Assembly: GCA_030704615.1 (NCBI GenBank)
Contig: CM060733.1
Coordinates: 15,872,001 to 15,936,000 of the forward strand
DNA: 64,000 bases
Origin: Takakia lepidozioides
Lineage: Eukaryota; Plantae; Bryophyta
Direction: 5' to 3'
In this document: positions 1 through 64,000 of the stretch, one piece after another
Numbering within the stretch: position 1 is the stretch's first letter
How the letters are laid out: each line of letters begins with the position of its first letter
Made by a program: the position numbers and the translations under genes
Notes under the pieces: model-generated
What the model was told of the DNA's origin: nothing
What the model saw: only the letters and a program-made list of their open reading frames with translations
The model's database searches: none

Positions 1-605
1 AAAAGTGAGAAAGAAATTGGTTTGACCAAATCAAAGCCTATCTTTATCCAATTTTGCTTGCCCCAAGACCCACCATTTCCAAATCGAAAGTGGAGTGGAT
101 ATGACCCCACTAAATTGCAGGTCCAACTGATTTTTTCACCTATGCTTGCTATTCATGCAATTACATGGGGGTTGAAATCTCAAAATTGACAAGAGAAAAT
201 GTGCCTCCAAATGAAGTACTTTTTTTTTCTACAATTTTTTTAAAAGCCAATGGTGGATGTGTGTATGTAATGCTCACACACCACAAGGTGAAGTGTTTTT
301 TCCAAAATTGCTAATTTTATGCCAAAAATGGCCTTTGGAGTGCAATCTGTTTTGGGCTTGTTTACCTGTCACGTCAGCGGTCAACAAGCCCTTTTCAGGC
401 CCCAAAACGTAAATGAGAGATCTAAGATATTTTTTTGTAGGTCGAAGCTTTTGTTTTTTTTTAATTTTGTTTTTTGCATCATACTCGAGACAAATCCCTT
501 GTCATTAAAGCTTCAGGAGTGGGCCCCATTAGATTAGATCTGCAAAAATTAGGTCAAACTGCAAATTCAAAGTGACCCGATTCAGGTCGCTTGGGAACTT
601 AAGGG
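1..605. mobile_element. Right end of a putative non-autonomous DNA transposon with a piggyBac-like terminus (AAGGG|TTAA)
   Basis: AT-rich non-coding tract ending GTGACCCGATTCAGGTCGCTTGGGAACTTAAGGG followed by TTAA (606-609); reads TTAA|CCCTT on the other strand. The other end is outside the window. Confidence 0.35.
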
Positions 606-630
606 TTAAGTTCAGCTTTGATGAAAGATT

Positions 631-790
631 TTTTAAAAAAAAATTAAAAGGGAAATACCCGGGAGCGACTGCTCACAAATCAGGCCCCTTAATTATAGTG
701 AGAGGAAAAAATAACCTCTTTCATCTCGCCATGAGGCGTTAGGGACACCGCCCAAGGGAAGGGGGAGAAGATTACACCACATCCACCAAA
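631..790 (-). mobile_element. SINE 3' half, related to the SINE at 15510-15725
   Basis: The reverse complement shares GGGCGGTGTCCC...CGCCTC(C)ATGGCG...ATGAAAGAGGTTATTTT..CCTCTC...AAGGGGCCTGATTTGTGAGC.GTCGCTCC and an A/T tail with the full copy. No tRNA head is recognisable. Confidence 0.75.
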
Positions 791-1178
791 CGCCTTACTA
801 GTTTTGTGAATTTGGAAATTCCTTTCTATGTGAAGTGGTGAACTCAATTGTTCTCTTGGACAACAGTACAAATTGCAAGATATAAACTGTCAAAGCATCA
901 TAATCGCTTCTTAGATGGGCATTCTAGATATTATTGTTGACAGTGAGAATCAGGCAAGCTTTTGGAGCTGCCATAATGGCATTTCCCACCTATAGATACG
1001 AGAGCAAACCTTCAATCTGCAGCTTCAACTCACTCTCAACTCTAGCTTCCACCGTTGGCGTCTGGGCCTACACCGCCCCCACCTCCCCAGTACATCCGGG
1101 AAGTAATCGGGTTGGATATGTTTTCTACCTCCTTCAATCTGTCTCCGAGTTCATCCACCTCAGCAAGTTGGTTGTAAC

Positions 1179-1842
1179 TAGTGTTGGACTGGTGTTGAGG
1201 GTCTACCCGGTTATTAACCCGGGTAACAACCTGGATATAAGCTAACCTAGCTACCAGAAGGTTCTTGACAATTACATGCAGAACAGGCCCGGCGGTTAGG
1301 GCTTGCGAGAGTGATCGGCAAGAACCTTACCCGCCTCAGCTTCCGGCGAGAGGACCCGTGTTGTTACCCGTGTTTATGGTTATGTTGCAGCTTCTGATAT
1401 GAGCTTCTTGGTATCAATATGGGAGGGGATATTGTAGCAGCTACGACATATATGGTAGGATTAGCATTGCTCCGTACTGTGGACTTGAAGCTAGGCATTG
1501 AAGATAGGCAACAACATGCTGAGCTTCCTGGTGATCTGCAGATTGGCTCTTCAAGTAATTTACAAAAGTGACAAGTTTCTGCGCTTCAAGTTTTTTTTTT
1601 TTTTTCTAAGTTTTAAAAGTCAAAGTATTGATAACCGTTGTTGATATTTTGCAAGAATATTTTCGAGGACCTTTGTTGATATCAGACCTTCGTTTTTTCA
1701 TGAAGTGCAATTGTTGATACCAGCCTGGTACCAGAATTTAAAAAATAAACATTATTTAACGACCTACCAGAACACAAAAACAAAATTTCTTCCTACCAAG
1801 AACCTACTGGTATAAGCAAAACCTGATACCAATCCAACACTG
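1179..1842. mobile_element. hAT-like MITE (664 bp)
   Basis: Terminal inverted repeats TAGTGTTGGA (1179-1188) and TCCAACACTG (1833-1842); 8-bp flanking duplication GTTGTAAC (1171-1178) / GTTGTAAT (1843-1850); non-coding interior. Confidence 0.65.
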
Positions 1843-2016
1843 GTTGTAATGTTGTGACTCGAGAGTGAGATGCTTAGGAACTTGGAGATAACCCAGCCTA
1901 GAACACAAGCAGCCGATTTGTAGGATGACACAACTTTGTGTAGGGTCTAGAAGAGCTGACCACACAGAAAAGCTTGCATGCAGTAATGCTACAACTATGA
2001 ATCGGATAATAATCCT

Positions 2017-3402
2017 TCAGAGCCACCTAACCAAGCAAGCAAAGGACGAATGTTAGCTGGAAGGGAACAGAGAGAAATCCATTCAGGAGGGATTTCGGAT
2101 GCGACAGTATCCCAGGATAAAGCTCTGTGAGCATAAAGAGAAGAAGTCGCCTCAGAGGGAGAAACAAACCTTCCAGACTTACAGAGATGAGAGAAATGAG
2201 AGATACCACCTTGTTCGCAGAAGGCCCACTTCCTATGACATATCAAAAGCGCATCTGAGTCTGAGTTGTAGTTCGCAAAAAGGGTCACATTTCATACAAG
2301 AAAGATGTTGCATTTCGCTGCTTTTTTGAGGAATAAATATGACCAAATGCAGGATCCTCCAAAATATTTATGAACTTTTTGTATGTGGACAAAGTAATGA
2401 TTGGGTGTCTTCCTAATGTATTGTATTCATATTGATGTAGTTTAATTTCTTACTATATTACCATATATCACCACGTTATGAAGAGTGCCCCAATTTGTCC
2501 ATCGGGAGCAAACAAAGTACATTATACAGAAAATAAGACAACCAGCATGTAGCCCAGTGGGCATACCACGTTGGATGTGGTTGTGGGTTCGTAGCTCAGG
2601 AAATAACATTCCCCCTTGGTTAGTCTTGTTTGGTTTTAGCTTCTTAGTGTTGAAGAGTAATAGTAATATTTTTTCTAGCTCTTACTAAATGCCTTAACTT
2701 GTACGATCATTTGCAAGGATCCAGTATTTAGAAGCTTGAGGCTTAGAGTTTGCTAGATGTTTTAGCAAAGCTTGGAGGCTTTCTAGTTTTATTTGAACCT
2801 TGAAAAGGACTAGAGTGAGAGGTGGGCCCTTAGCTTAAGAGCTGAATTGTACTTTGACAATATTGTGCCATTTCATTGTTAATATAAGCTATTTCCCAGC
2901 AAGGAGGTTGCGTACCTAGTCTTGCAAACTTGTCGAGTGTAGTAGCTGAATTTTAGGAAGATAAAGATAAAGATAAAGTTTCTTTAACGTCCAGTGTATT
3001 TACAGAGCCTACAGCTCAACACACAACCCATTGAGGGGCCAACGGACGGTTTAAGGCACATGTTGAAGGATTGAACCAAAAATCACCCAGGTTATGCACA
3101 GGCAAGGCACAAATATCCAACCACAGGGTCAGCAAACCGTATAGGAGAGGCTAGGTGAATAGCTCGACTAACAGCTTACTAAGTGTTGGTTTCTCTTTGT
3201 CAAAATGGGAGGATGCATTTCATGTGGTATGCTTGTTTCGACTTCCAAGAGCTAACGGCAAACATGTGGATAATCGTCGGCTGATGCATTCATGCCGACT
3301 GCGATTTCATACTAGAATGAGCAAAAACGCATAGTCTTCATATCAAGTTCTTTGCAAAAAACGCCTTTGGAAAATGTTGTGCTCATGATATTTTGAAACT
3401 CC
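2017..3402. repeat. Left arm of a ~1.4-kb inverted duplication (partner 13909-15995)
   Basis: Continuous reverse-complement similarity; e.g. ORF 2485-2688 (+) matches ORFs 15075-15308 and 14849-15073 (-), and ORF 1995-2288 (-) matches 15729-15995 (+). Confidence 0.95.
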
Positions 3403-4671
3403 CACTCTGTCTAGGTACCAGCCCGTTTTTAATATACCCATAGCAAATTTCAAAATTCGGCATAGAGATGAAGAGATAGACTCCTCATAGTGATAATTGG
3501 ATGTGAGCGATGGGTGGATGGCTTTGAAATTGAGTTCTCGGAAGATTTGTGATAATATATTTAACTGTGCAGTATATTTATTAAATCTGATCTAATTTTT
3601 CTAGTCATCCAACCTATTTATGGGAGTCTTCAGTACTTTTTCATCTGTTGTCAATATATATATATATATGTCAAATTCTAGTAATAATATCATTTTTTCA
3701 ACAAAATAATTTGCATATTTTTAGAAAGCTAAAAGAATCCACAAGAATATGGATTCCCGGAAGGGCTTGTGGGTATGGACATCCATACAGTTTCAACTTA
3801 GATGCTATGTGCGGAAACATAAACACAAAAATAGGAGGGAAAATTGTGGATTTAGATGTATACAGATCTAGGGATCCCAACAAGATGATATGGGATGTTA
3901 CCTCTACTACAAGATTATAGCAAAGTCGTTTTTTACAGGAGAATATTTGGAGCTGCCCACCAATAATACAAGTTGAATGGGGAATTTTTTTTTAAGGAAT
4001 GTGATCCATACAGCTCTTATGATTTGAGGATGGATCAATTTTTGTTTCTTTTTGTGTTTAAAACTGTGCAATAAAATTCATCAGTATTTGGTGGTCCATA
4101 TGTTGTTTGAGAGGCATAGAACTTGGCGGTAAGTCAGTAATGAGCTTCTTAGCTTGGCTCATTGGAAAGTGGCCATCTTCTCCCTCACTTCAGACCCTGG
4201 GTATCTTACTTATCAACATACAAGGGACGTGATTCTCAAGCAAGATTGGGAATATTGGCAAGTGCTTTGGAAATTGCTGCCCACTTAGGACTTGATAAAT
4301 GTCATTTTGTGAATCCTTGGAGCAGGGTTGGGCAATCACGTTGCCCCAGTTAGAGCCCCAGTTAGAGCCGTTAGCAGTGTCCACCTTAAATGATCATCCC
4401 AAAGTCACATAACACAGCCCATTTGTGGCTGTCACATGCATCAAGGACACTTACCCAAAAAGAAACATAAAGAATCTTACCTAGAATCATAAAGAAGAGC
4501 GGGTGCGAAGCATTTTGTCATTGCATTTACGGACCACATGGAAATACTGTGTGGGTTTAAGCCCTAAAACAAGTGGCTCAATGCTTTTTTCAGTTAGCAA
4601 CTTAAAAGCACTTTCACAATGTGCTTATAATCAAATGCACATATAAATAAAGCTGAAGGCTTTCCTGCCCC

Positions 4672-7600
4672 CTAGAATATCATAACAATACCATCATGGA
4701 TTCGGGACTTTTGGTTCTGGGCTACACATTCTGAAATCCACATCAAGTTCCTGGTCTCCTGTTCCCGTAGTCTGACGTAGGCAAAGAACACTGCATAGTG
4801 AAACTGCATATGCCCACCAGAAGGAAAAGGATTAGCTCCAGTTATCTCAGTTATGTATGAAGACTAACATGGCTGTCAGCTTAGAAACAAGTGAGAAGGG
4901 CTCTCCTCTGCATTGCAAAGATGTCCACGTGTGTTTGCACAAGTGTGAGAGAGGACGGAGAGGATCGGCAATGGGTGAGGTGGGCCAACGTGATGGCCTG
5001 CTTTAAGAGGGATGTGCACAGATTTCCCCAATGATAACCAAAACGAATTGCAAATATTATTGAAAGAAGAGGCACACCTGCTGTTCAAACGCTTGAGCCA
5101 GTCTTTTAACCTCCTCCTCATAGAAGGCCTTGTCCAGCATCTGGCTTTCCCCAAATGATAGCTTTGCAAAAATTGCTTGATAAGGAGGATATTTCTCCAT
5201 CGCTCCACGCACCTGTTCACCCAATATTTAAACCAGATAGAAGGATCTATCAAAAGGATCTATCAAAACTAGCTCAGCTCACCAGCTGTATCTGGACAAA
5301 CGTTCACAGGAAAGCCGAGCTCCTGAACTGCAGTGGACAATCATTCCTCCAATTCACACAGCCAATGAATAGTCCTGGGGTTTTTATTTATCCTGTGCTT
5401 GTGTTCCATAAACTTTTGAGGGTTTTTCATGTACATTACAAGAGCACACATTCCCGTCTCATACATGCACTAGGTGTTGGTAGAAAGTTGATGGCTGGCT
5501 AAAGAAATCTCTGCAGAAGACTGGAATGCTAGAGGCAGCCGTACATACAAAGGCAGGTCCCACTTCAGGCAAGAGCCTTCTGGAAGGGTAGCCACCATAC
5601 CTACTAAACTTCCTAGGGACTACATCATTTGTATGCAAGCAACAAACTCTCCTCTTTTTGCCTCCTTTTTCCTTCCATCAAAGAGGGAACAATGGTGTTT
5701 AACTGAAAGTACATAACAACCACAACCTGATATCTTGCAGCAGATATATTATATATTAGAGTGCAAAAGCAAAGACATGCTTAGTAGGCACCGGAATTTT
5801 ACCTGATCAGAGTCATCACAAACTGCCAACTCTTCATGGCCATAAGGATACCTGTTGAGAAATCAGCTCCGTCAAACGACAACGTACACCCCTTCCCATT
5901 TTTACAGAAACAAAACCAGGAGATAGACAAGTGCAAGTGCAGGGTACAATTTGTAATAACAGGAACCCTGACGAAACCAGTCCGACCGAGAAGAGCAGGA
6001 ACTCACAAGAGACCAAAACTGGAGTACAACTTTCGTCGATCATCCCGGGTCAATTCTGTACCGATGCTGTGGAGATCCGAAGAGCTGAGCAGTTAGTGCA
6101 AGTTGTGAAAACAGTTTCTAAGGCAACAGAACCTTGTGTCAAACATTTTGGTGCCCAAGACTGAACTCTGCCTGCTGAACAAACAACCCAAACCTCTGGT
6201 AAAACATGACAAAATATCCATTCATACCGATTGTGTTGCACATGCTGTTATATTCAAATGGCTGCAACTGCTACAAATTCATCGCAGACAGAAGAGTACA
6301 GCTGGACAGGGTCAACAGAGAGAGAAGACTCTGGCCGAGCCAGCATATATAAGGGCCATTTCCCCTTGTTGGTACTGCCCCCTGGGGAGGTGGGTTCTAT
6401 CACTGTCAACACAGGAGCCCTCTGGTAGCAAGGGTACAAATGTCTGCAAGTCATTACCTATTGATTGTGATATTGACAGCCCTACGGTCTGCCTCAAAGG
6501 CAAGCAAATCACACATAATTGTGGCAGTTGCACCCCCAAGTTTCTGTGACGAGAAAACACCAGTAACTGTTAATATGAATCTTGTCTGTGGACTGTCAAC
6601 TTTTTGACAGTCAGATGTAAGGTGATAGGATGTATGCAGAGATTTAGGAAAGGACAAACATAACTGAAACCTAGCTGTAACAATATCATAACAATGCTGA
6701 TCCATAGGGAGGTCCACAATAAGGGGAACACACAGCAGACTTTATGGTTGCCACCACGACATTGTGCCCACAGGTTATCACAGGTTATATATAATTTGAT
6801 TCCTTAATACCTCAGCTTTAAGACCTTCATTTCCACAAAGTCATATACACACGTCTTTCGATCCCATGTCATACACTCTTTCTGGGGAGCACTTGAATGT
6901 GGGTGGGAAATTGTGCGACATACCTGACAAAACTTGTAAAAATCCTCTAGGTAGGCTTTGTATAGGGTGTTTCGCATAATCTCTATGTTCATGTCATCCA
7001 GGTCCTACAAACACCACTCCACAAGTTGCTATCAGCATCCACTCGCATCTCCGTACAGCATATAATTGTAATTGACACAATCTCCTCACCCGCTCCTTAC
7101 AGCACAAGTCCATTGAGAGCTCCATTTTCCATTAGACTCCAAACCAAAGTGCTGGCTAACATAATCTGAGATTGGTTCAAAGAGCAGTCAACATTGAAGA
7201 GCGCCACAAATGAGCACCTCTTGTCTGAACAAAGACAATACATACTTCAGAAGTGATGCACTCTGAGAAATAGGGGGCCAGGGGTGTGTCCACAAGCACC
7301 AGCCTATACAACTCCCGCATATTATGGGCAACCGCAAGTGTTGCAATACTGCATCATGCACCAACCTTTATTGGTTATACCAAGAAATGTACCATACTGA
7401 AAGTTTCCCTTCATCCTCCAGTTTCAATGAATCTTTGATGGTTTGCAACCCTGCAGAGATTATGCAGCCTACACCTACACGTCCTCTCAAAACCCTCTAT
7501 CCAAGTTACCTCAATTTTCACTGAAAAATCAGGACAAACTATTTTCCCTGCGGTTAGCACTTAACAGTCGTAATCAAGACTTGTCCATATTGCCTAGAAA

Positions 7601-9395
7601 ATGTAAGAATTGTTCAAATATGAACCCTAGCATGGGATCACCACCCAACTCGGTTTAGAGGTTGTGTGTGTGTTAGGGCTGCTAGCTCAAGGCCTATGAA
7701 GTCAGTCAGAGAAATGCATCGAAAAGAGCTGGGATTCCTTTATTTTCCCCACAATAGCAAGATTTAAACATTGTAGAACTTGCAGCTGCAAATGCAAGAA
7801 AATACCTGTCAAACATTCCAAGAGGATGACATTTCTCAAGGAGCTCATGCACATCTCTTTCATGCAGAGTGCCTGTGACGATGAGCACCACATTGTCTAT
7901 CATGTGCCCATACCTGCCATGACAACGAGCTGTAGAGTCATTGCAACCACATGTACTCTGCTTGCAGTTGATTTTTGATAGTCTTGTGTACTGATTACAT
8001 TTAACTGGGATCTACAGCTGCAGTTTCAATGCAAAACCTAGAAATCACATTCTAAACACGCAAATGGGTGAACACCTGCAACCTATGTGTATGTCTTGTC
8101 TGGCATCAAAACGACATCTACTGTCTAGCAAGTGGGATGGGGCCAGAATGTGATGTGGGGCATCTTGCCCTCTTCTGTGGCAATCCAGAAAGGACATTGG
8201 TGAAGGAAGAAAGCAAAAATCACGAAGGGTGAGTTTCTAGAAAATGAATAGGGGCATAAGAGGGCAAGATGTAGACGCTAATTCTGTCTAGTCAAGAGTA
8301 CCCACCGAGCGACTGCAGTAAGAGAAAGGGAAGGAAGAAACACATACGTGATGTATTCAAGAAAAGTTGACAAAGGCTCAGTGGCCTGACTTAGCATATG
8401 GTAGTACTCATCCACCAACTTCTGAGTGCACTTCTCCACAATTGTTGTTGTGTGTAATGGTGATGGTTCTGCATATATACATATCAAACATCTCAACTAC
8501 TTCAAATTGTGTGAGAGCTCGAAACATACTTCTGAAGTGGCCTCAAGAACTGGGGTCTAGAAAGCCCCATGATGTCCACAGATATGGCTGGCAGGTTAGT
8601 ACCCGACACATTATGTTCTGGTAACTACCAAGCACAGTTAGTACCTAAACTGCACCTTTAGGTCCATCATATAGTACTCTTTTGTAACATGTGTACAAAA
8701 ATTCATAAAGTGCTTGATTGGGAAGCATCCAGTGCAGTATCAATCCAGGTGGGTTAACATTGACGTCCATGTGAAGCAAAAGCAAGTACAACAACAGCAC
8801 AGGCACCAGATCTCTATGATACATTACAAGTGAGGCGTAAAATTCCATACTGGATAAACTACAAACACAAACACTTAGAGCTTGACAAACCCCATTTATC
8901 CGTTCCAGATAATCCTTTAATGCCAAGCTTAAATCTGATTAAAAGTGAATCAGGGCGACATACTTCAATAGACATCAGGAGCGAGTAGCTTTTCACTTAA
9001 ACAGAAATGCTTCATTCATGATACGCATCAATTATGACCCAATGTTAACTTTACCTCCATTCGGAGGTGCTGCATGCCACAAACATAGCATGAAAATGAC
9101 GTTTGTAGTGCAATCGATGTCATACAGGAACTCCTCCAGACATTACGTCCTCCGTTTCAGAGTAACTAATATTTTGTATATGAATTGAATAATTAACAGG
9201 AAATGTAAAGGTACCGTTTGCCAAGTACGGGCCGTAGTCAGTGGCTGAGAGATGCATCTTGATGTCATCCAAGGTTTCACACTGGCACAGATTGTTGTAG
9301 TCCGCGGCAGTAAGCAGACCCGATCTGTAGCCACGCACTATGGCCTCCAAGTAACCGCCCTCGACATTAAAAGTAAGCGCTTCAAAGCCGTACAT
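4672..9395 (-). CDS. VHA-d: V-type proton ATPase subunit d (V0 d / AC39), 351 aa
   Basis: Exons 9215-9395, 8348-8468, 7806-7913, 7246-7348, 6924-7004, 6458-6543, 6007-6066, 5803-5851, 5078-5212, 4672-4803. All introns GT-AG and phases consistent; 1056 nt = 351 aa + [25 protein letters not shown]...[20 protein letters not shown] matches plant VHA-d throughout. Confidence 0.98.
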
Positions 9396-10594
9396 GGACA
9401 TATCTAGAAACTCCAAATTTCAGGTATGCCCTCCGAAATTCAAATCCGGTGAACCTCAAACTATGGAGGCTGAGTATACGCTCAGTCTCCTTTTCACCTT
9501 TTTCTCAATCTCCCTGCCTTTATCTCTCTACCTACATTGACCAGTACAGGAAACCACTCTAATCGCAACTTATATCAGCCTTGGCAGGGAGATCCGTCTT
9601 CTCTTTTACACTTTTTCCTCTGTAGCTTCGTCAAGAGATGAACATTAAGCTCCACCTATACAAGATCTTGTCTACCACACTCTTGTCTGCAGATTGATCT
9701 GACAGACAAACAGCACCGTGAGGAAGAGCGATAGGTCACTTCCGAGTTCCTCTGCCTGTACTTACTGGTAACTTACTAAAGCCTGGCGAGTGGGTTACCC
9801 GTTTTCGTTAGAAACTAGTAAGTATCATCCTACCAGTTACTAGTAACTTAGTTTACCTACGTAAAAGCTAGTGTTGTGCACGTGGCCTGGTGGGACACAT
9901 GGCATCCGCACAGGAGTCCAGCTCAAAGCCCTGTAAAGTTTATCACAATAGCACTTGTTTGTTTTTTACACAGAATATTCTGTTTAGAAAGAGTATTCTA
10001 TTTTTTTCTTTTTCTTTTTTTAATGAAAGGGGACGGAGGCTAAATTTCATCTAATTGCTGTGTGTTTGTACTTTAATGATCTATTCACCTCACCAACTTC
10101 CAGAAACCGTAACGAAGTCAGTTATAGCGCATCCAACTCAAGCAAAGGAGGTGTCAATAAAGACATACTTTTGTGCAAAAAAATATATGAGTCAATCAAA
10201 AAGCCTTCTCCAATTGCATGATATAGTACCTATTTTTAATAAAATTCAAAGGGCTGCCTACAATCCCCCTTTTATTTAAGAAAAAGTAAAAAATAAATAT
10301 AGAGATAGCAGCGTGATCAACCATCCTCACCAAAGCAAGACCGTCCTACTTGCTCCTCATGTTGTTAATCCATCCACTGAGCATTTCGTCCTCTATGCTT
10401 AGATATATATATATATATATATCTCTATTGGTGTTTTTTTTGCTTACGTCTAATTCGTAATGGCTCCACCTTAAGCAGAAAACTGGAAGGCTAGCTAGCG
10501 TTCCCGGTCCTCATTTTATTGAAATACTAAAAATATTTAAAATATAAAATTGAAACCATCAGCACTGACAGTAATCCCTGAAAATAACTAAAAA

Positions 10595-11675
10595 TTACTC
10601 AAACTTCCTCTTTACAAGCAAGGACTACTCAATGCTTGGAAGGAGGCATGATCGAACGCACAGAACCCGTCGGAGAAATTCCTCTCTAAGTTGAAAGCAG
10701 TCAACATTGTGAGCCAACGCTTCAGCCAAGCCTGGCAGAAATCAGAAAGAGAAAGGTTAAAGCCCTCACCAAATGTCTGATGGTCTGCCAAAGGAGATTG
10801 GAATCCACACGTTGTGATGAACATACCTTCCGTACCTATGTGGAAGCTAGGTACAATTTGGATGTGCGCCACAAGATGCAAGAACGCAAATGGAAGCTCC
10901 AAACAGGGATCAACTGGTCGGCGAAGGGAGAGACGATGTCAAAATACTTTTTTGACAAAACCAAGTTGAGATCTTCCAAATGTATTACAGAACTGATTGA
11001 CCAAAACACTCCTCAATCGGCTTCTGCTCCCAAAGCCATGGCTTCTCTTTTTGCGGCCCACTTCCAGGCATTGTTTCACTCAGACCTTCCCAATCTTTCG
11101 CCTTCGGCCCTTCAACAAGACTAACAAGACTCTCTGAAACACACCCCAAGGGTTCTCACCCACCAGAAGGCGAAGACCCTGGAAGAAGAATTTACGGATC
11201 ATATGGAGTTGGGAGATGCACTCTCCAACCTGCAAAATATAAGTCTCCAGGAATGGATGGGATTTCTGTAGAATTCTATAAGGCTCTATGGCCTGACATT
11301 TCCGCTGAATTCACAGCCATGGCCAACGATCTATACATTTATGGAGTTATGCCTCCTTCTATGTCCCAAGGAGTGATTACCTTACTCTACAAAAAATGCG
11401 ACAGAACCAACATTTCTAATTACCGCCCTATAACCCTTATCAAAGTGGCTTACAAGATTGTCGCCAAGGCTTTGGCTCTCAGATTGCAACCCCTTCTTCT
11501 AGGTCTTATTCGCCCCAATCACACTGGGTTTATCAAAGGAAGGTATATTTTAGACAATCTGCTTATGGCTCGGGAACTTCCGCACTTTGCTCACAGCACA
11601 AATCAAGCTATTGCCCTACTGCTTCTAGACTTTGAGAATGCTTTCGATAGAGTTGAATGGAGCTACCTTGTCAAG
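10595..11675 (+). mobile_element. L1-clade LINE ORF2 fragment (linker and N-terminal RT), degenerate
   Basis: WSAKGETMSKYFF, SPGMDGISVEFYKALW, NYRPITL, GFIKGRYILDN, LLLDFENAFDRVEWSYL; contains stops and frameshifts; breaks off at ~11675. Confidence 0.92.
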
Positions 11676-13908
11676 TAAAATTTACTAGTAGTGTGAAACT
11701 AGCGAATAAATAGTTTTTATATATGACACTTGGGCTTGATCCAAGTGTCAACCCAGGGATCAAGATATTTGTTGGCCCCTGGGCGTGGCTTATCTTCACG
11801 GCGAACGCGCGGTGAGGCTTATCTCTTTCGAGTTGAGCCTCCCGCGTCGGCTATGGCGCGCATAGTGCAGATTCCCCATAGCTTTTTGGTGTGCTTGGCT
11901 TGACTCGTAATGTATGAGTGATGGTGTTTAGTTTATTATTATCACTCGAGAGAGATGTTATCTGGTCTTATAGTGCTAGACTAGATAGACTATGTGTTGT
12001 TAGCATTGTGTTGTTGAGGATTGAATTATGGAAAGCATAACTCATAAGGAGAAAGAGTGGTTTATAGTGATAAGATAGTGGTTGCTGGTTTCGAAGTTAC
12101 AATATTTGCACAATGGTATGTACGGACTAATACCGTACAGGTATAATCTGATTTTGATTCCGAAGAGCAGGTTGCCTCAACACAAGCATGCAAAGCCATT
12201 TGTTTGAAAGCTTGCAGAGCTGAGAAGAGAAACAAAAGCATGTGTTTGTAGCTAGCTTTGGTGGCGAATCATGCGACTGGTCCTTTGAATACTCTGTGAA
12301 TATGAGCTTTCTTTGGCTTTCCTAAAGTGGACGTCGTAGCTATGCTCAGACTATGAAAGCAAAGGTACTATGGCAAGCAGGGTGTGGATTCAAATTGAAG
12401 ACAACGTCCCTAAGAAGGTCATCTCTGACGGAGCATGGATGGACTGTTGTGAATGTAATGCCTAACTATAATACAAGTTTGTCTTGCAGGAGTTATGTGG
12501 GTCTGAAAATGGTTCCCTGTTGTGATTTACGGAAGAAGACCAGGCATTTTTGACACAGTAGAAGAGGCCGCAAGGGCCTATGCTTCGGCCGCAGGTGCCT
12601 TGAGAGGAGCTAAGGTGAAGACCAATTTTCGTCTTCTTATGACGATCTGAGTATTAGTCAGAGTTCTACCGTTGAGTCTTGGAGCAGCCCCACCCATCAG
12701 ATTCTACTGATCAGGGTTTTCAGACTCATCTATAAAATTAAGCCGTTTTCTTCAAGTTCTTCTAACGCTTGTCACCATGGTCCATATCTGCAAAAATGCA
12801 TGAATATTAGTAGGGGCTCTTCTTTGTTGAAGAGAGCACAAGTGATACCAGGTAATACCTTTCAGTAGGGACATGGTGGCAGTTGTCCAGAGCTTTAATG
12901 GTTGATGTGTGCCGTACATTAAAACTCGGATTGCGGAAGGCTGGCGGAACTGTGCTTACTTGAGTTAACACACATGAATATGAGGTGATTTCAGGGCAGG
13001 TCGTGGTGAAACTTGCGCCTAGTGGCTTGGTCACAGAGGTGGCTCCCATTTCATATCCCTGTCTTTATTTTTTTTTGTGTTTATGGACTGGTCTGTGATC
13101 AACTACACGTCATGGCAGCTCTTTGCAGCTTTTGGTGAATTAAGTGGTCAAGCTAAGACCAGCAAGAAGCCATCAAGTTGTGCGGTGTAGCTAGCAAAAT
13201 CAGAGTTATCTGGAAGGGCTACAGCTCTGGAGCGAGAGGTTTCTTGCCGCCGAGCTAGCCAACGGTTGCATGGGGCTGGAACATTTGCAATGTGAGGGCA
13301 ATGCTGGCCGCAGACATGGTTGGTGGCATCAGGCACCTTGACCATTATCAGGGCTTCAGGGTTATAAGGACGAAACAAGAGAGCCTATCATACCCGTGGA
13401 GTTGGATTGTTGGAGTGTGCGTGAGGGCAACGAACTGTCTGGCAAAAACGGGATAGTAAAATTGCAGGTCGTTAGGAGTAAGTGGACAGGGAGAAGTTAG
13501 TCTGCACGCCTTGATCATGAGCCATTGTTGTCAGCCTGCAGGTCAGTCGAGCTTGGGGACTAATTTGACATCATATACTGAAGATCTAAGTCATTGTTCA
13601 TGGTGGATCAGAAGCTCATGAAAAGCAGCATGTGTGCTAGTGAACTAGTGAAGATTATCATGCCGTTAGCTGCATACGTCTTTGATCATGAGCTAGCGTT
13701 GTGACAAATTGAACTAGATCATGGAATAGATCGACAGAAGGTTGCCATTGCTCGTGGTTGACGAGTAGCTTGATACGGCCTGTGTATATTCAAGGCAATG
13801 GTCACTGGAGACGATTGAACAATTAGATTAAAATTGTCATCGGTTCTAGTGTGGTAGTCGTGAACTCTGAAATCGTAGAGAACACGGGGAGTTGCGAACT
13901 GGTGACTT
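11669..13908. other. Unclassified insertion (possibly LTR-like) interrupting the L1 fragment
   Basis: L1 RT ends abruptly at TGTCAAG; hairpin TGACACTTGG...CCAAGTGTCA at 11725-11750; no long ORF; carries an AP2/ERF fragment. Boundaries are uncertain. Confidence 0.3.
12521..12690 (+). pseudogene. AP2/ERF (group VIII-like) gene fragment
   Basis: CDLRKKTR, then GIFDTVEEAARAYASAAGALRGAKVKTNF (12543-12629), against the AP2 consensus [40 protein letters not shown]. Followed out of frame by SQSSTVESWSSP. VWL is deleted. Confidence 0.85.
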
Positions 13909-14141
13909 GGAGTTGCAAAATATCATGAGCACAACATTTTCCAAAGGCGTTTTTTGCAAAGAACTTGATATGAGGACTATGCTTTCTTGCTCATTCCAGT
14001 ATGAAATCGCAGTCGGCATGAATGCATCAGCCGACGATTATCCACATGTTTGCCATTAGCTCTTGGAAGTCGAAACAAGCATACCACATGAAATGCATCC
14101 TCCCATTTTGACAAAGAGAAACCAACACTTAGTAAGCTGTT

Positions 14142-14364
14142 CAGCGTCCGAGAAATAATTTCAGTTGAACCAGTCAATGACCCCTCATTCTGAAAACCAA
14201 CCGGCTAAGTGGGTTGGCAGTTGCTTCCACTTAATGGTAACTGCAATAGTCAATTTCCTATGTGAACATACTCGGTAAATTTCCGAAGGTTTCAATTTTC
14301 ACTCGGAAATCCTCAAAATCAGTCGGCTAGCATGTAATTGGTTGCCGGTTCTCCCCGTTGGTTG
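14142..14364. mobile_element. 223-bp insertion with an 8-bp target-site duplication (hAT-like MITE)
   Basis: AAGCTGTT at 14134-14141 and 14365-14372; only one copy of this 8-mer at the paralogous site (~3170). TIRs are weak, so a microhomology-mediated deletion in the left arm is an alternative. Confidence 0.5.
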
Positions 14365-15509
14365 AAGCTGTTAGTAGAGCTATTCACCTAGCCTCCTATA
14401 TTGCTTACCCTGTGGTTGGATATTTGTGCCTTGCATGTGCATAACCTGGGTGATGTTGGGTTCAATCCTTCAACATGTGCCTTAAACCGTCCATAGGCCC
14501 CTCAATGGGTTGTGTGTTGAGCTATAGGCTCTGTCAATTCACTGGACGTTAAAGAAACTTTATCTTTATCTTTATCTTCCTAAAATTCAGCTACTACACT
14601 CGACCAAGTTTGCAAGACTAGGTATGCACACCTCCTTGCTAGGAAATAGCTTATAGTAACAATGAAATGGCACAATATTGTCAAAGTACAATTCAGCTCT
14701 TAAGCTAAGGGCCACCTCTCACTCTAGTCCTTTTCAAGGTTCAAATAAAACTAGAAAGCCTCCAAGCTTTGCTAAAACATCTAGCAAGCTCTAAGCCTCA
14801 AGCTTCTAAATACTGGATCCTTGCAAATGATCGTACAAGTTAAGGCATTTAGTAAGAGCTAGAAAAAATATTACTATTACTCTTCAACACTAAGAAGCTA
14901 AAACCAAACAAGACTAACCAAGGGGGAATGTTATTTCCTGAGCCACGAGTGAGAAAAAAGACCGGAAAATGAAACATGAGCGACAATGTACCAAATTCAT
15001 TTGTATCCACTGAAATAGAACAATGTCCCAGTGGAAACATGGTCATGCCCAACCGCTGTAAAATTATAAGCATGTCACGGATATTGGTCTGGTTGCATGG
15101 AATATTTGTAGATTATTTTTTGTAAAAAAAATATAGACGCCAAAGGGCTACTGCCTTCCAGCTGAAAGGTGGACGCTTTCATGACACACCAGACTGTGGT
15201 TTGAACCCACAACCACATCCAACGTGGTATGCCCACTAGGCTACATGCTGGTTGTCTTATTTTATGTATAATGTACTCTGTTTGCTCCCCATGGACAAAT
15301 TGGGGCACTCTGCATAACGTGGTGATATATGTAATATAATAAGAAATTAAACTACATCAATATGAATACAATACATTAGGAAGACACCCAATTACTTTGT
15401 CCACATACGTAGGAAAAGTTCATATATATTTTGGAGGATCCTGCATTTGGTCGTATTTATTCCTCAAAAAAGCAGCGAAATGCAACATTTTTCTTATATG
15501 AAATGTGAC

Positions 15510-15725
15510 ACCAACAGTTAGTAGCTCAGTTGGTTAAGTGCACTGAGTGCCACCCAGATGATTCTGGGGTCAAATCTTGCTACTGACGGGTGTGGTATGG
15601 TTCCTGGGCGGTGTCCCACTCATTCGCCTCCATGGCGCATAAATGAAAGAGGTTATTTTCTCCTCTCGCTACAAAGGGGCCTGATTTGTGAGCTGTCGCT
15701 CCTAGGTGTTTTTTAAAAAAAAAAC
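15510..15725 (+). mobile_element. Full-length tRNA-derived SINE
   Basis: tRNA-like head 15517-15587 (A box TAGCTCAGTTGG, B box GGTCAAATC, GTGCCAC anticodon-like loop), then body and A tail. TSD AATGTGAC at 15502-15509 and 15726-15733; empty site present in the paralogous arm (~2285-2295). Confidence 0.9.
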
Positions 15726-17512
15726 AATGTGACCTTTTTTGCGAACTACAATTCAGACTCGGATGCGCTTTTGATATGTCATAGGAAGTGGGCCTTCTGG
15801 GAACAAGGTGGTATCTCTCATTTCTCTCATCTCTGTAACTCTGGAGGGTTTGTTTCTCCGAGGCGACTTCTTCTCTTTATGCTCATAGAGCTTTATCCTG
15901 GGATACTGTCACATCCGAAATCCCTCCTGAATGGATTTCTCTCTGTTCCCCTCCAGCTAACATTCGTCCTTTGCAAGCTTGTTAGGTGGCTCTGATGGTT
16001 AATTTGGATTGTATGCTCTCTATGCCATCTCTAGATCTAACCAAGTTGTTGAGGGTTGGAGATTCGTGGTGGACAGTGTGGGAACTTTACTTTCACCTAC
16101 CCCCTTCTCTGCTCATAAACATCAGGGTGTTTTCCTTGGAGACTGGAGACATCAGCTCTACTCCCCCTCATGTTATCTTCTATTATGCTGCCAATTTTCG
16201 CTGGTTCCTTTCTGCCCCCTTGCAGATGCTTCAGTTCGACCCAACCGAGTGGAAATGGATGTCTAAAAAACATTTGGTTATATTGTTAAGTTGGGTTACT
16301 CCTTTAATCCCCCTATTTTTTCCAGCTCTAAGTGGAAAGATAAGCGGCAACAATTGTCTGATATCCCTGCTGATTGGAAGCCTATTTGGAAAGACATTTG
16401 GAGAAAGGATAAAACGGCCAAGGTAAGTGGCTTCTTGTGGAAGTTGGTCACTTTATTCTTCTCGTTTTTAGCTTTATCTTTGACTCTCCCCCTCCTTGCT
16501 CCATCTGCTCATCTCAGAGCTGCGTGACGATTGAACATTGCTTGGTTAACTGCCCCTTCTCCACTTCTATACGGTCTGCTGCTAGCAGATACTATGCCCT
16601 ATGAAGACCCGACTTTTCTTCGAATCCTTCTGTTATACTCTTGAATTACCTTAACCAATAAAATCTCAGTTACATAAGCAGACTATGAATGAATCCCAGT
16701 TTGATGATGAACCACCCATAATACATTCAGAATGGCAATGTGTGGTCCCCATGTCTTGTGTGAGCAACCTTGCGTGCGCATGTCTTGTGGAATATTTTTG
16801 GAATAGCAGATGCTCTTGGGTCTATTCAGGTGCCCAACCTTATGTTAGAACAGTGTTGTATACGGTTCACTCAGACATTATGTTTGAGACCCGCAAGGCT
16901 TGGTGTACTTTGTGTGCAGAGAAGTTCCGAGAGAAAGAGAAGGCAGTTACTCGCTGATTTTGACAGCACCTAGGGAAAAAGGGGATGTCTCGGCTCCAGA
17001 ACTTCGGATTCAAAGGTTCTCTGGAACGACAGTTTCCCTCCATGCTGGGAGCTTGGCTAGTGCTCAACATTTTCCCTTGGACGGCGAAGAGTCCGACATC
17101 AATTGGAGACATAAGAGAGGCCTTAGAGGAGGAAAATCTAAAGCTCAAATGTCCTATGATTCTTCTAAATGTAAAAGGGGTTCTGCTTAGTTCTTCTTGC
17201 GTGCTGCTCCTGTTCTCCTTCTCTCTGCTTTCTGCTGTTCATGATCTTTGGTGAAACTTGAGCCTTAGGACACGTTCTTCCGGCTCGTTTCTTCTTGATT
17301 TTCTCTAAGCTTAATAGGGATAGTGCTTAGTCCTTCTCGTTGCTCTGGGATTCCACTCCTCTTTGCAGCTCTTTTAGAATTTGGTCACGGGCCGGCGCCC
17401 CCTTTTTCATCCTTTATGGTTGTAATCGAGGTTATTTGTTCCTCACCCCTATGTAATACAATTCTGGCCCTTCCATCGGCCTTCTCCTTAAAAAAAAATT
17501 AAAAATAAAAAA
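15726..17512 (+). mobile_element. L1-clade LINE 3' portion (post-RT region, zf-RVT, 3' UTR, A tail), degenerate
   Basis: WEQGGISHFSHL...IPPEW, WKPIWKDIWRKDKTAKVSGFLWKL, C..C...TIEHCLVNCP, FWNSRCSWVY; A-rich tail at ~17490-17512. Confidence 0.85.
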
Positions 17513-18726
17513 ATGAAAGAGAGAGGTGCCACAAACAGCCCAAACTACCGTCATAGTTTTACTATGTCGCCATTGGACCTTCCTCGCCCTAGAATTCCAA
17601 GGCTAACCACACACAACCACAAACAACGTGACCAGGTTTGGTTGAATGATGGTTTTCAAACTGACATATGATACGATTTCACGTGTGGTATCCCTTGGTA
17701 TGCTTCACGACTTTATCGAGGTTATTTTTTCCTCTGTCCCTCCCTTTTTTTAATGCATTGGGCAACCATCAATGGTTATACAGAGAGTTTCCCCCAGTTA
17801 GAGTTTCCCCCAGTTAGCCTTGAGGTCTCCCAGGTGGTTATTTTTTCCACCTTTTTATGAACGTTTATTTAAATTAATTTGATTAAAAGGGCCTCTGTCC
17901 CCTTTCCTTAAAGAAAAACAAACAAATTGCAATTGGGGTTTCAACGAACGAAAGCTGGACCGTATCTCGTTCGTCTTTTGATCGACAGCGTCCACTCAGA
18001 AACCAAAAGAATTGATTTTTTAGCTGGAGTTCCACATTTTTCGTGCCGTCCACGGACGAGAAACAGAAACGGCGAGTATTGTGCCACGTCGGGGAAGAAG
18101 TGGAGGAGCCAAACGTCTCGTCTCTGTTTTGGCGGCACAGCCACCACGGCCCTTCAGTTCATGTTTGCTCTCGGGACGGTGTCGCCTGAAGCTTGGTTGC
18201 ACAATTCCATGCCGCAATCTTAGGTTGCTGCCTGCATCTCCTCTCTCTTCTCGTAGGTAGGTTTAGAGAGTCAGCAAGATTTCTTATAACTTGGTTGTGC
18301 TGTTCTTTATCTTTGTGTTGTTCTATGCAGGCCGTGTCCTTGCGTCCTGAAGTCCAGACTTTAGCAGTTGGAATTTGACCTTGATTTTTTTCATTGGCAG
18401 TCTGAAGCGTGGTATTTCAGCTCAAATTGGACCGTGCTTTAGAATTGAAACTGTGCACCTGATTCTGTTGAGTAGGTTGCGTGTTCTGGTGCAGTTTCTA
18501 TCTTTGCGGTTCGTTACGTGTAACATGGAGAAATGTTTTGTTTCTTCTTACAGGAATGCATTGAGCTAATTATCAATTGTTTTTGGCACGGGCTTGTGTC
18601 GCAGTTTTGCACCAAGCTAGCAGGTCTGACTCAGATTTTTCGGTCTTCTCCAGAAGTGTGCCATTGACACTTCTTCTTGGTGAGACATCTTTGCGATACG
18701 TAACACTTGACCTTCAGCTGAGTAAA

Positions 18727-21700
18727 ATGGCAAACAGGCCACGGAGGGAGGTTAGGAAAGTGATAGTTGAGAGGGATAGCGACTCTGAGGAAAGCTCTTC
18801 AGAAGAAGATGAAGACCAAGTGTCGGAAGAAGAAGCTAAAGAAGAACAAACCATTATGAAGGACGATACGGAGGAGGAGGGTCACGAGGAAGAGGAAGAA
18901 GAGGAGGAAGAAGACACGTCGGCCAAAAAGAGGAAGCGCATTACTATTAGTCTCAAAGGGGCCAAGCTTTGTAAGGTTTGAGTCACTGGCTGTGCATGAA
19001 ATCCGTGTACACTTTCTCTAAATTCCGCCTCCTTCCATGTTTTTCCATCTTACACTAGTGTTCCACTTAAACAGGTTTATGAGTTGTGATGTAAGGGATG
19101 TCAATTGATGCATGAAGCTGTGTTTGATGGAGCAAAGATTCTGCTCCTACAGTTCCGTCATGTGTAAAATTTCCAGCTTAGTGATAATTTGACAACTATA
19201 AAGTTGTGGAACAATTCTACTAAGAAGTAGAAACTTCGGTGTATTTTGCTAGCGTTTCACTGCAATGCATTCAACTCACGGAAACGGATTGTCGATAACC
19301 TTCCATGCTGGAAAATTTGGAAATGTACACTACTAACCTTTCAGAATGGGGGGTTTCTTACAAGTGTTTACTCTAATTGAAGTTTTTGTGGAGAGTATAA
19401 GAAGCTTAACATGGTTCCCATTTTTGGAAGCCATGCGTGGGCCTTGCAGTTTCCTGTTTGATTCAGTCAACACTTAGAATCTAGTTCAGGGGATTCTTTG
19501 TGGGAAAAGTCACACATTGATGCCATGAATGTAAATGTACCTCTATGACTGTCTTCATGTGCAACTAGTCAACAATTGTGCTGGTGCTGTACTTCCACCT
19601 TCTTTCAGCTTGGAGATAAAAACTGGAGGGCACCATGACCTTATCTCAACAATCTCTGTTTTTATTTACTAAGAGATTCAGGGATTGGACAGGTGTGCAA
19701 GGCCAAGGACCATCAGGCTGGTTTTGTGGGTTCGGTCTACATGGATTGTCCTAACAAACCCTGTTTTCTCTGCAAGAAGCCTGGTGAGTATCCTGAACTC
19801 CCACCTGTATCTTCTTTTTTCTTCCTCACTTCCTCCCTCCCCACTCCTCTCGGTGCACACAAATCAGTAAATAGGCAACACACATGGGCTGAGCAGGTAC
19901 GGAGGTAGCAATCTAGGTTGTAGGTGGTAATGACAGGGTGCAATCTGCAAGACAACATGCATTGAGCATTCAGTTATGGCAGGTCATACAACTGCCACGT
20001 GTCCTCACAGAGCAGCAACAGAGCATGGGGTGGCCCCGGCTCCACGGAGGCATTCGCTGGGGCTTGTTGATTTTGTACATGAGCGTCAGCTTCACAGCCA
20101 CCTACCTACTGTATGCTTCCTGTCCCCTTTTGAGACGCTTGTGTGGACTGATGTAAATGTAGTAGTAGTTTGTCTCATAAAGAGAGCTATCTCATGTGTT
20201 TCTTGATTTCCCTATGGGGTGGGTTTGTGTGTTTGGCCATTACAGGGAGTTCTTAACATTAATTCTGGTTCTTCTGGGTGGAGTGTTTCTATGTCTGTGT
20301 GCATGGAGAGATTTAGGAGAGCTGTGTGGTGACATGCATTGTATTCACAGTATAGGCACATCAAGAATGTGCATTCAGTCAAAGTTGTGTGCTCGCATGT
20401 AAAGCATAATATTTGAATTAAACACCTGTGAGATTCTGAAGTGGGTGTGAAAATTTGGTTTGGGATTTCCATCATTCTGAACCAAAGAAGATTTTGTTGG
20501 TGGCATGGCAACACTTTTCAGGTGAAACCTGCACCATTGATTCCAAATGTTGTGGACAGTGCCATAATCCGGCTGCATAGTCGGCGGGTGACATACATGG
20601 AGTTTCACCCCACAAAAGATAACCTACTCATCTCGGGTGACAAGGTGCTTATGAGCAGAGGGAGGGAAGGGTCCATGCAATTCTTTTCTCATGCTGAGTT
20701 GTCGAAATAGTTGAGGTGACAGAAGGTGTTACTCAGGGTTAAAACTAATAATTGTATTAACAATTGGTACCTCTTTCTACTGTGGTGGACAGAAAGGGCA
20801 GATTGGAATCTGGGATTTTGAAAAGGTGTTCGACAAGACAGTCTATGACACGGTGCATAGCTGCCTGGTCAATAGCATCAAGTGAGTTACTTCCATAGCA
20901 CACTGACGTAATCAAGTACGTGCTTTCTTTATATGTGCTTATTGTATTCATTTGGTATATCTCAATTTCTGATGGTTTACTTTGGGTGCTCTATGGACCT
21001 AGTCAGAAACTGCATGCATGCACACATCAGCACATTTATCAGTCTTTTACCAGGTGTTTATCATAGTAATGCTTAACCTGTTTGGAAGATGGTGGGGAAA
21101 AAGGCAGAGTGCACTACCTGCTGATCTTCAGGAAGATACTGATGGTGTGCCTTTGCTGCCTCCTCCTAATGTACAGATTTCATCCCGGGAATGATGGCAT
21201 GATCTACACAGCATCGTCAGATGGCAAAGTGTGTTACACGGACTTGGAGACGGGGATGCCTCAGGGTCTTGTTGATCTCAACCCTGATGGTTGGGCGGTA
21301 GGTCTCTTAACTGTTTGCTATTTGTATGAAGATAGTTCTTTAGACTCCTGTTTCAAGTTCAGTTTGCTTACCACAATTTTCCCTCTGACTTTTGCTGTAA
21401 GATATATAGTGTGTACATGTGCTCATCACGTGTAGGACCCCACAACTTTCTCAAAATATTGTTTTTTTCTCTTTTTCTTCGTCCATTTCATTTCTACTGT
21501 GGGGGACAGATGCTCCTCAGATGAAACCTTCTCTCTCTTCCTCCCTCTTGTTGTCTTGCTCTGCACATGTAGGCGGATTGGCGATGCAGATTGAAGTATA
21601 GCCTGTGTTCGTAGAGGGAAATGGTTTGGACAAATTCACTCTAATCTCTCTCTTCCCTCATGCAACGTTTTTAAGAGAAGAGGATTGTGTGTTGAGCCGC

Positions 21701-24700
21701 CAGGGTCCAGCAACATGGAGGATGATGTATGCTATGGATGTCAACACCCAGCGCAACGTGACCCTGGCTGCCGACAACTTTGGCTTTCTTCACCAGTATG
21801 TGCATCCCCTGGCCCTTTTTGCATTACTGAATTACATGGATTACTTCCTTATACATTGTCTTTGGTGTATTTTTATAACATGGGCTTGTATAGGGTCCAC
21901 GTATATCAACATCATGAAGAACATGTGAAAGTCATGGGGTTATTGAGTGTTTTTGCAGGGTTGACATGCGCTCGAACAAGGTTATAGGGAAGCCCATGGG
22001 AGTTCACAAGAAGGGCACAAAGGTTGTAGGCTTGCACTGCCACCCTATAGACCCAGACCTATTTCTCACCTGCGGAAATGACCACACGGTAGACTACATA
22101 CCAAACTTTTCTTTTTTGCCAAGACCTTTCTACTGGCCGTCACACATGTACACAGTAGACTTTCATTTCAGGGCCTCGTGGCAGTAAATTTCAGAGTCCT
22201 AAAACTTAAGTCTCTGAGTTATTACTCGTATTAACATAGTATGGAATCCAAACAAAATGTGCTGTATTTGCTGATGTCATTATGACTTTGTCTCTCCCAT
22301 AACTCTGGAAGTATGCTCAAGTAATTGTGTGGTATCTGCATGTACGAAGGAGCTTCATGATCTTAAAGTTCACCTCGGGAAGGACGTGTCTGTGCAGGCC
22401 AAAATGTGGGACATGAGAATGCTGGACTCTTCCAGCCATCTTGTGGTGCTTCCTCATCCCAGGGTGGTCAACTCTGCCTATTTTTCCCCAGTTACAGGGA
22501 ACAAAGTTTTGACTACGTGTCAAGACAACAGAATACGAATCTGGGACTATATTTTTGGCGATCTATCCGAGCCGAGCAGGGAAATTGTGCATAGCCATGA
22601 TTTTAACCGCTACCTCACTAACTTCCGTTGTGAATGGGACCCAAAGGTTGACTCTTTGACTCTATTTCTGAACCCACCCAAGTTATTAGACCTGCCTTGG
22701 AGTACGGATCTGCTATATGGGTTGATAACTCCAACCAGGCTAAGTCTCTAGAATCCATTCAAGTGGGGGTGCTTAAGGAGTGTATGTCAGCATGCTCCAA
22801 AACAGCCAATGTGGCTGTTCGGGGTGAGTTTGGCATTCCGTCCTTAAGCTCCCGACGAGATGAATTCAGGTCAGATGGTGGGGTCAGCTGCAACATATGC
22901 CCAACACCAGATATCCTAAGTTAATCGACTCTATATCTTGGAAACAGGACCGCCCTGTCAAACAGGCTAAGTCCTGGCAGAAGAGAGTAGAAGCGATCCT
23001 CGAGGACCTGGACCTGGATCCGCAAGTCTTGACCCTGCTGGATAAATCTGACTTAGAGGCTGTAGTGTCCTCAGCCATGTCTGTTGCCATGAGATTGTCT
23101 GATGAAAATGAAGTTAGGCAGAAAACTTCCCTGAACTTGTTTCCAGTCTGTGACATGGGGGAGGACATCTTGGATGACCTCAAGGGTCTACCCACTCTCG
23201 GCACGAGACTGAAATTTAAACTCAGGGCAGGAAGCCTACCTTTGAACAGCAAACAGAAGCAGAGAGGAAAGGGAGAGTGCAATTGCCCATTGTGTGGGCA
23301 ATCTGAAGACAGTATTCATTTTCTGATACACTGTCCGGGGTTCTCTCACCAAAAAAATGCTCTCTTCAAATCTATTAAGGGAATTGTGCCTGTACCCCTG
23401 TTTACCAACTTTGAAAGTCTCGAGGCTGAGCCAAAAGCCCAGGCCCTCCTGAGGCCTAGTTTTTGGGCAAATCACACACAGCAGATTGATGCTTGTGTGA
23501 AGGGATTTCTAGAGGATATCTGGAAAACCCGGATTAATTCTTTATATGGAGGTAAGTCTTACTACCAACGTCAGCCCCTGACAGAGGTAGGTTCTGTCCC
23601 TTTTGTTCCCGCTCAAACTGGGCGCGGGGTCAATGGCCACAAGGCTACAGCAAACAACGTCTTATGAGTACAATCTGAACCCACCCAAGTCAGATAGATA
23701 TAGAGCAATCAATACTTTCCGGTTGGAGATATCCAAGTCTTGTAAATTTTTTGCTAAGAGTCTCAAAAAGTTGTTGGGAAGGTGCATGATCTTTGGTTTT
23801 CTGTGGCTCCAATGTTTTTGTCTGTCAAAGACTGGAAGAAGGAACCATGTGAAGGTGAATCCAGGATATTGCTCAGGCATGCATACCTGGTCTGCTTCAC
23901 ATGTATTTTTATCATTCCGCCCAGTTTGTGGATATATCCGACTGATGAACATGATGGAGTCTTTAGTTGGCACTGAGATTCCTTGTTCCTATAGTCACAT
24001 GCAAGTTCTGCTTCCAACCAAAAATTCTTGAAATGTTGTCGAGTGCCCATCTTTAGTGTCCTTAGCACTGACACAGTAGAAAGGGCAGTGGATTGAACAC
24101 AGGAGCAACTTATGCAAGCGTTTGCTGCTATGTATGAATTTACACATATGCTTCATTTTACTGAGACACTGGTACAATTTGGCACAGGACCCCTCGGAGT
24201 GCTTGGCAGTCATAGGACGCTACATCAGTGACGATTTCAATGGAGTTGCATTACATCCTATTGACTTCATCGATGTGAGCACAGGACAACTAGTAGCTGA
24301 AGCAGTTGATCATAACATTACGACCATCAGCCCTGTCAATAAGTTACACCCTCGGCTTGATGTCTTGGCTACCGGCAGCTCCAGGTTTGCATCTGCCATT
24401 TAGCGAAAGAGTGAGACATGTAGAATAGAGAAAGAAGGAGCATTTCTCCTGAGTTTTGTGTGATGTGTTCATTACAGTCTATGGAGACATAAGAGGTGTA
24501 GTGGCATGGCTGGGTGTGTGGGCATGCGCGTGATTGGACTGGATTATTTGGTATGGGTTAAATGACCTGATACAGGAAAGAGAAGTTATTTTAATGTCCA
24601 GCAGATTAACATCCAGCAAAGTTTGAGAAAATACAAAAGAAGAAACCCGCAGCCTGTCACCATTGATGGTGGCGGGCTCCAGGACAGCGTCTAGGCCCCA

Positions 24701-25973
24701 TGGGACAAATTAGAATGACAAGAAGCCAATTAAAAAACGATGCCTGCAGAGAGAATAAGGGTACAAGCGCAAAGAAGAGAGACAGAACCAACGAACTAAA
24801 TGGAATGAAATGAAATGTACTTCACAACGTCCACGGAAAGCTCAAAGAGCTTATGGGACAAAAGGGAGAAACCAGAAAGAAGAGACAAAACCACAGCCAA
24901 AAGCAGCCCAGAAGCAACTGCTGCTGAAGGGTTTGCCTAAGGGCCAAGGCCTCATGCAGATAAGCTGCCAAGCATTTATGATCCTTATAATGGAAGACGT
25001 CAGTGAGAGATGGGGTTCCACGGAATAGAAACTTGTTAGTGTGCACAAGGGTCCCCTGGGAGAGGAAGAAGAAAGAAATGAAGAGACTTTATAACAAAAG
25101 AGCCTTGTGAAGATATGTGGTCAAGCATCGTAATGAAAGACATCAGCAAGGGATTGGGTGTTCTGGAATAGGCAATGGTATCGACCTTGGATCTCATGAT
25201 AGAGAAGAAACAAGTAAAAATTCAGTCAGTATCTCTCAATCTCTCCCAATCACTCAGTCAGTATCAATCACTGTCAATCTCCCTCCTGTCACCTCTCATG
25301 CAAGCCAGGCACAAGCAGTCAGTGTGCTCTAGATTGTCCCATCTACCACTCTCTATCCGCAGGCTGTGTGAGCCCACCCCAAACCTTCCCAATGCCCTCT
25401 AGAAGTGAGGGAATAAAGTTGCAGACAAATAATTGGGCTGTGAGGTTCTATTGTAGCCAAGGACCAATGTGTGATGCAGCTTTGTTGTAAGATTCTCAGG
25501 TTTCCAGGTCTATTGAGCTCCACGGTTCCTGTCCAATTACGTTGTTGCAGTCATGTTTGGAAGAAAATTCCAGACCTTCTGCATTTTGTGGCAGTAGGGA
25601 TGCAACTGATAAGCCATGTGGAGACCAACAGGTTTTTAAACCAGCTGCTTTGAGTAGCAGGTGACCACCTGCATGTATACATGGGCCTTGGATACTGACA
25701 AAGATATCTGGTTGCAGATCTCTATTTATCTGGAGACCCAAAGAGGAACATGACTTGGAAGAGACTGAGGCTGAAATTGAGGATTTGAAGTCAAACAAGG
25801 TTCAAATTTACCAGGTTGATGATGGTAAAATAGGGAAACGTAAAGGTAAGTTTGATGACCATGATGATGACGACTTTTGCAAGAAAAAAGGAGGTGGTAC
25901 GTCCAATCTTGCTGGGCCCTCAAAAGTGGTGTGTCCTCCCTCCAAAAAAGTGTCGAGGTCACAACGAAAGTAA
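18727..25973 (+). CDS. DDB2: DNA damage-binding protein 2 (acidic N-terminus, CCHC knuckle, WD40 repeats), ~574 aa
   Basis: Exons 18727-18975, 19693-19783, 19983-20110, 20522-20644, 20793-20881, 21177-21297, 21704-21795, 21959-22088, 22398-22646, 24188-24384, 25718-25973. GT-AG, phases consistent, 1725 nt. Motifs CKVCK...[68 protein letters not shown] are typical of plant DDB2. Confidence 0.96.
22684..23673 (+). mobile_element. 5'-truncated RTE/RTEX-like LINE in DDB2 intron 9
   Basis: [12 protein letters not shown]...[11 protein letters not shown], then ORF 22897-23667 with [18 protein letters not shown]; perfect 17-bp TSD TCTGAACCCACCCAAGT at 22667-22683 and 23674-23690. Confidence 0.9.
24797..25050 (-). 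mobile_element. RTE-like LINE 3' end with (CATTT)n tail, in DDB2 intron 10
   Basis: [22 protein letters not shown] matches 30170-30250 (SLAVFFHYEDQKCLAAYLYEVL); 3' UTR GTCCCATAAGCTCTTTGAGCTT shared with 30720-30780; tail ACATTTCATTTCATTCCATTT. Confidence 0.8.
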
Positions 25974-27286
25974 ACAGAAAAAATGGCTAGGGAGGCAGTG
26001 CCCCACATCTCTTTCTGGTCAAGATGTAGTGGCATATGTGGCAAGTGGAATGATGCAAATGAAGAATTTGTCAGCATGGAGCTTTGCAGTGGTTACAGTT
26101 AAATCAGCCTTTGTCCAATCAAATCAAAGGGTCTTCGGGTGTAAAACCCCTCGCGCAACTCCAGTAAGAGCTACGCACTCCTAGAAAGCCCTGGATGCAA
26201 TCTGGTAGCAGTTTTAAAAGAAGCGGCTAACTTATTTTGGAAAGTCGTTCTAGTGAGATGAAATTGAACGTTGCCTCTAAAAGTCTCCAGGGGCTAGAAG
26301 CTTAGGGCGCAAAGCATTTATCCAACTATTTCATCAGGAACTCTACTTGGAAGTGAACCTCACAGCAACGAGGCATACCAGGTGTTTTCTTGTTGGATGT
26401 TTCAATTTTGACAAGCTGTAGAGGTACTCCTGTGGGCCTGTCAGTGATGTACAGTTTTGACTTGTTTAAGTGGAGGATTAAGCAAGGAAGAATGCTGCTA
26501 GGTGACAGGAAAAATTCGGGAAGCTTAAACCTTGTTTGAGTTGATTGAATTATGTAAGGTTGTTAGAGCCATTCTCGGTACGCAGATTGATGTGACTGAG
26601 AGTTTGGAATTCCGAGGCCCATAACAGCTAAACCACAAACTTAGATCCAGAATGTATCCTCTTGTCTTCAGAAACTTTCCGTGGGCTAATTTTGCATGGA
26701 AGTTTTATAGGCAAACTTTCCGATAGCCGAATACTAACACTCTGACATGCCAACCTCTGTAAATTTTGAATGTGTTGCAGTACCATTCAATAATGTATAT
26801 TGTTACCTGCATGGCTTGGAACACATGCAAAAGCACCCCAATCTGAACAGCTGTGCCAGCATACACATCAATGACTGAAAGATAATTGATTGGTGCTATA
26901 GCTCTGGGCCTGAAAAAGGACTCATCCTCACCATGAGGTAGACTAGTTACAATAAAAGCTACCCCACAGACCACTTTTGATGGAGGATTATTTTGTGTCT
27001 CCAACTGGTGGTATACTGCATAATAGTATCCAGGGATATGGCCTTCTCACAGATTGAAACTAATGATCAAAACCTTTCTTTCACAATTGACTGGTACACT
27101 TAGTTGATGGAAAGATGTCGAGGAGGACAAGAAAAGCGCTATGGCAGCACCAATCTCTAGGGGTTCTGACAATATTGTTAACATAAATCACCTACCTCTT
27201 AGCAGCAATCAACCTGTCTGAGGATACTTCAATACCACCCCAACACGGCAATGAAACTATATCCTAGCAGCTAACTATCAATCTCC

Positions 27287-30200
27287 CTATGCAGGAACAT
27301 TGTATGTTGGCAAGTCCTTGCTGTTGAACAGAATGAATTGCAGGAGATTATGTTTGATGGAGCTGGTAGCCTCCTGCACTAAGGCAGTCTCTGCATCTGT
27401 GAGTTCACCTTTCCGATAATTACTGAGAAATGCTATCAAGCTTTTCACTTGGTATTTATCAACTGCAGTTGTTACCAACTGACATAAAAGGTCAGTCAAG
27501 GGCTCAAACTTGTCGTGGAAAATGAGTTCAAACAATGGGTCGAACAGAAACTTCGAAAGGTCCTCAATCTCTCCCTTCGTGTATCTGAAACATGGCCAAC
27601 TAATTCAGAAGGCAAGAGACTGACAGAGGCTCAAGAAAGCCACAAATAGAGATCAATGGGTTGGCTTTAAACTGGACATAAGATGTTACGTAGAGTCCCC
27701 AATATGTTTAAAGATCTTTGATGCCATCACTCTATAAACATTAAATGCATCCAAATGAATACAGTAAGAAGATAAGCCTGATGGTGAGGTAGCCGGGGCA
27801 GATTGTGAAGTAAAACAGGAGTCTTGCCACTCTCCCTCAAGAGGCAAAGAAAGAGATAAGATGTACCTTCTGACAAGGTCATTGAGCGCTGACTCCTGAA
27901 GCCCACATAGTTGTGACAATTTCCAGCCTTCAATTCTGTCATTTCCACAATAAACAATGCGACCCACGACACCTGACGGCAACACATCCACTCTGCAGTA
28001 CCTGTTCTCAAACAAGGTTGAATAGCTCTTAATTTTGTTTTCAGCCTTCATCCACCAGCCTGGTGAAGTTACAGATATAAACTGCAAGTTGCCAGGTAGA
28101 AGTCCACCAGTGCATTTCGGTCGGGTAATTGGAGGAAGGAAGGGCCTTGGCCATGAATGCTCTGTAACAGGCTCCTCAGAAGGGGCAATGGAGCTTGGGC
28201 AGAGAACCCTTCCATCAGGGAGAAGAGGACGGGTAGCCAGCCTCATAATCGTTTCTGCAAGGGCCTTACCTGCTTCTTTTGAGCAGAATTTATCTAGCTT
28301 CGGCACTTTCTTACCACAGCGTACACAGGCTTCCCGTGGAAAAGATGGCACTGTCACTGGTTTGAAAATATCCGTCCACAATCACTCTGCCATCATAAAT
28401 AATGCCCACCTGACAAAACCAACAGTGTATTCTATGGATGAAACGCGTACGATTGGTGTCATCAATACGATTTAACCATTATAGACACTTCTGGATAGGA
28501 CATCCATCACTAAACTAATACCTTATTAGATATCAGTCAAAAAAACCTTTCAAGTTCAAGACAGCAGGGGAGGGGAATTTAAGTGCAATGTTGACAACCT
28601 TGTTTATGGCATGAAAAAGATCTAGGTCAACATGTCTTTCACCGCATGTGACGAGCAATGAGCATTGTTGCTTCAGTTTCCGTGGGACATCCTCTTGTTC
28701 ATCTGCAATGCAGCGCTATAATCATGAATGGACAGTAGTATTGGTCAGAAATGCACCATGGAAAATCATCTATCCCCTGCCTTCCCCTCTGTCTACTCTT
28801 TTTCTTTCTGTGGTTCACCTGTGCCCCTCGGAGGGTATCTATGTACCTAGTAATTTTCTTCTCTATTTATATGGACATATTCGACCCTTGCCATCATCTA
28901 CTGAGTGGAGGATTAAGGCTTTTGAGTGCCTCTACTACAGATTGTTTAATGATAAGCAAAATGGCTGTGAAATGCACCTGCACTCTCCTCGGTTGATGCT
29001 TCCTCTGGATCTTCATCTGGCAGTGGTTCTTCACACTCGTCCGCAAATCTCACGCTCCCTATTTCCAATCCCCTAGTATTCAGAATATCGGTTTCTTGCT
29101 GCAGTGTAATTCCAAAATAATCCCAGCCACAAACAGTCCTCTCTCCTTTGGAGATCTCGTTTGGAAGCTTTACATTGCTCCCATGGACCATTTCAGGCCT
29201 GCATGGATGTAAAAACTTCCTCTTCCTTAGCTTCCAGTGGACATAATAAATATTTTGGTTTTTCCCTCTGTGTCACACTCTTAGGTTTTCAACACTTGGG
29301 CCCTTGTAAAGAATCAACATGCAAAAGGAAAATTCACTCATGAGGGGCAAGATTCAAATTAAATGTCATAAGGCATGCGCAGCAGGACAACTGCCGCTAC
29401 CTCAATATCTCCATCCAGCATCAATTCTTTTGCACAGGTTCTTGCATGTCAGGCTCTCAATTTAGTTCACACAGTTTGCCAATCTGTGACATCTATGATG
29501 CAGCGCCATTCACAACACAGGCAGATTTGGCAGATTCTCTCTCAGGCATTCTGCCTTCCTGCCATGGTTGAGTCCTTGGTTCTGTGGTTGTACAGATCCT
29601 TGCTGTTCTAAGTGCCCATCGGGCCTCCTGTGGGCATAATAAATGTCTTTCTGTCCTTCTTTGTTTCCTTCTGTGTCTTTTGGGCCTCCTGTGGACATAC
29701 TAAATCTTGGTATGCTCGGGTGTCCAACTTTTTTGAGTGCAATGGACTCTCCAGTGTTTTCCTACTGCCACAAAACATGGGGCGGTGGATATTTTCGTCC
29801 AATTGGACTGCAATAGATACATCAGAAGAGAACTTATGGAACTGCATATCAGGTGGACATGGAAACCAGCCACTCTGACAACTCCGCAAGTGTATCGGGA
29901 GATATTCTTGGTTCTCCGTGCCGATAGGATCTTGCAGCCTAATTACCTGTCTGCAGCCCTTTCTCCCTCTCATCTAGGGCATTGGGGAGGTTCAGAATGG
30001 GCTCCACAGTCTGCGGATAGAGACTGGTAGGTGGGAAAACCTGCAACATGACAGACTAAGCCCCACTTGTGCTGGGCACTACAGGGAAAGTGAAGAACAT
30101 TTCGTCTTTCACTCCCCTTTACACTATGAAATATGTGGGAGATTCCTGTCAATTCCGGGATGACCAATCTCTTGCGGTATTCTTCCATTATGAGGATCAG

Positions 30201-33200
30201 AAATGCTTGGCAGCTTACCTGTATGAAGTGCTGACTGTTAAACAGGATTGAGCTTTAGCTGCATTTGGCCTGTTTGTGGCCCCTCTCTCTTTGTGGTTTC
30301 TTTCTTCCTCTTATTACGACATTGAATTTCTTTTTCTTCATCTTCATCTCTGGAACTTTTGGTAGATCAGCAGGCGCTCTTGAAGAGTTTCAGGATCCAA
30401 GTAACATCTCTCTCAATGAAGAATGACAAACTGCATTCAATTGTAGATAAACAAGGATATTCACCTTTGTTCTCCCTGGTTGTCGCTTCCTTGAGACCTT
30501 CATCCAGTTGTGTCTCCATCTCTGTCCACAGTTACTCAAATGTCAGGCCTCAACATTCCAGGATGTGATTGCCACTACTTTTCACAGTGAATTTCATATC
30601 CCAAAACAAACAGACAAAAACACTGTGAATTTGAAGGCAACTAACCTTTTGTTCCTCATCTCCCTTGAATCCACTCATAAGCTATAAAGAAAGCACTCTT
30701 AGAGCTGTTCTTGTATCCTGCTTCCTTCGTCCCATAAGCTCTTTGAGCTTCCCATGGACATTATGAAGTTACTTTCTTTTGCTCTTTGAACTTCCCGTGG
30801 ACGTTAGAAAGTACCATTTCATTGCATGAGGTATACTGTCAACTTGAGTAATTCTTTGGTTTTGTTTTGTCATGTGCTCCTTGGTTGATCTACTTCTGTC
30901 CCTTTACCCCATTGGACCTACCCTGGACTGTATTCTGTTCTGTCTCTCTCTTCTTTGGAAGTCATAAAGTACCATTTCATTTCATTTCATTTCATATTCT
31001 CTCTTCTGAGGGAATTGGGGCGATTCAGGGTGGGCTCCCACAATATACGGATATAAGCAGGTACATGGGAAACCTTGCAATGTGAAGACCGCCTATGCCC
31101 ATCATGCACTGGGCCCAACTGTTGTATCGAAACTGAAGAACACTTCTTCTTTACTGCCCTCTTTACTACGTGATCCGTGGGAGATTCCACTTTCTGCGGA
31201 CATTATAAATTACCATTTCATTTCATTTCTCTCTGCCAGCCTTCAGCATACGTCATAAAATTACTTGTCTCATTTCTTGAGCAGTCAATTTCAAAACCCA
31301 AAAAAGGGTTGTTTCTAGATACACGTTGTATCATGTAGTCTTGTCCTACCCTCATTAACAATAACAAAGAAATATCTTCTGTTGCTCTCACTTACTGCCT
31401 ATTCCTGCTCCATCTTCTTTCAAAACAGGTCATCAGTTGTCAACTTCCCTTTAGCTTCAGTGATGGATGCTACTTCTGAACAGTGTGTGTGAGTATGTCA
31501 ACTGAAGTGGATGCAAGTTTTTCAAGGGCTAGCTTCTAAATGGATTTTGACAGGATTCATTCTTATCCCTGTCAAAGAAGCAGCAGACAGCAATTGAATG
31601 TACCTTTGCTACCCTTTGCGGCTCCATCCTTTGGAGGTTCATCAGCATCTCCACCTGTGGAGACTTTGTCTGAGGTAGCATCCTCAACAACTTTATCCTT
31701 CGGAGGTTCATCAGTGGCTGCACCCTTGGTCACTTCATCTGAGGCAGCATCCTCACAAGGTTTATCCAAGGCTTCATCTTCATCAGTGGCTACACTCTCA
31801 GAGACTTTATCTAAGGCAGCATCGTCGAGAGATTTATCCAAGGCTGTCTCCATGGAAAGTTGAGCTGAGGAATCAACTTTGGATGATTCATCTGAGGATA
31901 TTTCCTCACAGAGGTCATCAAATGTCAGGCTCTCAATCCATGTGCGTAATTTGTTCATGTGAATGGAAACCAACTTCTTACCACGTACTACTTTCACGCC
32001 TCTGCATTTCAGCTCGTTTAGCACGAGGTTTGCAACAGTGAGGTCTTTGAAGCAAACAGCCTCAAGCTGCTCCAACGGATGCAACTCTGGGTAGATTAAC
32101 ATCAAATCAGACCCCTCCCACCCTTCGGAGAGAAGCATATGTAGTGCCATAAAAGCTTCCAAGGTGGAACCATAAACCACCACTGGAGTCATGACAGCCG
32201 CTACAACATGTGCAGCAATACCTGCCACACAATTTTGCTACAGGTGAATAGTATTCATACATAAAGGTCCAGAGACTGAAATACTGTGAGACCAGAAAAG
32301 AAATGTCATAATACACTGCAATCTAGCATGAGTTGCTGTACCCATCCTCAGCATAAATGGGCTATCCATTTGTTGTCTCTTTAGAGTGTTGTGTAGTAAC
32401 AGATCTCTTGAAAGTATTTTTCTACCAAGTTCTCTTTTTTGGACACCTTCCATCCTTGGGGACCTTATAAAGTTCCTTTCAAGACCACCTTTGCCCCACT
32501 TGCGGTGGAAACTACAGGGAAATCGAAAGTGAAGAACATTTCTTCTTCTTCTTTCACTGCCATTTACACTTCGCGGACATTATAAAGGACCATTCATTTC
32601 ATGTCATTTCCTTGCCATGGCTCCCTCTTCAAACATGTTATGGAAGCTTGCTTATGGGCAGAAATTGCACTCTGATTCAATAAAAAATCCTCAGTGGGAC
32701 CTTGATTTGGTTCAACAGAAGAGCAAGATGGTCCAAGAGAAGAACCAAAAACATATATTTCCACAATCTGATGTACTAATAAGTTCATGCCTAAAACTTC
32801 CCTGAGACAGAATGCCTCATATCAAACAGATGCAACAACACAGTATATCAAGTAATATATAGCTGAACTTTGGTCATTGTGTCCATAAAGACTGTGGGAC
32901 AAAAATTGGCAGACAGCATAAAACTGAAATGCACAACAAAGCCCAAGTCCCTGCCAGGCAGTGCCTCTCCAGTAGATGCACAACAATGTACATCACGAAA
33001 AATGCTTATGGATTTTGAAGAGTCCAGTAAGAGCTGGAATGGGAGCCTATTAACCAAAACAGCAGATAGCCAAAACTCAAACTATTTATACAGCAACAAT
33101 GAAGCCTGAGTCCCTAAAAGGGAGTGTAATTACAGGAAATACCAAACACTGCACTCAGTATACAGGGTGATATATCTGAACTTTTGCACTAATCAAGGCC

Positions 33201-36200
33201 TCCAGAAAGAGCCTGACAAATTATGGACCAAAAGAGGCAGATAGTACAAAACCGAAACCACTCATACTCCACAATGGAGCAGTGAGGATTCAAAATGAAA
33301 ATTGGGGAAGCTGACAAAATGTTAAAACATAGATGAGCTGATACACTTACATGTCAGGGGGAAAGGACTTTCATAACATTCTAGCATGAGAGAATAAAGC
33401 CTACTTGGAAGACTCGTGAGGCCACCAACCTGCAGAAATCTCAAGCTTGTGCGCAGCAAACTCGTCAGGTTTGACCACTCCAGTCATTTTACCACATCGC
33501 CTATATTTTCTAAGCTTGTGTCTGGTTTGATCTTGCAGGCCGGTAGCTAGAACCAACCAATCGAATGGTATCTCTTTGCCATCTAATAGAACAACTTTGT
33601 GCCCTTCGCGATCAATGCCCACAACATTTCCCACAACAAGATTCACTTGACAATCCAGCCCTAGCTTGGGAAAGGAATCAGCCGGGCCTGGGTCAATATC
33701 CAGTGGTGAGGAGGAAGCAGAGCGAAGACCATGATACCCAGTGGAAGAGATCAATGTGAGATTAATGAACTGCATTTTGGAGCTCAGAATTAGTGTATGA
33801 AGAAAAGAGGCCCCTGCTCGAGAGGCCCCCACTACGACAATCCTGGAATTGACTACTGCCCGAGGATGGCAGACAAGTCTGTGACTAGTCAGGAAGAGTG
33901 CACATTCAAAACCATGATATTCACCCCTTGAAAAATGCTCCAAGCTGTTATCCGCCAAAGGATCCCTGACAGTGCTCTCAACAACATTTTCATCGCCAGC
34001 TTGGACACTTTCTTGAATGGTTGGCATCCCACTGGCTGGCTGCTGGCTGGATAGAACTGGGTTGATTGGGGTCAATGGGCGAGTGCCCACACTCTGAGGT
34101 TTCCCGGTTGTGCTTTCCACTGGGGTGCTTTCTGCAATACTTACAAGCTCAATTTTGCCATGGACCATGCTTGCCTGCTTAGCCTCTAGAGTGGGGTTTC
34201 CCTCAACACTTTCCAGATTAGGATCCGGAAGAATGATGCCCTCAATGCTCCCTGGTTTAAGTCCATCAGGGTAGGTTCCATCAGTGCTTCCCAACTTAGG
34301 GTCTTGAAGGGTGCTTTCCTCCACACTTGTGGGATTAGTATCCCCAGGAGGGTTTCTCTCAAGGCTTGCCAATAGAGGTTCTGCAGGGGTGCTTCCCTCA
34401 TTGTTCATTGGCTTAGATTCAACAGGGGTGCTACCTGAACCGCTTGTTTGATTACTTTCTGGTGTGCTTACTTCCTTGGGTTCCACCAGAGCAGTCACCT
34501 CAACACTTTCTGGTTTTGGTTCCACAGCAGTGACTCCCTCAATGGTTGCTGGTTTGGATTCTGCAGGGGTGCTTCCATCAATGCTTGTTGGCTTAGGTTC
34601 ACCAGCAGTGCTTGCCAACATGCCTTCATTTGCAGCATCCGAGCTAGACCTTTTTTCGCTGATGACGGCTTTTCCCCACATGCGTGCAGGTGCAACATGG
34701 GACTGCTGCCGGCCGGCAACAAGCATCAAGTCCTCCACAACTTCTGGCAACTCCTGGTTTGGGAAAACTGGACAGTACAACACTGTTTTCCCCATCTCTC
34801 GCATAATTTCTCTCAGAAAGAACCGGCTATGACCCCTGTAAATGGGGTTCAACACATAAAGGATGATTACAGCGTGATTTTCACCTGGATGGTGCTTCAT
34901 ATGCAAGAGGGAGTCAAGGTCAAAGTGGCTTCCCAAATGCTCCAAGGGAACCCTCTCTACAACCATCGCAAACCCCACAATCTGGATCCCCAGAACGGCA
35001 ACTAGGGTCACACCTGCAGGTTCCTCAAGCCTATAAGAGTCGAGGCAAAAGTTTCTCTCATTTGGAAATTAGGTGTGGTGGTAAACAGTAATAAGGCAGG
35101 CTTCAAACACAGCTGCGATTTTGAGCCCACTGATACCCAACCAGAAACAAGTCACGCTGGACTGAATGCTCACACCATTTATGCTGGGAGTTTGATTCTA
35201 CAGTTAAGGGGAGATGACTTCATTTGACCTTTCTTATCTCTCAGAGAAAACCCTGGAAACCAAGTCCACAAAGATTGCTCGCTGCCTATGAGATAAAAAC
35301 AAAAATGATAAAAACTGTGGTCCTTCGCGTAAAGCTCCAATTGCCAGTTTAGCAAAAGAGATACCCTCTAGGAATAAAGCTCCTAGATTGTCAGGCACAA
35401 CGGACTTACAATTTGGAAATGGTCTCTTTATTAGTTCCACAATCATTGTTTGGTCAGGAAAAGCTTCCAGCAGCTCCGCCAGTCCATCTGCATCGAGTGA
35501 CTTTGAAGGCCGGACCTCAAAGCCCTGAACACCAGATTGAACCGTTAAAGCAAGTTAGGGAGCCCTTTTCTAACTTCTTCCCCCTTTCTATGCTACTTCA
35601 TGCACAAATAAATTTGGACATATGCTCTCCACCTCCTGGTTTTCCTACCCAGCTTGCCCAGTCTCACCAAAAGCATTTATCTAGAAAATTCACCTTGTCA
35701 ACTGCAGCTTCGAATAGTTTGTTCACATAACAAGATGGCATACCAATAAGGCTGTGCATGGACATGCATAAGTGGCTTCATATCATGCAAGCTTCCTCAA
35801 TCTGCAGGTTCTGTTCCACGGTGTGTAGAGAATCTTACTCAAAGAAAAAGTGCTCAAAAGCTACAATAAACATAGGAACTCTTAGGGCGCATATATTTCT
35901 TTTGAGAGCAAAACAACATTGCAACCCACTTAAGACAAGGGATGCGCGGCCAACGGCTCTAAAGCAAGAAAAGATGGCAGACCATATCACAGCAGATTGC
36001 CCACTTTTGCCAAAGGATCAAAACTAAGCAACAGTACTCGGACCATAGACAATAAGCTTCCGAAAGTTTTGGGGACAGCCTGTCATTACTCAACTGATTG
36101 CTACGCACCAGAGAGAGAGAATTTCGATGAAGCAGGTACATTGAAGTCATGTCTGAAAACAGTGGCTCATCGGATTTGACGTCAGGTGCAGGCCTGGATA

Positions 36201-39200
36201 GAATTCGTGTGAACAAGTGGAGCACGGGAAGGAACTGGGATGCATAAGGAAAAGCCACCATGCAGTAGTCTTTGTCCTCAAATTTCTGTACTTGGTAACC
36301 ATGGTGTTGAGTTCAGTGGTTGACTGTGGAAAAGAGCTTCAGTTCTTAAAACTTTGCACTCATTAAAGTTACCTAGAGTTTGCTTGCAACTCAGTGTCAG
36401 TGAAGGTACTCTATCCACACACTAATCATTTCATATCTAGCACAAATGTATCCAAATCTTAATGCAGAAGCTTTGTTTCTATGTCTAGGCATCTAGGTTG
36501 TTGATAAACCTTAGTATTCCAGTTATTCCTCAGTAGAGACACTTAGACCTCTTTGGTCTTTCAAGTTGAAGCATGGAAGGTGATTAGCCTGGACTAGGTT
36601 CAATCAGGGAATGGTCACCTTGAAAGCACCAATTAAAAGGTCAATGGCCCTGCTTTCATATTCCTCCTCTAGGCACAACATTCTGATGCAAAACAGGTTT
36701 GTTGCTTTCAATGACAATATCTCAGGCTCTTCCCGCTCCTCTTCTACCACAAACTCTGGCTCTAGCACTGTTGGGCCTGTAACATACAAGCTGGTAAGAT
36801 TTTTATACATTCATACTCTGGAGTTACTAAGATGACCTAATGACAAATGTTTTGTTTGCAATTAGATTACAATGGCTGAGATTTTAGAGAGCTTGAATGA
36901 CCCCTCTGGAGCCTTGATACTGTCTAGTAAATACACATCCAAGCAGTTGAGAAACACCCAAATCCCAGAGGTGCTGGTTCAGCAGCTGGAACCTCAGCTA
37001 GATTCACACCTGCTGGACTGGCACTTGGCGAGTCCTCTGATTCCTCTGCTGCTACATGTGCTTTGACTGAAGACTTCCTTTTGCTTTTCTTCTTGAGTTC
37101 CTGTAGCATAACAATGACATTTGACAAAAGCCTTGTGTGAGCTTGTGAGAAGAGACAAACTGAGAGGGTAGTTTTAAGAGCATCATTGACTGTCTTCTCC
37201 CGCATCCAAGTATTGCAGTATTATCAGCAACCAAGGAGAATACATGTTTCTGAGAAATTTATACCATCGGCACCAAGTTGTCAAAGAGATCCAGGTCGAA
37301 TTTCCCATTTAGAACAGCAATGTCCACATCAGCAGTGACAGATATCAAACCCACCAGCTTTCCCTCCGCCTGCAGTCCACGGTCTGAAGTCTGAACTTTC
37401 TTTTTTCGACGAGTCTCAGGGAACATCCATTACAATCAATCACATCTGATTAACCAATAAGAAATCAGCTGCAACTTGGGTGTAATTTTGTAACTCAGAT
37501 CAGTTTCTAGAGAATTTTTTCAGACTTCGACTGGATTTAGTCAGCAGCGGAATATATGGTGCATTCAGGGTACTTTGGTAAGAGATTAGCATAGAGAGCC
37601 TACCCACCCCTTGGTTGCGTTATGGTGAACAATTGTAGGGTGATTGAAAAATCAGATGTGTGCCCGAACAAGAGCTGTCACCATAAGGTGTGGTAATAAG
37701 AGCCAATGTCTACAACATCACACATGTCTCTGCATTGAAAGCAAATCATGAACATTCCAAAAACTAAGACGATTGCATGAATGAATGGTAGAGGATTTCT
37801 CTAAGCATCCTCCGATGAAGGCCATGGTTTGGACTGCAACAAAAGGAAAAATCTGTTAAGTAGATCCACTAACCTCCGCAACAAAGACTCTATTTTCGTG
37901 ATCTTGGGCAGCAATCAAACGAGCTACTGAATACGTGTATGTTGGGAAGGCCAATGATGGCACTTGTGTTAGTGGACGGCCCCTTTTCTGCGCCCGTTTT
38001 ATCATGGGACTTAGGTCGTCATAATTTTCTACCAATGCCGTCCTCACTTTCAAAGTTGGATGCACTGCGCTGTTTGCATTCAACCAAAATTCTTCAGAAA
38101 GAGCTTGGCAAAAGGCAGAAGAGAATGAAGGAAAAGTAAGAAGGGAAGTTATAACATTCAGAGGCAGGTGGGATAAGGACCCATAACAAACAAGGAAACA
38201 ACTAGTAAACCAGTTCTAGATTGATGCTCAAAGACACAAGGGAAAACGAAAGGCTCTGACATGCACCGTACGTTCTGCCTAACAATGCTTGAAGGGGTTG
38301 CCTTGTGCTTATCTGGTCTTCATTACTGAAGACCTCTGGCAAGGCTCACCAGCCACTGAAAAGACAGAAGTATCTACCCTACTCTTGGAGTACACTGGGC
38401 AGGAGCAAACAGTCAAGACAAAGGTGTTCCACCTCAAAGTGTTCGGCCTCATGTAGACTCCATGAGATAGAGTTAAGGAAATTTGAGAACCCACTAGACC
38501 CTCAAAGGGCCAAAGAGAGAGACACACCTGCGTTCACAAGCACATAGGGATACCCCCAGTTCCTCAGAGGAAGACATGTGCTTCAATAATTCTGGTAACA
38601 CTTTCGGCTCCAAATCACCTGAGATAATACACAATCAACTAAGTGTCAGCACAGTTCACTTTCCTTCATGAATCAGGCTCCTCTTATCCTAACCTAATTC
38701 TTCTGTAGTTGCCAGCTAAATAGTTTCACCTAAGAAGTTGGTTACTTTGACAAGTAGAAGGCACTCAGCCAGTACCTTTTATGTATGAGGATGAATGGCC
38801 ATGCATAGTACAGGCTCTCCTTGTGAATGATGGAAAGATACTAAAAAGGCAATTATGTGGTCACACATGCTTGGACTATTTTTCTCAATCAACACCAGGA
38901 AAAGACCAAGGCTGAGAAAAAGAATAGCAATCAAATCTAATGAGGGGCAGAATCGCAGTGTATTTACTTGTATGGAGGATCACTTGAGTGCTAGGGGAGA
39001 GAGAGAGAAGTTTGTGCAGCAATGCTATCAAATGAGCTTCTCTCTCTTCTGGCTTCTTATGCAGGGCTGCACACAACTTCAACCAGAGGAGGCTGTCATT
39101 CTGTCCTCCCATCCCCAATATCACATGATAATTAACTGACAGAGCCTCTTGGAAAATAAGAGAAACAACATAAACAAGACAGGTCAGTCATAATGTTTTC

Positions 39201-40910
39201 TGCACCAAATGGTTTTCTACCTTGACACAAGTGAACGTGATGACTCAAGAACATAGCAAGTGTTACTAAGAATCAAATAACCAAGATGGATTACCGAATA
39301 ACCTAAGTCTGAAGCTGCCTGGGTGGCCCATGCAAGAGCTTCGGCTTTCCTTGACGCAACGACTGTCTTAGGCAGAAAGGGCACATCATCAAACACAGCA
39401 AACGCTACCACTTTTTTCTCCAAATCCAGTTCAACCAGGGAGTAGAGTGACAATTCGCTGCATCAATAAGAGGGCCACATCATCCATGTAACTTGGGCTG
39501 GCCACTACAATAGTGCATACAATGTGGTAGCCAAGAACCCAGAAGTGATCAAGGCTCTTCCCTATTTTCAAGCAATGACCAGGTGAAGACGTATGGTTGT
39601 AGCATTTTTGGAGCATTTTCATTGAAATCCTCTAAGCACCTCAGTATAATACCAATGAGCCATCTCCATAGATCTGCTCATGATTAATTCAACTGATTCT
39701 CCATCTCGGAAAATTTTGTCATGAGAACAAAGGAAACAATTTATGTAAGCCATAGCAAAAACACCCAATACATAATGTTGATCACATTGGAAGTTTCAAG
39801 ATTGACAGCTACCATAATATATGACTTGTTTACGAAGCCCTGGTGAGTGGGTAGGAGCAGATGTCTCCGGCAAGATATTACTCTGGTTATTGAATGAGCC
39901 TCCAGTGTGGCCTGTTGTACTACCCCCATGATCTGGAAAAGACCAACAGGCTGATATCCTGCAGCTCCTTCAACTAATGAAGAAATATCATGGACATGGA
40001 TGGTGGTATTCCACTGCATCAACGAGAAAGAATAATTTCTGCTCCTAGTCCCTAGTTCAGTTGTAGGCTGTGTGCAATTCAAGGACCAAGAGGCTGGAAG
40101 CAGGTTCTTTTCTGAGCTCCTCTCGGGCATCTACATAGAGGACTTTCCTGCAAGAGAGGGGATTTAAGCTACATGCAGGATGAGCTACATGTCCTAGTAG
40201 ATACCTGTCGCAAATAATAGCGTTGCAGAATCTACACAAAACAACAAAATAGTGTGCAGATCCGTGGTTGTTTCGTCACTCTCTACTACAGTGACAATCG
40301 TCATCGGACCTATGCTGACAACCTTGAATTGACGTAAAGAAGACACAATCGATCACCCTCAAACACCCCTGCATATGATTGACCTCAGCAAGGAAGCCAA
40401 AGTCTAAGATAAGCGATCTCAACTCTTGATTTACCCCTCACAAATTCTAGAGGAAAGAACCTCTGTACACGAGGCATCGAGTGTTCATGTCATAATGCCT
40501 CCCACCCGAGCAAGTGAAGGTACTAATGGCGTCTCAAAATTACGTGCTTCCAGCATGAGACAGTCTCGGGGGACCAGCTCCATTTCATGTCGACTAGAAC
40601 AATCGATAACACTCTACATTTATTGGATCCCCATAACAATTAATCAGCTTGAGAAGTGTTTCATGTACATTGCCTCAAGGGCGTGCTAGGACTAGGTTAA
40701 TGGAAACGAATAAACTCCTTCGAATCATTAGCTTCATGTCCCTGTTTTCCCCAACTTAAGCTGATGTCAAGGGGATTACAAGAGCACGTCGACTTCAAAT
40801 ACACCGAACACCAAGCTGAGGTTTTGGAGCTCCTTGGGCCCCCAAGCCTTGACCACTTCGGCTGCATCATTATCCTCTGCCAACCTTATCGAGACAGCCT
40901 CAGGTGCCAT
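27287..40910 (-). CDS. CFAP61: Cilia- and flagella-associated protein 61 (FAP61) homologue, with an apparent frameshift in the penultimate exon
   Basis: Proposed exons 40780-40910, 39295-39457, 38968-39100, 38528-38618, 37874-38069, 37265-37369, 37010-37100, 36619-36776, 36109-36285, 35410-35524, 33430-35013, 31604-32221, [30465-30521 and 28978-~29094 uncertain], 28599-28702, 27867-28409, 27287-27584. Motifs LKVRTALVENYDDLSP, NLFCIRMLCLEEEYESRAIDLL, LNPIYRGHSRFFLREIMR, VNSRIVVVGAS...FDWLVLATG (FAD-Rossmann-like), IYDGRVIVD, IFHDKF, LPTY fit CFAP61. Confidence 0.88.
29700..30330 (+). mobile_element. RTE-like LINE 3' fragment in a CFAP61 intron
   Basis: SWYARV...IRRELMELHI...RALGRFRMGS..IETGRWENL...EEHF..., homologous to 53160-53644; frameshifted. 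Confidence 0.85.
30720..31230 (+). mobile_element. Stack of short RTE-like 3' ends with (CATTT)n tails
   Basis: Repeated GCTCTTTGA.CTTCCC.TGGAC.TTA.AAGT, tails at ~30970-30995 and ~31213-31230, and a fragment LGRFRVGS...EDRLCPSC...IETEEHFFF at 31010-31190. Confidence 0.75.
32490..32610 (+). mobile_element. Short RTE-like 3' fragment
   Basis: CPTC...EIESEEHFFF joined to GCGGACATTATAAA and a CATTTC tail, as at 31190-31230. Confidence 0.6.
34170..34610 (-). repeat. Coding ~39-bp (13-aa) degenerate tandem repeat inside the largest CFAP61 exon
   Basis: EPKPTSIDGSTPA / ESKPATIEGVTAV / EPKPESVEVTALV / ESNQTSGSGSTPV / ESKPMNNEGSTPA / DTNPTSVEESTLQ / DPKLGSTDGTYPD / DPNLESVEGNPTL. Confidence 0.8.
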
Positions 40911-42304
40911 TCCTATAGAGAACAAGAAACGAAAGAGAAGACAGCGGACATTTAGTACAGAATCACGGCATTTTGACTGCTTCTGAGCGATGCGAACTAG
41001 ATTGAATCCTGCACTAGTTGACGTTGGAGGTGCATTAGATTGTGTATTGATGACTGCATTACCGAGAGAATCAGAGCTTGCAGAAGGTCGGAGTAGGTTA
41101 GGTGGAGACTGTCGCTTTAGCCCAAGGCTAGGGATGTTGGAAATCGATAGACGAAAACGTAGACGAACGAACAAACTCCGCCACGAGAAACCAGTTATCA
41201 ACTCCAATCTTCAACCGTCAAAACAATGGCATCGTGTGCATCCTTCCCCCAAGAAACTTATTTCTCTCCAACGAAAGAATCAGTAGGAAAGGAGCTGAAT
41301 CAGCGCCCGAGCATTAGCGACGGCCGGCTGGAGATACTCATCGTAGGACATTGTTTGCCTTGTGGCCACATACCCCTTGCCCAGAACAAGAGGTAAGAGA
41401 CACTATCTTTGTGAGGAGCACACTCCAGTAGCAGCAGACCTGTGGCCTCCTTATGCCATAGGTCTAATCCCTCTTTCTCCTTCTTGCTCGCCAACAGGTA
41501 TGTAGGAGGGACTACCCGATTGTGAATGAACTGTTCCGATTTCCTCAAGAATGATTATGAGCGCCAAATGCAAATGGAGTTACTGATGTCGGCCTATTCT
41601 GTCAAGTGTTTCGGATTACAAGAACTGAGGAGCATTGTCGTTGGTGATCGCACCGGGCGTATGGAGCGACAAGTCCTTGGTAAGTTCTTTCGGGGCCAAC
41701 TTACTAAGTAGGTACTATCTACATGGAGGTATGCTCTGGTCTTTGTAGCAGCATACGAAAGCCTACAAAGTATCCAACCGCCCGACTTTCTTGACAGACA
41801 TTCGACGACAGATGTGGTGAGTTTTGAAGTTGAGTCCTAGAAAGAGGTTGGTTGCTGTGTTCCGGCCTTGCACCATGGCTGACAGTAACTCTTCTACGTT
41901 GGGATCAAGGCCAAAAGAGGCTGGAATGTTGAAGAGTCGTTAATATCTCATGTAATTAAAGAAGTTACAGTGAGGCCTCTCATGGATCAAATAGAGTCTT
42001 AAATACACATGCTTGACGCTTACAGAAAAAGGGGCACCCAACCAGGGCTTTTTTTTTCATTTTGGCTTAGAAGCGCAGATTGCTACAAAATTTGAAGGCT
42101 GGCTGGCAAAGGTGGCGATGACATAGATGCTTAGCTAAAAATCAACTGGCTACAGGCTATTTCATTTGCATGCAATATGGCGATTTGAGTATTTTGTGTA
42201 TGCATTGGATAGGCGATACAAATAAAAATTGAGGCATAAAGTAGTGGTTACAAGAGGCCACATATAGTTACAATGTGGCTACAATGCCATAGTCGAAGTG
42301 CATT

Positions 42305-42795
42305 TGCTGGCACTAGAGCCTAATCTTAAGTAGCAAAGTGGCACCATTGCCTAATGTCAAGAAGCAATGTAGGCATAACAGTCTATTTAAAATCTGAAAT
42401 CTGAAATTTATTGATCGAGTCTTAAACTGGGCAGCAAGCATCATGGCCTCAATATCAAATAACAAAATGACACCATAGTCCAATTTGAAGGAGCAAACTC
42501 GTACCAATGTAGGCATGCCAGCCCACTCACAATCTGAAATCTAAAATAATTAATCAAAGAAGTCCAAAGATGGCCAGCAAAAACCATAGCCTCAATTCCA
42601 AGTAGCAAGATGGCACCATTGAGGATGGTGAAGGAACAAATTGATACCAAGTGAGGCAGGACAGCCCACTCACAATCTGAAATCTGAAACTAATTAATCA
42701 AAGAAGCCCTACAATGGGCCAGTAAACATCACGAACTCAATTTCAAATTACAAGGTAGCACCATAGCCCAATGTGAAAGAGCAATATGGTACCAA
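42305..42795. repeat. Degenerate tandem repeat, ~140-143 bp unit, ~3.5 copies
   Basis: AATCTGAAATCT at 42391, 42531 and 42674, with recurring CACCAT and AGCCCACTCAC in register. Confidence 0.75.
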
Positions 42796-43380
42796 AAAAA
42801 AAACTACAGTATAAAGATCTTAGACGAAATTTTGAAAGCAAGCTGCGAGGAGAGATGGTAATGGTGAAGCTCCGTAAGGCTGCGCGCAGTGGCGACGGCA
42901 TGCCCTTGCTGCGGCCAAAACCCTGGCGATCCAACGATCTAGGTCGTGCTGCATGGCGAGATCTCTACCGTTGATCGCGCGATGGGGCGACAGCTGCTAG
43001 ATGTGGGGCTGTGGGGATCATGTATTTATGGCGCAACTTGCATGTTCCCTTGGAGCTTTCTGGCACCAGCCCGTGCGCGTGCCCTTATTTTTTGGCGCAT
43101 TTTTTGTTGGCTCCTCCCTCAAGATCAGTGCTGAAAAGAGTGTCGATACTCTTGTGCTTGAAATCTGATCTCTTGGATGAATCTGGACCCACACTCTATC
43201 CCTGCTCCGAGCTAACGAGCTAACTGACAAAATTCAATATGCATCTCAGGGCCGAGTCTGATGAGAGGGCAAAACAGGCTGATATAGGTCTAAGAAGAAG
43301 GTGCTCTCACCACATTGTCCTTGAATAGAGATGCATGACAACTCTGCCTCTAGCAAGCATTGCTGAATCTCGAACACTTC

Positions 43381-43640
43381 AAGCACACCACCTGTCACGC
43401 GACGTCGTTCAGGCATATTATTGAACACTCCCTCCGCATCCTCAATGCTCCCACATTTGGCATATGTGTCCACGAGGGTATGGTTCAGTACGTACAATTC
43501 CAGCTTTGGCGATGCAACCATGCACCTCTTTGCCCTTTTCCAGCACACGCACTGCAAACACATACAAACGTGATGTGGTCGGGCTTCACCTCTTCCCCCA
43601 TCATTTGCTCATAGGTCTCCAAAGCCTCCATCCCGCACCC
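43381..43640 (-). pseudogene. PLS-class PPR gene fragment
   Basis: TLVDTYAKCGSIEDAEGVFNNMPER; frameshifted; near copy of parts of 45118-45540. Confidence 0.85.
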
Positions 43641-44344
43641 CTACAACCTATGTCAAACTTGACTTCAAACCAACTCTGAAATGAAGGCCATTGCATCAGA
43701 GTCAAACAGTTCTGTTCAAATTTCAACTTTTCTTTTCTCACTTCAATGTGAGTTCTATCCACAAGACCTCAACTTCAGTAAATACCTTCTCCATGACATA
43801 TCCCCTCCACTACACTTCTCCATAGCGTTCACCATCCAGTTGTTTTATGTTTCCGTATCACTCAAATTCTTGAACTTTACAACCTTCACTGGCTCACCCA
43901 ATGTCGAAAGCCATATTAAGACATTTCTATGTTTGATCCTTCATCTGCCAAGACAATCTACCTCAGCATGGATTTCCTCAATTCGTTGAGAGCTTGCAGC
44001 TTGCAAGGTGAACGATGGCAGAAAACGCAGAGCTCCTACAGTTCAAGAAGATCAAGATCCGGGCATTGTGGGCAGTTCCGAAAAAGTTGGCGCAGTGATT
44101 TCTATTGGCATATTTCGGACGGGCAGTCCGGGCAGATTCCAAAGAAATTGACGATGACGTGTCTACGATGATGTGGCACTATGGCACCCTATTCCTGCTC
44201 TACACTAAACTAGCTTCCGACCTTCGGTCGTCGCTAGAATTATAACTTTTGTTCCACTAGTTTTAATTTCTGTTTTGCTCTTTGGTACACATACTTGGAC
44301 TTTTTTCCCTTGCCCATTAGTTGCTACCTTCTTCATTTTAAGTT

Positions 44345-44947
44345 AACTTTTCCATCAAAGGCACTTTGCACATCAATTGCTCATATGTCTCCAATGCCTC
44401 CATTCCGCGCCCTTGCTGTGCATATTCTGCAATCATCGCCCTCCACGACACCACATCTCCTTCAGCCATACTGTCGAAAACTCCCGTTGCATCCTCGATG
44501 CACTCACATTTGACGTACATGTCTAGCAGGGCAGTGTTCGGAGTGACATTGGGTACAATTCCAGATGTGACGATGTCACCATGGACCACTTTGCACCTTT
44601 CCAGAGCTGCCAGGCTGGCATACGCATTGCAAATGCAAACAAACGTTATGCGGTCGGGCTTCACCCCTTCCCCCATCATTTGCTCATAGGTCTCCGAAGC
44701 CTCCATCCCACCCCTTGCTGTGCATATCCTGCAATCATCGCCCTCCACGACACCACATTTCTTTCAGCCATACTGTCGAAAACTCCCTTTGCATCCTTGA
44801 TGCACTCACATTTGACATACATGTCCAGCAGGGCTATGTTCAGGATGACATCTGGTACAAATCAGCTTTGACGATGTTACCATGGACCTCATTGCACCTT
44901 TCTAGGGCTGCCAGGCTTGCACACGCATTGCAAATGCAAACAAACGT
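44345..44947 (-). pseudogene. PLS-class PPR fragment, two tandem ~302-bp P-L-S units
   Basis: GVKPDRITFVCICNAYASLAALERCKVVH...TALLDMYVKCECIEDATGVFDSMAEGDVVSWRAMIAEYAQQGRGMEAL; unit repeated with frameshifts. Confidence 0.9.
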
Positions 44948-45117
44948 CAACAAGCTTCTCATCATCTATGTTATCTGTTTTTGGATACTTTCCTGCTGCC
45001 ACATCGGCAGTAACTTGTCAAAGTCACTCCTAACCACCACAGATACACCCAACGAGCTAACTTACAGAATTCAATATGCATCTCAGAGCCGAGTCTGATG
45101 AGAGGAAAACAGGCAGA

Positions 45118-45540
45118 TTCAGCCATATTGTTGAACATTCCCTCCACATTTGGCATACATATCCACAAGGGTATTGTTCATAATTACATTTGGTACATTT
45201 CCAGCTTTGACGATGCAACCATGGACCTCTTTGCCCTTTTCCAGGGCTGCCAGGCTTGCACACGCACACAAATGTTATGTGGTCAGGCTTCATCCCTTCC
45301 CCCCTCATTTGCTCATAGGTCTCCAAAGCCTCCATCCCGCGCCCCGGCTGTACACAGCCTGCAAGCATCGCATTTCACGACATCACATCTCATTCAGCCA
45401 TAATGTTGAACACTCCCTCCGCATCCTCAATGCTCCCACATTTGGCATACATGGTCCACGAGTATTGTTCATAATCACATCTGGTACAATTCCAGCTTCG
45501 GTGATGCAACCATGCACATCTTTGCCCTTTTCCAGGGCTG
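45118..45540 (-). pseudogene. PLS-class PPR gene fragment
   Basis: MYAKCGSIEDAEGVFNIMAE, GRGMEALETYEQMRGEGMKPDHITFVC; stops and frameshifts. Confidence 0.85.
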
Positions 45541-45757
45541 TCACCAGTAAATGGGCTCAGAAAAGTATTCATTCCACAGCTTCTCCTCATCTCTGTCACC
45601 TGTTTTTGGCTGTTTTCCTGTTGTGAGGGAAAAACTGGGTAAAATGTGTTGAAGAAGATGTCTTGATTAGCAATGCCTGATTTTATCAATTGTGCTGTTG
45701 CTTCTGCAGCTTCCAGTTGACCATCTACCCATGCAGGTTTCTTGTAGCTATCGATCC

Positions 45758-46973
45758 ACATGGAATCACACCTTCAGGTGGTGTTTGAGCGCTTGAGAGC
45801 GCACGGATTGATTAAATTACATCCGGGGAAGTGCAAGTTTCCACAAGTAGATTGAGTATCTGGGCCACATGAAATATCCTGGAGGATTGGGGGTGCAGCA
45901 GACTAAGGTAGAGGCCATCGCATAGATTCCACGCCCCACGGATGTGAGCCGAGTTTGAGCTTTCATGGGGTTGGCAAACTACTATAGACGGTTTGTCAAG
46001 GGATTTAGTGCTATTGCAAAGGCTCTAACCAAGCTGACCAAGGTAGACCAGGAGTGGCAGTGGGTAGATGAGCAAGAGCGAGCTTTTCAGGAGCTCAAGG
46101 CGAGGTTGACCTCGGCGCCCATCTTGAGACGACCTATCAGGGGGCGTCTCTTTCAGCTGCATACAGATTGGAGCATGTTGGGGCTTGGAGCGGTGCTCAC
46201 ACAGGTGGATGATGAGGAAAGAGAGTTCGTAGTGGCTTATGCTAGCCGCTCAAACAACGCTGCAAAGTCTAAGTATAGCTCATATGAGGGGAAATGCTTA
46301 GCTGCAGTGTGGGCCGTGGCACACTTCAGGTGCTATTTATACGACAATCTCTTCACCCTTGTCACGGATCACCAGCCACTCAAGTGGTTGATGGAGTCAG
46401 ACAAACTTACGGGGAAGCTTGCACGGTGGGCACTTATACTCCAAGAGTATGACTTTCAGGTTATGCATCGCCCGAGTTTGGTCAATAGGGATGTGGATGG
46501 ATTGAATCGCAATACATGCACGCCAGCAGGATGACACTGGAGCTCGGTGGCATGGTGGGACGGACAAGGAGATGGTGCCGGGATGGCATACATCTGTCTT
46601 TTTGTGTATCTTGGCATCCGGAGGTCAGGTTGGACCTACAACAGGGATGATTGTAGACGGAGTGTCTGAGGACCCTGAGGCTAGTGATGAGCCAGGTGGT
46701 GCTAGAGATATACATGAGGATTCGGTTGTGTTAGACTACCTCCACACTGGAGACACGGCAGCTAGTGTGACTGCCAAGGAGAGGGATCGGATCCTACAAT
46801 GAGCCAAGAGGTTCAAGTGGGAGAGGATACACCTTCTTTGAGTGTAGGAGGATGGTCAGGTGAGGATCGTGCCTCACCCAACACAGCGTGCACGGTTAGT
46901 GCGGCATGTCCATGAGGAGTTGGGGCATTTTGGAGTGCGACGCACTCATAGTCTACTGTAGTGGCAGTATTGA
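45758..46973 (+). mobile_element. Ty3/gypsy pol fragment (RT C-terminus, RNase H, start of integrase zinc finger), degenerate
   Basis: LHPGKCKF, FMGLANYYRRFVKGFS, LHTDWS..GLGAVLTQ, VVAYASRS, LVTDHQPLKWL, KLARWALILQEYDF, RHVHEELGHFGVRRT; cut at 46973 by the CACTA terminus. Confidence 0.93.
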
Positions 46974-46989
46974 CACTATAGGAAAAGGG

Positions 46990-47650
46990 GGGCCTTTGCG
47001 ACGCCCGCGCCACGCCGCAGCGTCGGGAAAACGCCCTTTCCGGGCACACGGGAGGCGCAAAATTTGCGACGCCCGGCCGTCGCCCTGCAGTCGCAAGGGT
47101 GTCGCCAAAATGACGTCGCAAAAATGCGACGTATGGGGGTCGCAAGCCCCCACCCCAACTCCCGCGACTGCCGGACATCGGTTTTTTCAGGCCGTCCGCG
47201 CCGATGGCAGGAGCCTCTTCGAGCGACGTCGCGCCGTCGCAGCCCTCCAGCCAACGGCATTGGTGGGGGCGTCGGCGCGGCGTCGCATCCCATTTTTTTT
47301 TCTAACCTGCCCGGGAGTCAGCCGGGTGGTACGCCAAGCGACTATTGGGCATGGCACAAAACAGCAGGAGTCGGTCTCCGCCACGCCCGGGCGTGGGTTG
47401 TTGTGACCAGCCGGCGTCGCTTTTGTTTTAAATTTAATCAAAAAAAAAAAACGTGGCGCAGGCAGGGTGGCGGTCTCCACGACGCCAGGGCGTCGCGGCT
47501 TGCGACCCCCGGACTAAAAAACATGTCGCAGGGGGTGTCGGGTGTTGCTGCCCGCAAATGGGGTTTGCGACGCCCGACCGTCGCTGCGTGCGACCCCCCC
47601 CCCCCAAAAAAAAACACGTCGCCATTGGCGACGTGCTGCAGTCGCGAGGG
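46990..47650. repeat. CACTA subterminal repeats (TTTGCGACGCCC / GCGTCGC in both orientations)
   Basis: Many GCGACG/CGTCGC-core motifs in a GC-rich tract directly inside the CACTA terminus. Confidence 0.85.
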
Positions 47651-47924
47651 CAGCCTGGGGGGAGGGGTTAGGGGTTCATTTTGGGGGTGAATTGGGGGTG
47701 GTTTTCTGTTTTTTTCCTGGTTTTGTATTTGGGGATGAGAGAACTTACAGTTCCATTTCTCTGAATTAGCAGGTACACAATTGAGTAAGCATGAATCGAG
47801 GATGAGGACGGCGCGACACATGAATAAGATGGAAGATGGAAAGATGGAAATATATTTACAAGAAATGAGCTGAAAAGCTCACAAGGGTTCAGTAGACTGA
47901 CTCTGGGACCTACATGGACTAGGA

Positions 47925-48885
47925 CTAGTCATCCTCATCCTCATCCTCAGTGGAGGACTCAGAGCTATCCGATGAGCCTGATGACTCCGCGCCCTTGGCC
48001 AAAGCACGTAAATGAGGCGGCGTTCCCCTAAGTCCCACAGAGCTCTCATCCAATCCCTGGGCATGACCCTCGACCTCATCCATACTAGTGCCCTGTAGTG
48101 CACTCATCCCCTCTGTGTTGGCCATGTTCTTCATGAGGGATTGCCAACCATGCTCCTTAGCGTAGTTGTACTCTAACGGAGATGGCTTCCTCTCAAACGC
48201 GCGTTGCTACACATGCCACAAATTAAAGTCAGTTCTTCGCGATGATGGAGCCAAAAAGAAGACATAACAAAATCCATAGGGAAGTACGACTTATAAATCG
48301 CAAGATAAAACCCTTGGATCCGCCGGTGCCCCACTGTGTGTGTGGATTCGTGCTTGTCAAGGCGGACTGTTGTTGCTTCGCGTGCCCGGTCAAATTTGGC
48401 CTTGTTTGCGGCATCAGTCTCTCCGGCAATGAGTGCATCCCACGATACATATGCAACCCCCCCCCCCAACAATTAGTGAATTACACACATACGTTGCATC
48501 GAATCCACCTCATTAATGCACATGCGACAAATGGAAGGTGACATGATTCAGGATTTGCCAACCTGTGTAATTCCATAAGGTGGTTTGGGTATGGCCCCCT
48601 TTTCCATTGCCCTCTGAATGATGTGTCTGGCACGGTACCTCCTGTCCTTCAAGTTTCACCCCACCATCTCTATCACCCTTGTGTCACTCCAATTGCCCGG
48701 AAACCGGCGGTCTAACTCACGGGCATACGCCCGCTTTGCGCCAAAGTGCTGATCAGCCCACTCGATGTGCAAAGGGAACCACCTCAATGCGAGTTCGAAG
48801 GCTGACTTCTTAATAGCCTCCCACACTAGAAGCATTCGTGTCTTTTCCGATTCGACTGCATGTCCGCGACCACTCTGGGAACCAC
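47925..48885 (-). pseudogene. 3' exons of a second CACTA-associated (TnpA-like?) gene, 5' part missing
   Basis: Open exon-like pieces (RMLLVWEAIKKSAFELALRWFPLH...; GETDAANKAKFDRAREATTVRLDKH; acidic tail ending EDEDEDD* at 47925) downstream of TnpD. Family inferred from position only. Confidence 0.4.
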
Positions 48886-51060
48886 TTGGTAGTAAACGGG
48901 CTGGTCTATTTGGATCAGGCCTTAGCCACAGATGTGACCGTATCCCTTCAATCTCCATGTCCTTTCGTACGTTTATCGTATCCGTCTCCCCAAAGATAGT
49001 CTTCAGAATGTTCTCGCAGAAGTTCTTCTCACAATGCATGGGATCCAGGAGGTACCGCTGCAAGAGGTTCTGAAATGCCAAATGTCCTCCCATGAGACCA
49101 AGTTCTATGGGCAAAAAAAGTAGAATATGTGGCAGAAGTTGTCCATGTTACTACATTCTGCTTTCAACAACTCCACGATCATCTCCACAGTGAGGTGTAC
49201 GACTTCAACATCTACTGCATAGTAGTTACACTGACTTAGGAGTTGGTGGAAGGACTCCTGACAGTAAAGGTAATTCCAGGAAGCACAATGTGAAAGAAAG
49301 TGAGTGAATGGGGGGGGGGGGATTCATGCACCTTCCAGTATGGCAAATCCCAAAGGATTGTCCGGCGCTTCACCCTGTGCTCCATGGCTGGATCCGCACT
49401 ACTTCCGTCTCCCTCCAATCTCCATGAACGCCTCTTTCTCCTTTGCAAATTGCAATGTCTCCTCCGGTGTCACAGCATTTGGTGCCATTCTCTTTTCAAC
49501 ACATCCATTGAAGTGCCTTCCTGCTCGTCGGTAGGGGTGGTTTCTTGCAAGGTGACGTCGATGCCCCATGTATATTGTCTTCCCTAGTGGCTTTGAGTGC
49601 CGTGAATCCACATAGGGCCCACAAATGGGGCACCCTTTGTAGCCCTTCGTCTTGCAACCCGCAACAAGGCCATATGCGGGGAAATCATGGATTGACCACA
49701 TGAGTATGGCACGGAGGGTGAAACTCCGTTGCCCTACTGGTTTCAAAATGTCATAAGCTTCAACTCCAATCCATAGTTCCTGTAGCTCTTCAATCAATGG
49801 TTGCAAATACACATCTATGTTTGCATTTGTCACGGACTCCTTGCCTGGAATCAAGAGAGACAACATGACAAAGAATTTCTTTGTTGTCAACCATGGTGGC
49901 AGGTTGTATGCCACCAACTGCACGGGCCATGTGGACCATGTGCAACTCTTTGATCCGTATGGGTTTACTCCATCCGTAGATACAGCCAATCGCACATTGC
50001 GTGGGTCCTCGGCAAAATCGGGCCAAGTTGCATCTATATGCTTCCATGCAAGGGAATCTGGGACATGCCTTACCAAACCATCGTTTGAGGCATTCCTGGA
50101 ATGCCAAGTCATGAGCTCACTAATGGTCTTGCATTTGTACATTCGTAATAGACGGGGGATAAGGGGAAAGTGCCTCAACACCTTGGCTGGCTGTTGTAAC
50201 CTGCCCACATCATGGTATCGGGCTGCACCGCATTTGGGGCACTCCATAGCATCCTTGTACTCTCTTCTGAAAAGTACATGTCCTTTTGGACATGCATGTA
50301 TTTTCACGTAGTTGAGGCCGAGCTTCCCAATCATTTGGTTGGCCATGTGACAGCTTTTTGGCATTTCATTTGGTTGTGGAAGCAAGTTCAGCCGAAGCAA
50401 AGAGAACAACTCGTCCACAAAATGGTCTGAGACACCGTGGGTTGTGCATAGGTTCATCAACAGCATGGTGGCAGCAAGCTTTGTGGATTTGCATCCCTCG
50501 TACAGTGGCACACATGCTTCTTCTAGTGTCATGTGTGCAGAATTCAATTCTCCATCTCCACCTCCTTCCACGCCTTCCCCCACGTGAATGCCTTCATTTC
50601 CTGCGTCATCACCATCCCCAGTTGTCGCAGCGCCGTCCCCCTCTTCAGCATCGTCCATGATGTGGAATGCATCCTGCAACATTCGAGTAATCTCCACCCC
50701 TCCGTCCATGCCTGGTTCATGTCCTGCGCCCATGACATAGTCCTCGTCTAGCCTGTCTGTATGGCTCCCTCGGGGGTGTGCATTATCCAATTGTGCCCAC
50801 TCCTCATCGTCTTCGTCTGCAGGTCCATCTCCAATCCACACCCGAAATGCTTCATGTCTTTTGTGGTGAAGGAGATGTGTGCGCACACCGTCCTCAGATC
50901 TACTTGTAGTGCCCAAACAACGTTCACATGGGCATGGCATCCTTGAAAGCCCAAGGGCTCGGGCACGTGCCACTTCTCTTTCCCACAACCTGTCATCTCG
51001 GGTGTTCTGTCTACAGGGGTGATTAATTGGAAGTCCTCCGCATGGACGAGGGGAACTCAT
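48886..51060 (-). pseudogene. CACTA TnpD/Tnp2 transposase (transposase-associated domain plus Transposase_21), frameshifted and 3'-truncated
   Basis: ORF 49399-51060: MPCPCERC, KIHACPKGHVLF, CPKCGAARY, VLRHFPLIPRL, DPRNVRLAVSTDGVNP, YNLPPW, IDVYLQPLIEELQELW, WSIHDFPAYG, GYKGCPIC. Frameshift at ~49410, then ILWDLPYWK, intron 49070-49331, LDPMHCEKN. Similarity ends at ~48886. Confidence 0.93.
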
Positions 51061-52760
51061 TTTTGTTGGGGAGCCTCTTCAATGCTGTTTGTGCATGCCG
51101 TTGCAGGGGGCCGGATTCTCCTTTGCAGAGATTCCTCAATTTGGCTCTGCCACTCCCATTTCACTACCGTCAATTCCCTCCTCCTGCAATCTCAATTTGA
51201 AAGGTTCAGCCGCACGTCCTTTGGCAGAGAAGACAGTTGACATTTTATACCAACCGGTAGATTCCACAACATGATGAAAAGTTACACTCAACAGCAAACC
51301 ATTTAAAAGCCATCACGATGTTTCCCATCATAACTAGAATCTTTTCAACAAGACACTGAGAGAAATGACCAAAATCGACTCAAACAACGACATCCTGGAA
51401 AACGACCTGTCTCTACAGTTCGTGTGTGTGTAAGGAATCAGAGGACGTACGTGGAATTCCAATTTTCACGATTGACGACGTTGTGATCTTGGGCATATGG
51501 TTGAATGTGTATGAAATGTGTGCATTGAAGTGTGAACAACCTGACTACAAGGCCAAAACCTGCGCCACTTGTCTTAGGCCATCTCCAAATCACGTTTCGG
51601 CGGACAATCCCGTTCCGTTGCCGTGAAATTGCACCGTGGCGGGAAGGGAGTCCATTTGTGTGGCTCTATCACCATGGCGGGAAGGGGAGCATGTTAAAAA
51701 TGGAGCATTGCCCTGCCTTTTCACTCATTTGATGTTTGTAGCTTCTTCCACCATCTTTCTTACTTAATTCTGATTCTTGCAATGCTGCCCTTGAGACGGC
51801 AACTGCAAGTGACCGGATCCTTTGATCGTCGCATTCAAAGACACTTACGTGTAGCAGATCGTAGACCCCCAAATGCCTGGAGAGAAAGCCAGAGGGCAGT
51901 CAATGCATGCACGGTTGTTTTGCACTGGTTGGGACGGAGTGGGGTGCAGAGGATGCGTGCTGTGCCCGAGTTCGCATGCCTAGCATCCTGCAGCCGGCGG
52001 CTTTTGCACGTTGGGCAGCAGTACCCTCTGTTGTATGATTACCATTTGTGGTATAGACTCACCGGCCTCCCCTGTCCACTTGGGTCTTGGGACAGCGACT
52101 TATGGAGTATGTAGACAGAGTTGCATGTCGCGCAGGTACACCAAAATCTCCCATGTAACATAAACCCATTTCTCATTCATGCTTGCATGTGATCCACGGG
52201 GTAATTTCCATGTTCTCCCAGCTGATGTGGGTTCACAAATTCTCGGTGTGTAGGTGTGTGTGTGAGGACCTGGTGCGATGGGTGTCGAATGGACCCTTCT
52301 CTGCGATGGGAGAACCACTACAGTTGAGTTTGTTTTTGCTGAATCATTTGGTAGAGCACTGTGTTCACTTCTCACACATCATGCGCATTTTCTCCAAGAA
52401 TGCATGTAAAGCAGAGCCATACACGGCATCATTGCAGTGTGTTTCCTTCGCTTAATTTTGAACGAAAAAAGTTAACGGATCCATGTCAGTTGTGTGAATC
52501 ACTACATCTAGTTGTCTGGAGGATTGTAAGTGGTTTAGGGTTTAACGTCTCAAAGTCGAAAAGGCCATAGTGTCGGATGCACGACACGTGTTCATATTTG
52601 AAATCAACAATGGCCGGATCTTCACTACAGATCGGGGGGGTGTGTGATCACACTCCCCTCCTTGTCCTTCTTTCCTCCTTTGCGTGTCTTGGTCTTCCTC
52701 GCTCGTCTTTGTCTTGGTCATGGTCTATGTCCTCACTCGTCTTCATCTTTGTCATGGTCT

Positions 52761-53060
52761 ATGTCCACGCCTAGTAAGAAGCGCTCGACCGCCGAGGCAG
52801 CATCACCTCCTCCCACTTCTGCACATTCCAGCCCCGCGGTGCGAAGGAGCCCCCGCCTGGCTCGACTGAATCCGGTACAGATGGCGTCGGTGCGAGAGGG
52901 AAGGCAGAGCGGTGGGCGGTCTTCGAGTTCGGATTTTGACACAAGCGAGTATAGCATGGGCGACGACGATGAGGTGGAGGACAGTTCGGAGGAAATTGCA
53001 CCTCCATCTGCAGAGTCTCTCCAAAAGGTGCGCAAACGGCACAAAACTGCTGCGCATGAG
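52761..53060 (+). CDS. First exon of an unknown gene (basic/Ser-rich and acidic, RRSPRL motif); downstream exons not found
   Basis: ATG at 52761, 100 open codons (MSTPSKKRST...VRRSPRLARL...DDDEVEDSSEE...KVRKRHK), then donor GTGAGT at 53061; a LINE fragment follows. Confidence 0.45.
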
Positions 53061-53109
53061 GTGAGTTCTACCCCTACTTGTGTTCTTGTTTTCTGGGCGT
53101 TGAGTTCTC

Positions 53110-53790
53110 CTGAAACTGAAACTGGGATGCACATATCCATAAAGTTGTTCAAACGGATGTCGTAGTATACAGGGCAGTAGAAGAAGAAGTGTTCCTCAGT
53201 TTCAATTTCCTTGTTGCGCCCTATGCAAGCTGGACATAGGCGGTCCTCCCGTTGCAGGTTTTCCCATCTGCCAGTCTCTATCCGTAGGTTGTGGGAACCC
53301 ACCCTGAACCGCCCCAATGCCCTCAAGAGGGAAGGAGGTAAGGGTGCTGAAAGGTAATTTGATCTGAAGATTCTATCATCGCGGAGCACCAAGAATGTCT
53401 CTCGATAGAAGTGGAGCTTTGTTGTGAGATTGGGTAGCATCCAAGTTCTCTTGACATGTAATTCCATAAGCTCTCTCCGAATGAGTCTGTTGCGGTCATG
53501 TCTGGATGTGATGTCCACCTCATGTGGGTTTATTGGTAATTGGAAAGCAGTAGAAAGTCCGTTACGTTTCAATAAATTGTCCACTCCAGCATACCAGGAG
53601 TTCCCGAAACCTGCAGCTTTGGGGGCTGCTATTTCATGAGCCATGAGCCATGAGCGGCATGAGCCATGAGCAGAGTCGTAAGCGTGGAAAAAAACATGAG
53701 CAGCACTATTTTCCGGAAATGAGTGTCCGCGGGCATAGGGTTTAGGGTGCCACGGTCATAGGGGGAGAAGGACCTCCCGATGAAGGAGGT
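53110..53790 (-). mobile_element. RTE-like LINE-derived element, internally deleted, with (CAGTTT)n tail
   Basis: NSWYAGV...RALGRFRVGSHNLRIETGRW...DRLCPAC...IETEEHFFFYCPVYYDIR, followed directly by a 3'-end-like sequence and CAGTTTCAGTTTCAG; (GCTCATG)n at 53634-53670. Confidence 0.8.
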
Positions 53791-54083
53791 TCGGCAATGT
53801 TATTTAGAATTATATATTGAAAGGCAATGTTTCGCGAATGGTAGGGTGGTACGGCTCTGTACAATGGGGGCCCATTTCAGCCTACCAGCCACTTGCAAAA
53901 TCCACCCACACTCCCAATCCCAAACGAAATGAGCAATGACGCATTCTAGGAACGATGGACACAGAATAGAATAAAAAGAGGGCACAATGAGGTTTTTATT
54001 GATCCACATGAATTGCATTTGAAGCACGTCTGCTGTGCTGATTGTGCAATCAAATCTTTAGCCCTGTGCCTACTGAATACAAG

Positions 54084-54794
54084 TCACGTTGTCAATGGGA
54101 CTTCGACTACTCTCAGAACTAGCTCATGGGTCATGGGGCTCCTCCATGTAAAGTCGATTGCAGCCGTTGTACCGCCCCTAGTGATGTTCACCACAATGTC
54201 CTGCCCTTCAATCATACCACCATCGAAAATGGAAATCTTCACGTTTTCGTCGTCCACACCAATGCGAATGTCCCCATACAATGGAGAAGAGGAGCGCACT
54301 CCTTGAGGAGAATAGGTCTCTCCGATGGAGTCCACCCACGTCCAGTGGCAGCAATTCCACCGCAACAGCATAGCAGTGCGCCTTCTTCTGCATGGTTGAC
54401 CGTCGTAGCTGGGAAAATCGGAATCGAGGATGCGCAGGAGCCACGGACTCCTCAGACCAAGATCGTCACCCCGCTCGAAGGCGTAGTGGCCTACGATATA
54501 CTCAAAAGCCACCAATGTTTCCACAATCGAACCAGTATCTTCTGTGTAATCTGTGTACCAGATAACAATGTCTCCCGATGTGGCCGAATACATTGCATAA
54601 TCGATGCCTCCAAATGGGCAGTCGTCCCGGTTCCGGAAGCACGGCATCCATGCAAAGGAGGACCTGAGGACAACTTGGATGCAGATGACAATGACCTTGC
54701 GGACAGCTACGAAGCCCTTAGATTTTGGAAATGATGCGAAGCGGAAGAGCAGTCCGGCCTCCAATAATGGAGCATCTGGGTCCCACGTACCCAC
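54084..54794 (-). CDS. Unknown protein, paralogue A of a head-to-head pair (start uncertain)
   Basis: 236-aa ORF sharing DYAM, SGDI, FERG, SPW, RWNCC, YGDIR, DGG, DIVV, ELVLR and EVP with 55171-55746. Confidence 0.75.
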   Translation of the reverse strand: MGTWDPDAPLLEAGLLFRFASFPKSKGFVAVRKVIVICIQVVLRSSFAWMPCFRNRDDCPFGGIDYAMYSATSGDIVIWYTDYTEDTGSIVETLVAFEYIVGHYAFERGDDLGLRSPWLLRILDSDFPSYDGQPCRRRRTAMLLRWNCCHWTWVDSIGETYSPQGVRSSSPLYGDIRIGVDDENVKISIFDGGMIEGQDIVVNITRGGTTAAIDFTWRSPMTHELVLRVVEVPLTT

Positions 54795-54857
54795 CGACGG
54801 AGGTGGATGAACCCATACATCTTTCTCATCAAGAAGTTATAGTTTGAGATCTGCCAC

Positions 54858-54921
54858 CGAAGTCCATCCCCCCGGATGGAAATTCGGCGCCGCATTTACA
54901 TCGAAGAGGGGATGGACTTCG
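54858..54921. promoter_or_regulatory. ~64-bp imperfect palindrome centred on a copy of the 22-bp motif, between the divergent paralogues
   Basis: CGAAGTCCATCCCC ... GGGGATGGACTTCG outer stem around GGAAATTCGGCGCCGCATTTAC (54878-54899). A regulatory role is inference. Confidence 0.55.
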
Positions 54922-55055
54922 TCGTGTCCAGTGGCTATCGGCCCACCTGGCAGTGAGTGCCCATAGTTTGCATGGCAGGGTAGGAAACTGAAACGGCTAC
55001 ATTCATGAAGCAGCCAATCTTCATCGGTCCAGGATTCTGTAGGGGGGAAATTTAA

Positions 55056-55746
55056 ATGTGCCCTGGAGTGTTTGTGACGAATTGCAGCGTTAGCTTGAAC
55101 TTTTTCCAGCCACCGCGCTGCTCCTCCTCCATCCGGGAGCTGCTGTCATTGAGCGTACACCGCTACTCTTTTGTGCCGCCGAAATCCAGCCGACTACCCT
55201 TATCATGGCCACGATTATGCTATGTTCAAACCAGAATCAGGAGACATCATTGTCTGGCTCTCTGTTTTCACAGACGCTGCTGGAATCAAGCAAGAGTCTT
55301 TGCGCGCAATGGAGTATCTGGAGGGCTATTACCGCTTTGAGCGAGGTGAGGGCGAGGGTCAATGCAGTCCGTGGGTCCTGAAAATTGTTGACCTCGATAT
55401 ACCAAGCTGGAAAGGGATGTCGGACAGATCACGCACGGCCTCGCTTTGGCGCTGGAACTGCTGCCAGTGGACCAGGGAGGACGGCACCGGGGAAAACTAT
55501 ATACGTGCAGATCACTCCGCTCTTCCAGTGTATGGAGACATTCGGCTGAGTTGCGAAGACGAATCGCACGGGCACATGAGGCCCACAGTGACCTTGTCAA
55601 TGTATGATGGTGGTATCATTGATGGACATGACATTGTCGTCGGCTCCAGCAAGGGCAGCAGAACGACCGAATTGCAGTTTACCTCGAGGTGCCGCAGCAG
55701 TGATGAGCTTGTTTTGAGGGGTATCGAAGTTCCGTCGACTTGGTGA
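55056..55746 (+). CDS. Unknown protein, paralogue B (ORF 55171-55746; N-terminus probably from ATG 55056 across a frameshift at ~55168)
   Basis: Colinear with paralogue A over ~175 aa, roughly 45% identical by eye; both stop three residues after EVP. Confidence 0.7.
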
Positions 55747-56001
55747 AGCCCATGTAGAAGGAGGAAGGGCTTAGTTTTGTCTGCAGTTGGTAAATGTGAG
55801 ACATCGTGTCCGATCAATAAACCCATCGTACCTCACTTCTGTATGATTGTGTTTCATTCTGTTGAATAACTGTCGGAATTGGCCCACTGTTTACAATTTG
55901 ATGTCTCATTTCTACAATGTGTCTGTCCGGATGAATATAGCAGAGTAACCGGTATGTGAGTCATGTGTCAAGAATATACCAGAGTAACGCCATGTCGGAC
56001 A

Positions 56002-56767
56002 TTGAATGCGGCACCGCATTTCTATGTCGGCATCGAAATGCGGCACCGCATTTCCATGTGGGACAATGAAATGCGGCACCGCATTTCCATGTGGGACAAG
56101 GAAATGCGGTGCATCATTTCCGTCCAGGTACACGAAATACCAACACGGGTCTATAAATTGGACAGACAACGAGGTTGGCATTGCAAATGCGGCGACGCAT
56201 TTCCAGCTTGGCAATGGAAACTTCTTTTTGGACAGGGAATGCGGTGCCGCATTTCCGTCCAACACTTCGAAAAGTGTGACATTTCCGACCAGCGCGATGG
56301 AATGCGTTACCGCATTTCCGTGAGAGGGTCTGCAAATGGACAAATTGCGATGTCCGTTCTGGAAATGCGGCGCCGCATTTCCATGTCCGTCATCGACTTT
56401 TTTTTACAATGGAATGCGGTGCCAATTTTTGCTGATGGGCCTGCAGTTCGAACAACGACCATCCCCAATATGGAAATGCGGCACCGCATTTTCAATTCCA
56501 CCATCTCGACCTCCTTGTTCGACCTCCTTGTTCGACCTCTGTAAGCGTGGTGGCATCCATGCAATGAGCGGGAGAGGCCAAAACTGGCGTGTGGACAAAG
56601 GAAATTTTGGAAATGCGGCACCGCATTTCAATCGGCCGATTACTTTTTACTATGCCAACATTGAAATGGAAAATTTAGTCCCTCCCCTGTTTTGGAAATG
56701 CGGTGCCGCATTTCCAAAAGAGGTTCTTAGAGTTGCCAAAATTTTGGAAATGCGGTGCCCCATTTCT
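56002..56767. repeat. Array of ~13 palindromes GGAAATGCGGYRCCGCATTTCC downstream of the ParB-MTase-like gene
   Basis: Starts at 56002, 56034, 56067, 56100, 56183, 56235, 56298, 56361, 56410, 56472, 56609, 56694, 56746. Confidence 0.92.
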
Positions 56768-56903
56768 GATTTTGGGAGCGTCGTGGTTTGAGCGATTGTG
56801 TGGCTGGAATGCACACTGGAGAGGGGTCACGAATGTCTGGCAGAATTTCCTTTATATACTCTGGAAGAGAATTTACATTTACAGAGACTTCATTAAAATT
56901 CTA

Positions 56904-59900
56904 TTAATCTTGAAAATCATCCGAATCCTCATCCTGTTCTAGACTGTCCTGCTCCGCCTCCACCCCCTCAGTGCCTTTCTCATCTCCAGCGGACTGCTCG
57001 TTGGCCAGGCTTTCGAAAATCCCATCTTCCCCTTGCGGAACTGTCCATCTCACCTCCGTTGGGTCGTCTTCCTCCCTGTCTGCGTCGCTCTCATCCGCTG
57101 AATCACATATGTACTTTCGTACCCGTCTACCTGTCTGAGCTGCTGCCAACTCTTTCCTTATCCTTCTGTCCTCCCTAGCCCTCTCCAAAATCTGCTCTAC
57201 TTTACTGGGATTCTCACTTCTTCTAATCGCTGTATTTGCGAGTTTAGCTGCATAACTAGGAAGGGAGTAGTCCCTCACCGGGCTCGTCATGAAGTCGGCC
57301 CTCGCAAAGAACGGGACATTCTTCCTGGCAGGAAGTGTAGGCCCTACATGTTTCGACCCGGACCCTGCAATCCTGCACATGACAATCATCAACGAGACGA
57401 GAACCACAGTCGGGAAATTCGTTTGACATAAATGACCCAGAAGGCTTTGCAAACTTACAATGTTTGCACTCACTCGTATTCCGGGTTCTCCTCCGCATCA
57501 ATGTCCACTGTGTCTTCCTCGGACTCCGACGAATCCGAGGAGACTTCCGCTCTGTCGGGAGCCTTAACATTCCGTTGCAGCCCTTCCAGATGGGATCCCC
57601 ACACGGATGAATCCTCCTCGTAGGCAAAGAGGTGCCGGTCGGAAAACCGCCCAGCCCACATTGAGGCACCTGTTACAATGCCATCCACACATTACCACAT
57701 GGCGCTTCAGATGTTGCGAACTACATCCTAACGAGAATTTGCAGAACAGCATAGATCAAGATTCTGCATACCTGTCCCACAGATGAGGTCGAGCACTGTG
57801 CCCTCCACGTCTGTGCATGTCTCCATAATTGTCTGAATGAAGGCAGGGCTCCGAGTCCGTGAGTACCGCAGGGGTTCCGTTGAAGTGAGGCTATGAGGGA
57901 GAAGTTCCTTGGGAACGTTGTTGAACAGAACGTCGTAATCGAGTGGGTCGCAGTTCGGGTCAACCTTTCCTCCCTCCTTCCGGAAAGCAAAGGTGGAGTT
58001 CTCCTTCACAAAGCAGTATGCATCGAACTGCTTCGTCTGCATACACAGGGGGAAAACGATTAGAAACCGAATGCGGCACCGCATTTGAAAACACCCAAGC
58101 AAATGAATGGACGAGTGCCAGTGTCGTAATCACCTTCTTCCCTTCCGACCGAAGGCCCAGTGTGTTGATGCACGTCCACTTCTTTTTCAGAATCGGGACG
58201 GCGCTCTTGCGGGTCCACTTCGCAATTCCTGTCTGAGTGTTTTTTCCTCTGCTCGCCAGGACAACCACACAGCCTCTGTCGTCCAACACCATGCGGGCAA
58301 GCCCGAATCCTTTCTTCCAAAAGTCCTCCGAGTACCTGTTCCAAGATGGCAAAGCTTGCAGTCCTTCCACAGGCTCTCCGTCCGGAATATCCAAGATGAT
58401 CATATCGCAAGACCACTCGGTGGCATTTCCGCCCCTCCTACAATCCTTGTCTGCACACACCCTCTCAAAGAACGAGACCATATTCTGAAATCCTGGGGTG
58501 TCGGAAGGCTCTTCGGCAGTCGCCTTCTTCAGTGCTCTGCCCTTCAGACCCTCCATGGTCTTCATGTATGCCAACTTGGCTGCCCGTCCATCCAAAGCCG
58601 CCAAGAAACTCTCATTTACACACTGGACTACTGTTTCGGGAGCCACTTTCGGCCTCTTCATTTCCACCGGCTCGAAAGGGTGCCCCCCTGGGGGGTTGAA
58701 GAGTGCCTTCTTTGCCGAGCCAGTTCTCGTGCCTCTCGTGACAACGGTGGGCACAGGGGAGGCAGCCTGCGTTTGGGGGGTGGGCTGGTTGCAAAGTCTC
58801 CATCGGAGTCCTCTTCCTCACCCTCTTCCTGAACAGGCTGTTTCTGCTTCTTCGTTTTGGCGGGTGTCACAACAGCTGCTCCTTGCTGGCGAGTCCTCTT
58901 CTTCGACCCCTTCTGTTGGGCCTGCACAGCTGCATCCACCGTCTTTTGTGCCATCTCAGCTGCCTTTCTGGATTCTTCCAGAGCAGCAGATTCCTTTGCC
59001 GACTTTGGCCCAGCAGGGACACGTCTTTCCTTTCTCTTCTCTTCTGCCAAGGCGTGCAGATCTTTCTCAGACTCGTCAACAATACCGCCAGACATGTCCA
59101 GGTACCACGGGCATCCAACGAGATGCGCGGGATGCCATTGTTTCTGCATCTCGGGTGTGTAGACACAGCTTGGGCCCGCCACGGTCCAAGCCATGAAGAA
59201 CGGGGGCTCTTGAGCCAGGGCCCCTGTCTGAAGGAGCACGTATTTCATATACCTGCAAGGCAGTCAGCATGCGTGAGCAAAAGTTGAGACCAACCTACTC
59301 GCAGAGTGCCACCGAAAACATAAAATGCGAATGCGGTGCCGCATTTCCGAGACAAACCTCGTAACCAGGCTTCGCATACAAGGGCAGCTGTGCTTCACCT
59401 GTAAACAATTCGCATTGCAGCTTTCCCCGCTCCCTCCTGATGTGTAAACTCCACGCTCCTTCTTGCTGTCTGTAGCTCTCTGGCGAAAAGGTTGTCCTTG
59501 TACGCACATCTGAAACGTGTCACGTAGTCTTCCAATGTCTGTGTTCCATCCCATTTGACGTACAAGCCGAACGAATTTGTGTGCATTACGACTTGCTCCT
59601 TCGCATTCGACATTACCTGCGATTCCCAAATGCATTGTCACGTAGCAGTTCAGGGAATTCATGTCAGAAAAGCAAATCTGGGGAAGTACCTTGAATTACC
59701 TGGAACCACCAAGTCATACGGTTGAGCCACACATCCACTGCAGGGTCGGAAACTTCCAGTGGAAAAGACCACATTGTCCTTATGCTCTCGGATGCATTCC
59801 AGATCGACAGCCACCGTGTCTGCCATTTCCGATCCAATGTCAGGAGCTGGAAGAGAGTGGCTATTGCTAGGAAGGAACTTCAGTGCATTGAAACCTCACC

Positions 59901-61813
59901 TTCTCTTTCGCCTCCACACATGCCGTTGAGAGGTGATGCAGTTTCTCCAATTGCATGGTCGGCTGCATGGCCCGAGAATAGTGTTTTGCAATCTCGGGGA
60001 TGAAGTCCTTTCCAAGTGCCGGATCTGCAATTGCCACCAGCTTCACAAGCTTTGACTTGTATTTGGTTCTGGACTTGACACCGGCTTCCTTCAAGTGCTC
60101 AGTCAATGACTGCAACGTTTTGACCTGCCCCTCACTTTCCATGAAGAAGCGTTTGGCATGGGCCAAATCCAGCTTGATGTTTGACTGCCAACAAAAACAT
60201 GCAGAAGCGTTACATTCGATTCATGTGGAAACATTACTGAAAATTGGGGAAGGATGAGCAGAGGGAAATTGGAGGACGACTTACTTCGTATATCACCTCC
60301 ACCATTCCATCCATAGTGAGACGATACCATGTCCGGTCTGTTTTTGCAACGGCTTTCTGAATGAGCTCGGGCTCCAGCATTTCCGCAAACATCTGCGGAT
60401 CAGTGAGACCAGTTTTCCTCACCCTGTACAGCATATGTGCCATGTGGGTATGCACGTACGCATTCTCAGTGACCCTGCAAGGCACACTCTCCAGTTCAGT
60501 ACACGGAAGCACGGAAACAAACCAGAATGGAAACCGAAATGCGGCACCGCATTTCGAACGTGCTAGGGAGGGTATGAGTATCTTACGAGTTGAGGTCCGC
60601 CATGGCATTCTTGAGCAGGGAGGAGTCTGCCGCCTTCACCTTGAGGATGACACACTCCACCATGTAATGCCAGCCAATGTGCTTGGCATGGTTCTGCTTG
60701 ATGTACTCCCACCAGGCGAGAAGTCGGTGATTCCCGTCCCACACAAAGAACATTTTACCCGACATATGGCCGAAGTCTGGATCACCCTTCAGCGTCGCCT
60801 CGAATTCGTCGTTGCGAGTGTGCCAGTGGGTATCCCACGTTGACAATTCATCGGCAGTGGGTCCACGAGTTTCGCCGTCCTCATTCTCAATGGAAACGTA
60901 AAACGCTGCCGATCCCAGACGGTACCCTTCTCGAAATGCGAACTTGAGCTTATCCACATCTCCGGGAAGGGCCTGCCTGACGATGGGAAGGGAGACCATG
61001 CGACAGAGTGGGATTCGAAGAGTCCGCTGGAATACCCTGCTGCCCAGAACTCTGCCAATGCTACTGTGTGTCTCCTCCAACATTTTATCCGCTGCACTTT
61101 TGAAATCCTCCGGAGACATGTCTGTAGGTGCCGGTAGTGGCTGAGCAGCTGGAGCATCCTCAACTGGAGCTGCACTCTGGGGCCTGTGTGCGGGCAATTC
61201 TGCCATTGCAGAGGCCTCCTCCGGGCCTGCTTGCTCATCGGTGGTGAGGTCTTGCTGCGAACGTTGAGCGGCAGCACCCTCCTCCGGTACCAAATCGAGA
61301 TCAACGGTCGATCCCATTGCCTTCGCTGCAGCAGAGTCGGCCCCAACATCTGCAGGCGGGAAATCCTCCAGGAACTGAGCTTCAGCTCGTGGAAGCGGTT
61401 TTGCGGGAGATTGTTCGGCCGTCGCCCTGATTGCCTTCTGCTTCCTCATCCTTGCAGGTGAAGGTGTCTGCTGCAATTGAATCTGTCTTTACCCTGCTGC
61501 TTCATTCGCGTTGGGGGGGGTGAATCGGCCTGAGCCGGTTCAGAAGCCAGTAGAGGGACGGGCTGCTTCTTCTTCGACTTTGCTGGAGAAGGGCCCGACC
61601 CCTGCTGGCGATTCTCCATGACCGAAGAACGCGAGTCGATCTCTGGGGCTTTGAACTTGCCCTTCGAAGCCGCGTCTTTGAATCGCACAGGGCTAGGCCC
61701 GGCAGGAATACCCGCGCTCGGGGATCGGGTGGGTGTACGTGCTGCAGCTAGCTCCTCGGACTCTTCCTGCGGCTCTTCGGATTCCTGCGATCCCTCCAGC
61801 ACGTCCACCTTTC
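56904..61813 (-). CDS. Spliced gene with a ParB/Srx-like domain and a beta-class N6A/N4C DNA-methyltransferase-like domain (two frameshifts; 5' end unresolved)
   Basis: Exons 60587-61813 (frameshift ~61488), 60285-60474, 59900-60184, 59700-59819, 59399-59616, 58134-59252 (frameshift ~58770), 57772-58036, 57474-57669, 56904-57372; GT-AG with consistent phases. ParB-like: IPLCRM..VRQALPGDVDKLKFAFREGY...FFVWDGNHRLLAW. MTase-like: CDMIILDIPDG...LARMVLDDRGCVVVL...TRSPAFIQTIMETCTDVEGTVLDLICGTG|ASMWAGRFSDRHLFAYEED. Confidence 0.72.
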
Positions 61814-62458
61814 CTGTTAGGCATGCAAACATGTTCTGCATTCAAGTCTCCTAGCATTCAGTCTAAGAATTACAGAAGCAAAATGGGGGGTTCGGTGCTC
61901 GATCAGCTGCGCGCAGCCCGATCGCATGGAGCTCTCACTGGTGGCTGGGTTGCCTGAGTGGCCTGCTGCTCGGAGATGGCAATCTCCTCCTGTAGACGCA
62001 TCTGCTTCCTCCCCTTCGGCATTGGCCTACGTCCGAAGTATAATTTCCGGAGCTTGCGACGAGGTCTCCTGTCTGGTGCACGAAACTCCCCCCTCTCAGG
62101 TTCGAGCATAAGAAGAACAGAGAGAGGGAAAAGGGGCAAAGAGTGCAGATGGAAAGGGCGCGAGAGGGGTGACTGAGGAGACACGACAAAAGTAGATGAA
62201 ACGGCGGTGATGCACCACTTGGGTTCGAAAGGGTTGGACGAAAGTGTCTCCTCGTGGACTTTGCGTCATTACGAAATTCGAATCGTTCAGGGTACGCCTG
62301 CCGTCCGAAAAACAAACATCATTATCCAACGGTCAGGCCGCGCCGCCTCATGCCCCTTCAGTCAGATAGAGTGCCGACATGTGCAGCAATTCCGTTGCTC
62401 CACGTGTTCACATTTCAAGGCATTTCCGTCCCAGCGTCTGATGAGTTGGAGCGAAAAT

Positions 62459-64000
62459 GCGAATGCGGCGCCGCATTTCCGTTAAGTACCATCACGAAGC
62501 TACACATCCGTACTTGTTGGAAGAAAATGCGGCACCGCATTTCCGTTCCACCTTCACATACCTTAGTTGTTGAACGGAAATACGGTGCCGCATTTCCGTC
62601 CCACAGCTCCATGTATGAGATTCAAAAGGGAAATGCGGCGCCGCATTTCCGTTCTGGAATGTCGAAAGGTGCGATTCGGACGGGAATGAGGCACAACATT
62701 TCAGTTCCCGTGGTTCATGATTTTCAATGTGAACGGAAATGCGGTACCGCATTTCCGTTCCCCCTTCACATACGTTAGTTGATGAATGGAAATGCCGTGC
62801 CACATTTCCGTTCGGGAAAGTATAGAGGTCTCACCTGGACAGAAATGCGGTGCCGCATTTCCGGTCTCGAAAGTTTGAAGGTCTCACATGGATGGAAATG
62901 CGGCAACACATTTCCGTAGCACAGCTCCAGGCCCCATATAGAAAACGGAAATGCGGCGCCGCATTTCCGTTCTAGAATGTCGGAAGGTGCGACTCGGACG
63001 GAAATGCGGTGCCGCATTTCTGTTCCCGTTGCGCACGATTTTCAGTCAGAACGGAAATGCGGTACCGCATTTCCGTTCTGTAGAGTATTAACGTCTGACG
63101 CTGGCGGAAATGCTGTGCCGCATTTTCGTTCCACAGCTCCATGCCTCACATACAAAACGGAAATGCGGCGCCGCATTTCCGTTTTGGAATGTCGGAAGGT
63201 GCGACTCCGACGGAAATGCGGTACCGCATTTCAGTTCCGATGTTTCAGGATATTTCATCAGAACGGAAATGCGGTGCCGCATTTCCCTTTTGAATCTAAT
63301 ACATTCCGTTCTGGAATGTTGGGAGGTGCGACTCGGATGGAAATGCGTTGCCGCATTTCAGTTCCGATGGTTCACGATTTTCAGTCAGAACGGAAATGCG
63401 GTACCGCATTTCCGTTCTGGAATGTTGGTAGGTGCGACTCGGATGGAAATACGCTGCCGCATTTCAGTTCAGATGGTTCACGATTTTCAGTCAGAACGGA
63501 AATGCGGTACCGCATTTCCGTTCTGGATAGTATGAATGTCTCAAGCGGTCGGAATTGCGCTGTATGAAGCTGTCGGAATCGCACTCGGCTCCATGCATCA
63601 GATACAAAATGGAAATGCGGCGCCGCATTTCCGTTCTGGAATGTCGGAAAGTGCGACTCGGACAGAAATGCGGTGCCGCATTTCTGTTCCCGTTGTTCAT
63701 AATTCTCAATCAGAACGGAAATGCGGTACCGCATTTCCGTTCCACCTTCACATACCGTGCTTGGTGGATGGAAATGCGGTACCGCATTTCCGTTATGGAG
63801 AGTATGAATGTCTTTTAAGGACGGAAATGTGCTGCAGCATTTCTATCCCTCAGCTCCATGCATCAGATACAAAATGGAAATGCGGCGCCGCATTTTCGTT
63901 CTGGAATGTCGGAAAAGTGCGACTCGGACGGAAATGCGGTGCCGCATTTCTGTTCCCGTTGTTCATAATTCTCAATCAGAACGGAAATGCGGTACCGCAT
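62459..64000. repeat. 53-bp-period array of ~29 palindromes GGAAATGCGGYRCCGCATTTCC upstream of the ParB-MTase-like gene; runs off the window
   Basis: Starts at 62459, then 62523+53n to 63265, then 63339, 63392, 63445, 63498, 63551 (degenerate), 63611, 63664, 63717, 63770, 63823, 63876, 63930, 63983. The 31-bp spacers fall into several recurring classes. Confidence 0.95.

Follow-up and report, generated by a model that had tools for sequence, protein, structure and literature searches.

The window analysed here, a 64,000-nucleotide stretch of contig CM060733.1 of the moss Takakia lepidozioides, contains at its right end a real, spliced gene, which confirms an earlier observation at this locus. 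The gene spans positions 61841-56904 on the minus strand and consists of nine exons, and all eight of its introns (80-146 nt in length) have GT-AG boundaries. The features of the gene, the palindromes in and around it and the neighbouring transposase are as follows.

62462-64000, no strand: upstream palindrome array with a period of about 53 bp, continuing off the window
60587-61841, minus strand: exon 1, with start ATG, a low-complexity N-terminal region and then the ParB/Srx-like domain; donor GT
61446-61841 and 60583-61476, minus strand: exon 1 open reading frames from the ORF list, with a frame break near 61487-61489
60587-61023, minus strand: ParB/sulfiredoxin-fold domain (IPLCRM...FFVWDGNHRLLAW), from alignment A1, AF2, Foldseek and VIA
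60538-60553, no strand: single palindrome AATGCGGCACCGCATT in intron 1
60285-60474, minus strand: exon 2, with AG/GT sites; conserved at loci L020, L012 and L079
59900-60184, minus strand: exon 3, donor junction 59900/59819 confirmed by a spliced X9 contig; conserved in 26 loci
59700-59819, minus strand: exon 4, both junctions confirmed by the spliced X9 contig
59399-59616, minus strand: exon 5, acceptor confirmed by the X9 contig; donor GT
59330-59345, no strand: single palindrome in intron 5
58134-59252, minus strand: exon 6, with a conserved segment, a K/E-rich linker and the N-terminal half of the methylase-like domain; ORFs 58658-59248 and 57960-58754
58377-58391, minus strand: motif IV-like loop D-I-P-D-G, aligned to DPPYN of CcrM and replacing (D/N/S)PP(Y/F/W)
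58070-58085, no strand: single palindrome in intron 6
57772-58036, minus strand: exon 7, carrying motif X and the first part of motif I (RSPAFIQTIMETCTDVEGTVLDLICGTG)
57474-57669, minus strand: exon 8, with the remainder of motif I, motif II (ASMWAGRFSDRHLFAYEED) and an acidic tail; alignment A4
56904-57372, minus strand: exon 9, C-terminal tail with a conserved Y-x-LP-x-YA...KLA motif and the stop codon; tblastn match to locus L001
56005-56764, no strand: downstream cluster of the same palindrome as in the upstream array
49399-51060, minus strand: neighbouring CACTA-type transposase ORF (Transposase_21, Pfam E 1.5e-74), given as context, with no link to the gene's element shown

The preliminary description had proposed nine GT-AG exons with two one-nucleotide frameshifts, and re-derivation of the gene model led to the same structure. 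Introns 59899-59820 and 59699-59617 are absent from the spliced contig of run X9 (probably RNA, that label being a guess), which confirms both. The motifs that had been reported were all found again, namely FFVWDGNHRLLAW in the ORF at 60583-61476, DMIILDIPDG (DIPDG at 58391-58377) and RMVLDDRGCVVV. The motif VLDLICGTG had been described as completed by the 57772/57669 splice, which yields GASMWAGRFSDRHLFAYEED; the evidence for this junction is conservation, as its position is common to the relatives, in which one exon ends in ...TG and the next starts with AS..AC..GRH..ALEED. The Y-x-LP-x-YA...KLA motif of exon 9 is also present in the Riccia proteins P0198, P0201 and P0202. Together the exons comprise 4117 nt, two bases below a multiple of three, and the frame is broken near 61487-61489 in exon 1 and in a run of C at 58775-58780 in exon 6. 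Independent DNA contigs (runs X4 and X5) have one extra base at each break, in exon 6 after position 58774, and with both extra bases the total is 4119 nt, or 1372 codons and a stop codon. The predicted protein of about 1,370 residues would consist of a disordered N-terminus, a ParB/Srx-fold domain, a conserved helical middle region, a K/E-rich linker and a C-terminal methyltransferase fold of the beta class (N6-adenine/N4-cytosine type).

For the ParB/Srx domain, the window's own exon was modelled (window:60586-61101, AF2 pLDDT 89.6). The best 30 Foldseek matches to this model are all Srx, Noc, ParB, KorB or PadC (Srx 6ky4, E 6e-3, probability 1.0), and VIA structure matches include KorB (Z 7.5), SerK (7.4), Srx (6.8) and PadC (6.4). 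Scores are moderate in both searches, but both match lists consist almost purely of the ParB/Srx superfamily, with SbnI among the best, and at the level of the modelled structure they confirm the ParB/Srx alpha-beta fold claimed for this exon. The fold is upheld by structure and not by the Pfam sequence profile: ParBc (PF02195) matched neither the window exon (E<=1) nor the long relatives (E<=0.1), and the A1 profile retrieved no ParB or Srx sequence from the PDB. Within the domain, the residues DGNHR (D122 G123 N124 H125 R126) are invariant in 30/30 homologues in alignment A1, and from their position we infer that they are the equivalent of the phosphate-binding P-motif (GERRxRA in ParB, GGCHR in Srx). 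Beside the ParB-like domain, neither an HTH nor any other domain for DNA binding was found, and the middle region of Riccia P0178 yielded no Pfam domain. A search with the ParB-like exon against 1.84 billion representative proteins found 1151 relatives with E<=0.001, a resemblance far beyond chance. These 1151 representative clusters, the 26 paralogues in Riccia and the many family copies with stop codons show a large, multi-copy family, and the earlier view of a transposon-borne gene is supported.

The methylase-like half of the protein was compared exon by exon for the window itself, while the fold was modelled on a Riccia relative. The exon 6 profile (A2) has CcrM as its best PDB match, aligned at motif IV, and exon 7 (profile A3) has four PDB matches, each of them a beta-class DNA methylase (DpnA or M.RsrI) aligned at motif X-I. 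The full-length liverwort relative, Riccia KAL3677308.1, folds in its model as a beta-class DNA methylase (Foldseek E 3e-12, Z 14.7); the modelled segment is Riccia P0178:880-1190, whose alignment includes rows for window exons 6 and 7. The AF2 model of P0178 matches CcrM with E 3e-12 and Z 14.7-12.9 across about 190 residues, as against at most 5.9 for the next fold class, and it matches M.BceJIV, CcrM and PvuII with Z 14.7-14.4. Alignment to a phage methylase with hhalign (96.8%, E 2.5e-10) covers the C-terminal half only, and PHROG methylase families match too, so that phage or bacteria are, on sequence grounds, a plausible source of the gene by horizontal transfer. The exon profiles, the Riccia model and the phage alignment confirm for the family, as far as modelling goes, the beta-class amino-methyltransferase fold and the motif order IV, X, I that had been read from the window. 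As for the Pfam profile N6_N4_Mtase (PF01555), it scores two Riccia relatives below its cut-off of 26.7 bits (P0176 with 26.2 bits; P0178, which has both domains, with 23.7 bits and E 5e-5), is assigned to four Riccia paralogues in precomputed annotation and does not match the window exons.

The catalytic motifs vary throughout the family. The family pattern of motif IV is D/N-x-P-x: the window has D-I-P-D, lacking both the second proline and the aromatic residue, Riccia members have D-L-P-S/T, moss-associated copies have D-V/I/Y/M-P-E/D/R, and the aromatic residue is kept only in a fern (DVPF) and at locus L051 (DIPW). The caveat in the preliminary description that DIPD departs from DPPY was correct and extends to the whole family. 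Motif I reads LICGTGAS in the window, with one glycine of the pair, followed by AYEED; Riccia members have FAGGWGAT followed by VAET, and moss copies have SASTG or HAMTG, so that motif I is degenerate both in the window and in moss copies, which retain a single glycine.

The element palindrome occurs in 37 copies, compared with none expected, and all of them lie within 54881-63948. Subfamily L003 has a different palindrome, with its own upstream array and single copies in introns. Among 14 related loci, L003 is the only one with palindrome arrays and 13 are without them (including L001, L031, L087 and L088); the palindromes are therefore no constant companion of the gene. A conserved partner gene is found at 13 of the 25 loci with enough upstream sequence, always upstream and on the opposite strand; for the window its expected place is beyond 64000, outside the right edge. 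The partner gene matched neither Pfam nor PDB sequences. Its ten best named matches in the Atlas feature search are all MULE families (top score 0.88, to be taken as a lead only), and a MULE-like GFMAD...W.AVR.V...C.FH motif can be read in it by eye. The partner gene of the relatives is apparently Mutator-like.

This bears on the element to which the gene belongs. It had been described as cargo of the adjacent CACTA element, whose Transposase_21 ORF is 5.8 kb off on the same strand; the whole would then span at least 17 kb, a giant element for which a CACTA-like sequence at 46974 could be the left end and the partner end would lie beyond the window. The red-algal Plavaka elements, which belong to the CACTA superfamily, offer a precedent, as they carry ParB-domain and methylase-domain accessory genes (10.1101/2025.02.11.637652). 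However, Transposase_21 was found at 0 of 88 related loci, the palindromes are absent left of 54881, and no convincing pair of CACTA terminal repeats encloses the gene inside the window, where the best candidate pair matches at 15 of 30 bases and the right end could lie beyond. With a different, divergent, apparently Mutator-like partner gene in the relatives, we consider CACTA cargo very improbable and do not retain that claim. The palindromes, for their part, could equally be sites for a transposase. CACTA and Mutator elements commonly have subterminal repeat arrays to which the transposase or a helper protein binds, and if the palindromes were ordinary repeats of this kind, bound by a zinc-finger domain of the transposase, the ParB-methylase-like protein would have an unrelated role. 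The missing arrays at 13 of the 14 loci fit this reading, but the same layout of an upstream array plus intronic single copies recurs in subfamily L003, whose palindrome differs, and this argues that the sites are tied to the neighbourhood of the ParB-methylase-like gene, and we regard the transposase reading as tenable but somewhat doubtful.

It must also be asked what the protein does, and whether this copy does anything. Since the window has D-I-P-D in place of (D/N/S)PP(Y/F/W), catalysis by the methylase-like domain appears doubtful from its sequence. An active N6-adenine or N4-cytosine DNA methyltransferase, one that marks either the element or the genome although its motif IV is unusual, would be in keeping with the entire beta-class fold being retained in the models, with the retention of D/N and P at motif IV positions 1 and 3, respectively, with the aromatic position 4 of the fern and L051 members, and with the FAGGWGAT and motif II acidic residue of Riccia members; 4mC is, moreover, used by liverworts (10.1101/2021.02.12.428880). 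Yet position 4 is E, D, S, T or R in most members, motif I has one glycine in the window and moss copies, and the Marchantia 4mC enzymes carry a canonical TSPPY that family members do not, so that we judge an active enzyme to be rather unlikely. The window copy itself may be broken by two one-base shifts, or a base may be missing from the assembly at each of the two sites. One of the two breaks sits in a C6 run, a kind of site that is frequently misassembled. That this copy is a dead pseudogene in which both frameshifts are real is quite possible, given the two losses of frame in the window sequence and the stop codons of many relatives, but we lean slightly against it because contigs from both X4 and X5 add a base at each break and because, frameshifts aside, every exon is free of in-frame stops.

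The explanation that we consider probable is that this is an accessory gene of a DNA-transposon family in seed-free land plants, encoding a protein of ParB/Srx and beta-class methylase fold that acts on its own element. We infer that the protein's target is the element's own DNA, with the palindromes, arrayed on both sides and single in three introns, as putative recognition or loading sites comparable to parS for ParB. The ParB-like module, predicted to bind nucleotide, would act as a gate for DNA binding, and the role of the methylase-like module would be to hold the DNA or, with lower probability, to mark it; the outcome may be self-recognition that aids transposition or counters host silencing. 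A bolder extension by analogy, which we think distinctly unlikely, is that land-plant transposons carry a eukaryotic ParB-parS analogue, with nucleotide-gated loading on palindromes and a remodelled methyltransferase that reads or marks DNA, conferring self-recognition, autoregulation via the intronic sites and protection from silencing. Should that be true, ParB-methylase-like transposon genes might be the source from which the 4mC enzymes of liverwort hosts were recruited. For expression there are intact annotated members such as Riccia KAL3677308.1, the catalytic loop varies naturally from near-canonical DVPF and DIPW through to DIPD and DLPS, and some subfamilies have candidate recognition sites around and inside the gene. 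This loop variation and these candidate sites make it a testable question whether the family is a transposon-encoded system for DNA recognition or DNA marking. For annotation, the family explains proteins automatically named 'Trimethylguanosine synthase' or 'DNA methylase N-4/N-6 domain-containing'.

For algae, accessory genes that combine ParB-like and N4/N6 methylase domains in eukaryotic transposons were published in 2025 (PMC12477816), so that the preliminary description had overstated the novelty of the gene; we found no paper on ParB-methylase helper genes of land-plant transposons. The algal genes have only just been noticed, and the family described here would extend them to bryophytes and ferns. 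The algal Sola1 transposon protein, like that of the window gene, has about 1,100-1,400 aa with a ParB-like and a prokaryote-type amino-methyltransferase domain; its gene lies in a large DNA transposon and, like the relatives of the window gene, runs on the other strand from the transposase, and each product is proposed to bind and modify its own element. Compared by description, the two systems differ in that the hosts here are bryophytes and ferns, the partner is apparently Mutator-like and motif IV is non-canonical. Plavaka PAG2 and PAG3 of the red alga Bostrychia (10.1101/2025.02.11.637652) are likewise transposon-borne, with ParB-like and N6-methylase-like domains and with tandem inverted-repeat arrays beside the ParB-domain gene as here, but their domains are split between two proteins, one combining ParB with a 2OG oxygenase and the other the methylase with SET, whereas here they are fused and a link to CACTA is unsupported.

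Fusions of ParB and N6_N4_Mtase domains (PF02195 and PF01555) are also known from phages and prophages (PMC12704722, PMC4738411). Both folds, and their order, are shared with the window family, whose C-terminal half has detectable homology to phage methylases; the phage proteins lack introns and have canonical DPPY, whereas the window family has eight introns, long disordered linkers, D-x-P-x and a ParB-like domain that Pfam ParBc does not detect. The Marchantia enzymes MpDN4MT1a/b and the bdelloid rotifer N4CMT, in turn, are eukaryotic 4mC methylases of bacterial type; they are host genes with proven activity and a catalytic (T)SPPY, and lack the ParB domain described here, while the window family lacks (T)SPPY and is transposon-borne. 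The beta-class fold itself is common to rotifer N4CMT (8s9m) and the Riccia model (E 1.9e-8).

A chain of minus-strand open reading frames (ORFs) at 61841-56904 is joined through eight GT-AG introns, 80-146 nt each, into nine exons, which confirms the nine-exon gene with two frame breaks outlined in the preliminary description.

Exons of the ParB-like and methylase-like fusion gene (coordinates, strand, feature, basis)
61841-60587, minus strand, exon 1, ORF chain and GT-AG sites
60474-60285, minus strand, exon 2, ORF chain and GT-AG sites
60184-59900, minus strand, exon 3, ORF chain and GT-AG sites
59819-59700, minus strand, exon 4, both junctions confirmed by a contig of sequencing run X9
59616-59399, minus strand, exon 5, ORF chain and GT-AG sites
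59252-58134, minus strand, exon 6, ORF chain and GT-AG sites
58036-57772, minus strand, exon 7, ORF chain and GT-AG sites
57669-57474, minus strand, exon 8, ORF chain and GT-AG sites
57372-56904, minus strand, exon 9, ORF chain and GT-AG sites

These exons total 4117 nt in the window copy, with frame breaks near 61487-61489 and in a C-run at 58775-58780. We compared contigs from four public sequencing runs to this stretch and found one extra base at each frame break in two independent DNA data sets, X4 and X5; with both extra bases the exons sum to 4119 nt, or 1372 codons and a stop. This indicates that the window copy is either truly frameshifted or one base short by assembly error, and that other copies of the gene or other individuals are in frame. 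The X9 contig, 353 nt long, lacks precisely 59899-59820 and 59699-59617, bounded by GT..AG on the minus strand, and shows that transcripts of the gene, or of a near-identical copy, are produced and spliced, the RNA label of that run being only a guess. The 57772/57669 junction, which completes methyltransferase motif I, is predicted from conservation: every relative readable at this motif has an exon ending in ...TG and a following exon beginning with AS..AC..GRH..ALEED. At 57398, within intron 8, independent X4 and X5 contigs carry a 4-base insertion (TAAT or CAAT) relative to the window, which suggests variation between copies or alleles of the gene family.

A Pfam search with ten exon ORFs gave no match at E<=1, owing to the strong divergence of the domains and to the introns that interrupt them. 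The exon bearing FFVWDGNHRLLAW has 29 exon-sized homologues (33-49% identity), all of which share a common exon boundary at its end, and a search of 1.84 billion proteins with a profile of this set recovered 1151 representative clusters (E<=0.001). The structure of the window exon (60586-61101, minus strand), predicted with the homologue alignment as input, reached a pLDDT of 89.6. The best 30 solved structures found for this model by Foldseek are all sulfiredoxin (Srx), Noc, ParB, KorB or PadC, with Arabidopsis Srx as the top match (E 6e-3, probability 1.0). An independent aligner reported KorB (Z 7.5), SerK (7.4), Srx (6.8) and PadC (6.4), and below them the pNOB8-like ParB-N domain and SbnI (both Z 6.2). 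Although single scores are moderate, both lists consist almost entirely of the ParB/Srx superfamily, and therefore we conclude that the modelled exon has the ParB/Srx fold, in agreement with the domain type first proposed from its sequence signature. The DGNHR motif is invariant in the exon alignment and, from its position, would be the counterpart of the phosphate-binding GERR/GCHR motif. A search of PDB sequences with the profile returned nothing but a spurious eL24 match, and tblastn of the exon against phages returned no match.

The methylase-like region of the window was analysed exon by exon. A homologue search with its 264-aa ORF gave no match, a result limited by the length window and by divergence. 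The ParB-like exon is present in 80 moss- or peat-associated metagenome loci, about 25 of which contain colinear relatives of exons 6, 7 and 8. When compared with PDB sequences, the exon 6 profile had CcrM as its top match (E 0.17), aligned at vDLIFADPPYNL...VLKDDGAI, and all four matches of the exon 7 profile were beta-class DNA methylases, namely DpnA (E 0.048) and M.RsrI (0.17), at motif X-I. Neither exon's matches are significant alone; taken together, two independent exons point to one small family, and do so at the colinear positions expected. No methylase was matched by the exon 8 profile (A4), because this profile is too short.

Cluster look-ups identified relatives that are annotated in a liverwort, Riccia sorocarpa, and in Adiantum ferns. 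One Riccia paralogue, KAL3677308.1 (P0178, 1207 aa), combines the ParB-like domain (residues 173-322) with a PF01555 match at residues 1112-1162 (E 5e-5, 23.7 bits versus a cut-off of 26.7), and is 33% identical to the window gene in exon 1 and 26% identical in exon 6. PF01555 is precomputed for four of the 26 Riccia paralogues of the C-terminal domain. The model of P0178 residues 880-1190, the input alignment of which includes rows for window exons 6 and 7, has a core pLDDT of 70-93 and matches CcrM (E 3e-12), M1.HpyAVI, M.BceJIV, MboIIA, RsrI, rotifer N4CMT and PvuII. For the same model VIA gave Z 14.7-12.9 over ~190 residues for beta-class DNA methylases, 8-11 for MT-A70 enzymes and at most 5.9 for all else. 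Additionally, hhalign aligned the family with a Lactobacillus phage methylase over motifs X-I-II (96.8%, E 2.5e-10), and Riccia members are also matched by phage methylase PHROGs. We conclude that the gene family has the beta-class amino-methyltransferase fold and motif order, so that this part of the preliminary description is borne out at the level of the family; in the window copy both would follow from its alignment to the family.

In UniRef, several proteins among P0176, P0178, P0179 and other Riccia paralogues are automatically named 'Trimethylguanosine synthase', and other family members 'DNA methylase N-4/N-6 domain-containing protein'. The former is unsuitable, because the motif order is permuted and the fold-search result disagrees with it; a TGS1-type RNA cap methylase is rejected on the same grounds, as beta-class DNA methylases score far above other classes.

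The canonical form of motif IV is (D/N/S)PP(Y/F/W). The window copy has D-I-P-D, a departure that was recognized at the outset and that extends, in various forms, across the family: Riccia has D-L-P-S/T and most moss-associated copies have D-(V/I/Y/M)-P-(E/D/R), with an aromatic residue kept only in one copy from a fern (DVPF) and one from a metagenome (DIPW). In motif I, Riccia retains G-x-G (FAGGWGAT) but the window copy has only one of the glycines (ICGTGAS); the acidic residue that follows strand 2 is retained. Since a catalytic feature that defines the enzyme family is lacking, we class the domain as methylase-like rather than as a methylase, and judging from these motifs it is unlikely to be still capable of methyl transfer.

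The fusion gene was initially proposed to be cargo of its neighbour, which is indeed a CACTA-type transposase (49399-51060, Transposase_21, E 1.5e-74). This proposal is not upheld: none of the 88 related loci, 86 from metagenomes and contigs and two from Riccia, contains Transposase_21; no pair of CACTA terminal repeats encloses the gene within the window, where candidate pairings reached only chance level and the inverted-repeat scan was swamped by palindromes; and all 37 copies of the palindrome AATGCGGYRCCGCATT are at or to the right of 54881. A conserved upstream gene on the opposite strand is found in 13 of the 25 related loci having at least 4 kb of upstream sequence; these include two Riccia loci and several moss-associated contigs. 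This partner gene has no match in Pfam or PDB sequences; its best named matches in a feature-based Atlas search are only MULE transposase families (top score 0.88, a lead only), and by eye the protein contains a Mutator-like GFMAD...W.AVR.V...C.FH stretch. The 5' end of the window gene faces right, where only 2.1 kb of palindrome array is left before the edge, and the expected place of the partner is beyond it; exact look-ups of the ParB-exon ORF, aimed at sequence past this edge, returned no record. The evidence supports a divergent partner gene and not CACTA, the partner being a candidate Mutator-like gene. A single-copy host gene is rejected as well, as the family has multiple copies, many of them decayed.

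Two unannotated head-to-head ORFs, 54084-54794 (minus strand) and 55171-55746 (plus strand), neither with a Pfam match, may be part of the element that carries the fusion gene; a degenerate palindrome copy (54881-54896) lies between them. A 303-aa ORF at 52733-53644 (minus strand) weakly matches positions 1575-1775 of the related locus L087 (E 5e-5, 32% over 69 aa), which lie upstream of the ParB-methylase gene of Riccia at a distance of ~8 kb; the match may reflect chance or a further shared component of the element. Left of the CACTA transposase, 45965-46534 encodes a retrotransposon reverse transcriptase RNase H fragment (RT_RNaseH, E 6.6e-34), and this area holds several transposons nested together. 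Exons at 27686-28381 and 33401-35011 belong to a CFAP61-like cilia/flagella gene (CFAP61 dimerisation domain, E 1.1e-15; weak Pyr_redox_2 match), which fits an organism with flagellated sperm.

The palindrome of the window has a 16-bp core inside a 22-bp palindrome. It forms an array of ~53-bp period from 62462 to the window end and a cluster at 56005-56764, and introns 1, 5 and 6 contain exactly one copy each. Short-read contigs of X5 jump between copies at ~56770, 59330 and 60538 (region 56766-60536), which we read as assembly-graph collapses at the repeated palindrome and not as real deletions. The moss-associated metagenome contig L003 carries a 9.4-kb array (47-9388) directly upstream of its ParB-methylase-like gene, with a unit of ~127 bp and two palindromes, TTGAAATTTCAA (37 copies) and CTCGGTACCGAG (23 sites with at most one mismatch); its core CGGTACCG resembles GCGGYRCCGC of the window. 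Single CTCGGTACCGAG-like sites at 11878-11889 and 14289-14300 fall in two exon-ORF gaps, which are apparent introns. No such arrays occur in the 13 remaining related loci that were checked, among them L001, L031, L087 and L088; the layout of array and intronic sites recurs and is not universal.

The ParB-like and methylase-like domains are fused in one gene, both are conserved family-wide with many intact paralogues, and the gene is located in a repeated element that has its own palindromes in some subfamilies. The protein may act on the DNA of its own element, with the palindromes as putative recognition or loading sites. The ParB-like module would serve as a nucleotide-dependent switch, the methylase-like module would hold DNA or, less likely, mark it, and the outcome could be an aid to transposition or a shield from silencing. 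It is a serious alternative that the palindromes are bound by the transposase and not by the ParB-methylase-like protein.

A role of this kind, acting on the element's own DNA, has also been suggested for transposon proteins of algae (PMC12477816; 10.1101/2025.02.11.637652), and fusions of ParB with N6_N4 methylases are well documented in phage and prophage (PMC12704722, PMC4738411). The Ectocarpus Sola1-1 element encodes a 1104-aa ParB-like and N4/N6 methylase protein opposite its transposase, and in red algal Plavaka elements the ParB and methylase domains are split between accessory genes that lie next to inverted-repeat arrays (10.1101/2025.02.11.637652). In Marchantia, the 4mC enzymes are encoded by host genes and have a canonical TSPPY motif (10.1101/2021.02.12.428880). 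Our literature search found no description of the land-plant ParB-methylase-like family, whose members have only automatic names in public records. We conclude that the gene is a land-plant form of a recently recognized type of transposon accessory gene and that its catalytic loop is degenerate.

What the first reader, a model, noticed from the sequence alone, without database searches (positions are those of the whole stretch)
62459..64000. 22-bp palindromes at a strict 53-bp period (five helical turns) with variable spacers
Seen: GGAAATGCGGYRCCGCATTTCC recurs every 53 bp for 15 consecutive units (62523-63265) and again after interruptions. The 31-bp spacers diverge into several classes but keep their length. 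Two irregular intervals, 64 and 74 bp, are about 6 and 7 turns; one (60 bp) does not fit. Established: B-DNA has about 10.5 bp per turn, and phased palindromes are typical of cooperative dimer-binding arrays such as parS-type centromere sites and iterons. Inference: length and palindrome are constrained while spacer sequence is freer, as expected for a protein-loading platform immediately upstream of a ParB-like gene.
Basis: partly seen in the sequence, partly recalled or inferred. Interest (0 to 1): 0.85.

Follow-up and report, generated by a model that had tools for sequence, protein, structure and literature searches.

The report
Phased palindrome array in plant transposon
A jumping gene in a moss-like plant has, in front of its bacterial-type ParB-like gene, a row of about 30 conserved palindromes set exactly 53 bases (five DNA turns) apart with otherwise unrelated DNA between them. 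This looks like a docking platform for one of the element's own proteins, a design reported so far only in algae and never tested.

Summary
The palindrome has 39 matches where 0 are expected. It recurs every 53 bp from 62523 to the window end, with steps of 64, 74, 113 (53+60) and 54. The true palindrome is 30-34 bp.

The 23-bp spacers fall into five classes arranged as a 265-bp higher-order unit. Between classes they are no more alike than random DNA (29%), yet all have the same length. The palindrome arms are 82-86% identical. They keep their CpGs, while the central CpG has decayed to TG, CA or TA.

The neighbouring gene (minus strand, about 61.0-57.2 kb) has a ParB/sulfiredoxin fold and a DNA-methylase-like end, and its family is transcribed and spliced. 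At least eight related families in a liverwort and in moss-associated samples carry their own palindrome beside the same gene. Their spacings favour multiples of 10.5 bp (p about 0.002 without this window), though one array type does not.

In relatives the array lies between this gene and a divergent zinc-finger transposase, so which protein binds is open. Canonical ParB/parS membership is not met.

The scan has noted this design many times on other DNA of this genome. Red and brown algal papers from 2025 describe a similar design.

The parts
62459..64000 (.). Array of 30-34-bp palindromes at a 53-bp period, cut by the window end. It holds 27 units, including two degenerate ones.
62523..63286 (.). 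Run of 15 consecutive units at exactly 53 bp. Spacer classes A, B, C1, C2 and D form a 265-bp higher-order unit.
63287..63304 (.). Inverted copy of a B-type spacer end. This rearrangement junction makes the 74-bp step.
   Evidence: I12: 62611-62656 against 63259-63304, 96% complementary
63551..63610 (.). Broken unit of 60 bp with a decayed palindrome. It gives the 113-bp step.
56002..56767 (.). Second, irregular cluster of the same palindrome, 3' of the ParB-like gene. Steps are 32, 33, 33, 83, 52, 63, 63, 111, 137, 85 and 52.
60535..60556 (.). Single palindrome in the intron after the ParB/Srx exon.
59327..59348 (.). Single palindrome in an intron.
58070..58089 (.). Single palindrome core in an intron.
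   Evidence: (family D6)
54878..54899 (.). Outlying single copy of the palindrome with 2 mismatches.
60586..61042 (-). Conserved exon encoding the ParB/sulfiredoxin-fold domain, with the motif VWDGNHRLLAW.
57225..60106 (-). Further conserved exons of the same gene. Exon 58143-58481 matches the N6/N4-methylase-like part of the liverwort protein P0153.
59449..59964 (-). Stretch covered by a spliced contig of a run guessed to be RNA. Two GT-AG introns of 83 and 80 nt are removed.
   Evidence: tables 5 and 8, record 20

Best explanation
The array is the cis-acting control region of a large cut-and-paste DNA transposon that carries a ParB/sulfiredoxin plus methylase-like accessory gene. It is a row of about 30 sites for a dimeric, element-encoded DNA-binding protein. 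Neighbouring sites lie five helical turns apart, on the same face of the DNA, so that bound dimers can contact each other and build one cooperative nucleoprotein complex.

The most likely binder is the ParB/Srx-methylase-like protein encoded directly downstream. The complex would let the element recognise itself. It could set the activity of the two divergent genes on either side, and possibly mark the element or shield it from host silencing.

Shown here:
- sequence and length constraint on the array;
- a helical-phase bias across independent families;
- recurrence of the gene-plus-array layout;
- the ParB/Srx fold of the neighbouring gene;
- transcription and splicing of the gene family.

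Inferred: that any protein binds, which protein it is, and what follows from binding. My confidence that this is a protein-binding platform of some element-encoded factor is about 0.75. My confidence that the ParB-like protein is the binder is about 0.45.
For: 1. Constraint. Arms are 82-86% identical across spacer classes whose 23-bp spacers are at random-level identity (29%) but of identical length. Information content is 1.66 bits per position in the palindrome against 0.63 in the spacer.

2. CpG decay. The centre dinucleotide is only CG, TG, CA or TA (9, 16, 9 and 8 of 42 copies), the signature of CpG decay. The two arm CpGs survive in 38/42 and 36/42 copies.

3. The neighbouring gene. The exon model has pLDDT 92, and all top Foldseek matches are sulfiredoxin, Noc, PadC, ParB or KorB. 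The full-length liverwort relative P0153 adds a C-terminal N6_N4_Mtase match, and that part aligns to the window.

4. Recurrence. Riccia L001-L003, L005, L006, L088, L090, L091 and the moss-associated S and T families each have their own 20-28-bp palindrome within about 1 kb of the gene, or inside it. This window's palindrome occurs in none of the 91 loci.

5. Phasing. Mean cosine at 10.5 bp is 0.27 for 52 de-duplicated distances from other families (p = 0.002), and the spectrum from 6 to 16 bp peaks at 10.5-10.6. A family-level t-test gives p = 0.012. Seven of nine strict array periods lie within 0.15 turn of a whole number (p = 0.004).

6. Published precedent. Tandem inverted-repeat arrays beside a ParB-like accessory gene of red-algal Plavaka transposons were proposed to be bound by that protein (bioRxiv 10.1101/2025.02.11.637652). 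Those transposases belong to another superfamily, so the ParB-like gene is the common factor.

7. Expression. A spliced GT-AG contig is present in an RNA-like run.
Against: - No binding data exist.
- No sequence-specific DNA-binding domain was identified in the ParB-like protein. The model of the region after the Srx-like domain failed (pLDDT 43).
- The Srx-like domain has DGNHR, not the arginine-rich ParB CTP motif.
- The methylase motif IV is degenerate: DIPDG here (reading of the ORF) and DLPTG in Riccia.
- In five relatives a transposase with a Cys/His zinc-finger motif lies on the other side of the array, so co-occurrence does not separate the two candidates.
- Most of the 80 metagenome loci with a homologous exon showed no array within the DNA held. 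Many of these are short or decayed.
- Phasing is moderate (mean cosine about 0.3) and absent in the Riccia P2 arrays.
- My de-duplication choices affect the p-values.
Confidence: 0.45

Rival explanations
1. The palindromes are binding sites of the element's transposase. Its N-terminal Cys/His zinc finger may be of the WRKY/GCM type. The sites would work like the subterminal TNPA motifs of En/Spm or the MURA sites of Mutator, serving end recognition, synapsis or autoregulation of the transposase promoter. The ParB-like gene would merely sit next to them.
For: In L001, L006, L088, L090 and L091 a homologous gene of about 1190 aa lies divergently on the other side of the array. It has a C-terminal SWIM finger and a conserved motif YDGHxW..T.TSNI..C.GHL.C.N..C. 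A scan note (s1-460696) places a GCM-like transposase domain 1.3 kb beyond this window's end. The same palindrome also occurs 3' of the gene (56002-56767), which could be a subterminal zone.
Against: The zinc-finger region gave no GCM, WRKY or FAR1 match in Pfam or in the PDB, either as single sequences or as a 25-sequence profile. The only hint was one faint FLYWCH row. In Riccia the subterminal palindrome (P2) differs from the intergenic one (P1). Arrays beside ParB-like genes are also reported in EnSpm-type algal elements with unrelated transposases. The transposase of this copy could not be read because it lies outside the window.
Confidence: 0.25
2. It is an ordinary higher-order satellite inside a dead transposon. 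The palindrome is kept alike by gene conversion or hairpin-mediated slippage rather than by protein binding, and the 53-bp period is merely inherited.
For: The array has a higher-order structure (106, 212 and 266 bp) and rearrangement junctions. In L090 the spacers are nearly as alike as the palindrome (83% against 88%). The palindromes fold strongly as single strands (-17 kcal/mol).
Against: Spacer classes are at random-level identity yet of identical length. Arm CpGs are kept while the centre CpG decays. Unrelated palindromes recur beside the same gene in many lineages, with a shared bias towards 10.5 bp. A neutral satellite predicts none of these.
Confidence: 0.1
3. It is a true partition centromere of the bacterial type. 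ParB would load at the sites as a CTP-gated clamp, and a ParA-like ATPase would segregate excised or episomal copies.
For: The neighbouring gene has the ParB N-domain fold. The palindromic sites cluster next to that gene, as parS does.
Against: The domain has DGNHR in place of the GERRxR arginine patch. No helix-turn-helix was shown. No ParA-like hit appeared among the 15 ORFs scanned. The element is a chromosomal transposon.
Confidence: 0.03
4. The array acts through nucleic-acid structure, either as cruciforms or as a source of hairpin or small RNAs that feed back on silencing.
For: Perfect 15-bp stems are predicted.
Against: Stems of 10-15 bp are short for Dicer substrates. No RNA-like contig covered 61550-62450, next to the array. 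This model does not explain the fixed spacing.
Confidence: 0.05

Closest known systems
Plavaka (EnSpm-type) transposons of red algae with accessory gene PAG3 and adjacent tandem inverted-repeat arrays (Petroll et al. 2025, bioRxiv 10.1101/2025.02.11.637652)
   Same: A DNA transposon carries a ParB-like accessory gene with tandem arrays of inverted repeats next to it. Self-binding was proposed and has not been tested.
   Different: There the ParB-like domain is fused to a 2OG oxygenase and the host is a red alga. Here it is fused to an N6/N4-methylase-like domain with a degenerate catalytic motif, and the host is a non-seed land plant. The relatives' partner transposase is a SWIM-finger type. 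I found no mention there of helical phasing or of spacer-length constraint.
Sola1-1_Ec32 of Ectocarpus, with a ParB-like plus N4/N6 DNA methyltransferase accessory gene (PMC12477816)
   Same: The same two-domain accessory protein, encoded on the strand opposite the transposase in a giant DNA transposon.
   Different: A brown alga and a Sola1 transposase. The passages I read describe no palindrome array.
Bacterial ParB-parS, Noc-NBS and KorB-OB systems
   Same: A ParB N-domain fold and palindromic sites clustered near the gene. These systems offer a model of cooperative or spreading binding.
   Different: The arginine-rich CTP motif is replaced by DGNHR. A helix-turn-helix and a dimerisation domain were not shown, and there is no ParA. 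Sites number about 30 at a fixed 53 bp, against a few scattered parS sites.
Subterminal transposase-binding repeats of plant DNA transposons (En/Spm TNPA 12-bp motifs, Mutator MURA sites; from my own knowledge)
   Same: Many short element-specific motifs, partly in inverted pairs, bound by an element-encoded protein.
   Different: Those lie at the element ends with irregular spacing. This array is internal, between two genes, and strictly periodic.
Plasmid iterons
   Same: Helically phased repeats that load a plasmid-encoded protein.
   Different: Iterons are direct repeats of about 17-22 bp bound by a Rep initiator at an origin. Here the sites are palindromes and there is no Rep.

Membership tests
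Bacterial ParABS partition system (parS centromere) | ParB N-terminal (ParB/Srx) fold | tested here: met
   AF2 model with pLDDT 92. The top 30+ Foldseek matches are Srx, Noc, PadC, ParB or KorB, with E about 1e-2 and probability about 0.99. There was no sequence-level hit.
Bacterial ParABS partition system (parS centromere) | Arginine-rich CTP-binding motif (GERRxR type) | tested here: not met
   The conserved motif is VWDGNHRLxAW in 47 relatives. My comparison with the ParB motif rests on my own knowledge of it.
Bacterial ParABS partition system (parS centromere) | Helix-turn-helix DNA-binding domain after the N-domain | tested here: inconclusive
   The model of P0153 residues 170-530 had pLDDT 43 and could not be used. 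The atlas gave nothing.
Bacterial ParABS partition system (parS centromere) | ParA ATPase partner encoded nearby | tested here: not met
   No such Pfam hit among the 15 ORFs of 44-64 kb that I scanned. The scan was not exhaustive.
Transposon-borne ParB-like accessory module with inverted-repeat arrays (algal Plavaka PAG3 / Sola1 ParB-methylase type) | ParB-like domain protein encoded inside a DNA transposon | tested here: met
   ParB/Srx exon at 60586-61042. In relatives the gene lies beside a SWIM-finger transposase, with candidate terminal inverted repeats in Riccia.
Transposon-borne ParB-like accessory module with inverted-repeat arrays (algal Plavaka PAG3 / Sola1 ParB-methylase type) | Fusion to a DNA- or chromatin-modifying domain | tested here: met
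   Riccia P0153 matches PF01555 N6_N4_Mtase at 5e-5, just under Pfam's cut-off. The window aligns to that part at 58143-58481. Motif IV is degenerate, so catalytic activity is doubtful.
Transposon-borne ParB-like accessory module with inverted-repeat arrays (algal Plavaka PAG3 / Sola1 ParB-methylase type) | [quoted passage not shown] | tested here: met
   Seen in this window and in at least 8 related families.
Transposon-borne ParB-like accessory module with inverted-repeat arrays (algal Plavaka PAG3 / Sola1 ParB-methylase type) | The protein binds its own array | not testable with these tools
   Needs EMSA, DAP-seq or ChIP.
Ordinary tandem satellite | Monomers homogeneous along their whole length | tested here: not met
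   Spacers are 29% identical between classes, against 82-86% for the palindrome.
Plasmid-type iterons | Direct repeats bound by a Rep initiator at an origin | tested here: not met
   The sites are palindromes, and no Rep-like ORF was seen.
GCM/WRKY-type zinc-finger target sites | A neighbouring protein carries a recognisable GCM/WRKY/FAR1 domain | tested here: inconclusive
   The relatives' transposase has a conserved Cys/His motif but no Pfam or PDB match. This copy's transposase lies outside the window.

The most novel reading that the evidence does not exclude
A eukaryotic transposon uses a ParB/Srx-type protein in the way bacteria use ParB. The protein would nucleate on a helically phased row of palindromes, then bridge or spread over the element. 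This would build a self-recognising nucleoprotein domain that controls the element's own transcription and protects it from, or hides it within, host silencing chromatin. The site spacing would be selected so that dimers stack on one face of the DNA.
Probability: 0.2. Interest if true: 0.85.

Novelty: new variant of a known kind. Interest (0 to 1): 0.55.

Why it matters
Accessory genes of giant eukaryotic transposons are almost unstudied. If the array is the loading site of the element's own ParB-like protein, it gives a compact, testable example of a transposon that recognises its own DNA with a bacterial-type module.

The design is unusually clean: about 30 sites, exactly five turns apart, with free spacers. 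That makes direct experiments on cooperativity and spacing simple. It would also extend a design so far noted only in algae to land plants, and it adds a quantitative property, helical phasing, that any mechanism must explain.

Tried and rejected
- **Sequence searches of the ParB-like exon.** Pfam and PDB searches, as a single sequence and as a 47-sequence profile, found nothing meaningful. Only the fold search identified the domain.
- **Reading beyond the window end.** Exact-protein look-ups for two window ORFs found nothing. No protein closer than 50% identity exists in the collection. Other copies of this family and this copy's transposase therefore stayed out of reach.
- **Adiantum locus.** Its DNA could not be fetched.
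- **First palindrome finder.** With loops of at most 3 it missed the moss families whose centre is 6-8 nt. This was corrected.
- **Fold of the region after the Srx-like domain.** It failed with pLDDT 43. The atlas search was blank, and a homologue search for the mid-exon found only two proteins.
- **GCM-likeness of the relatives' transposase finger.** Not confirmed by Pfam or PDB.
- **The palindrome elsewhere.** It is absent from viral contigs and from all 91 fetched loci.
- **The head-to-head paralogue pair at 54084-55746.** I rejected it as a general binder because it is not conserved in any related locus.
- **The CACTA transposase at 49399-51060.** It has no palindrome within 3.8 kb and is probably a separate neighbour.
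- **The 64- and 74-bp steps as selected extra turns.** I rejected this reading. The 74-bp step is a rearrangement junction and the 64-bp step is the array edge.
- **Joined protein.** Exons were searched apart by reference.

Full report
**What is there**

The window is from a eukaryote, a non-seed land plant by its content. It holds pentatricopeptide-repeat fragments, a Gypsy RNase H and a CACTA transposase, coding density is low, and there are no tRNA or Rfam hits. Earlier notes of the scan and the coded run labels agree with a bryophyte-type host.

The reported palindrome is real. There are 39 matches at up to 3 mismatches, against none in 100 shuffles, and all lie between 54878 and the window end. 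From 62523 the starts follow 62523 + n*53 for 15 units. The unit at 62682 is decayed. The later steps are 74, 53 x3, 113, 53 x5 and 54, and the step from 62459 to 62523 is 64. TRF reports the same array with periods of 53, 106, 212 and 266. The window end cuts it. A scan note on an overlapping window implies that it ends about 160 bp further on (not checked).

**Anatomy**

The conserved unit is longer than reported. GAAC precedes the 22-mer and GTTC follows it, often with CA and TG outside. That gives a 30-34-bp palindrome and leaves a 19-23-bp spacer.

Spacers fall into five classes (A, B, C1, C2, D) that cycle as a five-unit, 265/266-bp higher-order repeat whose copies are 89% alike.

| Comparison | 23-bp spacer identity | Palindrome identity |
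|---|---|---|
| Between classes | 29% (random level) | 82-86% |
| Within a class | 74% | 86-88% |

The five old spacer lineages have lost all resemblance but kept their length to the base. Recent indels and rearrangements do occur: four of about 29 steps deviate. The 74-bp step is one of these. It contains an inverted B-type spacer end (63287-63304; pair I12). The 113-bp step holds a broken unit. Because 53 is not a multiple of 3, the open frames that run through the array are accidental.

**An internal test of constraint**

The centre of the palindrome is only ever CG, TG, CA or TA (9, 16, 9 and 8 of 42 copies). This is what a methylated CpG becomes by deamination on one or both strands. The two CpGs in the arms are kept in 38 and 36 of 42 copies, with only 1 and 2 deamination-type changes. 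A neutral, methylated satellite should lose all three alike. The arms are therefore held by selection or protected, while the centre is free.

**The neighbouring gene**

Six-frame comparison with related loci shows at least nine conserved exons on the minus strand, from 61042 down to 57225. Single palindromes lie in three of its introns and a second cluster lies 3' of it, at 56002-56767.

The first conserved exon (60586-61042) has no Pfam or PDB sequence match. It does have 500 relatives in the representative library, including annotated proteins of the liverwort Riccia sorocarpa and of Adiantum ferns. With that alignment the model is confident (pLDDT 92). Every leading Foldseek match is a ParB/sulfiredoxin-fold protein: Srx, Noc, PadC, ParB or KorB. 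The E-values are weak (about 1e-2), but the matches are unanimous and probabilities are near 1.

The full-length liverwort protein P0153 (1207 aa) ends in an N6_N4_Mtase match just under Pfam's cut-off. The window aligns to that part at 58143-58481. The catalytic motif IV is degenerate: DIPDG here and DLPTG in Riccia.

A contig of a run guessed to be RNA removes two GT-AG introns on the minus strand (59611/59695 and 59819/59900). These coincide with the conserved exons, so the gene family is transcribed and spliced. I searched exons apart and did not join them into one protein.

**Relatives**

I fetched 91 loci in all: liverwort chromosomes, ENA and Logan contigs, and 80 moss-associated metagenome contigs. 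None contains this window's palindrome. At least eight families, however, have their own palindrome of 20-28 bp beside or inside the homologous gene.

| Family or locus | Palindrome | Arrangement |
|---|---|---|
| Riccia L001-L003, P1 | TTCCGGCGAG-N-CTCGCCGGAA | upstream of the gene |
| Riccia L001-L003, P2 | a related palindrome | near both element ends |
| L005 | AATGGTCGG-RT-CCGACCATT | 85-bp array |
| L006 | GACCCTCTCGG-CR-CCGAGAGGGTC | upstream of the gene |
| L090 | GGAGTTTC-N6-GAAACTCC | twelve units at exactly 96 bp, ending 62 bp before the ORF |
| L091 | GTGTCTCGG-AT-CCGAGACAC | ten units at 117 bp |
| S family (moss-associated) | CAACTTT-N8-AAAGTTG | strict 51-bp arrays |
| T family, L088 | their own palindromes | few sites |

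Several of these share an inner CGG-NN-CCG core with variable outer arms. Palindromes are more conserved than spacers in each array I measured: 86% against 44% here, 77% against 51% in S, 96% against 74% in L091 and 88% against 83% in L090. Many metagenome loci showed no array in the DNA held. Many of those loci are short or decayed.

**Helical phasing**

I collapsed repeated values within each array and dropped near-duplicates between homologous copies. This left 52 centre-to-centre distances under 260 bp from families other than this window.

- Mean cosine at 10.5 bp is 0.27 (p = 0.002 against a plus-or-minus 5 bp jitter null).
- The best period between 6 and 16 bp is 10.5-10.6.
- With the window included, p < 1e-4.
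- A family-level t-test gives p = 0.012.
- Of nine strict array periods (53, 51, 85, 127, 67.7, 83, 96, 117, 139), seven lie within 0.15 turn of a whole number (p = 0.004).

The bias is moderate and not universal. The 66-69-bp subterminal P2 arrays of Riccia are unphased. My de-duplication choices are a caveat.

**Who binds**

In L001, L006, L088, L090 and L091 a homologous gene of about 1190 aa lies on the opposite strand, upstream of the ParB-like gene. It has a C-terminal SWIM finger and a conserved Cys/His motif. In four of these five loci the array lies between the two genes; in L091 it lies after the first ParB exon. This gene has no match in the window, which fits a scan note that places a transposase zinc-finger domain 1.3 kb beyond the window end. 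The array is therefore the divergent intergenic region of a transposase and a ParB-like gene, and co-occurrence cannot tell the two candidates apart.

For the ParB-like protein:
- arrays beside ParB-like accessory genes are reported in red-algal elements with an unrelated transposase;
- in Riccia the intergenic palindrome differs from the subterminal one.

For the transposase:
- it has a plausible sequence-specific finger, whereas I could not identify any DNA-binding domain in the ParB-like protein.

The finger's proposed GCM likeness was not confirmed by Pfam or PDB profile searches.

The paralogue pair at 54-55.7 kb is not conserved in relatives. The CACTA transposase at 49-51 kb has no palindrome near it. 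Both are unlikely partners.

**What is known**

Two 2025 papers describe the nearest things.
- Red-algal Plavaka elements have a ParB-like plus 2OG-oxygenase gene and adjacent tandem inverted-repeat arrays, which the authors propose that protein binds.
- A brown-algal Sola1 element has a ParB-like plus N4/N6-methylase gene.

A search for the same thing in bryophytes found nothing relevant. The scan itself has noted this design many times on other DNA of this genome. New here are three results: the demonstration that spacer length is held while spacer sequence is free, the differential CpG decay, and the cross-family bias towards 10.5 bp.

**Verdict**

The feature is real and constrained. It is best read as a cooperative protein-binding platform of a transposon. 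The binder is unresolved. It is a new variant of a recently described kind, not a bacterial-type centromere.

The one read-laying run used 5451 letters.

Noticed in passing
window 49399-51060 (-) and 48656-49114 (-): A CACTA/EnSpm transposase (Transposase_21, E = 1.5e-74, plus a weak Transpos_assoc match). No copy of the palindrome lies within 3.8 kb. It is probably a separate neighbouring element rather than the array's partner.
   Followed up: partly
window 54084-54794 (-) and 55171-55746 (+): A head-to-head pair of paralogous ORFs with no Pfam match. They are not conserved in any of the 91 related loci.
   Followed up: partly
L001 2138-16022 (Riccia sorocarpa chromosome CM100801.1): A liverwort element of about 13.9 kb with candidate terminal inverted repeats. 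It uses two related but distinct palindromes. One sits subterminally at both ends and is unphased (66-69 bp). The other sits in the intergenic region between the transposase and the ParB-like gene and is phased.
   Followed up: partly
L091 3945-7514 (-), L088 1730-4982 (-), L006 2446-5077 (-), L090 3740-7619 (-), L001 4146-8113 (-): A conserved transposase-like protein family of about 1190 aa with no Pfam assignment apart from a C-terminal SWIM finger. It has dozens of relatives in public data and a distinctive Cys/His motif (YDGHxW..T.TSNI..C.GHL.C).
   Followed up: partly
window 46900-47700: A G+C-rich stretch (55%) with a dispersed 21-nt motif (TTTGCGACGCCCG...) in five copies and poly-C tracts, lying between the Gypsy fragment and the CACTA gene.
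   Followed up: no
window 44338-45761: Tandemly duplicated pentatricopeptide-repeat coding fragments (repeat families D9-D12), probably a decayed PPR gene.
   Followed up: no
window 52733-53644 (-): A 303-aa ORF ending in a Cys/His motif of the kind found at the end of non-LTR reverse transcriptases. It had no Pfam hit at E <= 0.01.
   Followed up: no
window 42448-42795: A 143-bp tandem repeat of 2.4 copies, unrelated to the palindrome array.
   Followed up: no
window 59329-60555 (run X7): Assembly contigs of one DNA run jump between the two intronic palindromes, skipping 1186 bp. This is most likely repeat-induced collapse at the palindrome, or a deleted copy elsewhere in the genome.
   Followed up: no
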